Assembly (NCBI GenBank): GCA_038144955.1
Contig: JAYQOT010000001.1
Location: 37,812-101,811 of the forward strand
Reading direction: 5' to 3'
Source of the DNA: Burkholderiales bacterium
Lineage (GTDB): Bacteria > Pseudomonadota > Gammaproteobacteria > Burkholderiales > SG8-41
Length of the DNA: 64,000 nt
This document shows positions 1-64,000 of the stretch, one piece after another. Under the pieces are notes generated by a model. That model was not told the DNA's origin. It saw only the letters and a program-made list of their open reading frames with translations, and searched no databases. Positions within the stretch are counted from its first letter, which is position 1. Each line of letters opens with the position of its first letter. The translations under genes and the position numbers were made by a program.

Positions 1-118
1 CGGCGCTGCCCTGGGTTTATGCATTGCTGCCCTGCCTGATAAAACTCGCCGCAGTGACCCTGTTGTGGTTTGCCGCGCCCGAGCCGGTGCGCGCGGGCAC
101 CCTGAAAGGAGTGGTGAC

Positions 119-649
119 ATGAAGGGTTTTCGCCAGTTTCTGTTGCTTGTGATGCTGGCGCTCAGCGGCTGCAGTGCGGTGCCGGTCGAGCATTACAGCG
201 ATCAGCGTCCGCAGCTCGACCTGCAGCGCTATTTTGACGGCACCATCGATGCCTGGGGCATGTTCCAGGACCGCAGCGGCACGGTGGTCAAGCGTTTCAC
301 GGTGCGCATAGATGCGAGCTGGAAAGGCAATGTCGGCACGCTTGACGAGCACTTCGATTATTCGGACGGCAGTACGAGCCGCCGCGTCTGGACCATCACC
401 AAGGTGGATGAGCACCGCTACACGGGCACGGCGGCGGACGTGGTGGGCGAGGCGCGTGGTCTCGCCCATGGCAACGCGTTGCGGTGGCAATATGTTCTGA
501 ATCTCGAGGTCGACGGCAGGACCTGGAAGGTCGATTTCGACGACTGGATGTATCTGATGGACGACCGCGTCATGCTCAATCGCTCGGCGATGAGCAAGTT
601 CGGGGTCTACCTGGGCGAAGTCACGTTGACCTTCCGCAAGCGCCCATGA
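119..649 (+). CDS. DUF3833-family lipoprotein
   Basis: In-frame part of ORF 65..649. ATG at 119 lies 7 nt after AAGGAG. N-terminus MKGFRQFLLLVMLALSGC is a signal peptide plus lipobox Cys. Family assigned from recall of DUF3833-like sequence. Confidence 0.7.
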   Translation: MKGFRQFLLLVMLALSGCSAVPVEHYSDQRPQLDLQRYFDGTIDAWGMFQDRSGTVVKRFTVRIDASWKGNVGTLDEHFDYSDGSTSRRVWTITKVDEHRYTGTAADVVGEARGLAHGNALRWQYVLNLEVDGRTWKVDFDDWMYLMDDRVMLNRSAMSKFGVYLGEVTLTFRKRP

Positions 650-1422
650 GCCTGAATGCGCCCATCCGCGGCTGGCGGGGTATGCGTGTCTGGATCACCG
701 GGGCGTCGAGCGGCATCGGCGCCGCTTTGGCGCGCCAGCTGCTCACGCACGGGGCGCGTGTAGCCCTGTCCGCGCGCAGCGCGGACGATCTCGAGCGCAT
801 GGCGGCCATGCATCCTGCCGCCGCGCTGGCTGCACCGCTGGACGTGACCGATGCGGCCGCTGTCGCGCCGGTGCTTCAGCGGATCGTTGCCGCATGGGGC
901 GGTATCGACCTCGTGCTGTTGTGCGCCGGCACGCACCGCCCGGTGCGTGCGTGGGAACTGGACGCCGGGGTGGCGCGCAGCCTCGTCGACGTCAATCTGA
1001 ATGGCGTGCTTAACTGCCTGCCGCCGGTGGTGGCGCAAATGCTTGCGCAGAAATCGGGCGGCGTGGGAGTGGTATCCAGCGTGGCCGGGTACGGCGGATT
1101 GCCGACGGCACTGGTTTACGGGGCCACCAAGGCCGCGCTGATCAACCTCGCGGAGACCCTGTATCTGGACCTGGCGCCGCGCGGCATCGGCGTCCATGTC
1201 ATCAATCCGGGGTTCGTCAAAACGCCGCTCACCGACAAGAACACGTTTCCGATGCCGGCGCTGATCAGCGCCGACGAGGCTGCGCGCGAGATCATCTCGG
1301 GCCTGGAGCGGGGGCGGTTCGAAATCCATTTTCCGCGGCGTTTTACGCTTTGGCTGAAACTGTTGCGACTGCTGCCGTACCGCTGGTATTTTGCGCTGGT
1401 GCGCAAGGGGACGGGTCTGTAA
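646..1422 (+). CDS. short-chain dehydrogenase/reductase (SDR)
   Basis: In-frame part of ORF 484..1422. ATG at 646 overlaps the upstream stop (ATGA). TGASSGIG Rossmann motif and YGATK (Y-x3-K) catalytic motif are present. Confidence 0.85.
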   Translation: MSLNAPIRGWRGMRVWITGASSGIGAALARQLLTHGARVALSARSADDLERMAAMHPAAALAAPLDVTDAAAVAPVLQRIVAAWGGIDLVLLCAGTHRPVRAWELDAGVARSLVDVNLNGVLNCLPPVVAQMLAQKSGGVGVVSSVAGYGGLPTALVYGATKAALINLAETLYLDLAPRGIGVHVINPGFVKTPLTDKNTFPMPALISADEAAREIISGLERGRFEIHFPRRFTLWLKLLRLLPYRWYFALVRKGTGL

Positions 1423-1862
1423 TGCACGATAGGGTGGACGCGCTGGTGCGGTTTTTCGAGACGCTGACGCCGGAGTCGCTGGACGATCTGGTACGGTTTT
1501 ATGCAGAGGATTGCCGGTTCAGGGACCCGTTCAATGACGTTCAGGGCCGGGATGAGCTGCAGGTGATTTTCCGGCACATGTTTGCCCAGCTCGAGGCCCC
1601 GCGGTTTTACGTAAGAGATCGTGTGGTCGATGCGCCTCGCGTGTTGCTGACCTGGGACTTCGAGTTCCGATTTCGCCGTTGGCGGCCGCACATTACGCAA
1701 CACATCCACGGCGCAAGCCTGCTGATGTTTGATGACGCAGGGCTGGTGAAGCTGCACCGGGATTATTGGGATGCGGCGGAAGAGGTTTACGAAAAATTGC
1801 CCGGCATAGGTGGGCTGATGCGCTGGCTGAAACGCCAAGGGCGCCCGCAGGCGCCCCGGTAA
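1422..1862 (+). CDS. NTF2/SnoaL-like small protein
   Basis: In-frame part of ORF 1350..1862. ATG at 1422 overlaps the SDR stop (TAATG). About 146 aa; sequence MHDRVDALVRFFETLTPESLDDLVRFYAEDCRFRDPFN is typical of the NTF2-like fold family. Confidence 0.6.
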   Translation: MHDRVDALVRFFETLTPESLDDLVRFYAEDCRFRDPFNDVQGRDELQVIFRHMFAQLEAPRFYVRDRVVDAPRVLLTWDFEFRFRRWRPHITQHIHGASLLMFDDAGLVKLHRDYWDAAEEVYEKLPGIGGLMRWLKRQGRPQAPR

Positions 1863-1891
1863 CGCAATAACCTGTTGTTTAAATTGACATT

Positions 1892-2458
1892 TCAGTCGAG
1901 GTATTCGAAAACACGAACTACCTTGCGCACCCCGCCGGTGGTACGCGCCACTTCGGTGGCGTCAGTGGCTTCCTGCCGCTTCACCAGTCCCATCAGGTAA
2001 ACGGTGCCGTTTTCGCTGACCACCTTGACGTGCAGCGGGCTGAACTTGCCGGCATCGACAAAGCGCGCCTTGACCTTGGAAGTCAGTACCGCGTCATTGG
2101 TGCGCGCCTGCAAGGAACTGTTGCCGGCGACCTGCAGCTCATTGAAAACGCTGCGGACGTTTTCGACGGCGCGGGTGATGCGTTCGGCATCGGCTTTCGC
2201 CGCTTCGCTGGGCACTTCGCCGCTCAGCAGTACTGCCCGGTTGTAGCTGGTGACGTTGATATGGGCATCCTTGACCTTTTCCTCGATCCTGCTTGCAGCC
2301 TTCAGTTCGATGCCCTGATCTTCGGTAACGGCGCCGACGGTCCGGCGGTCCTCGGCCAGTATCACGCCGGTTGCCGCGGCGCCGCCGATGGCAACGGCGG
2401 TGCATCCCGAGATGAATGGAAACAGGGCGACGCATCCTACGGCAATGAATTTCCGCAT
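1892..2458 (-). CDS. dolP: BON-domain outer-membrane lipoprotein (DolP/YraP-like)
   Basis: 188 aa. Lipobox FISGC follows the signal peptide, then two BON-like repeats. Position downstream of yraN and diaA matches the E. coli yraL-P arrangement. Confidence 0.75.
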   Translation of the reverse strand: MRKFIAVGCVALFPFISGCTAVAIGGAAATGVILAEDRRTVGAVTEDQGIELKAASRIEEKVKDAHINVTSYNRAVLLSGEVPSEAAKADAERITRAVENVRSVFNELQVAGNSSLQARTNDAVLTSKVKARFVDAGKFSPLHVKVVSENGTVYLMGLVKRQEATDATEVARTTGGVRKVVRVFEYLD

Positions 2459-3055
<597 letters not shown>

Positions 3056-3085
3056 CTATTGTACTCTCAACATGTTCATTGTTTG

Positions 3086-3472
3086 CTAATTCTCGATGGC
3101 ATTGCGTAACCATTCAAGCCACGGCGGATTTCCGGTCAGCAGGACCGCATCAAAACGGCAGGGAGGAAGGCGGGGCAGTCCGGCAAGATAGTGGCGTGCC
3201 GTTTTCAGCAGTTTTTCGCGTTTTGCGGCGGTGATGCTTGCCGCCGCGCCACCGAAAGCCGTATCTGCGCGGCTGCGCACTTCAACAAATATCACAGTGT
3301 CGCCGTCCCGTGCGATGAGATCGATTTCACCGAAGCGGCAACTGTAATTGCGGCTGAGGATTACCAGCCCCTGTTTGACGAGAAAGGCCGCAGCAAGGAT
3401 TTCAGCTTTTTCACCGCGGGGGTTCACGTCTGGCCGGGCGTGCGATTGCCGGTTGCGGCCGTCCGTCGACAT
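3086..3472 (-). CDS. yraN: YraN/UPF0102-family endonuclease-like protein
   Basis: C-terminal 129 codons of ORF 3086..3628. GEIDLIARDGDTVIFVEVRSR and CRFDAV motifs are typical of UPF0102. Start at the internal ATG (3472) was chosen by family length; it overlaps the end of lpoA. Confidence 0.7.
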   Translation of the reverse strand: MSTDGRNRQSHARPDVNPRGEKAEILAAAFLVKQGLVILSRNYSCRFGEIDLIARDGDTVIFVEVRSRADTAFGGAAASITAAKREKLLKTARHYLAGLPRLPPCRFDAVLLTGNPPWLEWLRNAIEN

Positions 3473-4499
3473 AGCGACCCGGAGAAAGCTTGCGCAGGAT
3501 CCGGCCGTCGGGTCCCAGCGACAGTTGCCCGGTAACGCCATCCAGCCTGATGTCGCGGGCGCCTGTGAGCAACAGTTGCGCGATGCGCCAGGCATCGATG
3601 CCCAGTGCGTACAGCCGCTCCAGGTCAATGCTGCGCGCCGCTCCGCGTGGGTAAATCATGACCGCCGCATGATTGGGTTCAAGCAGCCAGGGCATTTCGA
3701 CAAAAGTGATGCCGGCAAGATCAAAACCCGCCAGAGGCCCCAGATCACCTGCGTGCACGCTGGAGGTTGCGTAAATCGGAGTCGCACCCAGATAGGAGCG
3801 GGCGGTGCGGGCCTCGGTGTGGGTCAGGGCCAGAAAATACATGTCGGTATTTTCGTTTGCCAGCGACCGCAATTTCTCCGGATCCGTGGAAAACGGCTGT
3901 TCGGCAAGAATTTTTCCGCCAAGCCGGACGAATTCACTGCTGAATGCCGAGCGCATGCGGATCTGTACGGGGCCACTGCCGGCGACAATGATGGCGCTGC
4001 GCTGGCCGTCATTCCATGCCAGTTGTGCGGCCTGTAGCGCTTCTGTCTCCATCTGCAGGCTGAGCGCGTACAGATTGGGCGGGGAACGTCCGGTATGGTC
4101 GGGAACATTGAGCGCCAGCGTCGGCACCGGTACCGGTTCGCCAAGGGCGAGCGCGGTTACTGCATCACGCGTCAGCGGACCTACCACCACCTGTGCGCCA
4201 CCGGCGACAGCCGTACGATAACCTTCCAGTACATTGCCCACCTCCTCGGAGACGGCATACTCGCGCACCGGCAGCAGCTGCCGGTCCCTGTCCCTCGCGG
4301 CGAGGAAGCCGTCACGCAAGGCCTCGGCATGTCTGCCGTATAGCTTCGAACGGGTAGGCAGCAGCAGGGCGACATGCGGAGTCTGGGCAATGCCGGCGAC
4401 CGGCGCCGCAGGGGCGTCGCTGGCAACAGCGGCTGAGGCTCCGTATAGTAGGCACAGCGGCAGGGCCAGAGCGGCAATACGCGGCAGAAGATGAATCAT
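3411..4499 (-). CDS. lpoA: LpoA-like penicillin-binding-protein activator (periplasmic-binding-protein fold)
   Basis: 362 aa with an N-terminal signal sequence. Divergent from rsmI and upstream of yraN, the conserved yraM position. Confidence 0.6.
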   Translation of the reverse strand: MIHLLPRIAALALPLCLLYGASAAVASDAPAAPVAGIAQTPHVALLLPTRSKLYGRHAEALRDGFLAARDRDRQLLPVREYAVSEEVGNVLEGYRTAVAGGAQVVVGPLTRDAVTALALGEPVPVPTLALNVPDHTGRSPPNLYALSLQMETEALQAAQLAWNDGQRSAIIVAGSGPVQIRMRSAFSSEFVRLGGKILAEQPFSTDPEKLRSLANENTDMYFLALTHTEARTARSYLGATPIYATSSVHAGDLGPLAGFDLAGITFVEMPWLLEPNHAAVMIYPRGAARSIDLERLYALGIDAWRIAQLLLTGARDIRLDGVTGQLSLGPDGRILRKLSPGRYVDGRPQPAIARPARREPPR

Positions 4500-5378
4500 T
4501 CAGCGAATCCGATGGCGGAAAACAGGGCAGCTAAAGCGGTAAAGTCGACATTATATGTAGTCGCCACGCCGATCGGAAACCTGTCCGACGTTACGTTGCG
4601 CGCTCTTGACGTGTTGAGATCGGTGGACGTTGTAGCTGCGGAAGATACAAGAGTCACGGCCAAGCTGCTCAACCGTCATGGTATATCCGCGGGGCTGATT
4701 GCCGTGCACGAGCACAACGAACGGCGCGCGGCCGAGCGGGTGGTTGCCCTGCTGGCGGAGGGCAAGTCGGTGGCGCTGGTCAGCGATGCCGGCACGCCCG
4801 CAATCGCCGATCCCGGCGCGCGCGTGGTCGCCGCGGTTCGCGAAGCCGGTTATGCAGTCATACCTGTGCCGGGAGCGAATGCCGCGGCCGCGATACTCTC
4901 GGTCTGCGGATTCGATGCCAGCCGCTACCTGTTTTGCGGATTCCTGCCGGCGCGCGGCAGCGAACGCCGGCGTGCGCTGGGGGACCTGAAAATGCAGGGC
5001 GCTCTGCTGGTGTTTTACGAAGCGCCGCACCGGGTCGTCGACAGCGTTGCCGACATGTGCGAAACGTTTGGTGCCGACCGCGACATCGTCATCGCGCGGG
5101 AACTGACCAAGGTCCACGAGTCCGTGCATCGATGCCCTCTGGGCGAGGCCGTGGAGTGGCTGCAGGCGGACGAGAACCACAGGCGCGGCGAATTCGTGCT
5201 GGTGGTTGAGGGCGCTGCGGAAACACCCGGCAGCGGTTCTGCGGATGCGGAATCCGTGCTGAAAACGCTGCTGGAGGAACTGCCGCTGAAGCAGGCGGTG
5301 GCCCTCGCTGTAAAGCTGACGGGGGGAAACCGCAACGACCTGTACCGGATGGCGCTGGAGCTCAAGGGCGGCGCCTGA
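4491..5378 (+). CDS. rsmI: 16S rRNA (cytidine1402-2'-O)-methyltransferase
   Basis: 295 aa. LYVVATPIGNLSDVTLRAL N-terminal tetrapyrrole-methylase-like signature. An alternative ATG at 4512 would fit the E. coli N-terminus length better. Confidence 0.9.
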   Translation: MNHSANPMAENRAAKAVKSTLYVVATPIGNLSDVTLRALDVLRSVDVVAAEDTRVTAKLLNRHGISAGLIAVHEHNERRAAERVVALLAEGKSVALVSDAGTPAIADPGARVVAAVREAGYAVIPVPGANAAAAILSVCGFDASRYLFCGFLPARGSERRRALGDLKMQGALLVFYEAPHRVVDSVADMCETFGADRDIVIARELTKVHESVHRCPLGEAVEWLQADENHRRGEFVLVVEGAAETPGSGSADAESVLKTLLEELPLKQAVALAVKLTGGNRNDLYRMALELKGGA

Positions 5379-5459
5379 ACGGTGCCTGCGTGCCAATGGT
5401 TTTACTGTAGGCTGTGCAGCGATTAACATCAACGCGTTATCCCTCATTTTGCGGACCCG

Positions 5460-6497
5460 ATGAATACCGTCACCATTACCCGTCCCGATGACTGGCACCT
5501 GCATCTGCGCGATGGCGCCGCGATGCGCGATGTGTTGCCGCATACCGCAGCACGTTTTGCGCGGGCCATCGTCATGCCCAACCTGAAGCCACCGGTAACC
5601 ACCACGGAAATGGCGCTGGCCTACCGCGGCCGGATACTCGAAGCATTGCCGGCCGACAGCCGCTTCGAACCGCTGATGACTCTTTATCTGACCGACAACA
5701 CCCGCCCGGAGGAAATTGCAAAGGCACGTGCCAGCGGTGCGGTTCATGCGGTGAAATATTATCCGGCGGGAGCGACGACAAATTCCGATGCCGGTGTGAC
5801 TGCGATCGAAAAATGCCATGGCGTGCTCGGCGCGATGGAGCAGGCGGGCATGCCGTTGCTGGTGCACGGCGAGGTCACCGATCCCGCAGTGGACGTGTTC
5901 GACCGCGAGTGCGTGTTCATCGAGCGCACGCTGGCTCCGCTGGTGGAACGCTTCCAGGGGCTGAAGGTGGTGATGGAGCACATCACCACGCGCGAGGCGG
6001 TGGCATTTGTTACGGCTGCACCGGCGCGGGTTGCGGCAACGCTGACCCCGCAGCACCTGCTGATGAGCCGCAACGCGCTGTTTGCGGGCGGCGTGCGTCC
6101 GCACTTGTACTGTTTGCCCATTCTGAAACGGGAAATTCACCGTGTAGCGCTGGTGGTTGCGGCGACCGGCGGCAACCCCAAATTTTTCCTCGGTACCGAC
6201 AGCGCGCCGCATGCGCGGCATACCAAGGAGAACGATTGCGGGTGCGCCGGCGTGTTTACCGCGCATGCCGGTATCGAGCTCTACGCCGAGGTTTTTGCTG
6301 CGGCGAATGCGCTGGACCGGCTAGAGGGTTTTGCCAGCCACTACGGTGCCGACTTCTACGGCCTGCCGCGCAATACCGAAAAAATCCGGCTGGAGGAGGT
6401 GGCATGGCCGGTTCCAGCCAGCGTACGTTTCGGCGCGGATACGCTGGTACCGTTGCGGGCGGGTGCGAGCGTGGCATGGAGGATCGCCAGCCCTTGA
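5460..6497 (+). CDS. pyrC: dihydroorotase (homodimeric class II type)
   Basis: 345 aa. N-terminus ITRPDDWHLHLRDG with metal-binding HxH, and MPNLKPPV, typical of PyrC. Confidence 0.9.
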   Translation: MNTVTITRPDDWHLHLRDGAAMRDVLPHTAARFARAIVMPNLKPPVTTTEMALAYRGRILEALPADSRFEPLMTLYLTDNTRPEEIAKARASGAVHAVKYYPAGATTNSDAGVTAIEKCHGVLGAMEQAGMPLLVHGEVTDPAVDVFDRECVFIERTLAPLVERFQGLKVVMEHITTREAVAFVTAAPARVAATLTPQHLLMSRNALFAGGVRPHLYCLPILKREIHRVALVVAATGGNPKFFLGTDSAPHARHTKENDCGCAGVFTAHAGIELYAEVFAAANALDRLEGFASHYGADFYGLPRNTEKIRLEEVAWPVPASVRFGADTLVPLRAGASVAWRIASP

Positions 6498-7111
6498 GCG
6501 CGCGCGAGCCGCGGCGACCCGGCAGCGGCGGATTTGACCCGCTGCCGAGTCACGATTCTTATCACTACAGTCAGCTCGAACTGCCACGGGGCGATCTGTG
6601 GGTTTATACCTACGGCTCGTTGATGTGGGATCCGCCGTTTCCTTTTGCCGAAGCAGCGCCGGCGTTGCTGCGAGGCTATCACCGCACGTTTTGTATTTAT
6701 TCGAACCGCTACCGCGGTACGCCGGGAGCGCCTGGCCTGGTACTCGGGCTGGACCGCGGCGGAGCCTGCAAGGGCACGGTTTACCGGATCGAAAAGCGCG
6801 AAGTTCCGGCGGCCCTGGAAGCACTGTGGCTGCGCGAGATGCGCCGTCGTGTCTATGTACCCCGGCTGCTGCCGGTGTGGACGGGAATTCAGCGCCGCAC
6901 CGCGCTGGCTTTCATCGCCAATCGCAGTCACGAAGGCTACGCCGGTCGCCTGGAACTCGACGCTGCAGCGAAAATCATCGCGTCGTGCTGCGGAGAGCGC
7001 GGCCCCAACGTCGATTACCTGGTGAACACGCTGCGCCATCTCGACTCACTGGGAGTGCACGACCATCACCTGCACCGTCTGCTCCATGCCGTGCGCGCCC
7101 GGCCGGAATGA
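6476..7111 (+). CDS. chaC: ChaC-family gamma-glutamylcyclotransferase
   Basis: C-terminal 211 codons of ORF 5813..7111; the upstream part runs out of frame over pyrC. YGSLMWDP motif and LRGYHRTFC are characteristic of ChaC. The ATG at 6476 is the first start beyond most of pyrC. Confidence 0.7.
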   Translation: MEDRQPLSAREPRRPGSGGFDPLPSHDSYHYSQLELPRGDLWVYTYGSLMWDPPFPFAEAAPALLRGYHRTFCIYSNRYRGTPGAPGLVLGLDRGGACKGTVYRIEKREVPAALEALWLREMRRRVYVPRLLPVWTGIQRRTALAFIANRSHEGYAGRLELDAAAKIIASCCGERGPNVDYLVNTLRHLDSLGVHDHHLHRLLHAVRARPE

Positions 7112-7124
7112 TAGAATGCGCGGT

Positions 7125-7531
7125 GAAGCTGGCCAGGCAGCCGCTGTGCGTGGAACAAACCGGATGGGGCAACCCGCCCGTGCCATGCACAGAGGAAAGT
7201 CCGGGCTCCACAGGGTAGGGTGACGGGTAACGCCCGTCCGCCGTGAGGCGAGGAACAGGGCCACAGAGACGAGTCCGCTGGGCCGGGCCGGACTTGCCGC
7301 CGCAAGGCGGCAAAGTTCACCAAAAAGGGTTGTGAGTATGGAAACGTGCTTGCTGCTCTGGCCCGTTCAGCGGGGTGAAACGCGGTAACCTCCACCCGGA
7401 GCAACACCGAATAGGCAAGCGCTGACGCGTCCCGCCGAGCTTGCGGGTAGGTGGCTTGAGCCGTACAGCGATGTACGGCCCAGAGGAATGGCTGTCCACG
7501 ACAGAACCCGGCTTACCGGCCAGCTTCACTT
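7125..7531 (+). ncRNA. rnpB: RNase P RNA, bacterial type A
   Basis: Begins GAAGCUGGCCAGGCAGCCGC and contains GAGGAAAGUCCGGGCUCCACAGGG. Ends ACAGAACCCGGCUUACCGGCCAGCUUCAC, pairing with the 5' end (P1). The universally conserved P4 elements are present. Confidence 0.92.
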
Positions 7532-7564
7532 TCTTTTTTGGGCGTTTTAACCCGTCCAACCGCA

Positions 7565-7586
7565 GCCGCAAAGCGCCCTTTGCGGC
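7565..7586 (+). terminator. hairpin downstream of rnpB (possible terminator or processing site)
   Basis: GCCGCAAAG-CGCC-CTTTGCGGC, a perfect 9-bp stem. A T-run (CTTTCTTTTTTG) lies upstream at 7529-7540 rather than after the stem, so this is not a canonical intrinsic terminator. Confidence 0.35.
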
Positions 7587-7751
7587 GTAATTGCCTGATT
7601 TTTAAGCATATTTACTTAATGCGCTACTTTCAGTACGCGTTATATCCTATTGTTTTTATTAAATTATTTCTTTTGAAAAAAATGATCAAACCGAAGGTCA
7701 ACAAGATGCCGTAAGTTATTGTGATTAAAAAGGAAATTGGCAATTCGACCC

Positions 7752-7780
7752 TTGACCGCCCCAGCCCGTTTATTTATAGT
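7752..7780 (+). promoter_or_regulatory. sigma70-type promoter of the dcw cluster (Pmra)
   Basis: TTGACC (7752-7757), a 17-nt spacer, then TATAGT (7775-7780). It is preceded by a roughly 160-bp AT-rich tract (about 7590-7750) in an otherwise GC-rich window. Confidence 0.55.
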
Positions 7781-7804
7781 GGGATGAAGTGGTAGAAAGT
7801 GGGA
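7779..7804 (+). promoter_or_regulatory. three direct GTGG(G/T)A repeats at 10-bp spacing (candidate MraZ operator)
   Basis: GTGGGAtgaaGTGGTAgaaaGTGGGA starts in the -10 element. This matches the known arrangement of MraZ-binding TGGGN/GTGG repeats just downstream of Pmra. Confidence 0.55.
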
Positions 7805-7858
7805 GAAATCTCTGCCGATGTCGGCGGCCGGTCTCTCCCGCAAGTAACGGGAGATCAC

Positions 7859-8305
7859 GTGTTTCGGGGTGTCGCGCAACTCAATCTCGACAGCAAGGGC
7901 AGGCTCGCCATACCGGCGCGTCATCGCGACACGCTGCTCGAGCGCTGCGCGGGTCATCTGGTGATCACTGCGGATGCCGATCGCTGCCTGCTGATCTATC
8001 CGCTGCCCGACTGGGAAATCATCCAGCAGAAACTTGAAGGTCTTTCGAATCTCGATCCGCGTGTTCGCGAATTGCAGCGCCGGCTGATCGGTTTTGCCGT
8101 GGATGTCGACATGGATGGTGCCGGTCGCGTGCTGGTCACACCCGAATTGCGCCGTTTTGCGCAACTGGACAAAAGCGTGGTGCTGGTCGGCCAGGGGCGC
8201 AAATTCGAACTGTGGAATGCAGAGCGTTGGGAGCAACTGATCGACAACGCCGGCGGTTTCGGAGCCGAAGGTTTGCCGAGTGAACTGGAGGATTTCTCTT
8301 TGTGA
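7859..8305 (+). CDS. mraZ: transcriptional regulator MraZ
   Basis: In-frame part of ORF 7799..8305. GTG at 7859 gives the canonical N-terminus (M)[22 protein letters not shown] and follows GGGAG by 5 nt. Two SpoVT/AbrB-like repeats are present. Confidence 0.9.
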
Positions 8306-9240
8306 CCACCGGCGGTCATGCCGCGGTACTCGCGGAAGAAGCGCTGGAGGCACTGAACGTACGCAGCGACGGCATTTACGTCGATGGCACGTTTGGCAGG
8401 GGCGGACACAGCCGGCTGATTTTGCAGCGGCTGGGCAGAGGAGGGCGGCTGATTGCGCTTGATCGCGATCCGGACGCAGTGCAGGCGGGGCGCGCGGTGA
8501 CCGATCCGCGGTTCCAGGTGCTGCATTGTCCGTTCAGCCGCATGGCGGATGAGGTTCGTGCACAGGGTGTAACCGGAGTGGATGGCGTGTTGCTTGATCT
8601 TGGCGTGTCGTCGCCGCAACTGGATGACGCCAGTCGCGGTTTCAGCTTCCGGCACGATGCGCCGCTCGACATGCGCATGGATCCGGGGCACGGCATCAGT
8701 GCCGCGGAATGGCTTGCCGTGGCGGAAGAATCAGAAATCAGGGAGGTCATCAGGGACTATGGCGAAGAACGGTTTGCTAAACAGATTGCAGCAGCGATTG
8801 TTGCGGCTAGGTCGCGGGGACCTGTTGACACCACACGAAAACTTGCCGCGCTCGTGGCAGAAGCCGTTCCCGCGCGCGAGCCACGCCAGGATCCGGCGAC
8901 GCGCACGTTTCAGGCTTTACGGATTCACATCAATCAGGAGCTTGAGGAGCTATCGATAGTGCTCCCCCGGTGCATGGAGCTGCTCACACCGGGCGCCCGG
9001 CTGGTGGTCATCAGCTTTCATTCCCTGGAGGATCGCATCGTCAAGCGTTTCATGCGCGAACAGACTCGGGTTGCTGCAGTGCCTGAGCGCCTGCCGGTCC
9101 GGGCGCGTGATTTGCCCCAGCCACTGCTGCGGCTGATCGGCAGGGCACGGCGGCCCTCTGCCGCGGAAGTCGGAGCGAATCCCCGTGCACGCAGTGCCGT
9201 GATGCGTGTTGCCGAGCGGACTGACGTTCCACTGCAATGA
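8302..9240 (+). CDS. rsmH: 16S rRNA (cytosine1402-N4)-methyltransferase
   Basis: 312 aa. [14 protein letters not shown]-binding motif. Start overlaps the mraZ stop. Confidence 0.95.
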
Positions 9241-9521
9241 CCCACCGGTTGACGTTCATCCTCCTGATCCTGCTGGTTGCATGCGGTCTCGCCACAGTGG
9301 CCTCACAGCACAAGGCGAGAAAACTGTACGTGGAACTGCAACGTGAGCAGGCCAGAACCAAGCAACTGGATGTCGAATGGAGGCAGCTGCAACTCGAACA
9401 GGGCACATGGGCTACGCATAGTCGCGTCGAGCGCATGGCCACGCGCGAATTGAACATGCGCCTGCCGCCGGCCGGACGTGTTGAGGTGGTAATCATGCCC
9501 AGTGCGGAGGGTGGCCGATGA
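9237..9521 (+). CDS. ftsL: cell division protein FtsL
   Basis: 94 aa, a single TM helix followed by a coiled-coil. Sits between rsmH and ftsI with ATGA overlaps on both sides. Confidence 0.85.
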
Positions 9522-11248
9522 AGCCCGAAGCGGATCGCAGCGCCGTACCAGGTTTGCCGCGCTGGCGCGCCAATCTTCTGCTGCTGGTGATTGCTGCCTG
9601 GTTCATCGGCCTCACCGGACGCGCGCTCTGGTTGCAGGCGATGAACAAGGATTTTCTGCAGCGCAAGGGCGAGTCGCGTTATTCGCGCGTCATCGAAATC
9701 GGTGCCAGCCGCGGCATGATCGTCGACCGCAACAACGAACCGCTGGCCATTTCGACTCCGGTGGAATCGGTGGCTGCCAGTCCGGCAGACGTCGAAGCCG
9801 AGCCTGGTGATATGCGGAAACTGGCAAAGTTGCTTGGTATCAGCAACGAGGAGTTGCGGTCGCGGCTTGCCGATACCAGTCGAAAACATGTTTACCTCAA
9901 GCGCCAGTTGCCGCCTGAGCAGGCCGAGCAGGTAGTCCAACTGGGCATTCCCGGCGTATTTCTGCAGCGCGAGCATCGTCGTTATTACCCTGCCGGCGAA
10001 GTGATGGCGCATGTGGTTGGATTTACCGGCGTGGACGACAAGGGTCAGGAGGCGCTGGAGCTGGCCTTCGAGGAAACCCTGGTCGGCAAGCCCGGTAGCC
10101 GCCGGGTGATCAAGGATCGCCTTGGACGCATTGTCGAGGACGTCGAGAGCATACGCGTGCCCCAGAACGGCCAGAAGCTCAAATTATCGATCGACGCACG
10201 CATCCAGTATCTGGCGTTCCGTGAGCTCAAGACGGCAGTGACAGCCAACCGCGCCAAGGCAGGCGGCATCGTTGTACTGGACGCAGAGAGCGGCGAAATT
10301 CTCGCCATGGCGAACCTGCCTACGTACAACCCGAACAATCGCAAATACGATGCACGGCGCACCCGCAATCGCGTCCTGACCGACCTGTTCGAGCCGGGGT
10401 CGACACTGAAACCCTTCACCGCAGCGGCGGCACTCGAGGCTGGGTTGTACAAGCCCGAGACCGTGATCCAGACTGCACCGGGGAAAATGACCATTGGCAA
10501 CCGCACCATACACGACGCCCATCCCCAGGGCGCGTTGACGGTGTCGCAGGTGATCCAGAAGTCCTCGAACGTGGGCACCGCGAAAATGGGTTTGGCGTTG
10601 CCCTCTGAAGTGTTGTGGAACGTATTCAACAGCGCGGGATTCGGCGTTTCGCCGCGAACGGGTTTTCCCGGTGAGGTATCGGGTCGTCTGCGGGCGTTCG
10701 GGACCTGGAAGCCGATCGAGCAGGCCACCATATCCTATGGCTACGGCATTTCCGTTTCGCTGCTGCAACTGGCGCGGTCATACACCGTTTTCGCGTCCGA
10801 CGGGATGCTGCGCCCGGTTACGCTGGTGGCAAGCGAAAAACCTGCGCCGGGTACGCGGGTGATTTCAGCTGATACTGCGCGCGCCGTCAGGCACATGCTT
10901 GAGCTCGCCACCCAGCCCGGCGGCACTGCCCCCGGCGCGCAGATACCCGGCTATACGGTGGCCGGAAAAACCGGAACTGCGCACAAGCTTGAAGGCAAGA
11001 GCTACGCCGCCAACCGTTACGTATCCTCTTTCGTCGGGCTGGCGCCCGCATCGCGCCCGCGGGTGGTGATTGCAGTAATGATCGACGAACCTTCGGCCGG
11101 TCAGTATTACGGCGGCGCAGTGGCGGCGCCGGTGTTCAGCCAGGTGGCTGCAGGGACATTGCGGATGCTCGGCGTTCCTCCCGACGCGCCGGGCAAACCC
11201 TCGGTTCTGGTGCCGGCAGAAGTACCGCTGGTCAGGGAGGAGGTGTGA
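9518..11248 (+). CDS. ftsI: peptidoglycan D,D-transpeptidase FtsI (PBP3)
   Basis: 576 aa. STLKP (SxxK), SSN and KTGT penicillin-binding motifs are all present. Confidence 0.95.
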   Translation: MKPEADRSAVPGLPRWRANLLLLVIAAWFIGLTGRALWLQAMNKDFLQRKGESRYSRVIEIGASRGMIVDRNNEPLAISTPVESVAASPADVEAEPGDMRKLAKLLGISNEELRSRLADTSRKHVYLKRQLPPEQAEQVVQLGIPGVFLQREHRRYYPAGEVMAHVVGFTGVDDKGQEALELAFEETLVGKPGSRRVIKDRLGRIVEDVESIRVPQNGQKLKLSIDARIQYLAFRELKTAVTANRAKAGGIVVLDAESGEILAMANLPTYNPNNRKYDARRTRNRVLTDLFEPGSTLKPFTAAAALEAGLYKPETVIQTAPGKMTIGNRTIHDAHPQGALTVSQVIQKSSNVGTAKMGLALPSEVLWNVFNSAGFGVSPRTGFPGEVSGRLRAFGTWKPIEQATISYGYGISVSLLQLARSYTVFASDGMLRPVTLVASEKPAPGTRVISADTARAVRHMLELATQPGGTAPGAQIPGYTVAGKTGTAHKLEGKSYAANRYVSSFVGLAPASRPRVVIAVMIDEPSAGQYYGGAVAAPVFSQVAAGTLRMLGVPPDAPGKPSVLVPAEVPLVREEV

Positions 11249-12720
11249 TGGGCGTCCGCCTGCAGGAGGTACATGCGGCGGTAAGTCGGCTTGGCATTCG
11301 CCGGCTTGCGGTCGATAGCCGCACGATCAGGCCTGGAGACACTTTCCTCGCCTATCCTGGCGAGTCACGCGACGGCCGGGATTTCATTACCCAGGCCATT
11401 GCTGCCGGCGCGACATCCGTGCTGTGGGACAGCGAACGTTTCGAGTGGAATCCCCGCTGGAAAGTTGCCAATGCCGGGATCAGGCATCTGCGGCGCAAAG
11501 CAGGCGAGATTGCCAGCGAGGTTTGTGGCAGGCCCAGTGCCCGGCTGTGGACCATCGGTGTTACAGGCACCAATGGCAAGACTTCATGCAGCCAGTGGAT
11601 TGCCCAATCCCTGACGCGGGTAAGGCGCAAATGCGCCGTGATCGGCACACTGGGCAGCGGTTTCCCCGGAAAGCTGGACGCTGCGATCAATACCACGCCT
11701 GATGCAGTCACGCTGCACCAGCGCATGCGCGGCATGGTGCGCGCCGGCGCCCGTGGAGTTTGCATGGAAGTGTCCTCGCACGGCCTGGCGCAGCACCGGT
11801 TGTCCGGCGTCGAGTTCGATGTCGCGCTGCTGACCAATCTGACCCGCGATCATCTCGATTACCACGGCACGATGCAGCGCTACAAGGCGGCGAAGGCACG
11901 GCTGTTTCGCTGGCCGACGCTTACCCATGCAGTGTTGAATCTGGATGACGATTTTGGACGCGAACTGGCGCGGCAGTGGACACATAACCGTGCCCGGCCA
12001 CTGGGCTACGGTTTCGAATTGCGCAAGACGCGTACGCGGGTGCCGACGGTCGAGGGGCGCAATCTGCGCATGGGCATTGACGGCCTGTCGTTTGACATTT
12101 CATCGCCCTGGGGGCGTGCTTCCCTGCGCAGCCCTCTGATCGGCAGTTTCAACGCCGCAAACCTGCTGGGTTCGCTGGCCACCCTGCTGGCCAGCGAGGT
12201 CAGCCTGGAGCATTCGGTTGCCGCACTGGAAAAGGTGGTTCCGGTTGCGGGGCGTACGGAACGGTACGGCGGCGGTTCGGCACCGCTGATCATCGTCGAT
12301 TACGCCCACACTCCCGACGCACTCGAGAAAGTGTTGCAGGCATTGCGCGCCGTTGCTGGACCGCGTGGACGTCTTTGCTGCGTGTTCGGTTGCGGCGGTG
12401 ACCGTGACCGGGGCAAGCGTCCTTTGATGGGCGCGGTGGCTTCACGCTACGCCGACCGGGTGATCATTACCAGCGACAATCCCCGCAGCGAAGATCCGGA
12501 GCGGATCATTGCCGACATCGCCGAGGGCGTGACCGGACAAAGCGAGCGCGTGACCAAGCGGCAGAGCGCGGTGCGCATGGCGGTGGCGGAAGCCCGGCGC
12601 GGCGACGTGGTGTTGATAGCCGGCAAAGGCCACGAGCGCTACCAGGAAATCCGCGGGGTCAGGCACCGTTACAGCGACTCCGCCGTGGTTCGCGCGGAAC
12701 TGGGCAGGAGAACAAGGTGA
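11245..12720 (+). CDS. murE: UDP-N-acetylmuramoyl-L-alanyl-D-glutamate--2,6-diaminopimelate ligase
   Basis: 491 aa. GVTGTNGKTS P-loop and the DNPR motif (TSDNPRSEDP) that marks mDAP-adding MurE. Confidence 0.95.
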   Translation: MMGVRLQEVHAAVSRLGIRRLAVDSRTIRPGDTFLAYPGESRDGRDFITQAIAAGATSVLWDSERFEWNPRWKVANAGIRHLRRKAGEIASEVCGRPSARLWTIGVTGTNGKTSCSQWIAQSLTRVRRKCAVIGTLGSGFPGKLDAAINTTPDAVTLHQRMRGMVRAGARGVCMEVSSHGLAQHRLSGVEFDVALLTNLTRDHLDYHGTMQRYKAAKARLFRWPTLTHAVLNLDDDFGRELARQWTHNRARPLGYGFELRKTRTRVPTVEGRNLRMGIDGLSFDISSPWGRASLRSPLIGSFNAANLLGSLATLLASEVSLEHSVAALEKVVPVAGRTERYGGGSAPLIIVDYAHTPDALEKVLQALRAVAGPRGRLCCVFGCGGDRDRGKRPLMGAVASRYADRVIITSDNPRSEDPERIIADIAEGVTGQSERVTKRQSAVRMAVAEARRGDVVLIAGKGHERYQEIRGVRHRYSDSAVVRAELGRRTR

Positions 12721-14096
12721 TGAGTCTGGCCCAGGCGGTGGAGGCAATCGGCGGCGGAATGAACGGTGCTGACGTGCGGTTCGAGCGCGTCTGCACCGAC
12801 AGCCGGACGGTCGGTCGCGGCGACCTGTTTGTCGCACTCAGGGGCGAGAACCACGACGGGCACCGTTTTGTCGGCCAGGCGGTTGCCGCCGGCGCCGTTG
12901 CCGCCATCATCGACCGCGCCGGCAAGTCAACGATACCGGCTGCGGTTCCGCATGCGGTGGTTGACAACACCACCATTGCTCTCGGCAGCCTTGCGGCGCA
13001 CTGGCGGCGCCGGTTTGTCATCCCGGTGATCGCCGTCGTCGGCTCAAACGGGAAAACCACTGTCAAGGAGATGATCGCGGCCTGCCTGCGCGCGCATTTC
13101 GGGGATGACGGCGTGCATTGCACCCGGGGTAACCTCAACAACCACATCGGTGTGCCGCTGACGTTGCTGTCGCTGCGTCCTGCGCATCGCGTATCGGTGG
13201 TCGAAATCGGCATGAATCATCCCGGAGAAACCCGGGAACTTGCACGACTGGTCGCGCCGACCGTTGCCGTCATCAACAATGCGCAGCGTGAACACCAGGA
13301 GTTCATGCGTTCGGTTGCGGATGTTGCGGAAGAGCATGCAGACCTGATCCGGGCATTGTCGGGACAGGGTATCGCCGTATTCAACGCTGATGATACCCAT
13401 GCCGATATCTGGCGTGCCGCGGCCGGCAAACACGCGGTACGGGATTTCGGGTTGACGAACAGTGCGCGAGTTCATGCGCGAGCTGAGCTTAAACCAGCGG
13501 CATCGGCAATTACGGCAATCACGCCGGAAGGCGGTGCCCAATTCGAACTGCCGCTGGCCGGGGAGCACAACGTGCGCAATGCCCTGGCGGCAATTGCAGC
13601 TGCCACCGCAGCCGGTGCAACCCCGCAAGACTGTGCCAGGGCGCTGGCCGGATTTGCCGCCGTCAAGGGCAGGCTGCAGGTCAAGGCGGGTCGCAACGGC
13701 GCGACGCTGATTGACGATACCTATAACGCGAATCCTGATTCGGTGCGGGCCGCGATCGATGTGCTGGCGAAGTTGGGCGGCCGCAGGATCCTGATATTGG
13801 GTGACATGGGCGAGGTCGGCGAGCAGGGAGCGGCGTTTCACCGCGAGATGGGCGAGTACGCGCGTGGCGCCGGCATTGATGCGATGTTCGCCACCGGCGA
13901 GCAGTCTGTTCACGCAGTGCGTGCGTTTGGCGCCGGCGCAAGGCATTACCCGCAAGTGGAGAAATTGCTGGCGGATGTGCAGGATGCGCTCGCTCCGCGG
14001 ACCACGGTACTGGTCAAAGGATCGCGCTTCATGCGGATGGAGCGGGTAGTCGAAGGGTGTGAGCACCGGAATGCGGAGGGCAGTCGATGCTGCTGA
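12717..14096 (+). CDS. murF: UDP-N-acetylmuramoyl-tripeptide--D-alanyl-D-alanine ligase
   Basis: 459 aa. [10 protein letters not shown]-loop. Positioned between murE and mraY. Confidence 0.95.
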
Positions 14097-15172
14097 TTCT
14101 CTCGCAATGGCTGGAGCAGTATGTCCGAGCTTTCAATGTGTTCGGCTACCTCACGCTGCGGGCGGTGCTGGCCTGCCTGACGGCGCTGATCATCTCCTTT
14201 GTCGTCGGTCCGGCACTGATCCGCAAGCTCACCGCGTACAAGATCGGCCAGGCCGTGCGTGACGACGGGCCGCAGACCCACCTGGTCAAGGCAGGAACAC
14301 CGACGATGGGCGGCGCGCTGATACTTGTCGCGATACTCGTCACCACGCTGCTGTGGGCCGACCTGCAGAACCGGTTTGTCTGGATAGTGCTTGCAGTGAC
14401 CGCCGGTTTCGGCGCCATCGGCTGGGTCGACGATTACCGCAAGGTGGTCCATCGCAATCCGAAAGGGCTTTCAGCGAAGGCCAAGCTGTTCTGGCAGTCG
14501 GTGATCGGGCTGAGCGCGGCCATTTTCATTGCCTATTCGTCCAATCTGCCGGCGCAAACGGCTTTCATCGTGCCTTTCTTCAAGCAGGTTGCGTATCCGC
14601 TGGGCGCGGTCGGGTTCATCGTCATGACTTACTTCGTGATCGTCGGCACCAGCAATGCCGTCAACCTGACCGATGGACTCGACGGGCTGGCGATCATGCC
14701 GACGGTGATGATCGGCAGCGCATTGGGAATTTTTGCCTACGTCGCCGGCAACGTCGTTTTCGCCAAGTATCTCGGGTTTCCGTACATCCCGGGCGCCGGC
14801 GAATTGACCGTGATCTGCGGCGCCATCGCCGGTGCAGGACTGGCGTTCCTCTGGTTCAACGCCTACCCGGCAGAGGTGTTCATGGGCGATGTCGGCGCAC
14901 TGGCGCTGGGTGCTGCGCTGGGCACGATCGCCGTGATCGTGCGCCAGGAAATCGTGCTCTTCATCATGGGTGGCGTGTTCGTTGTCGAAACCCTGTCGGT
15001 GATGCTGCAGGTGGCTTCGTTCAAGCTCACCGGCAAGCGGATATTCCGCATGGCGCCGCTGCACCATCACTACGAATTGAAGGGCTGGAAAGAGAATCAG
15101 GTCGTTGTCAGGTTCTGGATCATCACGATGATGCTGGTTCTGGTGGGGCTTTCAACATTGAAGCTCAGATGA
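14087..15172 (+). CDS. mraY: phospho-N-acetylmuramoyl-pentapeptide transferase
   Basis: 361 aa polytopic membrane protein. [13 protein letters not shown] and the HHHYE motif ([11 protein letters not shown]) are present. Confidence 0.95.
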
Positions 15173-15275
15173 GATGCGGATTGACGCGCGCACATGCCGA
15201 CTTGCAGGGCGGTATTTCCGGCCCGGGCGGAAAACGCACGGTTGCGTTCGCCATGGCGGCAGGAAGCGGCGACTG

Positions 15276-16643
15276 ATGCGTGCGCTCAAGGGGGCCCGCG
15301 TGGTCGTGATCGGTCTCGGGGACTCCGGGATGTCGATGGTCCGCTGGGCCAGTCGTCACGGTGCGCGGGTAAGCGGAACCGATACCCGGACAGTGCCGCC
15401 ATCTGCAGAACGATTGAGAAGCGAATTTCCTGACATGCCGTTGGCACTGGGTGTGGCACCCGATAACGAGATCGCCTGCGCCGACATCGTGGCGGTGAGT
15501 CCTGGCGTTGACCGGCGCGGCGGGGCGATCGCGGAGGCGGCACGGCGCGGAGTGCCGGTCGTGGGCGACATCGAGTTGTTTGCGCAGGCCCTTGCAACAC
15601 GCAATGATGCGCCGCCGGTAGTCGCGATAACCGGATCCAACGGCAAGAGTACGGTGACTGCCATGGCCGGGGCGATCTGCGAGGCCGGCGGATTGCGGCC
15701 GCTGGTGGCGGGCAATATCGGGCTGCCTGTGCTTGATGCATGGTCCGGAATCGAAGATGGGGCGGCGATGCCCGGTGCCGTCGTGCTCGAGCTGTCGAGC
15801 TTCCAGCTGGAAAGCACCATTTCATTGCGGCCGCGCGCGGCCACGGTCCTCAACGTGACCGAGGATCATCTCGACCGTTACAGCGGCCTTGCCGAATATT
15901 CCGCGGCGAAGCAGCGGATTTTTGCCGGCGATGGCCTGCAAGTCATCAACCGCGATGACCGCTGGAGCGCGGGCATGGCAGTGAGCGGACGGGGCGTGGT
16001 GAGCTTTGGCCTCGGCTTGCCGCCGACAGAAAACGACTGGGGCGTGGATGAACGGGCGACGCTGATGCGCGGTTCGTTCGGAATGGCTGCGATGGACAGC
16101 CTGCGCGTCACTGGTCTGCACAACGCCGCCAATGCGCTCGCGGCGGGGGCGTTATGCCGCGCGCTGAATGTGTCCGATACCGACATCGTGAGCGGCTGGC
16201 AGGCATTCGACGGATTACCGCACCGCGTAAAAAACATCAATACAATCAATAAGATATCATTCTACGACGACTCCAAGGGTACCAATGTCGGCGCCACAGT
16301 GGCGGCACTCACCGGGATGCCATGTCCGGTAGTGCTGATCGCTGGTGGGGATGGCAAGGGACAGGATTTTTCCCCGCTGGCCGCAGCCGTTCGCGGCAAA
16401 GCGCGTGCCGTGGTGCTCATCGGTCGCGATGGAGCGCGCATTGCTGGTGCCATAGGTGACGCGGCACCCGTGGTGCACGCGGCGGACATGAATGCTGCTG
16501 TTGAAAGCGCCTATGCGGCAGCCAGGGCCGGTGACGCCGTGCTGCTGTCCCCTGCCTGCGCCAGTTACGACATGTTCCGCAATTACATACACCGTGCAGA
16601 ACAGTTTGCGGCAGCGGTGGAACGGCTGCGGAGGCGCTCATGA
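15276..16643 (+). CDS. murD: UDP-N-acetylmuramoylalanine--D-glutamate ligase
   Basis: In-frame part of ORF 15174..16643. ATG at 15276 gives [18 protein letters not shown] (Rossmann N-terminus). [10 protein letters not shown]-loop is present. Confidence 0.9.
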
Positions 16644-17806
16644 GCCGGTATTCCGCAGCGGTCAGCCCGCGCCTCTTGGATGTCGAATACGACAGCGCGT
16701 TGATCTGGGTCACCCTGCTGTTGCTGTCGTTCGGACTGGTGATGGTTTATTCGGCATCGATAGCCATAGCCGAGGCCGGCCGCAGTAGCGGCGGCAATCC
16801 GGCTCACTTCCTGGTCCGGCATGGCCTGTTCATCCTGATCAGTCTTTTTTCTGCGGCCATGGTGTTCCAGGTACCGCTGCGCCTGTGGCAGCAGGCGGCG
16901 CCATTCCTGTTCATGGCCGGCCTGGTGCTGCTGGTCCTGGTTCTGCTGCCGGGCATCGGTCGGGAAGTGAACGGCAGCCGGCGCTGGCTGTCGCTGTTCG
17001 TCGTCAATCTCCAGCCTTCGGAACTGATGAAGCTGTGCGCCGTGCTCTATGCGGCTGACTATACCGTCCGCAAGGCGGCGCACATGCACAGTCTGAGCAA
17101 GGGTTTCATGCCGATGTTTTGCGTCATGCTGCTCACCGGTGCATTGTTGTTGCTCGAACCTGATTTCGGCGCGTTTGCAGTAATCACCGTCATTGCGATG
17201 AGCATGCTTTTCCTCGGCGGCATGAACTGGCGCCTGTTCGCCGGCCTGATCGTGATGCTTCTCTGCGGGTTCCTGCTGCTGATCTGGACCAGCCCCTATC
17301 GCATGCAGCGCGTGATCGGCTTCATGGATCCCTGGGCTGATCCCTATGGCAAGGGCTACCAGTTGTCCCATGCGCTGATCGCGTTCGGCCGCGGCGAATG
17401 GTTCGGCGTAGGTCTCGGTGCGAGTGTCGAAAAACTGTTTTACCTGCCTGAGGCACACACCGATTTCCTGCTGGCCGTGATCGCTGAAGAGCTGGGATTT
17501 GCCGGCGTTGCGACACTGGCCATGCTGTTTGGCTGGATCGTGTGGCGGGCTTTCGCCATTGGCCGGCGAGCCGCCGATCTCGAGAGGCCGTTTGCGGCGC
17601 TGGTGGCACAGGGCATCGGTCTGTGGATCGGTGTACAGGCCATTATCAACATGGGCGTCAACATGGGCATATTGCCGACCAAAGGGCTGACCTTGCCGCT
17701 GTTGTCATTCGGCGGCAGTGCAATCCTGGTGACCTGCTGTGCACTGGCGATACTGCTGCGTGTGGACTGGGAGAACCGGCAACAGATGCGGGGGTTCGCC
17801 GTATGA
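16640..17806 (+). CDS. ftsW: SEDS-family peptidoglycan glycosyltransferase FtsW
   Basis: 388 aa polytopic membrane protein between murD and murG. Start overlaps the murD stop. Confidence 0.9.
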
Positions 17807-18876
17807 AGCGCACCCTGCTGGTCATGGCTGGCGGCACCGGAGGACACATCTTTCCGGCACTGGCGGTTGCCGACGTACTGCGCGCGAAGGGCTGGGAGGT
17901 GGTGTGGCTGGGCGCACGAGGCGGCATGGAGGAGCGGCTGATTCCGCCCCGGGGTTACCCGACGGTGTGGATCCGTTTCGGTGGCGTGCGCGGCAAAGGC
18001 TGGCTGCGCAAGCTGTTGTTGCCAACCGCACTGCTGGTGGCGTTCTGGCAAAGTGCGGCGGCCATCCTCCGCCATCGGCCCGATGTGGTGCTGGGCATGG
18101 GGGGATATGCGGCATTTCCCGGCGGCATGATGGCTGCGTTCTTCGGTCGGCCGCTGGTGATTCATGAACAGAATGCGGTGCCGGGAATGGCGAACAGGGT
18201 CCTGGCCGGGGTCGCAGACCGGGTGCTTTCGGCGTTTCCGGATGCATTTCGCGGCCGGGTGGATGTGGTCTGGTCGGGCAATCCGGTGCGGGAAGACATC
18301 GTCCGGCTCTCGCCTCCGGAGTCGCGTTTCGCCAATCGCAGCGGACCGCTGCAGCTTTTCATAGTCGGCGGCAGCCTCGGGGCCAAGGCCTTGAACGAAA
18401 CCGTGCCGCAGGCACTCGCTCTGATTGCCGCAGCGGAACGGCCGCTGGTCACGCACCAGGCCGGAGAGGCGCATGTCGAAGCCTTGCGCAGGACCTACCG
18501 CGAAGCAGGGGTGGATGCCGAGGTTCTGGCTTTCATTGACGACATGGCTGCGCGATACGGCAAGGCAGACCTGATCATTTCGCGCGCAGGAGCGACCACG
18601 GTAACCGAGCTTGCGGTGGCGGGCGTGGGCAGCATACTCATTCCGTTTCCTCATGCGGTTGACGACCATCAGACCCGCAACGCGCGGTATCTCGCCGACC
18701 GCGGCGCTGCGCTGCTGGTGCCTCAGGGCGAACTTACCCCGCAATCGTTGGCCGAGGTGCTGCGCGGGCTGACGCGGCAGAAACTGATGGACATGGCGCG
18801 CGCAGCGCGTGCACTCGGCAAACCCGAGGCGGCGCAAAAAGTGGCGGATCTTTGCATGGAGCTCGCGCCGGCATGA
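17803..18876 (+). CDS. murG: undecaprenyldiphospho-muramoylpentapeptide beta-N-acetylglucosaminyltransferase
   Basis: In-frame part of ORF 17542..18876. ATG at 17803 overlaps the ftsW stop (ATGA). N-terminus [23 protein letters not shown]. Confidence 0.95.
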
Positions 18877-20270
18877 GACACAAGGTGCGAAACGTGCATT
18901 TTGTCGGTATCGGCGGCGCCGGGATGAGCGGCATTGCCGAGGTTCTGCTCAATCTGGGTTATGCGGTCAGCGGGTCCGACCTGAATGAGACCAACGCCAC
19001 ACGTCGTCTGACGGGAATGGGCGCCCGGGTTCATGTTGGCCATGCCCCCGAGCATGTCAGCGCGGCTGATGTGGTGGTGATTTCCAGTGCGGTCAAGGCG
19101 GACAACCCCGAAGTCCTGGCGGCGAGGAGTCGCAGCATTCCAGTGGTCCCGCGCGCGTTGATGCTGGCCGAATTGATGCGGCTGAAGCAGGGCATCGCGG
19201 TGGCAGGCACCCACGGCAAAACCACGACGACCAGCCTGGCCGCCAGTGTGCTGGCCGAGGGCGGACTTGACCCCACGTTCGTGATCGGGGGGCGGCTGGA
19301 AAGTGCCGGTGCCCACGCTCGCCTGGGCGCCGGGGAATTCATCGTTGCCGAGGCTGACGAGTCGGATGCCTCATTCCTGCATCTGCAGCCGGTGATTTCG
19401 GTGGTCACCAATATCGATGCCGATCACATGGAGACCTACGGACATTCGCTGGACAGGCTGAAACAGGCGTTTGTCGATTTTGTCGAAGGATTGCCGTTCT
19501 ACGGGGTGGCAGTGCTGTGCAATGACGATCCCAACGTGCGGTCCATCATGCCGCGTCTGACCCGAACCATGGTGACCTATGGAGTGGGGGAAGGAGCACA
19601 AATTCGAGCCACTGCGGTGACTGCTGCTGCAGGACGCATGCGTTTCCGGGTCCAGCGCAAAAACGGCAAGCGCCTGCCCGATCTCGACATCACACTCAAT
19701 CTGGCCGGCATGCACAACGTGCTCAACGCGTTGGCTGCGATTGCGGTGGGCATGGAAGTCGGGGTTGCGGACGAAAAGATCGTCAAGGCGCTCGACGAAT
19801 TCAAGGGTGTGGGAAGGCGCTTCCAGCGCTACCCGCCGGTGCGCGCGGAAGGCGGCGGTTTTTTTGATCTGATCGACGATTATGGTCATCACCCGGTGGA
19901 AATGGCTGCAACCATTGCCGCGGCAAGAGGGGCATTCCCGGGGCGCAGGCTGGTGCTGGCCTTTCAGCCCCATCGTTATTCGCGGACGCGTGACTGTTTC
20001 GAGGATTTTGCCCGGGTGCTTTCGACGGTGGATGCATTGCTGCTGACGGAGGTGTATGCCGCGGGCGAGATGCCCATCGTGGCGGCGGATGGCCGTGCGC
20101 TGGCTCGTGCGGTGCGCGTGCTCGGCAAGGTGGAGCCGGTATTCGTGGAGCAGGTGGACGATCTGCCTTCGGCCATTCGTGGCACGGCGCGCGACGGCGA
20201 TGTGGTGCTCGCGATGGGTGCTGGCTCGATAGGCACTGTCGCCGGAAAGCTGGCGCAGGGGGATGCATGA
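18873..20270 (+). CDS. murC: UDP-N-acetylmuramate--L-alanine ligase
   Basis: In-frame part of ORF 18852..20270. ATG at 18873 overlaps the murG stop. [14 protein letters not shown] and [10 protein letters not shown] motifs are present. Confidence 0.95.
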
Positions 20271-21249
20271 GCACGGGACCGACATGGACATGAGCGAATT
20301 GAAAAATATTCCCGCCGGAGAATTGCGCGGCAAGCTCATCCGTGATGAGTCGATGGCGCGTCATGTCAGCTGGCGCGCGGGCGGCAGGGCGCGCCAGGCC
20401 TACATGCCGGCAGACCTGGACGACATGGCGGCGTTTCTTCGCGGATTGCCTGGCGATGAGCCGGTGTGCATGGTGGGACTGGGCAGCAATCTGCTGGTGC
20501 GTGACGGCGGGTTCGAGGGTACGGTCATCTTCACCCACTGGGCTCTGCGGGATCTGCAGGTATCGCGCAGCGGCTCATCCGGCGGCGAAATCCGGGCACA
20601 GGCCGGAGTCGCGTGCCCCAAGGTGGCGCGCACGGCTGCACTCAATGATCTTGCCGGCGCGGAATTCCTTGCCGGCATACCCGGGACCATCGGCGGGGCG
20701 CTGGCGATGAACGCCGGCTGTTACGGAGGCGAAACCTGGAATCTGGTCGCGCAGGTAGAGACCATCGACCGCGGCGGAATGATTCGTGTCCGTACTCCCC
20801 GCCATTACCACATTGCCTATCGCAGCGTGCAGGCACGCAGCCGCCAGCTGTCGAGCGTGTCGGGTGCCGGTCTCGACGGCGACGAGGAATGGTTCGTGTC
20901 GGCCACGTTCAGGATGGAGCATGGTGACGGCGCCCGTTCACGGATGGAAATCAAATCGCTGCTTTCCCGGCGCATAGCCGCTCAGCCGCTGGGCATTCCC
21001 AACGCCGGATCCGTCTTTCGCAATCCGGATGGCGATCACGCGGCCCGGCTGATCGAGGCATGCGGCCTCAAGGGTACGAAAATCGGCGGCGCTTCAATTT
21101 CCGTGAAACATGCCAATTTCATAGTCAACGACGATGGCGCAACCGCTGCCGATATCGAGGCGCTGGTCGAATTGGCGCAATCCGCCGTGCAGCAGCGATT
21201 CGGCATAGCGCTGGAGCGCGAAGTGCGCATTATCGGAGTGGGCGCATGA
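20263..21249 (+). CDS. murB: UDP-N-acetylenolpyruvoylglucosamine reductase
   Basis: 328 aa. FAD-binding PCMH-type domain ([10 protein letters not shown]). Start is uncertain; in-frame ATGs also occur at 20284 and 20290. Confidence 0.9.
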
Positions 21250-22157
21250 GCGGATTCGGAAAAATCGCGGTACTGATGGGCGGTCGCAGCGCTGAGCGGG
21301 AAATATCCCTGATGAGCGGCGGCAACGTGCTTGAGGCATTGCGATCCTCCGGCCTTGACGCCCATGCCTTCGATCCGGCCGAACGCGAGATTTTCGATCT
21401 CGGGAGGGAGGGGTACGAGCGGGTATTCATCACCCTGCACGGAAGATACGGCGAAGACGGTACCGTACAGGGTGCGCTGGAATTGATGGGTATTCCTTAC
21501 ACCGGCAGCGGGGTCATGGCTTCGGCGCTGGCGATGGATAAAGTGCGCACCAAGCTGGTGTGGCAGGCGGCGGGCATACCGACCCCCCGTAGTGAATCGA
21601 TAAATGCCGGCAGTGACTGGGACGGTGTTGCCAGGCGCCTAGGGCTGCCGCTGATCGTCAAGCCGGTGCGCGAGGGTTCAACCATTGGCCTCACTAAAGT
21701 CAAAGCGGTTGCTGAACTCGAGGTGGCACATGCCCAGGCTGCACGCCATGACCCGATGGTCATGGCGGAGGAATTCATCGCCGGGGACGAGTTGACAGGG
21801 GCCTTTCTGGGCGATCAGCCGTTGCCGCTGATCCGCATCGAGGCACCGCAAGGAAATTACGACTACCAGAACAAGTATTTCAGCGACGAGACCAAATACC
21901 ACTGTCCCTGCGGGCTTCCCGAGGCCGAGGAAATGCGCATCCGCGAAATGGTGATGAAGAGCGCGCAGGTGCTGGGCTGCGAAGGCTGGGGGCGTGCAGA
22001 TCTGATTCGCCGGCCGGACGGCAGTGTGCAGTTTCTTGAAATGAACACTTCACCGGGTATGACTGGTCACAGCCTGGTGCCGATGGCTGCCCGACAGGCG
22101 GGGCTGTCTTTCAACAGTCTGGTAATGCGGATACTGGAGCTCGCCCATGTGGGATAA
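21246..22157 (+). CDS. ddl: D-alanine--D-alanine ligase
   Basis: In-frame part of ORF 21060..22157. ATG at 21246 overlaps the murB stop. N-terminus [25 protein letters not shown], followed by an ATP-grasp domain. Confidence 0.95.
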
Positions 22158-22899
22158 ACCGGCCGCTCTCGGAATGCTTGCCGATCTGCTGGTCGTCGCT
22201 TCGCTGCTGGGGTTGTTGTACGGGGGTGTGCTGTTCGCCGTGCGTTCGCCGGTCTTTTCGATCACCGACGTTCGCGTGATGTCGTCGCCGGCGCATGTTA
22301 CCCGCGAGCAAATCGAGGAGATCGTCAGGCGGGAAGTGCGCGGTACTTTTTTTACCCAGAAGCTGGGGCAGGCACGCAGTGCGTTCGAAACCCTGCCCTG
22401 GGTGCGCCGTGCCGATATCCGCCGCCGCTGGCCCGGCGCCCTGGATGTCACCCTGGTCGAGCACGAACCACTTGCGCGCTGGGGAAAGACCGCACTGGTC
22501 AATTCGCACGGCGAAGTATTCAGTGCGGCTTACGACGGAACACTGCCGCTATTCAACGGGCCTGCGGATGCAGCGAAGGAGATGGCGATCCAGTATGACC
22601 ATTTCAGGCGCAATCTCGCCGCGATCGGCAGGGTGCCAGAGCAGATCAATGTGTCACCGCGACGGGCTTGGCAGATACGCCTGGATGACGGCATGACGCT
22701 GGATCTAGGTCGGGAACGCATCGAGGAAAGGCTGCGGCGGTTTGTGGCGGCTCATTCACTGACTATCGCTCGCCTGGGTCGGCGCGTGGAACACGTCGAC
22801 CTGCGCTATGCCAACGGATTTGCCGCACAAGTGCCGGGGTTTATGCCCGCAGTATCAACCCGGCCGGGACGCGGTGTTCAGGGACAACGGGAGCCATGA
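22147..22899 (+). CDS. ftsQ: cell division protein FtsQ
   Basis: 250 aa. N-terminal TM helix followed by POTRA-like [27 protein letters not shown]. Confidence 0.9.
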
Positions 22900-24134
22900 G
22901 TAAAAACAGGGAAAGCAAAAAACTGGTGGTGGGGCTGGACATCGGCACCTCAAAGATCGTGGCGATAGTCGCCGAGCTCAAGCCGGAGGGCGGCTACGAA
23001 ATCATCGGCATGGGCAGCCATCCTTCGCGCGGGCTTAAGAAAGGTGTGGTGGTCAATATCGAGACTACGGTTAATGCCATCCAGCGTGCATTGGAGGAGG
23101 CCGAACTGATGGCCGACTGCAAGATACGGGAGGTCTATACCGGCATCGCCGGCAACCACATCAAAAGCTTCAATTCGCAGGGCATGGTCGCGATCAAGGA
23201 CAAGGAGGTCGCGCAGATGGACATCGACCGGGTGATCGAGACCGCGAAGGCGGTGCAGATTCCCAATGACCAGCAAATCCTGCACGTGCTGAACCAGGAA
23301 TTCATCATCGACGGCCAGGAGGATGTGCGCGAACCGCTGGGCATGTCGGGCGTGAGGCTCGAGGTCAAGGTGCACATCGTGACGGGCGCAGTATCGGCGG
23401 CACAGAACATCATCAAGTGCGTGCGCCGCTGCGGTCTCGAAGTCAACGACCTGGTTCTGCAACCGCTGGCTTCGTCGGTCGCCGTGTTGTCCGAAGATGA
23501 AAAGGACCTCGGCGTGTGCCTGGTCGACATCGGCGGGGGTACTACCGACATGGCGGTGTTCACGCACGGCGCGATCCGGCACACCGCGGTGATCCCGATC
23601 GCCGGTGACCAGATTACCAATGACATCGCGATGGCGCTGCGCACGCCGACCAAGGATGCTGAAGACATCAAGCAGCGTTTCGGTTGTGCGTTGTCACAGC
23701 TGGCCGACCCTCAGGAGATGGTCGACGTGCCCGGCGTCGGTGACCGCAGCACGCGCCAGCTCTCGCGCAAGACACTGGCCGAGGTCATCGAGCCCCGGGT
23801 CGAGGAGCTTTATTCGCTGGTGCAGGCCGAGTTGAGACGCAGTGGTTACGAAGAATTGTTGTCATCCGGTGTGGTGCTTACCGGGGGATCGAGCGCGATG
23901 CAGGGCATGGTCGAGCTTGGCGAAGAGATATTCCACATGCCGGTGCGCATCGGCATGCCGCAGTACAGCGGGGGACTGGCCGAGGTGGTACGCAGTACGC
24001 GCTACGCGACCGGCGTCGGACTGTTGATTGCAGGGGTGGACGAACATCGCGAGCGTGAGGCGGCGCGCATGCATGTCACCAGTTTCCAGCAGGTGATGGA
24101 CCGGATGAAGAACTGGTTTACGGGAAATTTTTGA
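22896..24134 (+). CDS. ftsA: cell division protein FtsA
   Basis: 412 aa. Actin-like GLDIGTSKIVAIV and VDIGGGTTD motifs. Confidence 0.95.
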   Translation: MSKNRESKKLVVGLDIGTSKIVAIVAELKPEGGYEIIGMGSHPSRGLKKGVVVNIETTVNAIQRALEEAELMADCKIREVYTGIAGNHIKSFNSQGMVAIKDKEVAQMDIDRVIETAKAVQIPNDQQILHVLNQEFIIDGQEDVREPLGMSGVRLEVKVHIVTGAVSAAQNIIKCVRRCGLEVNDLVLQPLASSVAVLSEDEKDLGVCLVDIGGGTTDMAVFTHGAIRHTAVIPIAGDQITNDIAMALRTPTKDAEDIKQRFGCALSQLADPQEMVDVPGVGDRSTRQLSRKTLAEVIEPRVEELYSLVQAELRRSGYEELLSSGVVLTGGSSAMQGMVELGEEIFHMPVRIGMPQYSGGLAEVVRSTRYATGVGLLIAGVDEHREREAARMHVTSFQQVMDRMKNWFTGNF

Positions 24135-24216
24135 ATGGGTGTGAACGGCAAAAAATCGGATTTCAGGGTGCAGGATATTTTCAACATTACTTTGTTTGCG
24201 GAAAAAGGAGGCTCAC

Positions 24217-25377
24217 ATGATTGAACTGATTGATGCACAGGCGCAAGAGGCGGTAATCAAGGTGATCGGGGTTGGCGGCTGCGGCGGCAACGCGGTGGAT
24301 CACATGATCACGCAGGGCGTGCAGGGGGTGGAATTCATCTGCGCGAACACTGATGCCCAGGCGCTCAAGCGTAACCAGGCAAAAACCCAGCTGCAGCTGG
24401 GCGGCGAGATCACCAAGGGGCTGGGCGCCGGTGCCAATCCGGAAATCGGCCGCCAGGCAGCGCTGGAGGATCGCGAACGCATCGCGGAACTGATCTCGGG
24501 TGCCGACATGTTGTTCCTCACCGCGGGCATGGGCGGGGGCACGGGCACCGGCGCAGCGCCGGTAGTGGCGGAAATCGCCAAGGAAATGGGGATACTGACG
24601 GTTGCAGTGGTGACCAAGCCTTTTGCCTTCGAAGGCAAGCGGCAGCGTGTGGCGCAGGAGGGTCTGGACGCGCTGGCACAGCATGTCGATTCGCTGATTG
24701 TCATTCCGAACGACAAGCTGATGCAGGTGCTGGGCAACGCAATCACCCTCGACGAGGCGTTCCGCGCGGCCAATGACGTCCTGCACGGTGCGGTCGCCGG
24801 CATCGCGGAGATCATCAGCTGTCCCGGCATGATCAACGTTGATTTCGCCGACGTGCGCACAGTGATGGCGGAAATGGGGATGGCGATGATGGGGTCGGCC
24901 AAGGCGGCTGGTACCGGCCGGGCACGCGAAGCCGCGGAGCAGGCGGTGGCCTGCCCTCTGCTCGAGGACATCAATATTTCCGATGCCCGTGGCGTGCTGG
25001 TCAACATTTCCGCGAGCAAGGCGACCTTCCAGCTGCAGGAAATGTATGACGTGATGGAAACCATCAAGGCATTTGCTGCGGAATCCGCGACGGTCATTGT
25101 CGGCACGGTTTATGACGAAAGCCTGGAAGATGGCTTGCGCGTGACCATCGTTGCCACGGGACTGGGCAAGCCTCTGGCGCGGCAGATGCCGAAGCCGGTG
25201 GTGGTGGTTGCCCAGAAAACCGGAACTGACAACATGGCCGTGGATGTCGATTACAACGCCCTCGAGCAGCCCGCGGTCATCCGCCGCCGCAATCGCGACG
25301 CGACCATAGAGGCCATGCGGCAGTCCGGGGTGGAGATGCTGGATATTCCGGCTTTCCTGCGCAAACAGGCTGACTGA
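24217..25377 (+). CDS. ftsZ: cell division GTPase FtsZ
   Basis: In-frame part of ORF 24196..25377. ATG at 24217 follows AAGGAGG by 6 nt. GGGTGTGAAPVVA tubulin signature and a C-terminal DIPAFLRKQAD peptide are present. Confidence 0.95.
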   Translation: MIELIDAQAQEAVIKVIGVGGCGGNAVDHMITQGVQGVEFICANTDAQALKRNQAKTQLQLGGEITKGLGAGANPEIGRQAALEDRERIAELISGADMLFLTAGMGGGTGTGAAPVVAEIAKEMGILTVAVVTKPFAFEGKRQRVAQEGLDALAQHVDSLIVIPNDKLMQVLGNAITLDEAFRAANDVLHGAVAGIAEIISCPGMINVDFADVRTVMAEMGMAMMGSAKAAGTGRAREAAEQAVACPLLEDINISDARGVLVNISASKATFQLQEMYDVMETIKAFAAESATVIVGTVYDESLEDGLRVTIVATGLGKPLARQMPKPVVVVAQKTGTDNMAVDVDYNALEQPAVIRRRNRDATIEAMRQSGVEMLDIPAFLRKQAD

Positions 25378-25509
25378 AGACCGGGGCCGCGACTGCGGGG
25401 CGGTATCGGCACGGCCGCCGGATCGCTGTGCTGCAGTGCGACAACGTGCTAAAATCGGCGACCCGCCCGGGCAAACGGGTGGGTGTTGAAATGCATGGGA
25501 TAAACGGAC

Positions 25510-26421
25510 TTGATCAGGCAACGTACATTGAAGAACGTGGTTCGCGCCACCGGCGTGGGACTGCACACGGGAGAAAAAGTCCATATGACTTTGCGCCCGG
25601 CGCAGCCGCATACCGGGATTGTCTTCAGGCGTACCGATCTCGACGTGCCGGTGGAAATCAAGGCCGATCCCTATGCTGTGGGCGACACGCGGCTGTCTTC
25701 ATGCCTGGAACGGGATGGCGTCAGGGTGCAGACGGTCGAGCATCTGATGTCCGCGTTGGCCGGGCTTGGCGTGGACAACGCCTGGGTGGATGTCACTGCG
25801 CCGGAAGTGCCGATCATGGACGGCAGCGCCGGACCTTTCGTGTTCCTGCTGCAATCAGCGGGCATTGAAGAACAGAATGCACCCAAGAAATTCATCCGCA
25901 TCCTGAAACCGGTTGAAGTTCGCGACGGCGACAAGTGGGTGCGTTTCGCGCCGCATAACGGTTTCCGCCTGGAACTGGCGATCGATTATGCGCATCCGGT
26001 ATTCGATGCCAGCGCGCAGACGGTGGTTGTGGATTTTGCATCGACCTCCTATGTCAAGGAGGTGGCCCGTGCGAGGACATTCGGTTTCATGCAGGACGTG
26101 GAGAGCATGCGCGCACAGGGGCTGGCGCTGGGCGGCAGCCTCGACAATGCGATCGTGATGGACGAATACCGTGTGCTCAATACCGACGGCTTGCGCTACG
26201 ACAACGAGTTCGTCAAACACAAGGTGCTGGATGCGATCGGAGACCTCTATCTGCTGGGGCATCCCCTGATCGGCGCGTTCAGCGGGCACAAATCCGGACA
26301 TGCCATGAACAACCGCCTGCTGCGCCACCTGCTGGATCAGCCGCAGGCATGGGAGTTTGTCAGTTTCGACCGTACAGAGGATGCGCCGCCATTCCTGGCG
26401 TGGCAGCCGCAGGTTGCCTGA
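25510..26421 (+). CDS. lpxC: UDP-3-O-acyl-N-acetylglucosamine deacetylase
   Basis: 303 aa. The TTG start at 25510 gives (M)[23 protein letters not shown], colinear with the canonical LpxC N-terminus. Confidence 0.93.
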
Positions 26422-26463
26422 ACGCGTTAGCCACGGCGCGGCTTTTACTGAAATGAGCTGCCG

Positions 26464-26649
26464 TTGCTGATCCTCCGCATCATTGGGATTTTTGCGCTGA
26501 TTGCCATCGGCGTATCGTTTGCACTGTATGTCTACACCCGGCAGCCCCGCTATCTGCAGCTGGCCTGGCGAATTTTCTTTGCCACCCTGGGTTTTGCACT
26601 ATTGCTGGTGGCGTTTTATGCGGGTGAGCGGCTGCTGATGGTGGTTTGA
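26464..26649 (+). CDS. hypothetical small membrane protein (two predicted TM helices)
   Basis: 61-codon ORF with a TTG start and two hydrophobic stretches. No recognisable family; coding status is uncertain. Confidence 0.3.
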   Translation: MLILRIIGIFALIAIGVSFALYVYTRQPRYLQLAWRIFFATLGFALLLVAFYAGERLLMVV

Positions 26650-26670
26650 CCCGTCCCGGTGACGTGGGCT

Positions 26671-27111
26671 TCAGCCCCGGCGCCGGCGGTGGACAGCAAA
26701 GCGTTGCAGCGCCTGGCGCAACCCGGGGTCTTTAACCTGCTCCGACAGGTTTTCAAAATTCTCAATCAAATCAACGGGAAAGTCAGTTTTTTTGGAGTTT
26801 CCTGCCCCGATTTCAGCGGGGTTATTTACTTGAATCTGAACCCGAATTCCAGTAACCTGCGCACTCTGTTTTTGCAGGTTCTTGAGCAGTCGTGGCGTGA
26901 TTTGCCGCAATTTGGCCGCGACTGCACCGTTGTCTGCCGCTATGACCAGCATGCCGCCGTGTTCGTTGATCACGCGGCTCGCCTGTGCCAGCTCAGGGGG
27001 CGCGCAGACTGTGTAAAGCCGTTGCAGTGCTGAAATGCGCTGCAATGCCCGGGTCAGCGCTGACAAACCCGCGTTATCGGACAACAGGGCGCTGAGTTTG
27101 CGGGTGGGCAT
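26671..27111 (-). CDS. DUF721/DciA-like protein
   Basis: 146 aa. The central segment GGMLVIAADNGAVAAKLRQITPRLLKNL fits the DUF721 pattern. It sits between lpxC and secA, where DciA-type genes are often found. Assigned from recall only. Confidence 0.5.
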   Translation of the reverse strand: MPTRKLSALLSDNAGLSALTRALQRISALQRLYTVCAPPELAQASRVINEHGGMLVIAADNGAVAAKLRQITPRLLKNLQKQSAQVTGIRVQIQVNNPAEIGAGNSKKTDFPVDLIENFENLSEQVKDPGLRQALQRFAVHRRRRG

Positions 27112-27131
27112 GGCGAGAAGGGGTTTGAACC

Positions 27132-28049
27132 ATGAATATTATTCTGGTTTCAGAGAAGCTGCCAAAGGCGCGGACGATTACTTTGGGCTGGCCGCATCTG
27201 GTTGCAGCCGGTTTTTTTTCGTTCGCGATGGTGGTTTTGATCGCGGGTGCCATGAATTACGGGATCCTGCGGTTTGCCGCTGAGCTGAATATTCCCCATG
27301 TCAGGGATGTGCTGGTGTCGATTCAGCGGCAACAGCACGAACAGGCTCAATCCTATCTGCAGGATAACCTGAATGCCATGGCCGTCCGGCTGGGCCAGAT
27401 GCAGGCGCAATTGCTGCGCCTCGATACTTTGGGCGAACGTCTGGCCAAGCTGGCGGGATTCAAGCCCCAGGAACTGATGTTTCACGAGATCCCGGGGCGC
27501 GGCGGTGCGGCCTCATCAGTGCCCAGTCGCAATCTGTCTCTTGGCGATTTTACCGATCAGATCAATCTCCTGACCCAGCAGCTCGACGATCGTGGCGACA
27601 AACTCGGGTTGCTCGAGTCGATGTTTACCCAGGAAAGCGCCCGCAAGAAACTGATACCCACCAAATTGCCGGTGGACGGCGGCTGGTATTCCTCGAACTA
27701 CGGCTGGCGCATTGATCCCTTTACCGGACAGCGCGCGTTTCATGAAGGTATCGATTTCATGGCTGAGGCCGGCACGCCCATTTTTGCTGCTGCGGCCGGG
27801 GTGGTCGTCTACTCAGAATTCCATACCCAATATGGTAATATGATCGAGATAGATCACGGTAACGATCTGATCACGCGTTATGCTCACGCGTCGAAGCGTT
27901 ATGTTCGTGTCGGCGATATCGTTTTGCGTGGTTCGCGGATAGCGGATGTGGGTGCGACAGGTCGTTCCACTGGTGCGCATCTGCATTTCGAAGTGCGCCA
28001 GCGCGGCGCCGCACGCAACCCTGCACAGTTTCTGCAGTTGCCAGGCTGA
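27132..28049 (+). CDS. M23-family (LytM-type) metallopeptidase
   Basis: 305 aa. N-terminal TM helix, a coiled-coil, then HEGIDF (HxxxD) and GAHLHFEV (HxH) catalytic motifs, all intact. Confidence 0.85.
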   Translation: MNIILVSEKLPKARTITLGWPHLVAAGFFSFAMVVLIAGAMNYGILRFAAELNIPHVRDVLVSIQRQQHEQAQSYLQDNLNAMAVRLGQMQAQLLRLDTLGERLAKLAGFKPQELMFHEIPGRGGAASSVPSRNLSLGDFTDQINLLTQQLDDRGDKLGLLESMFTQESARKKLIPTKLPVDGGWYSSNYGWRIDPFTGQRAFHEGIDFMAEAGTPIFAAAAGVVVYSEFHTQYGNMIEIDHGNDLITRYAHASKRYVRVGDIVLRGSRIADVGATGRSTGAHLHFEVRQRGAARNPAQFLQLPG

Positions 28050-28073
28050 CGGGCACCGAGATTGAGGATTGTG

Positions 28074-28103
28074 GGGGTGGGATTATCCCACCCCTTTTTT
28101 ATT
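28074..28103 (+). terminator. rho-independent terminator after the M23 peptidase gene
   Basis: GGGGTGGGA-TTA-TCCCACCCC, a perfect 9-bp stem, followed by TTTTTTATT. It ends 10 nt before the secA ATG. Confidence 0.6.
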
Positions 28104-28113
28104 CAGGAAGTTC

Positions 28114-30933
28114 ATGATTACCGGCTTATTGAAGAAAGTGTTCGGCAGCCGCAACGAGCGGTTGCTCAAACAGTACCGGCGGCAGGTACGCTCGATCATC
28201 GCGCTCGAACCGCAAATAGCGGCGCTGTCCGACGAGCAGTTGCGTGCGAAAACCGATGAATTTCGCGGCCGGATTCGGGCGCGGCTGGCCGAATCAGGCG
28301 CTGATGCAGGAGCCCCGGGCGAAACCCGTCAGGCCGCCGCAGACAGGCAGCGGCGTGCGGTGCTTGATGAATTGCTGCCGGAAGCCTTTGCCGTGGTGCG
28401 CGAGGCCGGCAAGCGTGTGCTGGGCATGCGCCATTTTGACGTGCAGATGGTCGGCGGCATTGCGTTGCATAACGGCAAGATTGCTGAAATGCGCACCGGC
28501 GAGGGCAAGACGCTGGTGGCAACCCTGCCGGCCTACCTGAACGCTCTGGCGGAAACCGGCGTACACATCGTGACGGTCAACGACTACCTGGCTCAGCGCG
28601 ACGCGGACTGGATGGGGCGCATCTACCGTTTTCTCGGGCTGACTGTCGGCGTCAACCTGTCGCAGATGGAGCATGACCTGAAACAGCAGGCTTACCTCGC
28701 CGACATCACCTATGGCACCAACAACGAGTTCGGATTCGATTACCTGCGCGACAACATGGTCTATGAGCTGTCGGAAAAGGTACAGCGCGGACTGGCCTTT
28801 GCGATCGTCGACGAGGTGGATTCAATCCTGATCGACGAGGCGCGCACGCCCCTGATCATATCCGGACAGGCCGAGGACACCACCGACCTTTATGTGCGCA
28901 TGAATGACATTGCGCCCAAGTTGTCGCGGCAGAAAGAGGAGAAGGGGGCGGGTGACTATTGGGTCGATGAAAAAGGCCATCAGGTCATTCTGTCCGAAGA
29001 GGGGCATGAGCATGCCGAGCAGTTGCTGGCCCGTGCCGGGTTGCTGCCGGAGGGCGGCAGCCTGTATGACGCGACCAACATCGGATTGATGCACCATCTC
29101 AATGCCGCGTTGCGCGCGCACAGCCTCTTTCACCGCGACCAGCAATATGTGGTTCAGAGCAACGAAATCATCATCGTTGACGAATTTACCGGTCGCCTGA
29201 TGCCGGGGCGGCGCTGGTCGGAAGGGTTGCACCAGGCCATCGAGGCCAAGGAAGGCGTGGAAATCCAGAAGGAAAACCAGACGCTAGCCACGATCACTTT
29301 CCAGAATTATTTCCGCATGTACGGAAAGCTCTCCGGCATGACAGGTACTGCGGATACGGAAGCCTACGAGTTCCAGCAGATTTACGGGCTGGAAACCGTG
29401 GTCATTCCCACGCATCACCCGATGATCCGTGACGACCGTATGGACCAGGTTTTCCGCACCAGCAGGGAAAAATACGATGCCATCATCAAGGACATCCGGG
29501 ACTGCCACCAGCGCGGTCAGCCGGTGCTGGTGGGCACGACCTCGATCGAAAACTCCGAATACATTTCAGGTGTATTGAAGAAGGCTGGATTGCCGCATAA
29601 CGTGCTCAACGCCAAGCAGCATGCGCGCGAGGCTGAAATTGTGACCCAGGCCGGCAGACCGAAGGTCATCACCATTGCCACCAACATGGCGGGCCGCGGC
29701 ACCGACATCGTGCTCGGCGGAAATCCCGAGCCTGAAATTAATCGCGTCCTGGCCGACGAATCGATGGATCAGGCGGGGCGCGAGAAACGCGCCACCGAAC
29801 TGCGTGCCGAGTGGAAGTTACGCCATGACGAGGTGGTCAAGGCAGGTGGGCTGCACATCGTCGGTACCGAGCGGCACGAATCACGGCGTATCGACAACCA
29901 GTTGCGCGGTCGTTCCGGCCGGCAGGGGGACCCGGGGTCGAGCCGGTTTTATCTGGCCCTTGACGATGCGCTGTTGCGCATATTCGCCTCCGACCGGGTT
30001 GCGGCGATCATGGAACGCCTGAAGATGCCGGACGGTGAGGCGATCGAGCATCCGTGGGTGACGCGCTCCATCGAAAACGCGCAGCGCAAAGTCGAGGCGA
30101 GGAACTTCGACATGCGCAAGCATCTGCTGGAATACGATGACGTCGCCAACGACCAGCGCAAGGTGATCTACCAGCAGCGCAACGAATTGCTCGACAGCTC
30201 GGATATTTCGGCCACTATCACCGCTATGCGGGCCGACGTGATCCGCGGCCATTTCGCGCAGCACATTCCACCGGGCAGCCTTGAGGAGCAATGGCAGGTG
30301 GAGGGGCTGGAAAACGCGCTGCGTGCCGAACTCGGTCTGGAAGTGCCGGTCAGCCAGTGGCTCAAGGACGATTCTCAACTGGAAGAGGATTCGCTGCTCC
30401 AGCGCATCGTCGAGTCCGCTCACGGCCGTTACACGGAAAAAACCGCAGCGGTCGAACCCGCGGCGATGAGGCAGTATGAGCGTGCCATCATGCTGCAGAG
30501 CGTTGATTTGCACTGGCGCGAGCACCTGGCGGCGCTCGACCATCTGCGCCAGGGGATTCACTTGCGTGGATATGCCCAGAAGAATCCCTCCCAGGAATAC
30601 AAACGCGAAGCATTTGAACTGTTCTCGTCGCTGTTGGACATGGTAAAAACCGATGTCACCCGCACGCTGATGATGGTGCAGATTCGCAGTGCGGAAGAGT
30701 TGCGTGCGGCAGAGGAGCACGAGGTATTACAGAACATCCAGTACCAGCATGCCGATAGTGTGGAGCCGCCGGCCGACCCTGGAAGCCCTGGAGAATACGA
30801 TTCTCCTCCGGCGCAGGGCGAAGCCGAGAAAGCGGCACCTTTTGTGCGCGGAGGCCAGAAAGTGGGGCGTAACGACCCCTGTCCGTGCGGATCAGGAAAG
30901 AAATACAAGCAGTGCCATGGCAGACTGATTTGA
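28114..30933 (+). CDS. secA: preprotein translocase ATPase SecA
   Basis: In-frame part of ORF 28069..30933. ATG at 28114 gives [35 protein letters not shown] Walker A and a C-terminal zinc motif [14 protein letters not shown] are present. Confidence 0.95.
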
Positions 30934-30937
30934 CGCT

Positions 30938-32176
30938 ATGCCCGTCAACCTGACACCTCCGGATCCCAAGACGCTGCTGCCCGTGACGGGCGTGCAACTG
31001 GGCATTACCAGTGCGGGAATCCGCAAGTCCGGACGCAAGGATTTGTTACTGATCCGGCTCGACGAGGGTGCGCAGGTCGCGGGTGTATTCACACAGAACC
31101 GGTTTTGTGCCGCACCGGTGGTGGTGGCGCGCCAGCACCTGTCGATGAACGATCCCGGTCGGAGTATCAGGGCCCTGGTGATTAACACCGGGGTGGCCAA
31201 TGCCGGCACCGGCAAGGAAGGCCTGGTGCGTGCGCGCCAGACCTGCGCCGATGCCGCGAAATTGCTTGCCTGCGAACCGACGCAGATATTGCCGTTTTCA
31301 ACCGGGGTGATCATGGAGCCGCTGCCGGTGGAGCGGATCGCGGCTGGCTTGCCTGCCTGCGTGGCCGCGCTGAAAGCGGATGCGTGGGCCGTGGCGGCCG
31401 AAGCCATCATGACCACCGATACCATGCCGAAAGCGGTGTCCCGCCAGTTCCCCGTCGGCAATGCGACGGTCACGGTCACCGGCATAGCCAAGGGCGCGGG
31501 GATGATCCATCCGGGCATGGCCACCATGCTCGGCTTCGTTGCCACCGATGCACGCATCAGTCCGCCGCTGGTCAAGGCTGCGGTGAGTCATGCTGCACAA
31601 CGCTCATTCAACTGCATCACGGTCGATGGCGACACCTCGACCAACGACAGTTTCATGCTGATCGCGTCCGGCAAGATGGACATGCCTGAAATCACCGATG
31701 CGAAAAGCGCCGAGTACCTGGCTTTCCGCGAAGCAGTCACTGCGGTGGCGATCCAGCTCGCGCAGGCCATCGTGCGCGACGGCGAGGGTGCGACCAAATT
31801 CATTACCGTCAAGGTCGAAGCAGGTCGCAACGAGGACGAGTGCCGCAAGGTGGCTTATGCGATCGCGCATTCGCCGTTGATCAAGACTGCATTCTTTGCG
31901 TCTGATCCCAACCTCGGCCGCATACTCGCTGCAATCGGTTACGCTGGCATCACAGACCTGGAAGTCGAAGGGATCGAGTTGTATCTCGACGATGTGCTGG
32001 TGGCGCAGCATGGCGGCCGTCATCCCGGGTACCAAGAGGCCGACGGTCAACGTGTGATGAAGCAGGCGGAGATCACGGTGCGCGTGGTGCTCAATCGCGG
32101 ACGGGCCGCGGCGGTGGTGTGGACCTGCGATTTGTCGCATGACTATGTCAGCATCAACGCTGACTACAGAAGCTAA
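30938..32176 (+). CDS. argJ: bifunctional glutamate N-acetyltransferase / amino-acid acetyltransferase
   Basis: 412 aa. The autoprocessing-site region [13 protein letters not shown] is typical of ArgJ. Confidence 0.92.
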
Positions 32177-32200
32177 AAATATTAATAAAATCATATATTT

Positions 32201-33100
32201 ATGAAGAAATCCCGGCCCCAGACGCCGCCTGCTGCAGAGACGCTGTTCGCCCGCACCGAGTTGCTGCTGCAGCGTCTGGAACAGTTACTGCCGGCCACTC
32301 ACGTACCCACGGACTGGAAGGCCTCGATTGCATTTCGCTGGCGCAAGAAGGGGACACAGGCGACGCTCGAGCCGATACACCAGGTGCATCGCATCGACCT
32401 GCGCGATCTGTGCGGAATCGACGAGCAGAAGGAGCGCGTCGAGCGCAACACCCGCCAGTTCGTCGACGGTCTGCCCGCGAACAACGTGCTGCTCACCGGC
32501 GCCCGCGGAACCGGCAAATCCTCACTGATCAAGGCATTGCTGAACAAGTATGCGTCGCGCGGCCTGCGCGTGATCGAAGTCGAGAAGCGCGATCTCACCG
32601 ACCTGCCCGACATCGTCGAGCTGATCCACGCACGGCCCGAGCGGTTCATCCTTTATTGCGACGATCTTTCATTCGAGGCCGATGAGCCCGGCTACAAGGC
32701 GCTGAAGGTCGTGCTCGACGGCTCGGTGGCGGCCGCATCGGAGAACTGCCTGATCTATGCCACCTCCAACCGTCGCCATCTGATGCCCGAGTACATGCAC
32801 GAAAACCTCGAGTACCAGCACGTCGGCGAGGAAATCCACCCCGGCGAGACCAGCGAGGAGAAAGTGTCCCTCTCCGAACGCTTCGGACTGTGGGTGTCGT
32901 TCTATCCCTTCGACCAGGACGAGTACCTGCGCATCGTCAGGGTCTGGCTGGAGCATTTCAAGGTGTCCGGCGGCAAAAGCGCCGAGGTCGAACATGCCGC
33001 GCTGCAATGGGCCTTGATGCGCGGTTCGCGCAGCGGCCGCGTGGCCTGGCAGTTTGCACGTGACTGGGCGGGCCGCACCCGGCTCAACCGCCGCAAGTAG
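32201..33100 (+). CDS. DUF815-type ATP-binding protein (AAA-like)
   Basis: 299 aa. Walker A LTGARGTGKSS and Walker B-like ILYCDDLSF. Confidence 0.7.
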   Translation: MKKSRPQTPPAAETLFARTELLLQRLEQLLPATHVPTDWKASIAFRWRKKGTQATLEPIHQVHRIDLRDLCGIDEQKERVERNTRQFVDGLPANNVLLTGARGTGKSSLIKALLNKYASRGLRVIEVEKRDLTDLPDIVELIHARPERFILYCDDLSFEADEPGYKALKVVLDGSVAAASENCLIYATSNRRHLMPEYMHENLEYQHVGEEIHPGETSEEKVSLSERFGLWVSFYPFDQDEYLRIVRVWLEHFKVSGGKSAEVEHAALQWALMRGSRSGRVAWQFARDWAGRTRLNRRK

Positions 33101-33105
33101 GCATC

Positions 33106-34059
33106 ATGCCTGCGCCGGCTGCCGGTCGCCGGCGCATCGACGTGGTGGCCGCGGTCATCCAGAAGACGGATGGACGCTTCCTGCTGGCACAGCGTCCCGT
33201 AGGCAAGGTCTACGCCGGCTACTGGGAGTTTCCAGGCGGCAAGGTCGAGGCGGGTGAATCTCCTGTCGCCGCGCTGTCGCGGGAATTGCACGAAGAACTC
33301 GGCATCGACGTCGTCACCGCCTATCCCTGGATCATCCGCGATTTCGATTACCCGCACGCCGACGTGCGCCTGCATTTCTTTCGCGTCCGCGACTGGCGCG
33401 GCGAACCCCATGGGCGCGAGGCGCAGGCTTTTGCCTGGCAGCGGCTTGCCGCCATCGATGTCGCGCCGGTACTGCCCGCCAACGGACCGGTGTTTGCGGC
33501 GATGGCGTTGCCGGAGGTTTACGGCATCACCGGCTTCAGTCATGCGGACGCCGCCGGTGCGCTGCGAGGAGTCGAGGCCGCGCTGGATCGCGGCTTGCGA
33601 CTGGTGCAGGTGCGGGCGAAGGATTGGCCAGCTGCAGCGTTGGAAGCGTTCGCGGCGGCCGTGGTCGAGCGCGCGCACCGTCGCGGCGCGAAAGTCATGA
33701 TCAACGGCGATGCCGCCCTTGCTGTGCGCAGCGGCGCGGATGGTGTGCATTTGACTTCTGAGCAGCTGTTGGTTGCCGCAACACGTCCCGCATTGTCACT
33801 GGTCGGTGCGTCATGCCACAACGCGGCCGACATTGCGAAAGCCGAAAAATTGCAGCTGGACTTTGCTGTGCTCGGGCCGGTCTGCGCGACACCTACGCAT
33901 TCCGGCGCAGTGCTGTTGGGCTGGGAAGGCTTCCGCAAACTGGCTGCCGGTTCGCGAATTCCGCTCTACGCGCTGGGCGGAATGATGCCGTCTGATTTAC
34001 CGCAGGCTCTGTCTTGCGGAGCACAGGGCATTGCCATGGTGCGCGGAGCCTGGACCTAG
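33106..34059 (+). CDS. Nudix (MutT-type) hydrolase fused to a ThiE/TenI-like domain
   Basis: 317 aa. The N-terminal Nudix box is GGKVEAGESPVAALSRELHEELGI. The C-terminal roughly 170 aa resemble the thiamine-phosphate-synthase fold (VQVRAKD...GADGVHL...LYALGG). Confidence 0.8.
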   Translation: MPAPAAGRRRIDVVAAVIQKTDGRFLLAQRPVGKVYAGYWEFPGGKVEAGESPVAALSRELHEELGIDVVTAYPWIIRDFDYPHADVRLHFFRVRDWRGEPHGREAQAFAWQRLAAIDVAPVLPANGPVFAAMALPEVYGITGFSHADAAGALRGVEAALDRGLRLVQVRAKDWPAAALEAFAAAVVERAHRRGAKVMINGDAALAVRSGADGVHLTSEQLLVAATRPALSLVGASCHNAADIAKAEKLQLDFAVLGPVCATPTHSGAVLLGWEGFRKLAAGSRIPLYALGGMMPSDLPQALSCGAQGIAMVRGAWT

Positions 34060-34077
34060 CCGGCGATCAGTGCGGCG

Positions 34078-34290
34078 CTAGTTCGGCCGCGGAACGTTGG
34101 CATCACCGTCATCATCCACCGGCAATTCAGCGTCGTCGGCTTCCACGACAGGTACCCGATAGCGCTCGGTGGCCCAGGCGCCTAGGTCAATCATCTTACA
34201 GCGCTCAGAGCAGAATGGCCGATAGCGGTTCTGCGGACTCCACTCGATGCTTGCGCCGCACTGCGGGCATGCCACCAGCCTGACAGTCAT
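34078..34290 (-). CDS. yacG: DNA gyrase inhibitor YacG (zinc finger)
   Basis: 70 aa. CPQCG...[14 protein letters not shown] motif. Confidence 0.9.
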
Positions 34291-34293
34291 GGT

Positions 34294-35049
34294 TCAGAGG
34301 TTGCAGAAAGTCAGCTCGAAGTCGACGTCGGTATCCGCAGCCTTGGGGCGCTGTATGCCTTCCTGGGTGGTGAAGCGGATGTTCAGCGCATACTTGTTGG
34401 CGCTGATTTCCGGGATGCAGGCATAGTTTTCGGACAGGCGGATCCGCAGCATCTGCGCCAGGCGTCCGGCCATCATCTGCTGGTAAACGCCCTGGTGCGC
34501 CGTCTGTGCGGTGGTCTTGCCGCTTTCGCGCAGCAGCCGCAGCACGATGCTGATCGCGTCGCGCGTGGGCATGAAAGGTGCCAGCCATTGCTGAAGATCA
34601 TGACGGCGCTGGTCAGCGGATTGCTGCAGCCAGTAGTGATAGGAGGGCAGATCGAATTCGCAGACACCACCCGGTATGCCGGTGCGCTGCTTGATGCTCA
34701 TCAGCCATTCGTTCTCGCGCAGTTCCTGGCCGACTTTGCCTGAAGCCTGGTAGAGCCGTGCCGAAGCCTGGTCGATCTGCCACAGCACGTTGTCCAGCGC
34801 TTCTTCCGAGATGTCGGGATTGTCGCGCAGCGCTTCCAGCGTCTGTTTCTGGCGTTCGAGTTCCTGCAGCAGATCCGATTTGAGATCGGCCCGGCTGGCG
34901 ACTTCAAGGATTTCAAAAATCAGCAGCAGCGCGACATGATGTTCCGGCCCGTCATTCTTGACCTGGAAGTAATCGATGCGATCAAACAGATGCTCGAGAC
35001 GCAACAAGGTCCGTACGCGTTCGCTCAGAGGATGCTCGTAGACAATCAC
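34294..35049 (-). CDS. zapD: cell division protein ZapD
   Basis: 251 aa. N-terminus MIVYEHPLSERVRTLLRLEHLF is typical of ZapD/YacF. Sits between coaE and yacG as in enterics. Confidence 0.88.
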   Translation of the reverse strand: MIVYEHPLSERVRTLLRLEHLFDRIDYFQVKNDGPEHHVALLLIFEILEVASRADLKSDLLQELERQKQTLEALRDNPDISEEALDNVLWQIDQASARLYQASGKVGQELRENEWLMSIKQRTGIPGGVCEFDLPSYHYWLQQSADQRRHDLQQWLAPFMPTRDAISIVLRLLRESGKTTAQTAHQGVYQQMMAGRLAQMLRIRLSENYACIPEISANKYALNIRFTTQEGIQRPKAADTDVDFELTFCNL

Positions 35050-35146
35050 GGCCGGCAGGTCCGATGTATTAGGATTCGATCAAGTTGCCGCAGTATCGGA
35101 CAAAAACCAGAAAAAATAAAGGCTTAAGCTGTTTTGTGCGCGACAG

Positions 35147-35761
35147 TCAAGCGCCGTTTGCTATTGCCGACAGTTTCAGATACTGCTGATGCAGGTTGAG
35201 AACCTGTCCGCGCAGGCGGGAGGCATCACCGTCGTTGCGAATCACGTCGTCCGCGCTTGCCAGGCGTTGCCGACGCGGCAATTGTGCAGCCATGATGTCG
35301 CGCACGGCGGTCTCGGTGAGACCGCTGCGCTGCATCACCCTGCTGACCTGTTGCGATTCCTCGCAATCGACGACCAGGATGCGTCGAATGAGATCACGAT
35401 AATTGCCGGTTTCGAGCAGCAACGGCACGACCAGCAACACGTAGGGAGAAGTCGAACGGGACAGTCGCGCGCGCGCCTCCCGGCCGATCAACGGGTGCAG
35501 AATGCCTTCGAGTCGGGTACGCAGTTCCGGATCTGAAAACACGAGTTTGCGCATTGCCTGTCGATCCAGGCTGCCGTCTTGGGTTACGACCGCAGAACCG
35601 AAGGCGCCGACAATCGCCGGCATGGCACTTCCGCCGGGAAGCGTAAGTTCGCGGGAAATTTCATCAGTATCGATGACATCAATACCCTGTTCGGCAAAAA
35701 GACGGGCTGCGCTTGTCTTGCCGGAACCGATGCCACCGGTTAGGCCGATGCAGTAGGTCAT
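35147..35761 (-). CDS. coaE: dephospho-CoA kinase
   Basis: 204 aa. GLTGGIGSGKT P-loop at the N-terminus. Confidence 0.92.
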   Translation of the reverse strand: MTYCIGLTGGIGSGKTSAARLFAEQGIDVIDTDEISRELTLPGGSAMPAIVGAFGSAVVTQDGSLDRQAMRKLVFSDPELRTRLEGILHPLIGREARARLSRSTSPYVLLVVPLLLETGNYRDLIRRILVVDCEESQQVSRVMQRSGLTETAVRDIMAAQLPRRQRLASADDVIRNDGDASRLRGQVLNLHQQYLKLSAIANGA

Positions 35762-35764
35762 GAA

Positions 35765-36619
35765 TCAGAGAGGACCGAGAAATGCGCGCGTCAAGGATGG
35801 GCCGTGGAGAAGGGCGATCATTCCCGCGATCGCGAGATAGGGCCCAAATGGTATCGGGACGCTGCGTCCACGGCCGGCAAAGACTATCAGGCCGATGCCG
35901 ATCACGGCGCCGACCAGCGACGAGAGCAAAATTGTCAGCGGCAGCATCTGCCAGCCCAGCCAGGCGCCGATGGCAGACAGCAGCTTGAAGTCACCGTAAC
36001 CCATGCCTTCCTTGCCGGTGGCCCACTTGAATATCCAGTAGACACTCCACAGGGAGAGATATCCAGCTGCGGCGCCGATGACCGACGACGACAATGTAGT
36101 GAATGTTCCGTTGAGGTTGAACAGCAGACCCAGCCAGATCAACGGCAGCGTGATGCTGTCCGGCAGGTAGAAGGTGTCTAGATCGATGAAGGCCAGCGCG
36201 ATCATCGCCCATGTGAACAGCAGTGCGCCGGCTGCCGCCCAGCCGAAGCCGAAATGCCAGGCCACGTAGCCGGAAAGAATTGCCGTGAGGATTTCGACGG
36301 CGGGATACCTAGGGGAGATGGATGAACTGCAACTGGAACATTTTCCGCGCAGCGCTAGCCAACTGATGACCGGGATGTTTTCCATTGCGGTGATCCGGTG
36401 GCCGCAAGATGGGCAGGTGGAGCGGGGAACTACCAGGTTGTAACGCTCCACCGGCGCCGGCGCTTCTTCACCGGCAAGCTCGGCGCATTCGCTGCGCCAT
36501 TGCCGTTCCATCATCTTGGGTAAGCGGTGGATGACGACATTGAGGAAACTGCCGATACATAAGCCGAGCAGTATCGTGCAAAGCACCAAAAAAAACGGGT
36601 TTTCAAAAATCATCAGCAA
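35765..36619 (-). CDS. pilD: prepilin peptidase / N-methyltransferase
   Basis: 284 aa polytopic protein. CPSCGH...GKCSSC cysteine pairs and the GMGYGDFKLL active-site Asp motif. Confidence 0.92.
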   Translation of the reverse strand: MLMIFENPFFLVLCTILLGLCIGSFLNVVIHRLPKMMERQWRSECAELAGEEAPAPVERYNLVVPRSTCPSCGHRITAMENIPVISWLALRGKCSSCSSSISPRYPAVEILTAILSGYVAWHFGFGWAAAGALLFTWAMIALAFIDLDTFYLPDSITLPLIWLGLLFNLNGTFTTLSSSVIGAAAGYLSLWSVYWIFKWATGKEGMGYGDFKLLSAIGAWLGWQMLPLTILLSSLVGAVIGIGLIVFAGRGRSVPIPFGPYLAIAGMIALLHGPSLTRAFLGPL

Positions 36620-36695
36620 TTGAACAAATCAACTGCACGCGTTATTTCTGGCTTGGTCCGGCAATACGCGCTAGAGAGTTCGGTTCGAAGGGTTT

Positions 36696-37919
36696 CTATA
36701 CGGCGGAACCCAGTTTGAAGATCGGCAAGTACATCGCGATCACCATGCCGCCGATTAGCGTCCCCAGCACGACCATGATCATCGGCTCCATCAGGCTGGA
36801 GAGTGCCTCGACGGCATCGTCAACTTCAGCCTCGAAAAAATCGGCAACCTTGCCCAGCATGGCGTCAAGTGAACCGGCTTCCTCGCCGATCATGGTCATC
36901 TGGATCACCATGTTCGGGAAAACATCGGCGCCCTGCATGGAGGAAGTAAGGCTTGACCCGGTGGACACTTCAGACTGGATTTTTTTTGTGGCAACAAAGT
37001 AAACGTAGTTGCCGGCAGCGCCGGCAACCGAACCCAATGCTTCCACCAACGGTACGCCGGCAGCAAACATCGTGGCCAGCGTCCGGGTCCAGCGGGCAAT
37101 GGATGATTTGCGGACCAAGTCGCCAAAAACCGGGACTTTAAGTATCAGCCGATCCATGAAAATCTGCATTTTTTCGGAGCGCTGCCAGGTCCAGAAGAAG
37201 GCGTAAATGGCAAGCCCAGCTCCGCCAAACAGGAAAAACCAGTTGGCTACTACAAAGTCGGAGATCGCCATCACGATCAATGTGGGTGTCGGCAAATCCG
37301 CGCCGAAACTCTTGAACACTTCCTTGAAAGCGGGGATCACGAAAATCATGATGATCGCGGTAATAACCACGGCGACCACGATAATGGCGATCGGATAGAA
37401 GAGCGCCGATTTGATCTTGCTTTTTATTGCGAGAATCTTCTCTTTGTAAGTCGCCAGGCGGTCCAGCAGGCTTTCCAAGATACCCGCAGCCTCACCAGCG
37501 CCGACCAGGTTGCAGAACAAGGCATCGAAATAGAGGGGATGTTTTTCAAAGGCCTGCTTCAGGTTCATTCCGGTTTCGACGTCGGACTTGATGGTCATCA
37601 GCAGTCTGGCCACGGCAGGGTTGCTGTGGCCCTTGCCGACGATGTCGAAGGCTTGCAGCAGAGGGACGCCGGATTTCATCATTGTGGCCAACTGCCTGGT
37701 AAACAGGGTGATGTCTTTCTCGGTTACCTTGCCACCCGATCCGATACGCTGTTTCTTGACTTCGACGATCTTGATGCCCTGGCGCCGCAGAGTGGCATTC
37801 ACCTGGGCTTCGCCGGTGGCCTGCATCTCCCCGCGTACGGTTTTTCCCGCGCGGTCCTGGCCGACCCAACGGAAAGTGAATTCCGTGACTTTCTCTTTCT
37901 TAGCGGCAGCGGTAGCCAT
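36696..37919 (-). CDS. pilC: type IV pilus assembly platform protein PilC (GspF family)
   Basis: The ORF track starts at a TTG (37931). The ATG at 37919 has GGAG 8 nt upstream. Two GspF repeats and three TM segments are present. Confidence 0.9.
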   Translation of the reverse strand: MATAAAKKEKVTEFTFRWVGQDRAGKTVRGEMQATGEAQVNATLRRQGIKIVEVKKQRIGSGGKVTEKDITLFTRQLATMMKSGVPLLQAFDIVGKGHSNPAVARLLMTIKSDVETGMNLKQAFEKHPLYFDALFCNLVGAGEAAGILESLLDRLATYKEKILAIKSKIKSALFYPIAIIVVAVVITAIIMIFVIPAFKEVFKSFGADLPTPTLIVMAISDFVVANWFFLFGGAGLAIYAFFWTWQRSEKMQIFMDRLILKVPVFGDLVRKSSIARWTRTLATMFAAGVPLVEALGSVAGAAGNYVYFVATKKIQSEVSTGSSLTSSMQGADVFPNMVIQMTMIGEEAGSLDAMLGKVADFFEAEVDDAVEALSSLMEPMIMVVLGTLIGGMVIAMYLPIFKLGSAV

Positions 37920-38034
37920 GGCGATCTCCAAAATCTCTCAATGAACCAATAAGTTACGATTGGTCACCGGAGATAATGCCCTTACCGCGCAGCTTTGTAA
38001 AGGCTGCAATTCACAGCCTCGAAGCCCTCTTGGT

Positions 38035-39321
38035 CTAGGGTACCTGCACCCGGACACTTTTGATAACCCGATCCTGGGTCTGGACGATCTCCAGCGGGTG
38101 GCCGGCGATGCGCACGCTGGTGTTGGGTTCGGGAATATCCTGCAGGTGTTCCAAGATCAGGCCGTTCAGGGTTCTGGGGCCGTCCAGCGGGAAATTGAAC
38201 CCGAGCTTGCGGTTGAGTTCCCTCAGCAGGATGCTGCCCTCGACCACATAACTGCCGTCCGGTTGCAGGTGGAGGCCGCGTGCGGTCAGGGGTGATTGAG
38301 TGGTGAACTCGCCGATGATTTCCTCAAGGATGTCCTCCAGCGAAATCAGCCCCATGATTTCACCGTATTCGTCGACGACCAGGCTGACGCGGTCCTCGTG
38401 CTCCTGGAAATTCTGGATCTGGGACAGCAGCGGCGTCGCGGACGGCACGAAATAAGGCTCCCGTATCAGTTCCGTCAGGGATTCGCGGGTCAGTTCCTCG
38501 CGCTGGATCAGAGTCAGCACATGCCGGACACGTAGCGTGCCGATTACGTTGTCCAGCTGGCCCTGGTAAACAATGACCCGGCGGTGATGCGCTGTGGACA
38601 ACTGCTGGGAAAGATCCTCCAGTGGCAAGTCGATGTCCACAGCCTCGATCTGGTTGCGCGGAACCATGATGTCGTCGACGGTGCTGGCGCCGATTTCAAG
38701 CAGGTTGAGCAGTACAGAGGCATGTTTTTTCGGCAGGACATTGGACGACTCCAGCACGATAGTGCGAATCTCGTCGATCGACAGCGGTTGCGCTCCCGAT
38801 TCGGCGGGTTGCATGCGCAACATGCGCAGCGTGAAGCCGAGGACTGCGTTGGTCGAAATGGTCAGCAGGTAAACGAACGGCGCTGTTATCCAGGCCAGTG
38901 CGCGCATCGGCCAGGCAACAAGGCGGGCGATATTCTCCGCACCGTGCTGGCCCAGCCGCTTGGGCACGATTTCCCCGATTACGATCGTCAGATAAGTGAT
39001 GCAGGCGACAATGACCAGAGTGGCCAGGAACCTGCTGGATTTGAATTCCAGTCCCTGCAATTGCAGCCATTGCGCAAATGGTTCCGCGAACACCGCTTCA
39101 CCGACGATGCCGTTGAGCAGGCCTATCGAAGTGATTCCAACCTGAACGGTTGAAAGAAAGCGGGTCGGTTCCGCGCTGAGTTTCATGGCCGCTGCGGCCA
39201 GGGTGTCTCCTTTCTGGGCCAGGGTGGCAAGCCTCGATTGGCGTGCGGTGAGCAGCGCCACTTCAGACATCGCAAATGCGCCGTTAAGCAGAATCAGGCA
39301 GACGAGTATGAGAAATTCCAT
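38035..39321 (-). CDS. HlyC/CorC-family transporter (DUF21-CBS pair-CorC_HlyC)
   Basis: 428 aa. N-terminal 4-TM DUF21 region, a CBS pair, and a C-terminal transporter-associated domain. Confidence 0.85.
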   Translation of the reverse strand: MEFLILVCLILLNGAFAMSEVALLTARQSRLATLAQKGDTLAAAAMKLSAEPTRFLSTVQVGITSIGLLNGIVGEAVFAEPFAQWLQLQGLEFKSSRFLATLVIVACITYLTIVIGEIVPKRLGQHGAENIARLVAWPMRALAWITAPFVYLLTISTNAVLGFTLRMLRMQPAESGAQPLSIDEIRTIVLESSNVLPKKHASVLLNLLEIGASTVDDIMVPRNQIEAVDIDLPLEDLSQQLSTAHHRRVIVYQGQLDNVIGTLRVRHVLTLIQREELTRESLTELIREPYFVPSATPLLSQIQNFQEHEDRVSLVVDEYGEIMGLISLEDILEEIIGEFTTQSPLTARGLHLQPDGSYVVEGSILLRELNRKLGFNFPLDGPRTLNGLILEHLQDIPEPNTSVRIAGHPLEIVQTQDRVIKSVRVQVP

Positions 39322-39365
39322 ATGGACACCTCAAGACAGCAAAGGGACTGCGGACATCGTGTCCG

Positions 39366-40190
39366 CTAAATGCGGCCGAGCAGCACTTCAATTACGAATT
39401 TGCTGCCCAGATAGGCCAGAACCAGCAACAGGAAACCGGCGAGCGTCCAGCGCACCGCGACACGGCCGCGCCAGCCGTGAAAATGGCGGCCGAAAAGCAG
39501 CGAGCCGAATACCAGCCAGGACACGAAACCGAAGATGGTTTTGTGATTGAGCCGGGCGGCTTTGCCGAACACCTCTTCCGAAAACAGCACACCGCTGGCG
39601 AGGGTCAGCGACAGCATGATGAATCCGGCCCAGATGATCCTGAACAGCAGCGTTTCCATGGTCAGCAGGGGCGGCAGTTTTCGCAACCCAGCGGGCAATA
39701 CGCCCTGATGCAGACGTCGTTCGAGCATGGCCATCAGCAGCACATGCAGCGAAGCAATGGTGAACAGGCTGTAGGCCAGCATCGAAATGACCAGATGCAG
39801 CTTGAAGGCGAGCAATTCAGTGTTTGGCAGCGGACGTGCAGCCGGGAACAGGACCGGCAGCAGGGTGGCAAGTGCGGCCGCCGGCAGGATCAGTGCATGC
39901 AATCCCTCAAGCCGGTAGACCAGGCTGCCCATCCAGTAGATCAGCACAGTCAGCCACAAAATTGCAGAAATGGCATCGCCGACACCGATGCGCATCGTGC
40001 CGCCGGAAAAAATGGACCCGAACAGGGCGTAGGCATGCACACAGAGCACGAACAGCATTCCAAGGCGTTCAGCCGTGGAGCGTGAAACTGCCGGTTCGTG
40101 CGCGGAGCCCGACCAGTGCAGTCGCCAGAAGTAAACTGACATCAGCGCATAGCAAAGGGCGCTGAACAGATACGGTAGAATGTCCCGCAT
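39366..40190 (-). CDS. YpjD/CcsA-like inner-membrane protein (cytochrome c assembly family)
   Basis: 274 aa polytopic protein, divergent from ffh as ypjD is in E. coli. Confidence 0.7.
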   Translation of the reverse strand: MRDILPYLFSALCYALMSVYFWRLHWSGSAHEPAVSRSTAERLGMLFVLCVHAYALFGSIFSGGTMRIGVGDAISAILWLTVLIYWMGSLVYRLEGLHALILPAAALATLLPVLFPAARPLPNTELLAFKLHLVISMLAYSLFTIASLHVLLMAMLERRLHQGVLPAGLRKLPPLLTMETLLFRIIWAGFIMLSLTLASGVLFSEEVFGKAARLNHKTIFGFVSWLVFGSLLFGRHFHGWRGRVAVRWTLAGFLLLVLAYLGSKFVIEVLLGRI

Positions 40191-40218
40191 CCTCTAAGTT
40201 TACCCGAACCCACTTTTC

Positions 40219-41571
40219 ATGTTTGACAACCTCACCGGACGGCTGTCCCGCGTCGTCAAGACCCTGCGCGGCGAGGCGCGACTGACCGAAAGCAACATCC
40301 AGGACGCATTGCGTGAAGTGCGCGTTGCCTTGCTGGAGGCTGACGTTGCCCTGCCTGTGGTCCGCGCATTCATTGACCGCGTGCGTGAAAAAGCCGTTGG
40401 TCAGGAGGTTATCGGCAGTTTGACCCCGGGACAGGCGCTGGTGGGCGTGGTGCATCGGGAACTGGTCGCGCTGATGGGAGAGCGCAACGAGAGCCTCGAT
40501 CTGGCGGCGCAACCGCCTGCGGTCATTTTGCTGGCCGGGTTGCAGGGCGCAGGAAAAACCACCACCGCGGGCAAATTGGCGCACTGGCTGCGCACAGAGT
40601 TGCGCAAGAAAGTGCTGCTGGCGAGCTGCGACGTCTACCGTCCCGCAGCCATTGAGCAGCTTCGGGTGGTTGCGGGACAGGTAGGCGCGGATTTTCACGA
40701 CGCTGCCGCGGAGCAGGATCCCGCGGCGATTGCCCGGGGCGCACTTCATAACGCACGCACCCACTTTCACGACGTGCTGATTGTCGATACCGCCGGCCGC
40801 CTGGCGATCGATGAAGCCATGATGAAGGAAATCCGGGAGCTGCACGCGGCGGTCAATCCGGTGGAAACCCTGTTCGTGGTTGACGCCATGCAGGGGCAGG
40901 ATGCCGTCAACGTCGCCAAGGCTTTCGCCGAAGCGCTGCCGCTGACGGGCGTTATTCTGACCAAACTCGATGGCGATGCCCGTGGCGGTGCGGCACTTTC
41001 AGTGCGTCATGTCACCGGCAAGCCGGTCAAATTCGCCGGGGTCGGCGAAAAACTTACCGGCCTGGAAGCCTTTCATCCCGATCGCATGGCTTCGCGCATC
41101 CTCGGCATGGGCGACGTACTGTCGCTGATAGAGGATGTGCGCAAATCGGTCGATCAGGCGGAAGCTGAAAAACTCGCGCGCAAGGTCAAGAGCGGCAAGG
41201 GATTCGACCTCGAGGATTTCAAGCTGCAGGTAACCCAGATGCGCAAGATGGGCGGGATGGGCGCTTTGATGGACAAGTTGCCCGCCCAACTGGCGCAGGC
41301 AGCGCAAACGGCACCGCAGATGGATGACAAGGCAATCCGCAGGCTTGAGGGCATTATCAATTCGATGACGCCCGGTGAACGCGCGAAGCCGGAATTGATC
41401 AAGGCTTCACGCAAGCGGCGCATAGCCACCGGAGCCGGGGTTACCGTGCAGGAAGTCAATCGCCTGCTAAATCAGTTCGAGCAGGCGCAGAAAATGATGA
41501 AGATGGTGGCCAAGGGCGGCATGGCGAAAATGATGCGCTCGATGAAGGGCATGTTTCCTGGCATGCGCTGA
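40219..41571 (+). CDS. ffh: signal recognition particle protein Ffh
   Basis: 450 aa. GLQGAGKTTT P-loop, the DTAGR motif, and a Met-rich M domain at the C-terminus. Confidence 0.95.
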   Translation: MFDNLTGRLSRVVKTLRGEARLTESNIQDALREVRVALLEADVALPVVRAFIDRVREKAVGQEVIGSLTPGQALVGVVHRELVALMGERNESLDLAAQPPAVILLAGLQGAGKTTTAGKLAHWLRTELRKKVLLASCDVYRPAAIEQLRVVAGQVGADFHDAAAEQDPAAIARGALHNARTHFHDVLIVDTAGRLAIDEAMMKEIRELHAAVNPVETLFVVDAMQGQDAVNVAKAFAEALPLTGVILTKLDGDARGGAALSVRHVTGKPVKFAGVGEKLTGLEAFHPDRMASRILGMGDVLSLIEDVRKSVDQAEAEKLARKVKSGKGFDLEDFKLQVTQMRKMGGMGALMDKLPAQLAQAAQTAPQMDDKAIRRLEGIINSMTPGERAKPELIKASRKRRIATGAGVTVQEVNRLLNQFEQAQKMMKMVAKGGMAKMMRSMKGMFPGMR

Positions 41572-41573
41572 GC

Positions 41574-41598
41574 CCCGGCACGGGCCGGGTGTTTATTT
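41574..41598 (+). terminator. probable intrinsic terminator of ffh
   Basis: CCCGGC-ACGG-GCCGGG stem followed by TGTTTATTT. The tail overlaps the stop region of the convergent nitroreductase gene. Confidence 0.45.
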
Positions 41599-42441
41599 CA
41601 GGCTGAATCCCTGGTTGCGGATGTAATTGCCGAAATCTTCGCGCTCGGGTACGGCATATTGCCGCGCCTTGTCTTCCGACCAGCCGTAAAATTCCGCGTG
41701 GCCGAATCGGGAAGCATGCCGCTGTTTTGCGTAGGGATGCAGCTGGTGACGTCGCTGGTCGTAGGCATCAATGTGCTCGCACAACTTCGATTCGTCGTAG
41801 CGGTCGGTATGGACGGTCACTTCCAGCGGCAGTCTTGCACTGATGTGACCCGGGTTGGCGGGGTAACCGGCACACAGACCCGCGACCGGAAATACCCCTT
41901 CCGGAAGGCCGAGTTCACGGCTGTTTTCCGCCGCGGCGTTGCGTATCCCGCTGATCGGGCAGGTGCCCAGTCCGGCGGCCTCTGCGGCACGAATGAAATT
42001 CATCATCACGATGCCGGCATCGACAGCGGCATTCATGAAATGGTCGAGATGTTCGTTGACGAACGGCTTGCCGCGCCATTCGCCAATCTGGCGGATGCGT
42101 CGGTTGTTGCCGCAGAACACCAGAAAAACCGGCGCATCCTTTATCCACGGCATGTCGGGAAGGGTGGCGGCTATCCGCGCACGTTTGCCGGCATCGGCGA
42201 CATGGACAATATCGGCCTGCTGCAAATCGCTCTTGCTCGGTGCAGAAAGCGCACAGGCCAGCAGCAGGCGAAGTAACTCCGGGGCCACCGGCGTTGCGGC
42301 ATAACGACGTACTGAGCGGTGGGTTGCCAGTGCAGCCAGTTCGGCCAGTCCGGGTTGGGAATCGCTGATCGGATAATTCTCGCCGAAACGTGTTTCCAGC
42401 GCCGTGGCGAGGGTGTGTGCGGATTCGGCGGCAGTACTCAT
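41593..42441 (-). CDS. nitroreductase-family protein
   Basis: 282 aa. THRSVRRY, typical of the FMN nitroreductase fold, with later family-conserved segments. Confidence 0.75.
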   Translation of the reverse strand: MSTAAESAHTLATALETRFGENYPISDSQPGLAELAALATHRSVRRYAATPVAPELLRLLLACALSAPSKSDLQQADIVHVADAGKRARIAATLPDMPWIKDAPVFLVFCGNNRRIRQIGEWRGKPFVNEHLDHFMNAAVDAGIVMMNFIRAAEAAGLGTCPISGIRNAAAENSRELGLPEGVFPVAGLCAGYPANPGHISARLPLEVTVHTDRYDESKLCEHIDAYDQRRHQLHPYAKQRHASRFGHAEFYGWSEDKARQYAVPEREDFGNYIRNQGFSLK

Positions 42442-42528
42442 AAAATATCCTTATAAATCATATAGATGAATCAAAAACCCGGGGGCTGCCAGGCTCCCGG
42501 CCCTACTTTACGGGCTGCATGGCTTTGG

Positions 42529-42558
42529 TTGCGTGTCCCTGAAAAAATGACGTAAAAT
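42529..42558 (+). promoter_or_regulatory. candidate promoter of the rpsP operon
   Basis: TTGCGT (42529-42534), an 18-nt spacer, then TAAAAT (42553-42558), about 40 nt upstream of rpsP. Confidence 0.35.
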
Positions 42559-42597
42559 CCGGCCCTTTCGGCTCTTTCAGTCGACGGGAAATTAGTC

Positions 42598-42852
42598 ATG
42601 GTGGTTATACGTTTAGCGCGTGGGGGCGCCAAAAAGCGTCCGTTTTTCAATCTCGTGGTTGCCGACTCGCGGTTTCCGCGTGACGGCCGTTTCATCGAGC
42701 GTCTTGGATTCTACAATCCCAAGGCCCCTGAAGGCAGTGAGCGTCTGCGCATCAACCGCGAACGCATTGCATTCTGGAAAGGCAAGGGTGCACTGCTTTC
42801 AGACACGGTGACCCGGCTCGTGAAGCAGGCCGGTGAGCAGAAAGCCGCCTGA
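42598..42852 (+). CDS. rpsP: 30S ribosomal protein S16
   Basis: 84 aa. N-terminus [17 protein letters not shown]. Confidence 0.95.
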
Positions 42853-43345
42853 GCGGCTGGTGGTGATGGGGCGGATTGCCGCCCCTTACGGCATCAAGGG
42901 CTGGATCAAGGTTCAACCTTTCACCGATAGTCCGCACGGTCTGTTGCAGTATGCAGCCTGGCAGGTTGGTGGTGAGGGGAATTGGCAGGAAAGGGTCGTG
43001 GAGTCTGCCAAACCGCACGGTGTTTCCGTGCTGGCGAAATTCGAGGGCATAGATGGTCGTGAAGCGGCTGCCCTGTTGCGTGGCCAGCGCATAGCGGTTT
43101 ACCGGGATGTATTTCCTGTTGCGGCGAAGAACGAGTACTACTGGGCAGACCTGATCGGACTGCAGGTAGTAAATGCGGCAGGGGTGTTACTGGGCACGGT
43201 TTCGAGGATGTTTGAAACCGGCGCGAACGATGTAATGGTTGTGGATGGTGAACGTGAACGGCTGGTGCCGTTCATCGGGCCGGTGATACGCAAGGTTGAT
43301 GTTCCCGGCGGCATCATCCAGGTGGACTGGGAAGCGGACTACTGA
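42833..43345 (+). CDS. rimM: ribosome maturation factor RimM
   Basis: 170 aa. [15 protein letters not shown] motif. The start could instead be the ATG at 42866. Confidence 0.88.
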
Positions 43346-44109
43346 TGCTGCAGTTTGACGTAGTCACGTTGTTCCCGGAAATGTTTGACGCTGTGACGGA
43401 GCACGGAGTCACGGGTCGGGCGCGCGAACGCAGGCTTTATCAGTTCGTGGCCTGGAATCCGCGTGATTTTGCAGTGAATGTGCACCGAACAGTGGATGAC
43501 CGGCCTTATGGAGGCGGTCCCGGCATGGTGATGATGGCCGAGCCGGTTGGCAAGGCATTGCAGGCGGCGCGCCAGCGGCAGTTAAGTGCAGGTGTCGTGC
43601 GGCCGCGGATGGTACACCTGACGCCGCAGGGCAGGCCGCTGGATCATGAGGCGGTGGCCGGGTTGGCGAAAGAAGCGGGCGTCGTGCTGTTGTCCGGTCG
43701 TTATGAAGGCGTGGACGAGCGGGTGCTGGAGCAGATGTCGGTGGAGGAAATATCCATCGGTGATTATGTTCTGAGCGGCGGTGAACTTGCCGCGATGGTG
43801 TTGATGGATTGCGTGGTAAGGCAATTGCCCGGAGCGCTGGGCGATGCGGAGTCGGCAAGCCAGGATTCGTTTGTCGACGGCTTGCTGGACTGTCCGCACT
43901 ACACGCGTCCCGAGCTGTATGCGGGCAGGACGGTGCCGCCGGTGTTGCTGTCGGGAAACCATGCGGCGATCGAGCGATGGCGGCGCAAGCAGGCACTGGG
44001 ACGGACATGGCAGCGCCGGCCGGAATTGATTGAACGGCGGACGTTGTCCGCAGAAGACAAGATCCTGCTGGATGAATTCCGGCAGGAATGTGAAACAGGC
44101 GGCAACTGA
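43345..44109 (+). CDS. trmD: tRNA (guanine37-N1)-methyltransferase
   Basis: 254 aa. VVTLFPEMF N-terminus and GRYEGVDERV motif. The ATG overlaps the rimM stop by 1 nt. Confidence 0.95.
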   Translation: MLQFDVVTLFPEMFDAVTEHGVTGRARERRLYQFVAWNPRDFAVNVHRTVDDRPYGGGPGMVMMAEPVGKALQAARQRQLSAGVVRPRMVHLTPQGRPLDHEAVAGLAKEAGVVLLSGRYEGVDERVLEQMSVEEISIGDYVLSGGELAAMVLMDCVVRQLPGALGDAESASQDSFVDGLLDCPHYTRPELYAGRTVPPVLLSGNHAAIERWRRKQALGRTWQRRPELIERRTLSAEDKILLDEFRQECETGGN

Positions 44110-44163
44110 AGTTAACCGCGAACGTCAGCATGACGGACGCACAGGGTCTCAAGGAGTCTGAAC

Positions 44164-44580
44164 ATGAATGTCATACAGCAACTGGAACAGGAAGAAATCA
44201 AGCGTCTTGGTCGTAAGCTCCCCGAATTCGTTACCGGGGACACCGTGATCGTGAACGTTAATGTCGTCGAGGGTGAGCGCAAGCGCGTCCAGGCATACGA
44301 GGGAGTGGTCATTGCCAAGCGCAATCGCGGCATCAATTCCTCGTTCATCGTGCGCAAGGTCTCCTCCGGTGAGGGTGTTGAGCGTACTTTCCAGACCTAT
44401 TCGCCTTCCATAGCCAGCATCGAGGTCAAGCGTCGCGGCGACGTCGGCCGCGCCAAGCTGTATTACCTGCGCGAACTGTCCGGCAAGGCTGCCCGTATCA
44501 AGGAAAAGCTGACCTACAATGCCTCAGTGGGTGCTGAAGCGGAAGTGCTCGAAGCTGAAGAGGCTGCGACTGACAAGTAA
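44164..44580 (+). CDS. rplS: 50S ribosomal protein L19
   Basis: 138 aa. [11 protein letters not shown]...[17 protein letters not shown] short acidic/Ala-rich C-terminal tail follows. Confidence 0.95.
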
Positions 44581-44601
44581 CGGTTCATCGATGGACAACG
44601 G

Positions 44602-44631
44602 AAAAGGCGGCTGCGGCCGCCTTTTTCTTTT
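44602..44631 (+). terminator. rho-independent terminator of the rpsP-rplS operon
   Basis: AAAA-GGCGGC-TGCG-GCCGCC-TTTTTCTTTT. Confidence 0.7.
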
Positions 44632-44677
44632 CTGTCGCCGGATTGGGCTTGGGTCTTCGGCCCGCTAAAATGGCTGC

Positions 44678-46366
44678 ATGAAAAACTTTTTGCGCCTTGT
44701 GCTCACCATCCAGGTGGCCTGCCTGCTGGCGGCAGAGGTTGCCGCTGCAGGAAATGTAGTGGATGGCTCGGACGCTGTTCGCGAGCTGGTGCGGTCGGGA
44801 GCGATCCAACTGGCACTGCGACGTATTGATGCGTTACAGCCCGCGGATTCCGCCGCGCCGGGTTGGGTGGAATGGCAGCGTCTGCGGCTGCAGTTGCTTG
44901 CCGATTCGGGCGGGCATGAAGAATTGCTGCGCAGAATTTCCGCTTTCCCCCCGCAACTGAGCCCGGCGTTACGCACGGAGTTTTATCTTCTTGCCGCGCA
45001 ATCAGCACTCGTGCTCGGTCGCTTTGCGGAGGCGCGCGATCATGCAGGCCGTGCACTGTGGGCGGACGGGATTGATCAGGCCCGGGTGCGTGCGATCCGT
45101 CTGCTGGTCATTCGCAGCCATGTGCGCGAAGGCAAGGCGGACGATGCCTATCGCAGCATGCTGCGTTTCCAGCAGGACTATCGTCCACTCGAAAAAACGA
45201 CGGCGACTTTTTTTGTGGACGGCCTGCTTGATCTGGGTCTGGTCAAGGAGGCGGTCAATTGGTTGGGCCTGCTCGATGAGCGTAGCGCAACGAAGCTGCG
45301 CCTGCGCCTGCATACCGGATTGATTCCTCCCAAAGAAGTGATGGCACAGGTCCGCAAGCTGCTTGCGAAGGATATGGACCCTCAGTGGTGGCGCGTGTTG
45401 CTGGATGCAGCGCTGCGTCAGCAGGACTCCGCCTCGGTCATCGAAGCGCGGGAACGGTTGTTGAACCATGACGAGGCTGCGGATTCCACTGCTCCCGGGC
45501 TCTGGGAAAGCTATATTGATTTCGCGCGACGCAATGCCAATGCCTATCAGTTGCTTTCGGGGGACGACCAGAGCTGGCTCGATTTTGCCTTGCGCCGTCG
45601 CAGCGAAACCCCGGTGGTGGCGCGTGCTTATCTGGCCTACCTGGCCCGCGAGTCGGCTGCAGATGCAATGCGCAAGCGTGCGCAGGACGAACTTGCTGCG
45701 ATGTTTGCGGCGTCGGTTCTCTCGCGCACCGCGCTGCGTATTTTCAGTGCGTGGCCCGGGAGCGCCTCTGTACTGCCGGTAAATGCCCGTCATGTTCTGG
45801 GTGACCTGGCACTGAAGCTGGGTGATCATCTGCGTGCCCTGGATTACCTGAACGGGGCGCCTGCTCCTATTGATGTTTCCTTGCTGGCCTGGGATGTACG
45901 GCTTGCAGCACTGGCTTTGCGGGCCGGTCGTGGCGGCATTGCCGCGGATATCTCGATGAAACTTGCTGCCGGCAAGCCACAGATCGGACAGCCGGTGCTT
46001 CCGGAATGGATTGCGCTGGCACGGCAGTTGGTCGACCATGGCCAGCCCGATGCAGCACTCGCCTTGTTCGAGGGTGCCTTGCCCCAGGCTGGCCCAGCAC
46101 AGATGCGGGAGCTTTTATCCGGAATTGCGCTAGCCCATGAATCACGCAGTCAACCACTGCTCGCCGCGGACTATCACCTGCGCTCCGCGTCTCTTGCTAC
46201 CGTGGCTGATGGGGCTGCAGCAGAGTCCCGGCTGCGTGCGGGATTGGCGTTGGTTCGAGCAGGATTACGTGAAGATGCCCGTGTGCAATTTGAATGGCTG
46301 CTCAAGAATTCAAAAAATCAGGCGCATATCGAGGCTGCGCGCCGCGAACTGGGGCGTCCCGGTTAG
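44678..46366 (+). CDS. hypothetical exported all-alpha (TPR-like) protein
   Basis: 562 aa. N-terminal signal peptide MKNFLRLVLTIQVACLLAAEVAAA. Leu/Ala/Arg-rich helical-repeat character throughout. No family recognised. Confidence 0.6.
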   Translation: MKNFLRLVLTIQVACLLAAEVAAAGNVVDGSDAVRELVRSGAIQLALRRIDALQPADSAAPGWVEWQRLRLQLLADSGGHEELLRRISAFPPQLSPALRTEFYLLAAQSALVLGRFAEARDHAGRALWADGIDQARVRAIRLLVIRSHVREGKADDAYRSMLRFQQDYRPLEKTTATFFVDGLLDLGLVKEAVNWLGLLDERSATKLRLRLHTGLIPPKEVMAQVRKLLAKDMDPQWWRVLLDAALRQQDSASVIEARERLLNHDEAADSTAPGLWESYIDFARRNANAYQLLSGDDQSWLDFALRRRSETPVVARAYLAYLARESAADAMRKRAQDELAAMFAASVLSRTALRIFSAWPGSASVLPVNARHVLGDLALKLGDHLRALDYLNGAPAPIDVSLLAWDVRLAALALRAGRGGIAADISMKLAAGKPQIGQPVLPEWIALARQLVDHGQPDAALALFEGALPQAGPAQMRELLSGIALAHESRSQPLLAADYHLRSASLATVADGAAAESRLRAGLALVRAGLREDARVQFEWLLKNSKNQAHIEAARRELGRPG

Positions 46367-47118
46367 CGGGCCGCGGTTTTCCACAGATCGCTCAGATATT
46401 CGTGGTCGGCCGTGTTGATCCAGCTCAGCCGGTATTCCACCGGTGAATCATTGTAGGTATAGGCGATACGACGGATATGCAGTGCCGGCTGGTTGCCGCG
46501 CATTCCGAGTATTTGAGCCACATCGGCAGGTGGATGGGCCGCTGAAAGCCGCTCGTTGATGCGCACTACGTTGACGCCGTAACGAGCCTGATAGAGACCG
46601 TAGATGGTTCCTTCCCGGTTGCGGAAGGTGTTTTCATCGATGCGATTGAAACGTTCCGTGGATACCGTGATGTCGTCCAGCACCACCGGCTTGTCAGCCA
46701 GCCGGAGCAGGTTGCGCACCCTTGCCATGCGTGATCCGCGCGGCACGCCCAGATGCATTTCGTCAGCGGTATCAGCTCGTTCGCGCCGGAACGAAAGCAG
46801 TTCGGACACCGGAAACTCCCTGCGTCCGTCTTTTCCGGCGACGTGAAAGAAGTAGAACAGTGTGCGGTCTTCGGTGTGCGTCGCAACAAAGGTCCCGCGC
46901 CCCTGCTGTCGAACCAGGATGCGTCCAGCTACGAGTTCGTCAATGGCCCGCCGTATCGTCCCGATCGAAACGCCGAATTCGGAGGCCAGCCGGGACTCGC
47001 TGGGGATGGCCTCTCCGGGCTTCCACTGGCCTTCGGCAAGCGCCCGGGTAATGCGCCAGTGCACATCGCGGTAGAGTGGAACCGGGGTGAGATTGCCGGG
47101 AGGGGGTTGTTCAACCAT
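46363..47118 (-). CDS. GntR-family (HutC subfamily, UTRA effector domain) transcriptional regulator
   Basis: 251 aa. Winged-helix SESRLASEFGVSIGTIRRAIDELV followed by a UTRA-like C-terminal half. Divergent from the 13-gene locus. Confidence 0.85.
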   Translation of the reverse strand: MVEQPPPGNLTPVPLYRDVHWRITRALAEGQWKPGEAIPSESRLASEFGVSIGTIRRAIDELVAGRILVRQQGRGTFVATHTEDRTLFYFFHVAGKDGRREFPVSELLSFRRERADTADEMHLGVPRGSRMARVRNLLRLADKPVVLDDITVSTERFNRIDENTFRNREGTIYGLYQARYGVNVVRINERLSAAHPPADVAQILGMRGNQPALHIRRIAYTYNDSPVEYRLSWINTADHEYLSDLWKTAAR

Positions 47119-47177
47119 CGGGGTGTCAACTGAACGGGAGCGCGGCAGTCTAGCATGTCATTCATGGATTCATATAG

Positions 47178-47216
47178 GTCATCTAGTTGACTGGGCGGAA
47201 AGGGGCCGCGTAGCAT
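47178..47216 (+). promoter_or_regulatory. candidate operator plus promoter of the accessory operon
   Basis: Imperfect palindrome GTCAtctagtTGAC (47178-47191) overlaps a TTGACT -35 (47187-47192). An 18-nt spacer and TAGCAT (47211-47216) follow. A GC hairpin CCGGGCGC-AGCC-GCGCCCGG (47241-47260) lies in the leader. Confidence 0.3.
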
Positions 47217-47287
47217 CAGGACCCCGGTTTTTGCATTGTTCCGGGCGCAGCCGCGCCCGGGTTCCAGGTTCACACCAAGGAGGCACC

Positions 47288-47569
47288 ATGATTCACCTGT
47301 TGGTTCATGACAAGAAAGACACGGTCGGCGTGGCCGTCATCGAAGGCATCAAGGCCGGCCAGGAAATGGTCGGCTGGGTCATGGAGGATGACTCCACGAT
47401 CAAGGTCAAGGCGATCAACGACATTCCCATCGGCCACAAGGCCGCGCTGCGCGAGATCAAGAAGGGCGACACCATCATCAAGTACGGCTTTGACATCGGC
47501 AAGGCGGTCGCTGACATCAAGGTGGGCGAGCATGCCCACGTCCACAACATCAAGACCAAGCGCTGGTAA
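47288..47569 (+). CDS. UxaA-family SAF-domain small subunit (SuyA-like)
   Basis: In-frame part of ORF 47087..47569. The ATG at 47288 follows AGGAGG. 93 aa. [28 protein letters not shown]...GEHAHVHN matches the N-terminal SAF domain of altronate/galactarate dehydratases, here encoded as a separate gene. Confidence 0.8.
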
Positions 47570-47634
47570 GCAGCGGCTGGCAGACAACGGCGGGCCAGTT
47601 ACGTCGCCCCGAACGAACATATCCGGAGATCAAA

Positions 47635-48804
47635 ATGGTCAACAGCAAAACCACATTCATGGGCTATCGCCGCGAGAACGGCCGCGTCGGTGTCCGCAAC
47701 CACGTCATCATCCTGCCGGTGGACGACCTGTCGAACGCGGCGGCCGAAGCCGTCGCCAACAACGTCAAGGGCGCGATCGCCATTCCCCATCCCTACGGCC
47801 GGCTGCAGTTCGGCGCCGACCTTGACCTGCACTTCCGCACCATCATTGGCGCCGGCGCCAATCCCAACGTCGCCGCAGTGGTGGTGATCTGCATCGAGGA
47901 AGGCTGGGCGAAAAAGGTGGTCGACGGCATAGCCAAGACCGGCAAGCCGGTCACCGGCTTCGGCATCGAACTGCACGGCGATCATGACACCATCATGCGC
48001 GCTTCCAAGGTTGCCAAGGAATACGTGCAATGGGCGTCGGAACTGCAACGCACCGAGTGCCCGATCAGCGACCTGTGGGTATCCACCAAGTGCGGCGAGT
48101 CCGACACGACCTCGGGCTGCGGTTCGAACCCCACCGTGGGCAGCGCGTTCGACAAGCTCGAACCGCTGGGCGTGACCATGTGTTTCGGTGAGACCACCGA
48201 GATCACCGGCGGCGAGAACATCGTGGCCGACCGCTGCGCGACGCCTGAAGTGCGCAAGGAATTCATGCGCATGTTCGACCGTTACCAGGAGATTGTCGAG
48301 AAGCACAAGACCAGCGACCTCTCCGACTCGCAGCCGACCAAGGGCAACATTGCCGGCGGCCTGACCACGATCGAGGAAAAGGCGCTCGGCAACATCCAGA
48401 AAATCGGCAAGAAGTGCAAGGTCATCGGTGTGCTCGACAAGGCCGAGGAACCGACCAAGCCCGGACTGTGGTTCATGGATTCGTCCTCCGCCGCCGCGGA
48501 AATGGTCACGCTGTGCGCAGCCTCCGGTTACGTGGTGCACCTGTTCCCCACAGGCCAGGGCAACGTCATCGGCAATCCGATTGTTCCGGTGGTCAAGCTC
48601 ACCGCCAATCCCCGCACTGTGCGCACGATGAGTGAGCACGTCGATTACGACTGCTCCGGACTGCTGCAGCGGGAAAAGAACCTCGACCAGACCGGCGACG
48701 AGCTGATCGAAGTCATGCTGCGCACCTGCAACGGCCGGTTGACTGCGGCTGAAGCTCTGGGGCATCGCGAGTTTGTGCTGACCCGTTTGTACGAAAGCGC
48801 CTGA
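47635..48804 (+). CDS. UxaA-family large subunit (SuyB-like dehydratase/lyase)
   Basis: 389 aa. Colinear with the C-terminal catalytic part of UxaA/GarD ([10 protein letters not shown]..., [22 protein letters not shown]). The two-gene split is the architecture of (2R)-sulfolactate sulfo-lyase SuyAB. Confidence 0.8.
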
Positions 48805-49007
48805 TCAGGCCGCTGAAAAACCTGCTACGCGGCGCGGGGACTGCGCCGCGCAGCAGGTCAAGGCAATGACCAGAACTCGTTTCAGAAATCAACCGAGCGC
48901 AGCCGGAACAAGAAGGCGGCGAGGCTGCTACGAGACATTACCGAGTAGTAAGGCGAGGAGCAATGTAGCCGCCGACGCAGTGCCGGCAAGCACAGGCGAT
49001 TTATGAA

Positions 49008-50660
49008 ATGAGTTCTCTTCGCGGCGCAGATATTCTGGCGCGTTCACTGGCTGCAGCCGGACTGCGCCGGATTTTTTCCCTATCCGGCAATCACATCATG
49101 CCGGTCTATGACGCGGCGATCGAAGCGAAGCTGGCGATCACCCATGTCCGTTACGAGGGCGCTGCGGTGCACATGGCCGATGCCTGGGCGCGGCTCACTG
49201 GTGAACCGGGCATCGCCATGCTGACCGGCGGGCCGGGGCATGCCAACGGCATCGGTGCGCTCTACACTGCGCTGGCCTCCGAATCGCCGATCGTGCTGTT
49301 GTCGGGGCATGCGCCGCTGATTGAACTGGGCAGCGGTTCTTTCCAGGAAATGCGCCAAGCCGACATCGCCGCCCCGGTGGTGAAGGCCTCGTGGACCGCG
49401 GCCAGTGCCGAAACACTGGGCGATGACATTGCGAAGGCCTGCCGGGTTGCGCGATCGGGGCGGCCGGGGCCAGTGCACCTGAGCCTGCCCTTCGATGTGC
49501 TCGAGGCCAAGGTGGCGGATGGCAAAAAGCGATTGGCGCCTGCCGCCGGTTTTGCGGCGGAAGAAAATCCTCCCGATGCGAGAACGGTGACGGCGCTGCT
49601 GTCCCTGATCAAATCCGCGGCGCGGCCGCTGATCCTGCTTGGTCCGGTGATGGCGCACGCACCGGTTGCCGGTCTCATCAAACGATTGGCTGATGCCACG
49701 GGGGTGCCGGCGCTGTGCATTGAAAGCCCGCGCGGCGTCAACGATCCTGCGCTGGGTGCTTTCGCAGGCGTCCTCGCGCGAGCCGACCTGGTGGTGCTGA
49801 TCGGCAAACAGCCCGATTTCACGCTGCGTTTCGGCAAAGCGCCTGCGCTCGCGGCCGGTTGCCGGTTCGCGGTTATCGATCCCGAGGCCGATGCGCTGCA
49901 GCGTGCTGTAAAAAATCTCGGGTCATCGCGAGTGGAGTTGTCTGCTCAGGCGGACAGCGTGGCCACGGTGCGCGCGGTGATCGCTGCGGCAAAACCGCAT
50001 GCGGTCAAAGAATGGCGGCAGGCAGTGACGGATGCTGTCGCCTTCCGTCCCGCGGCGTGGCGTGACATCGACAGCGGCGAGGGGCCGGTGCATCCCGTTG
50101 AACTGGGCCGTGCGGTGCGGAACGTGCTCAATGCGTCGGCGGATGCGGTATTCGTCGCTGACGGCGGCGAAATCGGCCAGTGGGCGCAGGCCTGCATCCA
50201 GGCGCCGGCGCGCTTGATCAACGGCGTCGGTGGTTCGATCGGCAGCGGCGTACCTTTTGCCTTTGCCGCGCGGATGGCGCGGCCGAAGTCACCGGTGGTG
50301 GCGGTGATGGGCGACGGCGCCTTCGGCTTTCATTTGATGGAGTTCGATACCGCGGTGCGCGAAGGCGTGCCGATGGTCGTGGTCGTCGGCAACGATTCCT
50401 GCTGGAATGCCGAACACCAGATTCAGCTGCGGACTTATGGCAAGGACCGCGCCCATGGCTGCGAGCTGCGCGGCGGTACGCGCTATGATCTCGCAGTGGC
50501 GGCGCTGGGCGGACACGGTGAGCTGGTGACGCGCGCCGCTGATCTGCAGCCGGCGCTGGCGCGAGCAGTTGCCAGCGGCAAACCGGCGTGCATCAACGTG
50601 ATGATCCAGCGCCTGGCAGCGCCGACCGTGACCACCGGCGCGACCGCCGCCGCACACTAG
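49008..50660 (+). CDS. thiamine-diphosphate-dependent enzyme (acetolactate synthase / oxalyl-CoA decarboxylase-like, three-domain)
   Basis: 550 aa. N-terminal Pyr domain with the catalytic Glu (VRYEGAAVHMADAW). ThDP motif GDGAFGFHLMEFDTAVREGVPMVVVVGND. Substrate unknown. Confidence 0.85.
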   Translation: MSSLRGADILARSLAAAGLRRIFSLSGNHIMPVYDAAIEAKLAITHVRYEGAAVHMADAWARLTGEPGIAMLTGGPGHANGIGALYTALASESPIVLLSGHAPLIELGSGSFQEMRQADIAAPVVKASWTAASAETLGDDIAKACRVARSGRPGPVHLSLPFDVLEAKVADGKKRLAPAAGFAAEENPPDARTVTALLSLIKSAARPLILLGPVMAHAPVAGLIKRLADATGVPALCIESPRGVNDPALGAFAGVLARADLVVLIGKQPDFTLRFGKAPALAAGCRFAVIDPEADALQRAVKNLGSSRVELSAQADSVATVRAVIAAAKPHAVKEWRQAVTDAVAFRPAAWRDIDSGEGPVHPVELGRAVRNVLNASADAVFVADGGEIGQWAQACIQAPARLINGVGGSIGSGVPFAFAARMARPKSPVVAVMGDGAFGFHLMEFDTAVREGVPMVVVVGNDSCWNAEHQIQLRTYGKDRAHGCELRGGTRYDLAVAALGGHGELVTRAADLQPALARAVASGKPACINVMIQRLAAPTVTTGATAAAH

Positions 50661-50670
50661 GAACCGACGA

Positions 50671-51384
50671 ATGGAAACATTGCAGGTCAGAATCTGGCGC
50701 GGTACAGAGGAGGGCGGTTTCCAGGATTTCGAAGTGCCGCGGCAGGAAAGCCAGACCGTTCTCGACGTGGTGACCTACGTGCAGCGCAAGTGCGATCCGA
50801 CGCTGGCTTACCGCTTCGCCTGCCGCGTCGGCGTATGCGGATCCTGCGCGATGACCGTCAACGGCGTGTCGCGCTGGACCTGCCGTACCCATGTCGACAA
50901 GGTTGCCGAGGACAACCGGGTGGAGATTGCGCCGCTGCGCAACCTGCCGGTGATCAAGGACCTGGTCACCGACATGCGCGAATTCTTCGACAAGTGGGCG
51001 AAGGCACGCGGTCGTTTCACCGGCAGCGCCACGCGCAAGGAAGCGTTCGCGAAAGTCTCTCCCGAATCGAAGGAGCGCAAGCGCATCGAGGCCGGCATCG
51101 AATGCATAGGGTGCGGCGTCTGCTACAGCGCCTGCGACGTCGTCACCTGGAACAAGGATTATCTCGGCCCGGCGGCGCTGAACCGCGCGTGGACGCTGAT
51201 CAACGACGTACGCGATACCGCGCGCACCGAGCGGCTGGCGGCAGTGGCTGGGGACGCCGGCTGCCACGCCTGCCATACCCACCTCAACTGCACCGAACGC
51301 TGCCCGAAGAGCCTGTCGCCAACCGCCGGCATTGCCGGCCTGAAGCGCGCCGTCCTTGCTGCTACGCTCTCCGGCGAAATATAA
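50671..51384 (+). CDS. succinate dehydrogenase/fumarate reductase iron-sulfur subunit paralogue (SdhB-like)
   Basis: 237 aa. 2Fe-2S motif CRVGVCGSC...C, then CIGCGVCYSAC and CHTHLNCTERCP cluster motifs. Confidence 0.88.
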   Translation: METLQVRIWRGTEEGGFQDFEVPRQESQTVLDVVTYVQRKCDPTLAYRFACRVGVCGSCAMTVNGVSRWTCRTHVDKVAEDNRVEIAPLRNLPVIKDLVTDMREFFDKWAKARGRFTGSATRKEAFAKVSPESKERKRIEAGIECIGCGVCYSACDVVTWNKDYLGPAALNRAWTLINDVRDTARTERLAAVAGDAGCHACHTHLNCTERCPKSLSPTAGIAGLKRAVLAATLSGEI

Positions 51385-51428
51385 AAAATGAATAAAAAAA
51401 TACACTTATATCATTTTTTCGGCGTGAG

Positions 51429-51788
51429 GTGGCGGACGTGAGCCGGCGCAGCGAAGTCCTGCTGTGGGGCGCGCAGCGCGTCAGCGCGATGGTGCTGGCA
51501 CTGTGCGTTGCAGTACACCTGCTGACGATGATTTACGCGGTACGCAGCGGCCTTTCCGCTGCGGAAATACTCGGCCGCACCCAGGGCAATGTTGGCTGGC
51601 TCCTGTTCTACACCGTGTTCGTGCTTGCGGTGGCGGTACATGCACCAATCGGCCTGCGCACCATCATCGGCGAAACGACCAATGCGCGCGGCCGCGGTGT
51701 CGATATGCTTGTCGCCGTGATTGGCATCGCCCTGGCTGCCTGGGGGATGCGTGCGGTGATCGGTGTGTTCGGCGGAGGTGCGGCGTGA
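51429..51788 (+). CDS. complex-II membrane anchor subunit, SdhD-like
   Basis: 119 aa, GTG start, three hydrophobic helices. VAVHAPIGLRTI aligns with the SdhD heme-ligand segment (IHAWIGMWQV in E. coli). Confidence 0.7.
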   Translation: MADVSRRSEVLLWGAQRVSAMVLALCVAVHLLTMIYAVRSGLSAAEILGRTQGNVGWLLFYTVFVLAVAVHAPIGLRTIIGETTNARGRGVDMLVAVIGIALAAWGMRAVIGVFGGGAA

Positions 51789-52132
51789 AGAACGATTTCC
51801 GCTCGCGTAATCATCCGGCGTACTGGGCATTTCTGGTGCACCGGTTTTCCGGCTTGCTGCTGGCGCTGTTCCTGCCGCTGCATTTCTGGGCGCTGGGTCA
51901 GGCCCTGCACGGCGCCGCAGCGCTCGACGGATTCCTGCGCTGGACCGAGCATCCGCTGGTGAAAATGGCAGAAACCGGCCTGGTGCTGCTGCTCGCCGCA
52001 CACCTCGCCGGCGGACTGCGCCTGCTCGCACTCGAATTCCTCGAATGGCGGGAATGGCAGAAATCCCTGCTCGCTGCCGCAGCCGGCGCATCGCTGGTCG
52101 CGGCCCTTGCATTCATGCTCAACCTGGCCTGA
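51785..52132 (+). CDS. complex-II membrane anchor / cytochrome b subunit, SdhC-like
   Basis: In-frame part of ORF 51464..52132. GTG at 51785 overlaps the upstream stop (GTGA). 115 aa. HRFSGLLL and AAHLAGGLR align with the SdhC HRxSG and H-x3-G-x-R heme motifs. Confidence 0.7.
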   Translation: MKNDFRSRNHPAYWAFLVHRFSGLLLALFLPLHFWALGQALHGAAALDGFLRWTEHPLVKMAETGLVLLLAAHLAGGLRLLALEFLEWREWQKSLLAAAAGASLVAALAFMLNLA

Positions 52133-52151
52133 TCGCGCAAGGAAAACAGCC

Positions 52152-53543
52152 GTGAACAAGAACAAGCCGAACATCCTGGTGATCCTGGTCGACGACCTGC
52201 GCTTCGACGAATTCGGCGCCGGCGGCCATCCCTACTTGAAGACACCGCACATCGACCGCATCGCTCATGAAGGCGCGCTGTTCGAGCGAGCATTCCACAC
52301 CACGCCGATCTGCTCGCCCAACCGCGCATCGATCCTGACCGGCCAGTATGCCAGCCGCCACGGCATCATCGACAACGTGGCCCGCGACCTCGCCAGCCAT
52401 CGCCTGCCCAATTACCACCTCGAACTGCAGCGTCTGGGCTACGAGACTGCGCACATCGGCAAATGGCACATGGGCAATGATGGCAAGCCGCGTCCGGGCT
52501 ATGACTTCTGGGTGGCCTACGACGGCCACGGCAACCTCTACGATCCGAAGCTGAACGAAAACGGCACCTACGTGCAGCACAAAGGCTATGTCACCGACAT
52601 CATGAACACGATGGCGACCGACTGGATCCGAAAACAGGGGAACAGGAAGAACAAGAAACCGTGGTCGTTGTGGTTCGCGCACAAGGCAGTGCACCCCGAT
52701 GCGGAGCAGGCAGCCGACGGTTCGTTCAGGATGGATGGCTACCGCCCCGCCAAGCGGCACGAGAACCTCTACAAGGGCTGCGTGTTCCCGAAGAAGCCGA
52801 ACATGCAGAAACCCGCCGAGTTTCTCAAGCACAAGCCGGCGTGGGCTGAGGCCGTGGCCTTGCGCAAGACACCTGCCTCGAAGGTGATGCACGACGCAAT
52901 TCATTCCGGCAAGCAGGAGGAAATCCGCCTGCGCGCGGCGATGATGGCGGCGGTGGACGAGGGCGTGGGCATGATCCTGCAGGCGCTCGAGGAAACCGGA
53001 GAACTCGACAACACGATGATCCTGTTCCTCGGCGACAACGGTTACTTTTTCGGCGAGCATGGCATCGGCCCGGAACGGCGTTTCGCCTACGAAGAGGGCA
53101 TCCGCTCTCCGCTGACCATCCGCTATCCGAAGCTGGTCAAGGCCGGCACGAGACTGAAGGACCTGGTGATCCTGCAGGACCTGGCGCCGACGCTGATCGA
53201 GCTGGCCGGCGGCAGGCCCGGCGTGCATGTGCAGGGGCGTTCCCTGCTGCCGTTGCTGCAGGGCAAGCGGCCGCGCTGGCGCAAATCGCTGTTCGTCGAG
53301 TACTGGGCCGAGAATGCCTACCCCTGGCTGGTCAACATGACCTACAAGGCCGTGCGCACCGACCGCTACAAATACATTCACTGGGTCAATCGTGCGCGCA
53401 ACGGCGAACTGGACGAACTGTATGACCTGGAGAAGGATCCCTACGAAATGAACAATGTCGCGAAGAAACCCGCTTACCGCGGGATTCGTCAAAAAATGAG
53501 CCGGGAGTTGCGCAAACTTACAGCGGATGCTTTGGGTTTATAG
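52152..53543 (+). CDS. Cys-type sulfatase (formylglycine-dependent family), no signal peptide
   Basis: In-frame part of ORF 52107..53543. GTG at 52152 follows AAGGAAA. N-terminus (M)NKNKPNILVILVDDLRFD. C-x-P-x-R maturation motif PICSPNRASILTG and second signature GYETAHIGKWHMG are present. Confidence 0.85.
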   Translation: MNKNKPNILVILVDDLRFDEFGAGGHPYLKTPHIDRIAHEGALFERAFHTTPICSPNRASILTGQYASRHGIIDNVARDLASHRLPNYHLELQRLGYETAHIGKWHMGNDGKPRPGYDFWVAYDGHGNLYDPKLNENGTYVQHKGYVTDIMNTMATDWIRKQGNRKNKKPWSLWFAHKAVHPDAEQAADGSFRMDGYRPAKRHENLYKGCVFPKKPNMQKPAEFLKHKPAWAEAVALRKTPASKVMHDAIHSGKQEEIRLRAAMMAAVDEGVGMILQALEETGELDNTMILFLGDNGYFFGEHGIGPERRFAYEEGIRSPLTIRYPKLVKAGTRLKDLVILQDLAPTLIELAGGRPGVHVQGRSLLPLLQGKRPRWRKSLFVEYWAENAYPWLVNMTYKAVRTDRYKYIHWVNRARNGELDELYDLEKDPYEMNNVAKKPAYRGIRQKMSRELRKLTADALGL

Positions 53544-53624
53544 AAAGTTGATACGCCACGGGCCAGAGAGTATCTTGGGCCGGGAATTCTTTACCGGTTA
53601 TCGAATTTTAATGAGGAGAAAAAA

Positions 53625-54587
53625 ATGCAACGAACCAGACAATTTTTGATTGCGGTGGCCTTGTGTGTTCCTGTTGCCGTTGCGGCGCAGGGTTATCCCA
53701 GCAAGCCAGTTCGTATCATCGTTCCCTTTTCGGCAGGTGGTGCGACTGACATCGTGACCCGCGTGGTGTCGCAGAAACTCACCGAAATCTGGGGGCAGTC
53801 CATCGTTGTCGACAACCGTGCGGGTGCCGGTGGCAATATTGGGGCTGATCTTGCGGCCAAGGCCCCGGCTGACGGTTACACCGTGTTCATGACATCGGGC
53901 TCCATCGTCACCGCCAACCAGCACATGTATCGAAAGCTCTCCTACAACGCCGAAAAAGATCTGGTTCCGGTGACCAATGTCGCCAGCGGGCCGCAGGCCA
54001 TCGTGGTCAATCCCGGATTCGCGGCCAAGACGGTCAAGGACCTGATCGACATGGCCAAGACCAAACCCGGCAGCGTGACCTTCGGTTCGGCGGGGATCGG
54101 TACACAGACCCACCTTGCCGGCGAAAATTTCATCGCGACTGCGGGACTGAATGTCACGCACATTCCCTACAAGGGCGAAGCTCCGGCGATCAGCGACTTG
54201 CTTGGCGGACAAATCCAGTTCGTGACACCCAACCTGTCAGCGGCCATTGCGCATGTCCGCGCCAAGCGCCTGCGCGCGCTGGGCGTGACCAGTCCCCAGC
54301 GTTCGAAGCAGTTGCCCGAGGTGCCTGCTGTCGCCGAAACACTGCCTGGTTTTGAAAACCTGGGCTGGTTCGGTTTCATGGTACCGACCGGCACTCCGAA
54401 AGCGGTGGTTGCCAAGATCCATGCTGATACGGTTGCCGCGCTCAAGGATCCCGCAATCAACAAGCGGTTCGAAGATCTGGGCATGGTGCCCGTCGGCAAC
54501 TCCTCCGCGGATTTCGCCAAGGCGATCAAGGCGGAAAGCGCGAATTGGGCCAAGGTCATCAAGGCGCGTAATCTGCAGGTGAACTGA
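53625..54587 (+). CDS. Bug-family (TctC-like) tripartite tricarboxylate transporter solute receptor
   Basis: 320 aa. Signal peptide then YPSKPVRIIVPFSAGGATD, the hallmark Bug N-terminus. Confidence 0.9.
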   Translation: MQRTRQFLIAVALCVPVAVAAQGYPSKPVRIIVPFSAGGATDIVTRVVSQKLTEIWGQSIVVDNRAGAGGNIGADLAAKAPADGYTVFMTSGSIVTANQHMYRKLSYNAEKDLVPVTNVASGPQAIVVNPGFAAKTVKDLIDMAKTKPGSVTFGSAGIGTQTHLAGENFIATAGLNVTHIPYKGEAPAISDLLGGQIQFVTPNLSAAIAHVRAKRLRALGVTSPQRSKQLPEVPAVAETLPGFENLGWFGFMVPTGTPKAVVAKIHADTVAALKDPAINKRFEDLGMVPVGNSSADFAKAIKAESANWAKVIKARNLQVN

Positions 54588-54596
54588 CCACAATGC

Positions 54597-54637
54597 CGTA
54601 GGGGGCGTGGCACAGCGCCCGGCCCCCTGCGGGTTTT
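54597..54637 (+). terminator. hairpin plus short T-run after the first Bug gene (partial terminator or attenuator candidate)
   Basis: CGTAGGGGGC...GCCCCCTGCG, a 10-bp stem with one G-U pair and a 14-nt loop, followed by GGTTTT. It lies 20 nt before the next start codon. Confidence 0.35.
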
Positions 54638-54657
54638 CAACACCGGAAGGTCATTTC

Positions 54658-55533
54658 GTGAAGGTAGATACCCGTCAAGTCGAAGAGGCGTGCAAGGAGC
54701 TTTACATCCGCGCGCTGAAAATGCTGCCACCCGACATCAAGCAGGGTTTCCAGAAGCTCGACAACTGTGAAACCAATGCCACGGGCAAGGCGATACTCGG
54801 CACGATGATCCGCAACATCACCGTCGCCGAAGATACCAACAACCTGTTGTGCCAGGACACCGGCATACCGATCTACAACGTCGCCATCGGCACCAACGTG
54901 GCCATAGACGGCTATCAGCTGAAACAGGCGATCATCAACGGCTGCGCCCGCGCGACCAAGGAGCATCCGCTGCGTTCTTCGGTGGTGCATCCTACGACGC
55001 GCAAGAATGAGCACACTTCCTGCGGACGCCAGGTGCCGGTGATCAACATTGATTTCGTGCCCGAAGCCGAAACCCTGGCGATCGAGATGATTCCCAAGGG
55101 CTCGGGTTCTGAAAACAACTCCTGGCTGAAAATGGCCATACCCGCCGAAGGCATCGACGCCATCAAGACCTTCGTCGTCGACTGCGTGCTTGAGGCCGGC
55201 GGCAAGAGCTGTCCGCCGGTAATCGTCGGCGTTGGCGTCGGCGGCACCGCCGACCTCTGCGTGCACCTGTCGAAAGTTGCGGCGACGCGGCCGCTGGGAA
55301 GCGTCTGTGCCGACCCCGAAGGCGCGAAGCTTGAGGCTGAGCTGAGCAAGGTGGTGAACAAGCTGGGGGTGGGTGCACAGGGGCTGGGGGGTGATTCCAC
55401 CGCGTTCGCGGTGCATGTCGAAACCGCGGCAACCCACATCACGATGAATCCGGTGGCGGTCAACATGCAATGCCATTCTGCGCGGCGCGCACGTGCGACG
55501 TTCACACCGGCCGGACTCAGCTACGGATACTGA
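54658..55533 (+). CDS. Fe-S hydro-lyase alpha subunit (class I fumarase / tartrate dehydratase TtdA-type)
   Basis: In-frame part of ORF 54607..55533; GTG at 54658. All three cluster-ligand contexts are present: LCQDTG, KSCPPVIVGVGVGGT, NMQCHSARR. Confidence 0.85.
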   Translation: MKVDTRQVEEACKELYIRALKMLPPDIKQGFQKLDNCETNATGKAILGTMIRNITVAEDTNNLLCQDTGIPIYNVAIGTNVAIDGYQLKQAIINGCARATKEHPLRSSVVHPTTRKNEHTSCGRQVPVINIDFVPEAETLAIEMIPKGSGSENNSWLKMAIPAEGIDAIKTFVVDCVLEAGGKSCPPVIVGVGVGGTADLCVHLSKVAATRPLGSVCADPEGAKLEAELSKVVNKLGVGAQGLGGDSTAFAVHVETAATHITMNPVAVNMQCHSARRARATFTPAGLSYGY

Positions 55534-55534
55534 C

Positions 55535-56146
55535 ATGGCCCATTACGATCTGCACATGCCGGTGACTGAAGAACAGGTGCGCAAGCTGCGCATCAACGAC
55601 ACGGTCACGCTGCACGACACGCTGTACGGTATCCGCGATGCCACCCAGATTCACATGTTCGATCATGGTCGCAAAACCCGCTTTGACCTCAAGGGGCACG
55701 CAGTCATCCACACTGCGCCCAACGTCAAGTGGGTCGGCGAAACCGAAGCCCACCCTTCCGGCTATGCACCGATCTGCATAGGTACTACCACCAGCGCGCG
55801 CATGGAACGCTTCACGCGACCGCTGATGGAGCAGTACGGCGTGCGCATCATCATCGGCAAAGGCGGTCTGTTCGCCTCCTCGGCCAAGGCGTTCAGTGAT
55901 CTCGGCGGGGTCTACCTCGCGATCATTGGCGGCACTGCAGCGCTGGAAACCACCTGGATCGAACAGATAGAAGAAGTCGATCTCGATGACCTCAATCCGG
56001 AATCACTGTGGAAATTCCGCATCAGGGGATTCGGTCCGCTGCTGGTAGCGATGGATGCGCACGGCGGCAGCCTCTATACCGCGGTCAATGCAGCCGCAAA
56101 GGACAAACGCGCCGGGGTGCTTGCCGCACTCGGTGTCAAAAGCTAG
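55535..56146 (+). CDS. Fe-S hydro-lyase beta subunit (class I fumarase C-terminal domain / TtdB-type)
   Basis: In-frame part of ORF 55493..56146. The ATG at 55535 lies 1 nt after the alpha stop. GIRDATQIHMF and IIGKGGL motifs are present. Confidence 0.85.
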   Translation: MAHYDLHMPVTEEQVRKLRINDTVTLHDTLYGIRDATQIHMFDHGRKTRFDLKGHAVIHTAPNVKWVGETEAHPSGYAPICIGTTTSARMERFTRPLMEQYGVRIIIGKGGLFASSAKAFSDLGGVYLAIIGGTAALETTWIEQIEEVDLDDLNPESLWKFRIRGFGPLLVAMDAHGGSLYTAVNAAAKDKRAGVLAALGVKS

Positions 56147-56152
56147 CGATCC

Positions 56153-57868
56153 ATGAAAACCGTCAAGACCGATATTCTGATCCTCGGGTCAGGCGGCGCG
56201 GGGCTGTTCGCCGCACTGCATGCCCACCAGCACAACCCTGAACTGTCGATCACCGTCGCGGTGAAAGGCCTGCTGGGCAAATCCGGCTGCACACGCATGG
56301 TGCAGGGCGGATACAACGTCGCACTGGCCGCCGGCGATTCGGTCGAACGCCATTTCATGGATACGATCGAGGGCGGAAAATGGCTGCCTGACCAGGACCT
56401 GGCGTGGACGCTGGTGGAAACAGCCGTCGAGCGCATTCACGAACTCGAAAACGAACTCGGCTGCTTTTTCGATCGCAACCCCGACGGCACGATCCACCAG
56501 AAGGCTTTTGCCGGCCAGACTTTCGACCGCACCGTGCACAAGGGCGACCTTACCGGCATCGAGATCATCAACCGCCTTGCCGAGCAAGTATGGGCGCGCG
56601 GCATACACCGACTCGAAGAGCATCGCGCCGTCGAACTCATCAGGAACAAAGCGGGAGACGCGATCTCCGGCGTGCTGATGATCGACATGCGCAACGGTGA
56701 ATTCGTGTTCGTGCAGGCACAGGCCGTGCTGCTGGCCACCGGCGGCGGTCCTACGATGTACAAGTTTCATACGCCCTCCGGCGACAAGAGCTGTGACGGC
56801 ATGGCAATGGCGCTGCGCGGCGGGCTCACGCTGCGCGACATGGAAATGGTGCAGTTCCATCCGACCGGTCTGATTGCCGGAGCTGACACCCGTATCACCG
56901 GCACCATCATCGAGGAGGGGCTGCGCGGCGCCGGCGGTTATCTGCTGAACGGCGCCGGCGAACGCTTCATGCACAATTACGATCCGCGCAACGAGCGTGC
57001 CACGCGCGACATCGTCAGCCGCGGCATGTACGAGGAAATGCGCGCCGGCCGCGTCAACCGGCACGGCGGGCTGTACATCACCATGAAGCACCTTGATCCG
57101 GTCATGGTGCGCAAGGAATTCAAGGGCATGGTCGAACGTTGCGCCGATTGTGGTTTTGACCTGGTCGGAGGGCTGGTCGACGTGGTGCCTACCGCGCACT
57201 ACATGATGGGCGGCGTGGCGTTCAAGACCGACTGCACTACTGATCTGCCCGGCCTGTTCGTCGCTGGCGAAGATTCGGGGGGCGTGCACGGCGCAAACCG
57301 CCTCGGCGGCAACGGCGTTGCCAACTCGACGGTGTTCGGCGGCATTGCCGGCGACGTGATGCCGGGTTGGGTCAAGGCTCACGGCGAATACCGTGCGCCG
57401 GACGAGGAGGCCATGGCCGAAGCAGTGGCGCGTTGCCGTGCGCCTCTTGCGCGCAAGGGCGGTGATCTCAATGCAATCCGCGAACGCCTCTACAACGTCA
57501 TGTGGGACGATGTCGGCATCGTGCGCGATGCGGCGTCATTGACACGGGCCTCCGGCCTGCTCGACGAGTTGGAGGCGCAGCTCGATGCCACCGGCGTCGA
57601 TGGAACCAATCTCGCTTTCAACCTGACATGGCATGACTGGCTCAACCTGAAGAACCTGCTGCTGGTTTCGAAGTCGATCCGCTTTGCCGCGATGGCGCGC
57701 GAGGATTCCCGCGGCGCGCACTACCGATCCGATTTTCCCGAGGTGCGTGACCTGGAGAATTCGCGTTATACCTGCGTCAGCTGGCGCGAGGGACGCTTTG
57801 CCAGCGATACCCGCCCGGTGCACTTTACCCGCGTCAAGCCCGGGCAATCGCTGCTGGTTACGGCCTGA
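56153..57868 (+). CDS. FAD flavoprotein of the succinate dehydrogenase/fumarate reductase/L-aspartate oxidase family (SdhA-like, lacks the covalent-FAD histidine)
   Basis: 571 aa. GSGGAG dinucleotide fold. Substrate-site motifs FHPTG, EGLRGAGGYLLN, HYMMGG, GANRLGGN and ESRGAHYRSDFP are all present. The flavinylation context reads KSGCTRMVQGG, where E. coli SdhA has RSHTVSAQGG. Confidence 0.88.
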   Translation: MKTVKTDILILGSGGAGLFAALHAHQHNPELSITVAVKGLLGKSGCTRMVQGGYNVALAAGDSVERHFMDTIEGGKWLPDQDLAWTLVETAVERIHELENELGCFFDRNPDGTIHQKAFAGQTFDRTVHKGDLTGIEIINRLAEQVWARGIHRLEEHRAVELIRNKAGDAISGVLMIDMRNGEFVFVQAQAVLLATGGGPTMYKFHTPSGDKSCDGMAMALRGGLTLRDMEMVQFHPTGLIAGADTRITGTIIEEGLRGAGGYLLNGAGERFMHNYDPRNERATRDIVSRGMYEEMRAGRVNRHGGLYITMKHLDPVMVRKEFKGMVERCADCGFDLVGGLVDVVPTAHYMMGGVAFKTDCTTDLPGLFVAGEDSGGVHGANRLGGNGVANSTVFGGIAGDVMPGWVKAHGEYRAPDEEAMAEAVARCRAPLARKGGDLNAIRERLYNVMWDDVGIVRDAASLTRASGLLDELEAQLDATGVDGTNLAFNLTWHDWLNLKNLLLVSKSIRFAAMAREDSRGAHYRSDFPEVRDLENSRYTCVSWREGRFASDTRPVHFTRVKPGQSLLVTA

Positions 57869-57961
57869 GACCGCATCCCGGAATCAGACATTGCTGTTTG
57901 ATTTTTCCTGTTACGCAGGTGAAACTGCAGCGATATCCGAATACAACGAAGAGGGGGTACC

Positions 57962-58954
57962 ATGTCAAATTGCAGGATCAGTGACATTCGCAATCTGGTG
58001 ACCTTGGTGTTGATAAGCGGCTTTGCACTGGTGCCCCTGGGCGACGCTGTTGCGCAGAATTATCCGACCAGGCCGGTGCGCATGCTGCTGCCGTTCCCGC
58101 CGGGCGGTGGCAGCGACACCATTGCACGCATCGTCGGCCAGAAGTTCGCCGACGGGCTGGGGCAGCAGGTCATCATTGACAATCGGGCCGGCGCCAGCGG
58201 CAACATCGCTGCCGATATCGTGGCCAAGGCCCCGGCCGACGGTTACACCGTCCTCTTCGGCAATTCCTCGCTGGCGATCAGCCCGGCGGTGTTCAGCAAG
58301 ATGACCTACAGCCCGAGCCGCGATCTGGTGCCGATTTCGATGGCTTCGCAATATCCTTTCTCGCTGGTGGTGCACCCGTCGCTGCCGGTGAAGACGGTGA
58401 AGGAGTTTGTCGCACTCGCCAAGGCCAAGCCGAACGCGCTGGACTATGCCTCCTCCGGCGCCGGGACCATGGCGCACATGTCAATGGAGCTGCTGCGGAT
58501 CAAAACGGGTGTGCGCATCACCCACCTGCCGTACAAGGGCGCTGCGCCACAGTCGGTGGCGCTGCTGACCGGTGAAGCACAGGCGGCATTCATCGTGCTG
58601 CCGGTGGCTGCGCGTTATTTCAAGGATGGCAAGCTGCGCGGACTCGGCGTGGCGGCTGAGAAACGTTCCGCGCTCGCTCCGGAAGTGCCGACGATGATCG
58701 AAGCCGGCGTGCCCGGACACATGGCCATCCAGTGGAATGGCCTGCTGGCGCCGAGCAAGACCCCCCAGCCCGTGCTGGACAGGCTCTACCAGTCCTGGGT
58801 CGCTGCGGTGAAGTCACCGGACGTATCGAAACGCATCATTGCCTCGGGCGCCGAACCGAGTGGCAACTCCCCAGCGGAATTTGCCGCTTTCATGAAGGTG
58901 GAAACGGAAAAGTGGGCCGAAGTTGCGAAAGCGTCCGGCACCAAGCTCGACTGA
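57962..58954 (+). CDS. Bug-family (TctC-like) solute receptor, second paralogue
   Basis: 330 aa. Signal peptide then YPTRPVRMLLPFPPGGGSD. Confidence 0.9.
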   Translation: MSNCRISDIRNLVTLVLISGFALVPLGDAVAQNYPTRPVRMLLPFPPGGGSDTIARIVGQKFADGLGQQVIIDNRAGASGNIAADIVAKAPADGYTVLFGNSSLAISPAVFSKMTYSPSRDLVPISMASQYPFSLVVHPSLPVKTVKEFVALAKAKPNALDYASSGAGTMAHMSMELLRIKTGVRITHLPYKGAAPQSVALLTGEAQAAFIVLPVAARYFKDGKLRGLGVAAEKRSALAPEVPTMIEAGVPGHMAIQWNGLLAPSKTPQPVLDRLYQSWVAAVKSPDVSKRIIASGAEPSGNSPAEFAAFMKVETEKWAEVAKASGTKLD

Positions 58955-58972
58955 TCACGGGAACGCGGACGC

Positions 58973-59983
58973 ATGCCGAGACATACACTTGCTGAACTCA
59001 CTGATCTGGCTGCGCGTGCCCTGAAGCGCGCCGGCGCGTCGAAGGCGATGGCGACTGTGACCGCACAGGCGCTGGTGGCTGCCGAAGCGGAGGGTCTTTC
59101 CGGACATGGCCTGTCTCGCGTGGCCCTGTATGCGCAGCACTTGCGCGCAGGCCGTGCCGATGGCAAGGCCAAGCCGAAGATCATCCGCAAGTCGGGAGCC
59201 ACCTGCCTGATCGACGCCAGTGGCGGCCTGGCTTTTCCCGCTGCGGCACTGGCGGCTGCTGAAGCGATCAAGCGCGCCCGCCGTGCCGGCGTAGCTTTCG
59301 TCGGAGTGACCAATAGCCATCATTTCGGCGCTGCTGCGTACCATCTCGCGCCGATCGCTGAGGCGGGCATGGTCGGTCTCGCTTTCACCAATTCTCCCGC
59401 GGCGATCAATGCCTGGGGCGGGAAACAAGCATTTTTCGGTACCAACCCGGTTGCCGCGATCTTTCCGCGCAAGGCGGCAGCTCCGGTAGTCATTGACCTG
59501 TCGTTGACCGAGGTGACACGCGGCAAGATCATGTTGATGGCAAAGGAAGGCAAGCCGATTCCCCTGGGCTGGGCCGTGGATCGGGACGGCCATCCGACGA
59601 CGAATGCACAGGCGGCGCTGACCGGCAGCCTGACCGCGATCGGCGGCGTCAAGGGAACGGCGCTGGCGCTGATGGTCGAGGCATTGTGCGTGTCACTGAC
59701 CGGTGCGGCACTGAGCCGCGAAAACGACTCCTATTTCGAGCCCGGCAACAAGCCGCGCATCGGCCATGCGATCCTCGCCATTGATCCCGCGGCGCTGGCG
59801 GGCACAGACACCTACCACGAGCGCATGGAAGACATGATCGCCGGGATGCTGGTCGATGAGGAAGTGCGCCTTCCGGGCGCGCGGCGGCAGCTGGCGATGA
59901 CACGTGCCCAGTCCGAAGGTCTGGAGATTACGGACGGGCTGCACCAGGAACTCCGCAAACTGGCGGGCCGTACACGGTCCTGA
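58973..59983 (+). CDS. Ldh_2-family oxidoreductase (malate / L- or R-sulfolactate dehydrogenase type)
   Basis: 336 aa. GLSGHGLSR, VTNSHHFGAAAYH and GTNP segments are typical of the Ldh_2 (ComC/MdhII/YlbC) family. Confidence 0.82.
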   Translation: MPRHTLAELTDLAARALKRAGASKAMATVTAQALVAAEAEGLSGHGLSRVALYAQHLRAGRADGKAKPKIIRKSGATCLIDASGGLAFPAAALAAAEAIKRARRAGVAFVGVTNSHHFGAAAYHLAPIAEAGMVGLAFTNSPAAINAWGGKQAFFGTNPVAAIFPRKAAAPVVIDLSLTEVTRGKIMLMAKEGKPIPLGWAVDRDGHPTTNAQAALTGSLTAIGGVKGTALALMVEALCVSLTGAALSRENDSYFEPGNKPRIGHAILAIDPAALAGTDTYHERMEDMIAGMLVDEEVRLPGARRQLAMTRAQSEGLEITDGLHQELRKLAGRTRS

Positions 59984-60031
59984 CAGCGGACTGACCGTGG
60001 TTTCAGCCCGGTGACCGTAGGGACGACGGGA

Positions 60032-60328
60032 TCAGGCCACGCCTTCGACTATGCGCAGGTCACGCTCGACGGCGTTCCCGGCCAGCTCTTTCAGTACCGC
60101 CTGGTATTCGGCGGAGTCATGGGTGGCGCGCGCCTTCGCCAGGCTTTCGAATTCGATGACAACCACGCGCTGCATGAGTCCAGCCTCGTGCGCTTCGGCG
60201 GCCATGCCGCGCACCAGGAAGCGCCCGCCCTGGGCCTGGACGACGCCGGGTGCCCGTTCGGCGTAGCGCTTGAATGCTGCCTCGTTGCTGATCTTGCGGT
60301 AAGTGACGACCCAGTATCCTTTGGCCAT
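60032..60328 (-). CDS. DUF1330-domain protein
   Basis: C-terminal 98 codons of ORF 60032..60376. The ATG at 60328 gives MAKGYWVVTYRKISNEAAFKRYAE, a typical DUF1330 N-terminus. Confidence 0.7.
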   Translation of the reverse strand: MAKGYWVVTYRKISNEAAFKRYAERAPGVVQAQGGRFLVRGMAAEAHEAGLMQRVVVIEFESLAKARATHDSAEYQAVLKELAGNAVERDLRIVEGVA

Positions 60329-60600
60329 ATTGTGATTACTCCCAGCTAAAGTCAGTTGATGAAACTGCGCATGCAACGCGCACCCCAGCCGCTTTTTCCG
60401 GGCGGCCCCCCGGTCATAGGACTAATGCAGGGGATTATGGTGGATCGCTGAAAGTGGCGTCCAGTGTTTACCCGGATGACAGGATGGTTCAGGGTATTGA
60501 AGGGGCTTGTGATCCTCTTGCGCGTCGCAGCACGAACGTTTGAGCATGATCTGGTCAGTGAAACGTTTGATTCTGGGATAATTGGATTACAGGAGGTTTT

Positions 60601-61497
60601 ATGGGCATCACCATCTATCCCGTCACACCGGAATTTGCTGCTGAAATCGGCGATGTTGATTTGTCAAAGCCGTTGGCCGCTGACGATTTGTCTGCCATCA
60701 AGGCTGCATTCTGGAAATATTCAGTCCTGGTTTTTCCACAGCAGACCCTGACGACTGATCAGCAACTGGAGTTTTCTTCTCACTTCGGACCGATCGAACG
60801 GGAGCGTACGCTGGATCCGAAAGCGACCCCGACTCGTTATACCGGGGCGTTTGCCGACATTTCGAACCTGACTGCTGACGGCAAGATCTGGGGCGAGAGC
60901 AGCCGCCAGCGCATGTACAAGGCTGGAAACCGGTTATGGCATACCGACAGTTCGTTCAAGCGGCTGCCCAGCATCTGTTCGCTGCTCTATTCGGAAAAAA
61001 TCGCTCCGATCGGCGGACATACCGAATTTGCCGACCAGCGGGCAGCCTACGATGCACTGCCCGAAGCAATGAAGAAAAAACTGCACGGCCTGGTTGCAGA
61101 GCACTGTATCGCGACCTCCAGACGGCGCAACGGATTTACGGAATTCACTGAAGAAGAACAGATGCGCCTGCCGCCGGTGCCGCAGATGCTGGTGCGTACC
61201 ATCCCGGAAAACGGGCGCAAGTCGCTGTTTGTCGCCTCACACGCAGGCCGCATCTGGGGCATGCCCGATGCCGAAGGGCGCGCACTGATTGACGAATTGA
61301 TTGCGCATGTCACTCAGCTCCAGTTCGTCTATACCCATCGCTGGCGCCCCCACGAACTGATCATGTGGGACAACCGCTGCACGATGCACCGCGGCACTGA
61401 ATTCGATGACCTGCGCTGGGTGCGCGACATGCGGCGGGTGACCGTCAGCGATGTTGCGAACTCCTGTGAACAGGAAGGTGTGCCGGTTCCCGCCTGA
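60601..61497 (+). CDS. TfdA/TauD-family Fe(II)/2-oxoglutarate-dependent dioxygenase
   Basis: 298 aa. AGGAGG lies 6 nt upstream. The WHTDSSF (H-x-D) facial-triad motif, the distal His in YTHRW, and MWDNRCTMHRG are present. Confidence 0.85.
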   Translation: MGITIYPVTPEFAAEIGDVDLSKPLAADDLSAIKAAFWKYSVLVFPQQTLTTDQQLEFSSHFGPIERERTLDPKATPTRYTGAFADISNLTADGKIWGESSRQRMYKAGNRLWHTDSSFKRLPSICSLLYSEKIAPIGGHTEFADQRAAYDALPEAMKKKLHGLVAEHCIATSRRRNGFTEFTEEEQMRLPPVPQMLVRTIPENGRKSLFVASHAGRIWGMPDAEGRALIDELIAHVTQLQFVYTHRWRPHELIMWDNRCTMHRGTEFDDLRWVRDMRRVTVSDVANSCEQEGVPVPA

Positions 61498-61502
61498 ACC
61501 TC

Positions 61503-61540
61503 AAAAAAACACCCCGCCGCAGCGGGGTGTTTTTATTTTG
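61503..61540. terminator. bidirectional rho-independent terminator between convergent genes
   Basis: AAAAAAAC-ACCCCGC-CGCA-GCGGGGT-GTTTTTATTTT. A-run and T-run flank a perfect GC stem. It lies between the dioxygenase gene (+) and the OmpA-like gene (-). Confidence 0.75.
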
Positions 61541-61551
61541 CCGGAAGCCAA

Positions 61552-62061
61552 TCAGGTTTCTTCGCAGAACTTGGTGACTGCTACCGGTTGCCTGGCGTCT
61601 TTTCCTTCCCAGAACATCAAACTCTGGTCGATGCCTTTCTGTGACAGGTAGGCCTGGACTGCACGCGCGCGCTGTTCGTCGAGGTCGGTCAGACCCTCCT
61701 CGAATTCGGTTTGGTCGGTGTGGCCGGAAATGATCACGGAACTCACCTTGGTGGGGCGCTTGTCGCGACGGGTACCCTTGTTGAGCGTATTAACCAGCTT
61801 GTCGAGATCAGCCTTGGCGCCAGCCTTGAGCACAGCCGAACCATAATCAAAAGACTGATCGCCTTGCAGGTCGGCCTTGGTCATTACGCTTTGCGGACGC
61901 GCCCGCTTGGCGCCGGGCTTGGTGGGCCGTTCTTTCAGTCCGCCTACTTCAACGGTAACCCGCCGGTTCGGTTGCAGGCAGCTCACCAGTTCCGGGCTGG
62001 CAGCGCAGCCTGTGAGCAGTGCTGTCAGCGCAACAGCACAGATGGGCATGAGTTTCATCAT
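61552..62061 (-). CDS. OmpA-family lipoprotein (peptidoglycan-associated C-terminal domain)
   Basis: In-frame part of ORF 61552..62163. ATGATG at 62061/62058 follows GGAGAA. Lipobox LLTGC. ISGHTDQTE...RARAVQAYL OmpA-like motif. Confidence 0.82.
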   Translation of the reverse strand: MMKLMPICAVALTALLTGCAASPELVSCLQPNRRVTVEVGGLKERPTKPGAKRARPQSVMTKADLQGDQSFDYGSAVLKAGAKADLDKLVNTLNKGTRRDKRPTKVSSVIISGHTDQTEFEEGLTDLDEQRARAVQAYLSQKGIDQSLMFWEGKDARQPVAVTKFCEET

Positions 62062-62253
62062 CGTTCTCCTCTGGCAGATTATTGATATGTGACGCAAATC
62101 GAACTGCGTTAGTTGTGGATTCCAGCCTGTATCCACAACCCCAGTGTAACGCATGTGTGACAAAATCAGCCAAATATTCCGATACGCGCTGCATGGCGCT
62201 GTCGAGCCTGAGGGGAATGGGAGACCGGACCTTTATTCCGTGCCAGGGTGAAA

Positions 62254-63525
62254 TCAGCGACCCGGGGTATAGCCGTCGAACGAGCGTGCATCCATCAACC
62301 GGTCATGCGACATGTCGGCAATGCCGTTGATGCCGATCATCGCCATGTCGCGATCGATTTCGTCGCGCAGCAGACGAATGGCGTGACGCACGCCGGTCTC
62401 TCCGGCAACCGCGGCGGCATAGAGCATTGGTCTTCCCACAAAAACAAACCGCGCTCCCAGAGCCAGCGCTTTCATCACGTCAGTGCCGCGCCTGATGCCG
62501 CTGTCGAGCATTACGGTCATATCACCTGCGACATCGGCGATGCCAGGAAGTACCCGCAGTGGCGAGGTGGCGGAATCGAGCTGGCGTCCGCCATGGTTGG
62601 ACACGATGATGCCGTCAACACCATGTTCACGGGCAATGCGTGCATCTTCCCGCGCAAGGATGCCCTTGATGACAAACTTCCCCTTCCACAGTTGGCGCAT
62701 CAGCTTCACGTGTTCCCAGTTCAGGTGGTCGCGCTGGTTTCTCCAGCGCACCGCGGTACGCGATACCAGCGGTGTGCGCAGTCCCATGTTTTCGAAGTGC
62801 GGCATGCCCTGGGTGAAGTAAGTGCGCAGCGCGGTACCCAACAGCCAGCGCGGGCGCAGCATGCAATTCCATGCCAGGCGCAAATTTGGACGCAGCGGCG
62901 AATCGTAGCCGTTGCGGACATTGTTCTCGCGGTTGGCCCCCACCGGGATATCCACGGTCAATACCAGCGTTTCATATCCCGCACGTGCAACGCGTTCGAC
63001 CAGTTCGACGATCGCCTTGTTGTCACCCGGCAGGTAGGCCTGGAACCAGGTATGACGGCCTCCGGCCTCACGCACCTTCTCCAGGGGTGTCAGGGATGCC
63101 CCGCTGAGTATCATCGGCACATTGCTTCCCGCTGCGGCACGTGCCAATGCCAGGTCGCCCTGGTAGGCGGCAAGGGATGTGCCTCCCATGGGGGCAATTC
63201 CGAACGGTGAGTCGTAGTTTTGCCCGAACAGTTCTGTTTTCTGGCTGCGGGCCGAAACATTGACAAGCATTCGCGGGACCAGCGCCAGATCGTCGAACAC
63301 GCTCCGGTTCCAGGTCCGGGTCACGTTGCGTTCGACGCCCCCTGATACATAACCGAAAATCGGGCACGGAATGTAGCGACGTGCGGGCTCTTCAAAATCC
63401 TCCAGAGCAAGCATCATGCGCAGTGCAGGAGGGGCGCTCGCACTGAGCAGATGCGGGGCTGCGCGGTCGGCTGAGGAGGCGGTGGATGACGAGGAAGAAA
63501 CGGCGGTTTGATCTGCGGTGGGCAT
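62254..63525 (-). CDS. FMN-dependent alpha-hydroxy-acid dehydrogenase/oxidase (LldD / glycolate oxidase family)
   Basis: 423-aa ORF. The family core begins at about codon 37 (MMLALEDFEEPARRYIPCPIFGYVSGG; alternative start at 63417). SNHGGRQLD and GRP motifs are present. The first 36 codons are Ser/Ala-rich. Confidence 0.82.
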   Translation of the reverse strand: MPTADQTAVSSSSSTASSADRAAPHLLSASAPPALRMMLALEDFEEPARRYIPCPIFGYVSGGVERNVTRTWNRSVFDDLALVPRMLVNVSARSQKTELFGQNYDSPFGIAPMGGTSLAAYQGDLALARAAAGSNVPMILSGASLTPLEKVREAGGRHTWFQAYLPGDNKAIVELVERVARAGYETLVLTVDIPVGANRENNVRNGYDSPLRPNLRLAWNCMLRPRWLLGTALRTYFTQGMPHFENMGLRTPLVSRTAVRWRNQRDHLNWEHVKLMRQLWKGKFVIKGILAREDARIAREHGVDGIIVSNHGGRQLDSATSPLRVLPGIADVAGDMTVMLDSGIRRGTDVMKALALGARFVFVGRPMLYAAAVAGETGVRHAIRLLRDEIDRDMAMIGINGIADMSHDRLMDARSFDGYTPGR

Positions 63526-63620
63526 GTCGATACTCGTTCCCTGCGATGAAGAGGGGCAATGATAACGTGATTATCTTCCGCCGTTCCGGAACTGCGACCG
63601 GAAAGCGCAGTGTTATTCGG

Positions 63621-63875
63621 TCAGCGTTTTTCCGCCGTGACCCGGCCCTGGGCATTGACGTACACCCGGTAGCGGTTTTTGTCGCTGCAAGTGACCAGGT
63701 GATCACGATTGCCCTGCGTGACAACGTTTACCACCTGCCCGCAGGGCAGTCCCAGTAGCGACAGGGTCGCGGTCAGGTCACGGGCCAGAGCGCTGTTGTC
63801 TGCCGCCTGCACGTAAATGCTGAATGAAAGTGCGGCTGCGGATAACAGGATGAAACGATTTACGGTAATTTTCAT
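63621..63875 (-). CDS. hypothetical small exported protein
   Basis: 84 aa. Signal peptide MKITVNRFILLSAAALSFSIYVQA. The mature part has two Cys. No family recognised. Confidence 0.45.
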   Translation of the reverse strand: MKITVNRFILLSAAALSFSIYVQAADNSALARDLTATLSLLGLPCGQVVNVVTQGNRDHLVTCSDKNRYRVYVNAQGRVTAEKR

Positions 63876-63905
63876 GATGGATGATCCTTCTGCCAGTCCT
63901 GGATA

Positions 63906-64000
63906 TCAGAGCTTCGCAAATCTGGCAGGATCCGTCAGCACCAGCCAGATCGCTTCACGTGAGTTCATGATGGCGGCGGCCAACGGCGGGTCGCCGCTTT
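63906..64000 (-). CDS. 3' end of an unidentified gene running off the window
   Basis: Minus-strand frame reads ...SGDPPLAAAIMNSREAIWLVLTDPARFAKL* with its stop at 63906-63908. It is too short to classify and is not in the ORF track. Confidence 0.25.
   Translation of the reverse strand, partial: SGDPPLAAAIMNSREAIWLVLTDPARFAKL

Follow-up and report, generated by a model that had tools for sequence, protein, structure and literature searches.

Predicted SuyAB sulfolactate sulfo-lyase genes of an uncultured Burkholderiales lineage and their complex-II-like and fumarase-like neighbours

Two adjacent genes on the chromosome of an uncultured Burkholderiales bacterium most probably encode SuyAB, the two-subunit (2R)-sulfolactate sulfo-lyase (EC 4.4.1.24) of Paracoccus pantotrophus NKNCYSA, Cupriavidus pinatubonensis JMP134 and Desulfovibrio sp. 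DF1. They lie within a co-directional cluster in the stretch of DNA analysed here (64 kb in full, hereafter the window), and we assign this reading as a whole a probability of about 0.86. As judged from sequence and synteny, the pair belongs to the SuyAB family, and sulfolactate cleavage is its probable activity. A GntR/UTRA gene diverges upstream of the pair, and two tctC genes and an Ldh_2 gene follow on the suyAB strand (Table 1).

Table 1. Features of the predicted suyAB cluster, in window coordinates
Feature	Position	Strand	Evidence and remarks
GntR/HutC-type regulator (HTH + UTRA), candidate SuyR	46363..47118	-	Pfam GntR E 1.8e-18, UTRA E 1.2e-27
Promoter/operator block ATTCATATAGGTCAT(C/A)TAGTTGACT	47168..47216	+	Promoter-like match; block conserved across loci
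suyA (small subunit)	47288..47569	+	93 aa, 10.3 kDa; ATG start; AAGGAGG 7 nt upstream
suyB (large, predicted catalytic subunit)	47635..48804	+	389 aa, 42.1 kDa; ATG start; GGAGA upstream
GC-rich hairpin, no T-run	48821..48857	+	Directly 3' of suyB
ThDP enzyme, acetolactate-synthase / 2-hydroxyacyl-CoA-lyase-like	49008..50660	+	Pfam TPP_enzyme_N/M/C
SdhB/FrdB-like iron-sulfur subunit	50671..51384	+	Pfam Fer2_3 + Fer4; TIGR00384 200 bits (cutoff 88)
Membrane anchor 1 (Sdh_cyt)	51429..51788	+	Pfam PF01127 E 2.7e-8
Membrane anchor 2 (Sdh_cyt)	51785..52132	+	Pfam PF01127 E 1.1e-11
Cys-type sulfatase, CSPNR motif	52152..53543	+	Pfam Sulfatase E 2.5e-45
TctC/Bug periplasmic receptor 1	53625..54587	+	Pfam TctC E 5e-75; position conserved in related loci
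Class I fumarase / tartrate-dehydratase-like hydro-lyase, two subunits	54607..56146	+	alpha 54607..55533, beta 55493..56146
SdhA/FrdA-like flavoprotein	56153..57868	+	Pfam FAD_binding_2 + Succ_DH_flav_C
TctC/Bug periplasmic receptor 2	57962..58954	+	Pfam TctC E 1.1e-69
Ldh_2-family oxidoreductase	58973..59983	+	Pfam Ldh_2 E 4.9e-98

The original prediction had described separate, adjacent genes for proteins of 93 and 389 amino acids, 65 nt apart, and the ORF coordinates and Pfam matches confirm this arrangement. Both are judged to be real genes because they are conserved across 80 related loci (small subunit 69-100%, large subunit 86-100%). The large protein carries the Pfam domains GD_AH_second (E 1.8e-31) and GD_AH_C (E 8.8e-87). 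The small one has no Pfam match at E 1e-3 and, at E 1, only a sub-threshold match to SAF (E 0.0039, 18.2 bits, under the 21-bit cutoff). It resembles the N-terminal domain of galactarate dehydratase (TIGR03248 positions 6-75, E 8.6e-8) and can be aligned with the N-termini of UxaA and GarD. By sequence it is clearly a homologue of their N-terminal beta-clip (SAF-like) domain; this much of the 'SAF domain' originally assigned to the 93-aa protein stands, but the Pfam SAF match itself is weak. GarD (6u7l, E 2.9e-36) is the sole match in the PDB, which holds no SuyAB structure. Proteins 98-99% identical to the pair are named '(2R)-sulfolactate sulfo-lyase subunit alpha' (small) and '(2R)-sulfolactate sulfo-lyase subunit beta' (large) by JGI, whose naming is automatic.

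The large subunit is 62-81% identical to suyB genes embedded in sulfonate clusters. Over 100% of its length it shares 81% identity with a C. pinatubonensis plasmid gene, in a locus with the order hpsN, hpsO, MFS, hpsP-like, small UxaA, large UxaA. The locus is known from strain JMP134 as the hpsRNOUPsuyAB cluster (PMC11382572). Identity is 68% to a Paracoccus ferrooxidans locus, in which a GntR gene on the minus strand, the small and large subunit genes and a sulfate-exporter-family gene follow one another, and 79%, 70% and 62% to proteins of Caballeronia, Methylobacterium and Rhodococcus. Small subunits of Cupriavidus, Caballeronia, Methylobacterium and Paracoccus are 59-62% identical to SuyA. 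Values for SuyB drop to 35-41% against other split UxaA pairs and to 27-30% against E. coli UxaA and GarD. The grouping was made by identity alone, with loci whose gene order matches published clusters as the reference. In a plasmid collection, 13 records fall at 62-81% and the next group at 39% or less; among full-length representatives of a library clustered at 50%, the closest reach 71-72%, five are intermediate (46-50%) and all others stay at or below 41%. A single scan of a genome collection returned close relatives only (86-100%).

Two-subunit build and subunit sizes had both been taken as those of SuyAB. The sizes do match, but the build is not diagnostic: among the 78 nearest full-length 50%-cluster representatives, 66 are as long as a split large subunit, and SuyB-like proteins make up only about seven of these. 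UxaA pairs encoded by two genes are widespread and include sugar-acid dehydratases, and a split alone therefore proves nothing for SuyAB. One such pair in Bacillus sp. S3 lies within a fucose/GH95/FucU/FAH cluster, another on an E. albertii plasmid adjoins a KDG permease, and a heteromeric L-fuconate dehydratase has been reported (Watanabe et al. 2019). Together with the NCBI labels of homologues of the window's proteins ('D-galactarate dehydratase' or 'UxaA family hydrolase'), these cases speak for a split UxaA/GarD-family dehydratase that acts on a sugar acid such as L-fuconate or altronate and makes a 2-keto-3-deoxy acid.

Signature residues bear on this alternative. UxaA and GarD have four conserved cysteines, in the motifs YGC, GLGCE, CGGSD and LGC. 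SuyB, whose chain is split, lacks three of these superfamily cysteines and keeps only that of CG(E)SD, a loss that agrees with Watanabe 2019. The SuyB clade has YGR, a two-residue deletion in GLGCE, KCGESD and LGN, and this full signature is common to the window protein and all members at 62% identity or more. Cysteine loss was rejected as a SuyB-specific marker, as it is also found in many non-Suy clusters, and the YGR/deletion state alone occurs in non-Suy clusters at 35-41% identity as well. The rule that separates SuyAB from other split UxaA pairs is identity of about 60% or more together with KCGESD and LGN.

A sugar-acid dehydratase is a very improbable reading of the window's pair. In addition to the missing cysteines, the alignment that had been proposed as a check gives only 37-38% identity to split sugar-acid dehydratases and the 27-30% already noted for UxaA and GarD. 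Genes for uronate or aldarate use (isomerase, KDG kinase, aldolase, lactonase, sugar or sugar-acid transporter) are missing nearby, with none found between 41.5 and 63.5 kb. The view that the pair is a desulfonating lyase rather than a sugar-acid dehydratase is borne out, at 81% and 68% identity to suy loci against 35-41% to other split UxaA pairs and 27-30% to UxaA and GarD.

With Fe2+, recombinant SuyA and SuyB of Desulfovibrio DF1 split sulfolactate into pyruvate and sulfite; SuyB shows part of this activity by itself (PMC6278857). In the window's enzyme, SuyB would be the catalytic subunit and SuyA a detached N-terminal beta-clip domain that raises activity. The Fe(II)-dependent enzyme would take the C2 proton of (R)-sulfolactate and expel sulfite, not hydroxide, from C3, and the enol-pyruvate left by this elimination would become pyruvate. 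These steps are proposed because they are analogous to the chemistry of UxaA/GarD-family dehydratases.

A candidate source of the substrate is the Ldh_2 protein, a possible ComC-type (R)-sulfolactate dehydrogenase / sulfopyruvate reductase that could supply (R)-sulfolactate from sulfopyruvate. Its best NCBIfam model is L-sulfolactate dehydrogenase, at 217 bits far under the cutoff of 500; its best PDB match is DpkA (201 bits), and sulfolactate dehydrogenase 2x06 scores 156 bits. Ldh proteins from the suyAB regions of Caballeronia, Methylobacterium, Paracoccus and Rhodococcus are 52%, 46%, 43% and 37% identical to it; three of these genes lie within 6 kb of suyB, and that of Paracoccus is about 14 kb off on the same plasmid. 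Overall, Ldh-family genes occur within 6 kb of suyB in Caballeronia, Methylobacterium (two species), Rhodococcus, Paracoccus aestuarii and strain SC52, and SuyB-clade contexts repeatedly hold divergent GntR genes, Ldh-family genes, TTT components and TauE or sulfate exporters. The Ldh_2/Bug context cited by the original prediction therefore does recur in the clade, but it is not specific, since a non-Suy pair in Variovorax (37% identical) also has TctC and Ldh neighbours. That these genes lie downstream on the same strand is correct; their membership in the same operon is only a possibility, since a distance of 4.8-10 kb, other genes and a strong hairpin separate them from the pair. Searches of the 64-kb window found no gene for sulfite disposal (TauE/SafE, SuyZ/YeiH, sulfite exporter or sulfite dehydrogenase) and no SlcC-type partner dehydrogenase. 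Sister loci of the same lineage carry, inside the cluster, a TauE-like gene in 11 cases and a SorA-like gene in two (L081 and L082).

Over its full length, the GntR regulator shares 35% identity with the P. ferrooxidans GntR protein encoded divergently from suyAB; identity to the Caballeronia counterpart is 43%. The regulator gene keeps position and orientation in most of the 80 related loci. The block ATTCATATAGGTCAT(C/A)TAGTTGACT overlaps a -35 element, TTGACT (47187-47192), with the -10 element TAGCAT at 47211-47216. It is near-invariant in nearly all of 30 aligned loci, where the flanks have diverged; it is absent in L023 and degenerate in L022 and L025. The divergent GntR/HutC regulator probably has its operator in this block, and transcription would start at the conserved promoter whose -35 overlaps it. 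With zero chance matches expected, the block occurs once, upstream of suyA. A search of the rest of the 64-kb window found no other copy, and so no sign of a single regulon.

The hairpin directly after suyB belongs to a 101-nt stretch (48800-48900) with a minimum free energy of -45.2 kcal/mol (z -3.75). It may be an attenuator, a partial terminator or an RNA-stabilising stem. Close relatives have a stable stem of different sequence at the same place, often followed by T-runs. In more distant relatives the next gene begins 0-39 nt after suyB, and in some relatives suyB and sdhB are 0-4 nt apart.

Beyond the hairpin, all parts of a complex II are present: the flavoprotein, the iron-sulfur subunit and two membrane anchors. 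In the 80 related loci, suyAB is syntenic with this Sdh-like complex, the fumarase-like hydratase, Bug receptors and Ldh_2. The flavoprotein belongs to a clade with 48-70% identity to 17 plasmid records, versus about 34% to canonical SdhA. In place of TRSHTVSAQGG it has TR----MVQGG, a four-residue deletion that removes the covalent-FAD histidine (E. coli SdhA His45), and the substrate-clamp residue Thr254 is replaced by Glu; His242, Arg286, His354 and Arg399 are kept. The histidine loss and the Glu replacement are found in all eight clade members aligned, so that the protein ought not to be labelled a canonical succinate dehydrogenase. Eight of nine annotated contexts of this clade contain sulfite or sulfate exporters or sulfite oxidase.

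Homologues of the SdhB-like subunit in six alpha- and gammaproteobacterial clusters share 54-65% identity with it, and anchors in L084 and L090-L096 share 43-58% with anchor 1. The GTG start of anchor 2 overlaps the stop of anchor 1 (GTGA). An antisense ORF of 233 aa across this region (51411..52112) matches no family and was discarded as spurious in favour of the two plus-strand Sdh_cyt anchors. The fumarase-like hydratase (Pfam Fumerase E 9.7e-87, Fumerase_C E 1.5e-29; PDB 7xky chains A/B at 224/108 bits) retains its three cluster cysteines, in CQDTG, CPP and QCH, as well as TTSARM and GKGG, and its alpha and beta subunits are 67% and 60% identical to a Methylobacterium pair. The TPP enzyme, present in about 60% of related loci, matches no NCBIfam model at cutoff and is not Xsc; its orthologues stand beside the same module in Methylobacterium (56%) and Sulfitobacter THAF37 (46%). 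The sulfatase, which probably starts at GTG 52152 rather than TTG 52107, is also variably present and is missing from many related loci.

Somewhat short of even odds, in our estimate, is the idea that suyAB completes a conserved catabolic pathway, not described before, that breaks down 3-sulfopropanoate or a close saturated sulfonate. 3-Sulfopropanoate is excreted by gut and soil bacteria, and we know of no described genes for its breakdown. A plausible candidate route would run from 3-sulfopropanoate through sulfoacrylate and sulfolactate to pyruvate and sulfite. The membrane-bound, complex-II-like dehydrogenase, with non-covalent FAD, would oxidise 3-sulfopropanoate to 3-sulfoacrylate; the class I fumarase-like hydratase, with its two subunits, would hydrate this product to (R)-sulfolactate; and SuyAB would finally release sulfite and pyruvate. 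The sole mention found of the conversion of 3-sulfopropanoate to sulfolactate through sulfoacrylate is an unpublished thesis, cited in PMC11489063 in a passage that attaches no genes to it. The anion-binding residues of the hydratase beta subunit (TTSARM, GKGG, RD) are unchanged, and so are uninformative on whether the substrate bears a carboxylate or a sulfonate. In Paracoccus, Pseudomonas, Sulfitobacter and others, the same dehydrogenase occurs together with a second hydratase type, only about 30% identical, in clusters with sulfite exporters and no adjacent suyAB. This second type may hydrate the sulfonate-bearing carbon to give an unstable alpha-hydroxysulfonate, which would yield malonate semialdehyde and sulfite. 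Other substrates for the module were considered and dropped: nothing links sulfosuccinate to sulfolactate; oxidation of L-cysteate (NadB type), suggested by the non-covalent FAD, leaves the hydratase unexplained; and non-sulfonated dicarboxylates do not fit the exporter association.

The suyAB genes could instead be self-contained. The adjacent Sdh- and fumarase-like genes would then be chance neighbours that serve a separate dicarboxylate pathway, such as one for methylsuccinate/mesaconate or tartrate. The strong hairpin 3' of suyB and the presence of the operator motif upstream of suyA only are consistent with this arrangement, as are L022 and L068, in which suyAB, tctC and ldh2 are contiguous and the module is lacking; genomes rich in Bug receptors also often juxtapose unrelated genes. 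We consider it unlikely, at perhaps one chance in a few, as the association recurs in Methylobacterium oryzae and M. radiotolerans, where the genes are ordered differently, and in a haloarchaeon, where the lyase is a non-homologous one. The exporters or sulfite oxidase in most Sdh-like clade contexts and the 0-4 nt gaps between suyB and sdhB also count against it.

Surroundings of this kind (Sdh-like, fumarase-like, TPP enzyme, sulfatase) are unlike those of described hps and slc clusters, and the substrate range of SuyAB is little explored. A SuyAB-clade lyase might accordingly act on a different beta-substituted 2-hydroxy acid, for example a sulfonate made by the neighbouring dehydrogenase/hydratase module, a thought to which a split pair of 35% identity beside TauE in a haloarchaeon lends some weight. 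The odds are low, as identities of 79-81% to SuyB of sulfolactate-making clusters, with the same signature, make a change in specificity unlikely. Moreover, L022 and L068 pair suyAB directly with tctC and ldh2, as in the sulfolactate-type cluster of P. aestuarii, and sulfolactate itself is the simplest product of the neighbouring module.

The preferred reading, SuyAB acting on sulfolactate, extends a known system. The pair is a SuyAB orthologue in an uncultured Burkholderiales lineage, of an enzyme whose family, two-subunit build and role in sulfonate mineralisation are already established. By itself such an orthologue adds little, and public pipelines already name near-identical proteins in this way. 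Yet in this abundant uncultured freshwater/soil lineage, suyB is more conserved than neighbouring translation-related genes, which points to sulfonate use as a core trait. The cluster also offers a concrete candidate gene set for 3-sulfopropanoate degradation. Cultured strains of Methylobacterium, Paracoccus and Pseudomonas carry the same modules, and the idea is therefore directly testable.

Compared with split sugar-acid dehydratases (the heteromeric L-fuconate dehydratase and the pairs of Bacillus sp. S3 and E. albertii), the window's proteins have the same subunit sizes and Pfam domains. Those enzymes differ in their 37-38% identity, in the cysteines of YGC, GLGCE and LGC, which they keep, and in their sugar-acid gene neighbours. 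Fused UxaA (altronate dehydratase) and GarD (galactarate dehydratase; PDB 6u7l) belong to the same fold family and probably share abstraction of the alpha proton followed by beta-elimination. Unlike SuyAB, they are single chains of about 500 aa with four cysteines and 27-30% identity, and their leaving group is hydroxide, not sulfite.

Chromohalobacter salexigens offers another layout, reportedly set out by Denger and Cook in 2010 with SlcHFG, SlcC, ComC and SuyAB. In its sulfolactate cluster, the TTT transporter SlcHFG is accompanied by SlcC, ComC and SuyAB (PMC12421959). A cluster of this type is seen on P. aestuarii plasmid p296221, where a minus-strand GntR gene is followed by suyA, suyB, TctC and, further on, an Ldh-family gene, and the contiguous suyAB-tctC-ldh2 of L022 and L068 resembles it. 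The window differs from it in that its TctC receptors are orphans, with neither TctA nor TctB; it also lacks an SlcC-type hydroxyacid dehydrogenase and a sulfate exporter, and about 9 kb of other genes separate its suyB from tctC2-ldh2.

Like known SuyAB, the window's pair consists of adjacent genes for proteins of about 10 and 42 kDa, with a large subunit 68-81% identical to that of the corresponding loci and the same signature. The divergent GntR regulator is shared with Paracoccus suyAB, and the Ldh_2 and TTT neighbours with known SuyAB contexts. Unlike the known loci, the window lacks hpsNOP, slcC, suyZ and tauE, and its host belongs to an uncultured freshwater/soil Burkholderiales lineage. 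Beside its suyAB stand a complex-II-like dehydrogenase and a fumarase-like hydratase, which are not part of published suy, hps or slc clusters.

By its sequence, the split UxaA-family gene pair of the window is an orthologue of suyAB, the genes for (2R)-sulfolactate sulfo-lyase, rather than a sugar-acid dehydratase of the UxaA/GarD type. The original prediction had made the same assignment from the two-gene architecture and the Ldh_2 and Bug (TctC) genes nearby. These features are not diagnostic because other split pairs share them, and it is identity and signature residues that carry the assignment. An ORF check reproduced both predicted genes and their 65-nt spacing. The product of suyB contains the Pfam domains GD_AH_second (E 1.8e-31) and GD_AH_C (E 8.8e-87). 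That of suyA matches nothing in Pfam at E 1e-3, and the SAF label first given to it is weak, with a sub-threshold score (E 0.0039; 18.2 bits, cutoff 21). Its reading as a detached UxaA/GarD N-terminal domain stands, because the galactarate dehydratase model TIGR03248 matches it (E 8.6e-8, first 75 model positions) and E. coli UxaA and GarD align with it at their N-termini.

Matches to the large subunit in a tblastn search of 72,556 plasmid records fall into two sets: 13 records at 62-81% identity and all others at 39% or less. A Paracoccus ferrooxidans match (68%) is flanked by a GntR gene on the minus strand, the small-subunit gene and a sulfate-exporter-family gene, in the order GntR, small, large, exporter, which is the suyRABZ layout reported for P. 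pantotrophus (Rein et al. 2005). The top match, a large 'UxaA family hydrolase' on a Cupriavidus pinatubonensis plasmid (81% over 100% of the length), follows a LacI regulator, hpsN, hpsO, an MFS transporter, an hpsP-like dehydrogenase and a small UxaA gene; this cluster is the hpsRNOUPsuyAB described for strain JMP134 (PMC11382572). Neighbours of further clade members, at loci from Methylobacterium, Rhodococcus, P. aestuarii and strain SC52, include HpsN/O/P-like, Ldh-family, TTT transporter, TauE and sulfate exporter genes. When small and large subunits are concatenated, identity to the window is 78% for Cupriavidus, 76% for Caballeronia, 67% for Methylobacterium, 66% for Paracoccus and 56% for Rhodococcus, compared with 37-38% for three other split pairs and 29-30% for E. 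coli UxaA and GarD. The large subunit was also searched against 1.84 billion 50%-identity cluster representatives, where full-length relatives are found at 71-72%, then five clusters at 46-50%, with most at 41% or less.

Four cysteines are conserved across the UxaA/GarD superfamily with the exception of SuyAB (Watanabe et al., PMC6336799). In the present alignments they are located at YGC, GLGCE, CGGSD and LGC. In their place the window SuyB shows YGR, a two-residue deletion, KCGESD and LGN, as do all members with at least 62% identity. The YGR/deletion state also occurs in many clusters at 35-41% identity and is thus not SuyB-specific, a nuance beyond the published account; judged from these alignments, the marker of the SuyB clade is KCGESD with LGN. 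Proteins 98-99% identical to the window pair are named '(2R)-sulfolactate sulfo-lyase subunit alpha/beta' by the JGI pipeline and 'UxaA family hydrolase' or 'D-galactarate dehydratase' by NCBI. Because one public pipeline already gives the SuyAB name, there is little new in the pair itself.

Split pairs are in fact the majority among nearest relatives, as 66 of 78 full-length representatives have large-subunit length (355-412 aa). Some are evidently sugar-acid dehydratases. For example, a Bacillus pair neighbours GH95, FucU, lactonase-like and FAH genes, an Escherichia albertii pair adjoins a KDG permease, and a heteromeric L-fuconate dehydratase is mentioned by Watanabe et al. (PMC6336799). 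The Ldh_2 and Bug genes do lie downstream on the same strand, but a pair on Variovorax sp. PBL-E5 plasmid 3 (5523-10286), 37% identical to SuyB and of the cysteine-poor YGR type, also neighbours TctC and Ldh-family genes, together with a hydroxyacid dehydrogenase. No sulfonate-related genes were found near it, which cautions against annotating SuyAB from context alone.

After reconstitution with Fe(II), recombinant SuyA plus SuyB of Desulfovibrio sp. DF1 form pyruvate and sulfite from sulfolactate; without its partner, SuyB retains about 40% of holoenzyme activity and SuyA is inactive (PMC6278857). Since the mechanism proposed for the superfamily is α-proton abstraction and β-elimination, sulfite rather than hydroxide would, by analogy, be the leaving group in the window enzyme.

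Downstream of suyB, the same strand carries genes for a thiamine-diphosphate (TPP) enzyme, an SdhB-like protein, two Sdh_cyt anchors, a sulfatase, TctC, a class I fumarase-like pair, an SdhA-like protein, a second TctC and Ldh_2. Gaps from the TPP gene through ldh2 are -41 to 93 nt, and 203 nt separate suyB from the TPP gene. A 233-aa antisense ORF (51411-52112) that hides both anchor genes in a long-ORF listing has no family match and is spurious. An FMN-dependent α-hydroxyacid dehydrogenase gene (62254-63525, minus strand; FMN_dh, E 1e-126) lies at the cluster end, and its adjacency to the TauD-family gene is kept in the related locus L022. The remainder of the window is core chromosome (lpxC, secA, argJ, ffh, rimM-trmD-rplS), probably including the dcw cell-division region, as judged from gene order.

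Features of the suyAB cluster (window coordinates)
Feature	Position	Strand	Details
GntR/UTRA regulator gene	46363..47118	-	divergent, upstream of suyA; Pfam
suyA	47288..47569	+	ATG start preceded by AAGGAGG ribosome-binding site; 93 aa, 10.3 kDa
suyB	47635..48804	+	389 aa, 42.1 kDa
Sdh_cyt membrane-anchor genes (two, small)	51429-51788 and 51785-52132	+	GTGA overlap
Cys-type sulfatase	52107/52152-53543		within cluster; CSPNR motif; likely start GTG 52152; no obvious signal peptide
SdhA/FrdA-like flavoprotein	56153-57868		clade also in plasmid loci L084, L090-L094, L097
TauD/TfdA-family dioxygenase	60601-61497		617 nt past ldh2

The window stems from an uncultured lineage of Burkholderiales. 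The large protein is 100% identical on one MAG contig and 86-99% identical at 79 further loci. These 80 related loci share the order GntR (minus strand), suyA, suyB, [TPP], sdhB-like, anchors, [sulfatase or TauE-like], tctC, fumarase-like alpha and beta, sdhA-like, tctC, ldh2. The TPP and sulfatase genes are optional, and 11 loci lacking the sulfatase carry a TauE-like gene downstream of the sdhB-like gene and anchors. In L022 and L068, tctC and ldh2 come immediately after suyAB, and in L081 and L082 suyB is followed by a SorA-like molybdoenzyme gene. Relative to the window, SuyB of L003-L082 (86-100%) is more conserved than the neighbours TrmD (67-86%), RimM (42-76%) and L19 (76-98%); SuyA (69-99%) and the GntR regulator (57-92%) are more variable. 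Several syntenic MAG records (L011, L023, L032, L045, L054, L059, L060, L065, L068, L074, L077) bear titles such as 'uncultured Streptomycetaceae', 'Streptomyces sp.', 'Chitinophaga pinensis' or 'Bordetella parapertussis', with SuyB 87-98% identical to that of the window; these look like wrong taxonomic labels on bins.

Upstream of suyA, a block of about 25 bp, ATTCATATAGGTCAT(C/A)TAGTTGACT, overlaps a -35 element (TTGACT), with a -10 element (TAGCAT) 18 nt further downstream. It occurs once in the window and is near-invariant between drifting flanks across almost all 30 aligned loci, being missing in L023 and degenerate in L022 and L025. We infer that it comprises the suyAB promoter and the operator of the divergent GntR/HutC regulator, which is 35-43% identical to same-position GntR genes of Paracoccus and Caballeronia. 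A stable hairpin follows suyB (48821-48857; MFE -45 kcal/mol, z -3.75 for the folded 101-nt stretch). Close relatives also have a stable stem at this site, of other sequence and often with a T-run, whereas in more distant relatives the next gene begins 0-39 nt past suyB. Co-transcription of suyAB with the downstream genes is therefore only possible.

Plasmids of Methylobacterium oryzae and M. radiotolerans carry the same gene set, rearranged: SdhB-like, two anchors, fumarase-like alpha and beta, SdhA-like, TPP enzyme, suyAB and Ldh-family, joined by TauE; M. oryzae additionally has a sulfate exporter and a SorA-like oxidoreductase there. The SdhA-like protein forms part of a separate clade, with 48-70% identity to 17 plasmid records versus about 34% to canonical SdhA. 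In this clade, eight of the nine contexts with annotation include TauE/SafE, YeiH/sulfate-exporter or sulfite-oxidase genes no more than 10 kb away. All eight aligned members have lost the covalent-FAD histidine through a four-residue deletion (TRSHTVSAQGG to TR----MVQGG) and have Glu in place of Thr254, while His242, Arg286, His354 and Arg399 are kept. Given these two changes, the predicted flavoprotein is not a canonical succinate dehydrogenase. A nitroreductase-family gene (41593-42441, minus strand) has nitroreductase counterparts next to the Sdh-like/fumarase-like module of Methylobacterium nodulans (L093; 55% identity) and Sulfitobacter THAF37 (L095; 49%); rimM-trmD-rplS and a TPR gene separate it from the window cluster, and the association may be coincidental.

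Among sulfonates, sulfolactate corresponds to malate and 3-sulfopropanoate to succinate. The simplest reading of the gene context is a 3-sulfopropanoate route. The Sdh-like complex would oxidize 3-sulfopropanoate to 3-sulfoacrylate, the fumarase-like hydratase would form (R)-sulfolactate, and SuyAB would release pyruvate and sulfite; Ldh_2 would link the route to sulfopyruvate. Oxidizing succinate normally needs a covalent flavin, so the loss of covalent FAD calls for caution about the first step. The complex could possibly run in the reductive direction, or act on an amine substrate as NadB does. The 3-sulfopropanoate route also gives no role to the TPP enzyme, the sulfatase or the TauD-family gene.

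Hydratases of two types bear on this route. Besides the window, type 1 is represented in three Methylobacterium records (FumN identity 67%) and Rhodococcus jostii (47%); in all four of these plasmid records it shares a replicon with a SuyB-clade gene. Type 2, whose identity to the window hydratase is about 31% for alpha and 27% for beta, accompanies the same dehydrogenase in Paracoccus, Pseudomonas, Sulfitobacter, M. nodulans and Pseudorhizobium. Type 2 clusters have exporters and no adjacent suyAB, and that of Pseudomonas includes a CoA-acylating malonate-semialdehyde-type dehydrogenase. These features would be consistent with water addition to the other carbon, yielding an α-hydroxysulfonate that would break down spontaneously to malonate semialdehyde and sulfite.

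A plasmid of the haloarchaeon Natribaculum luteum (L097, 4488-11456) combines SdhA/B-like genes, an ArgH-like lyase (class II fumarase superfamily), TauE/SafE and a split UxaA pair without KCGESD, at 35% identity to the window SuyB. This cluster may represent a remote, non-orthologous form of the window pathway, and hints that some distant split pairs also desulfonate. A literature search on sulfoacrylate and sulfopropanoate found no gene assignment. The conserved neighbourhood provides a gene set with which a sulfonate pathway lacking published genes could be tested, and this adds some value beyond the identification of SuyAB. In the literature searched, sulfoacrylate is otherwise known only from bacterial coenzyme M biosynthesis (PMC9457059). 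Degradation of 3-sulfopropanoate is given there as unreported, except for an unpublished thesis on Roseovarius nubinhibens (cited in PMC11489063) that proposes conversion of homotaurine via 3-sulfopropanoate and sulfoacrylate to sulfolactate.
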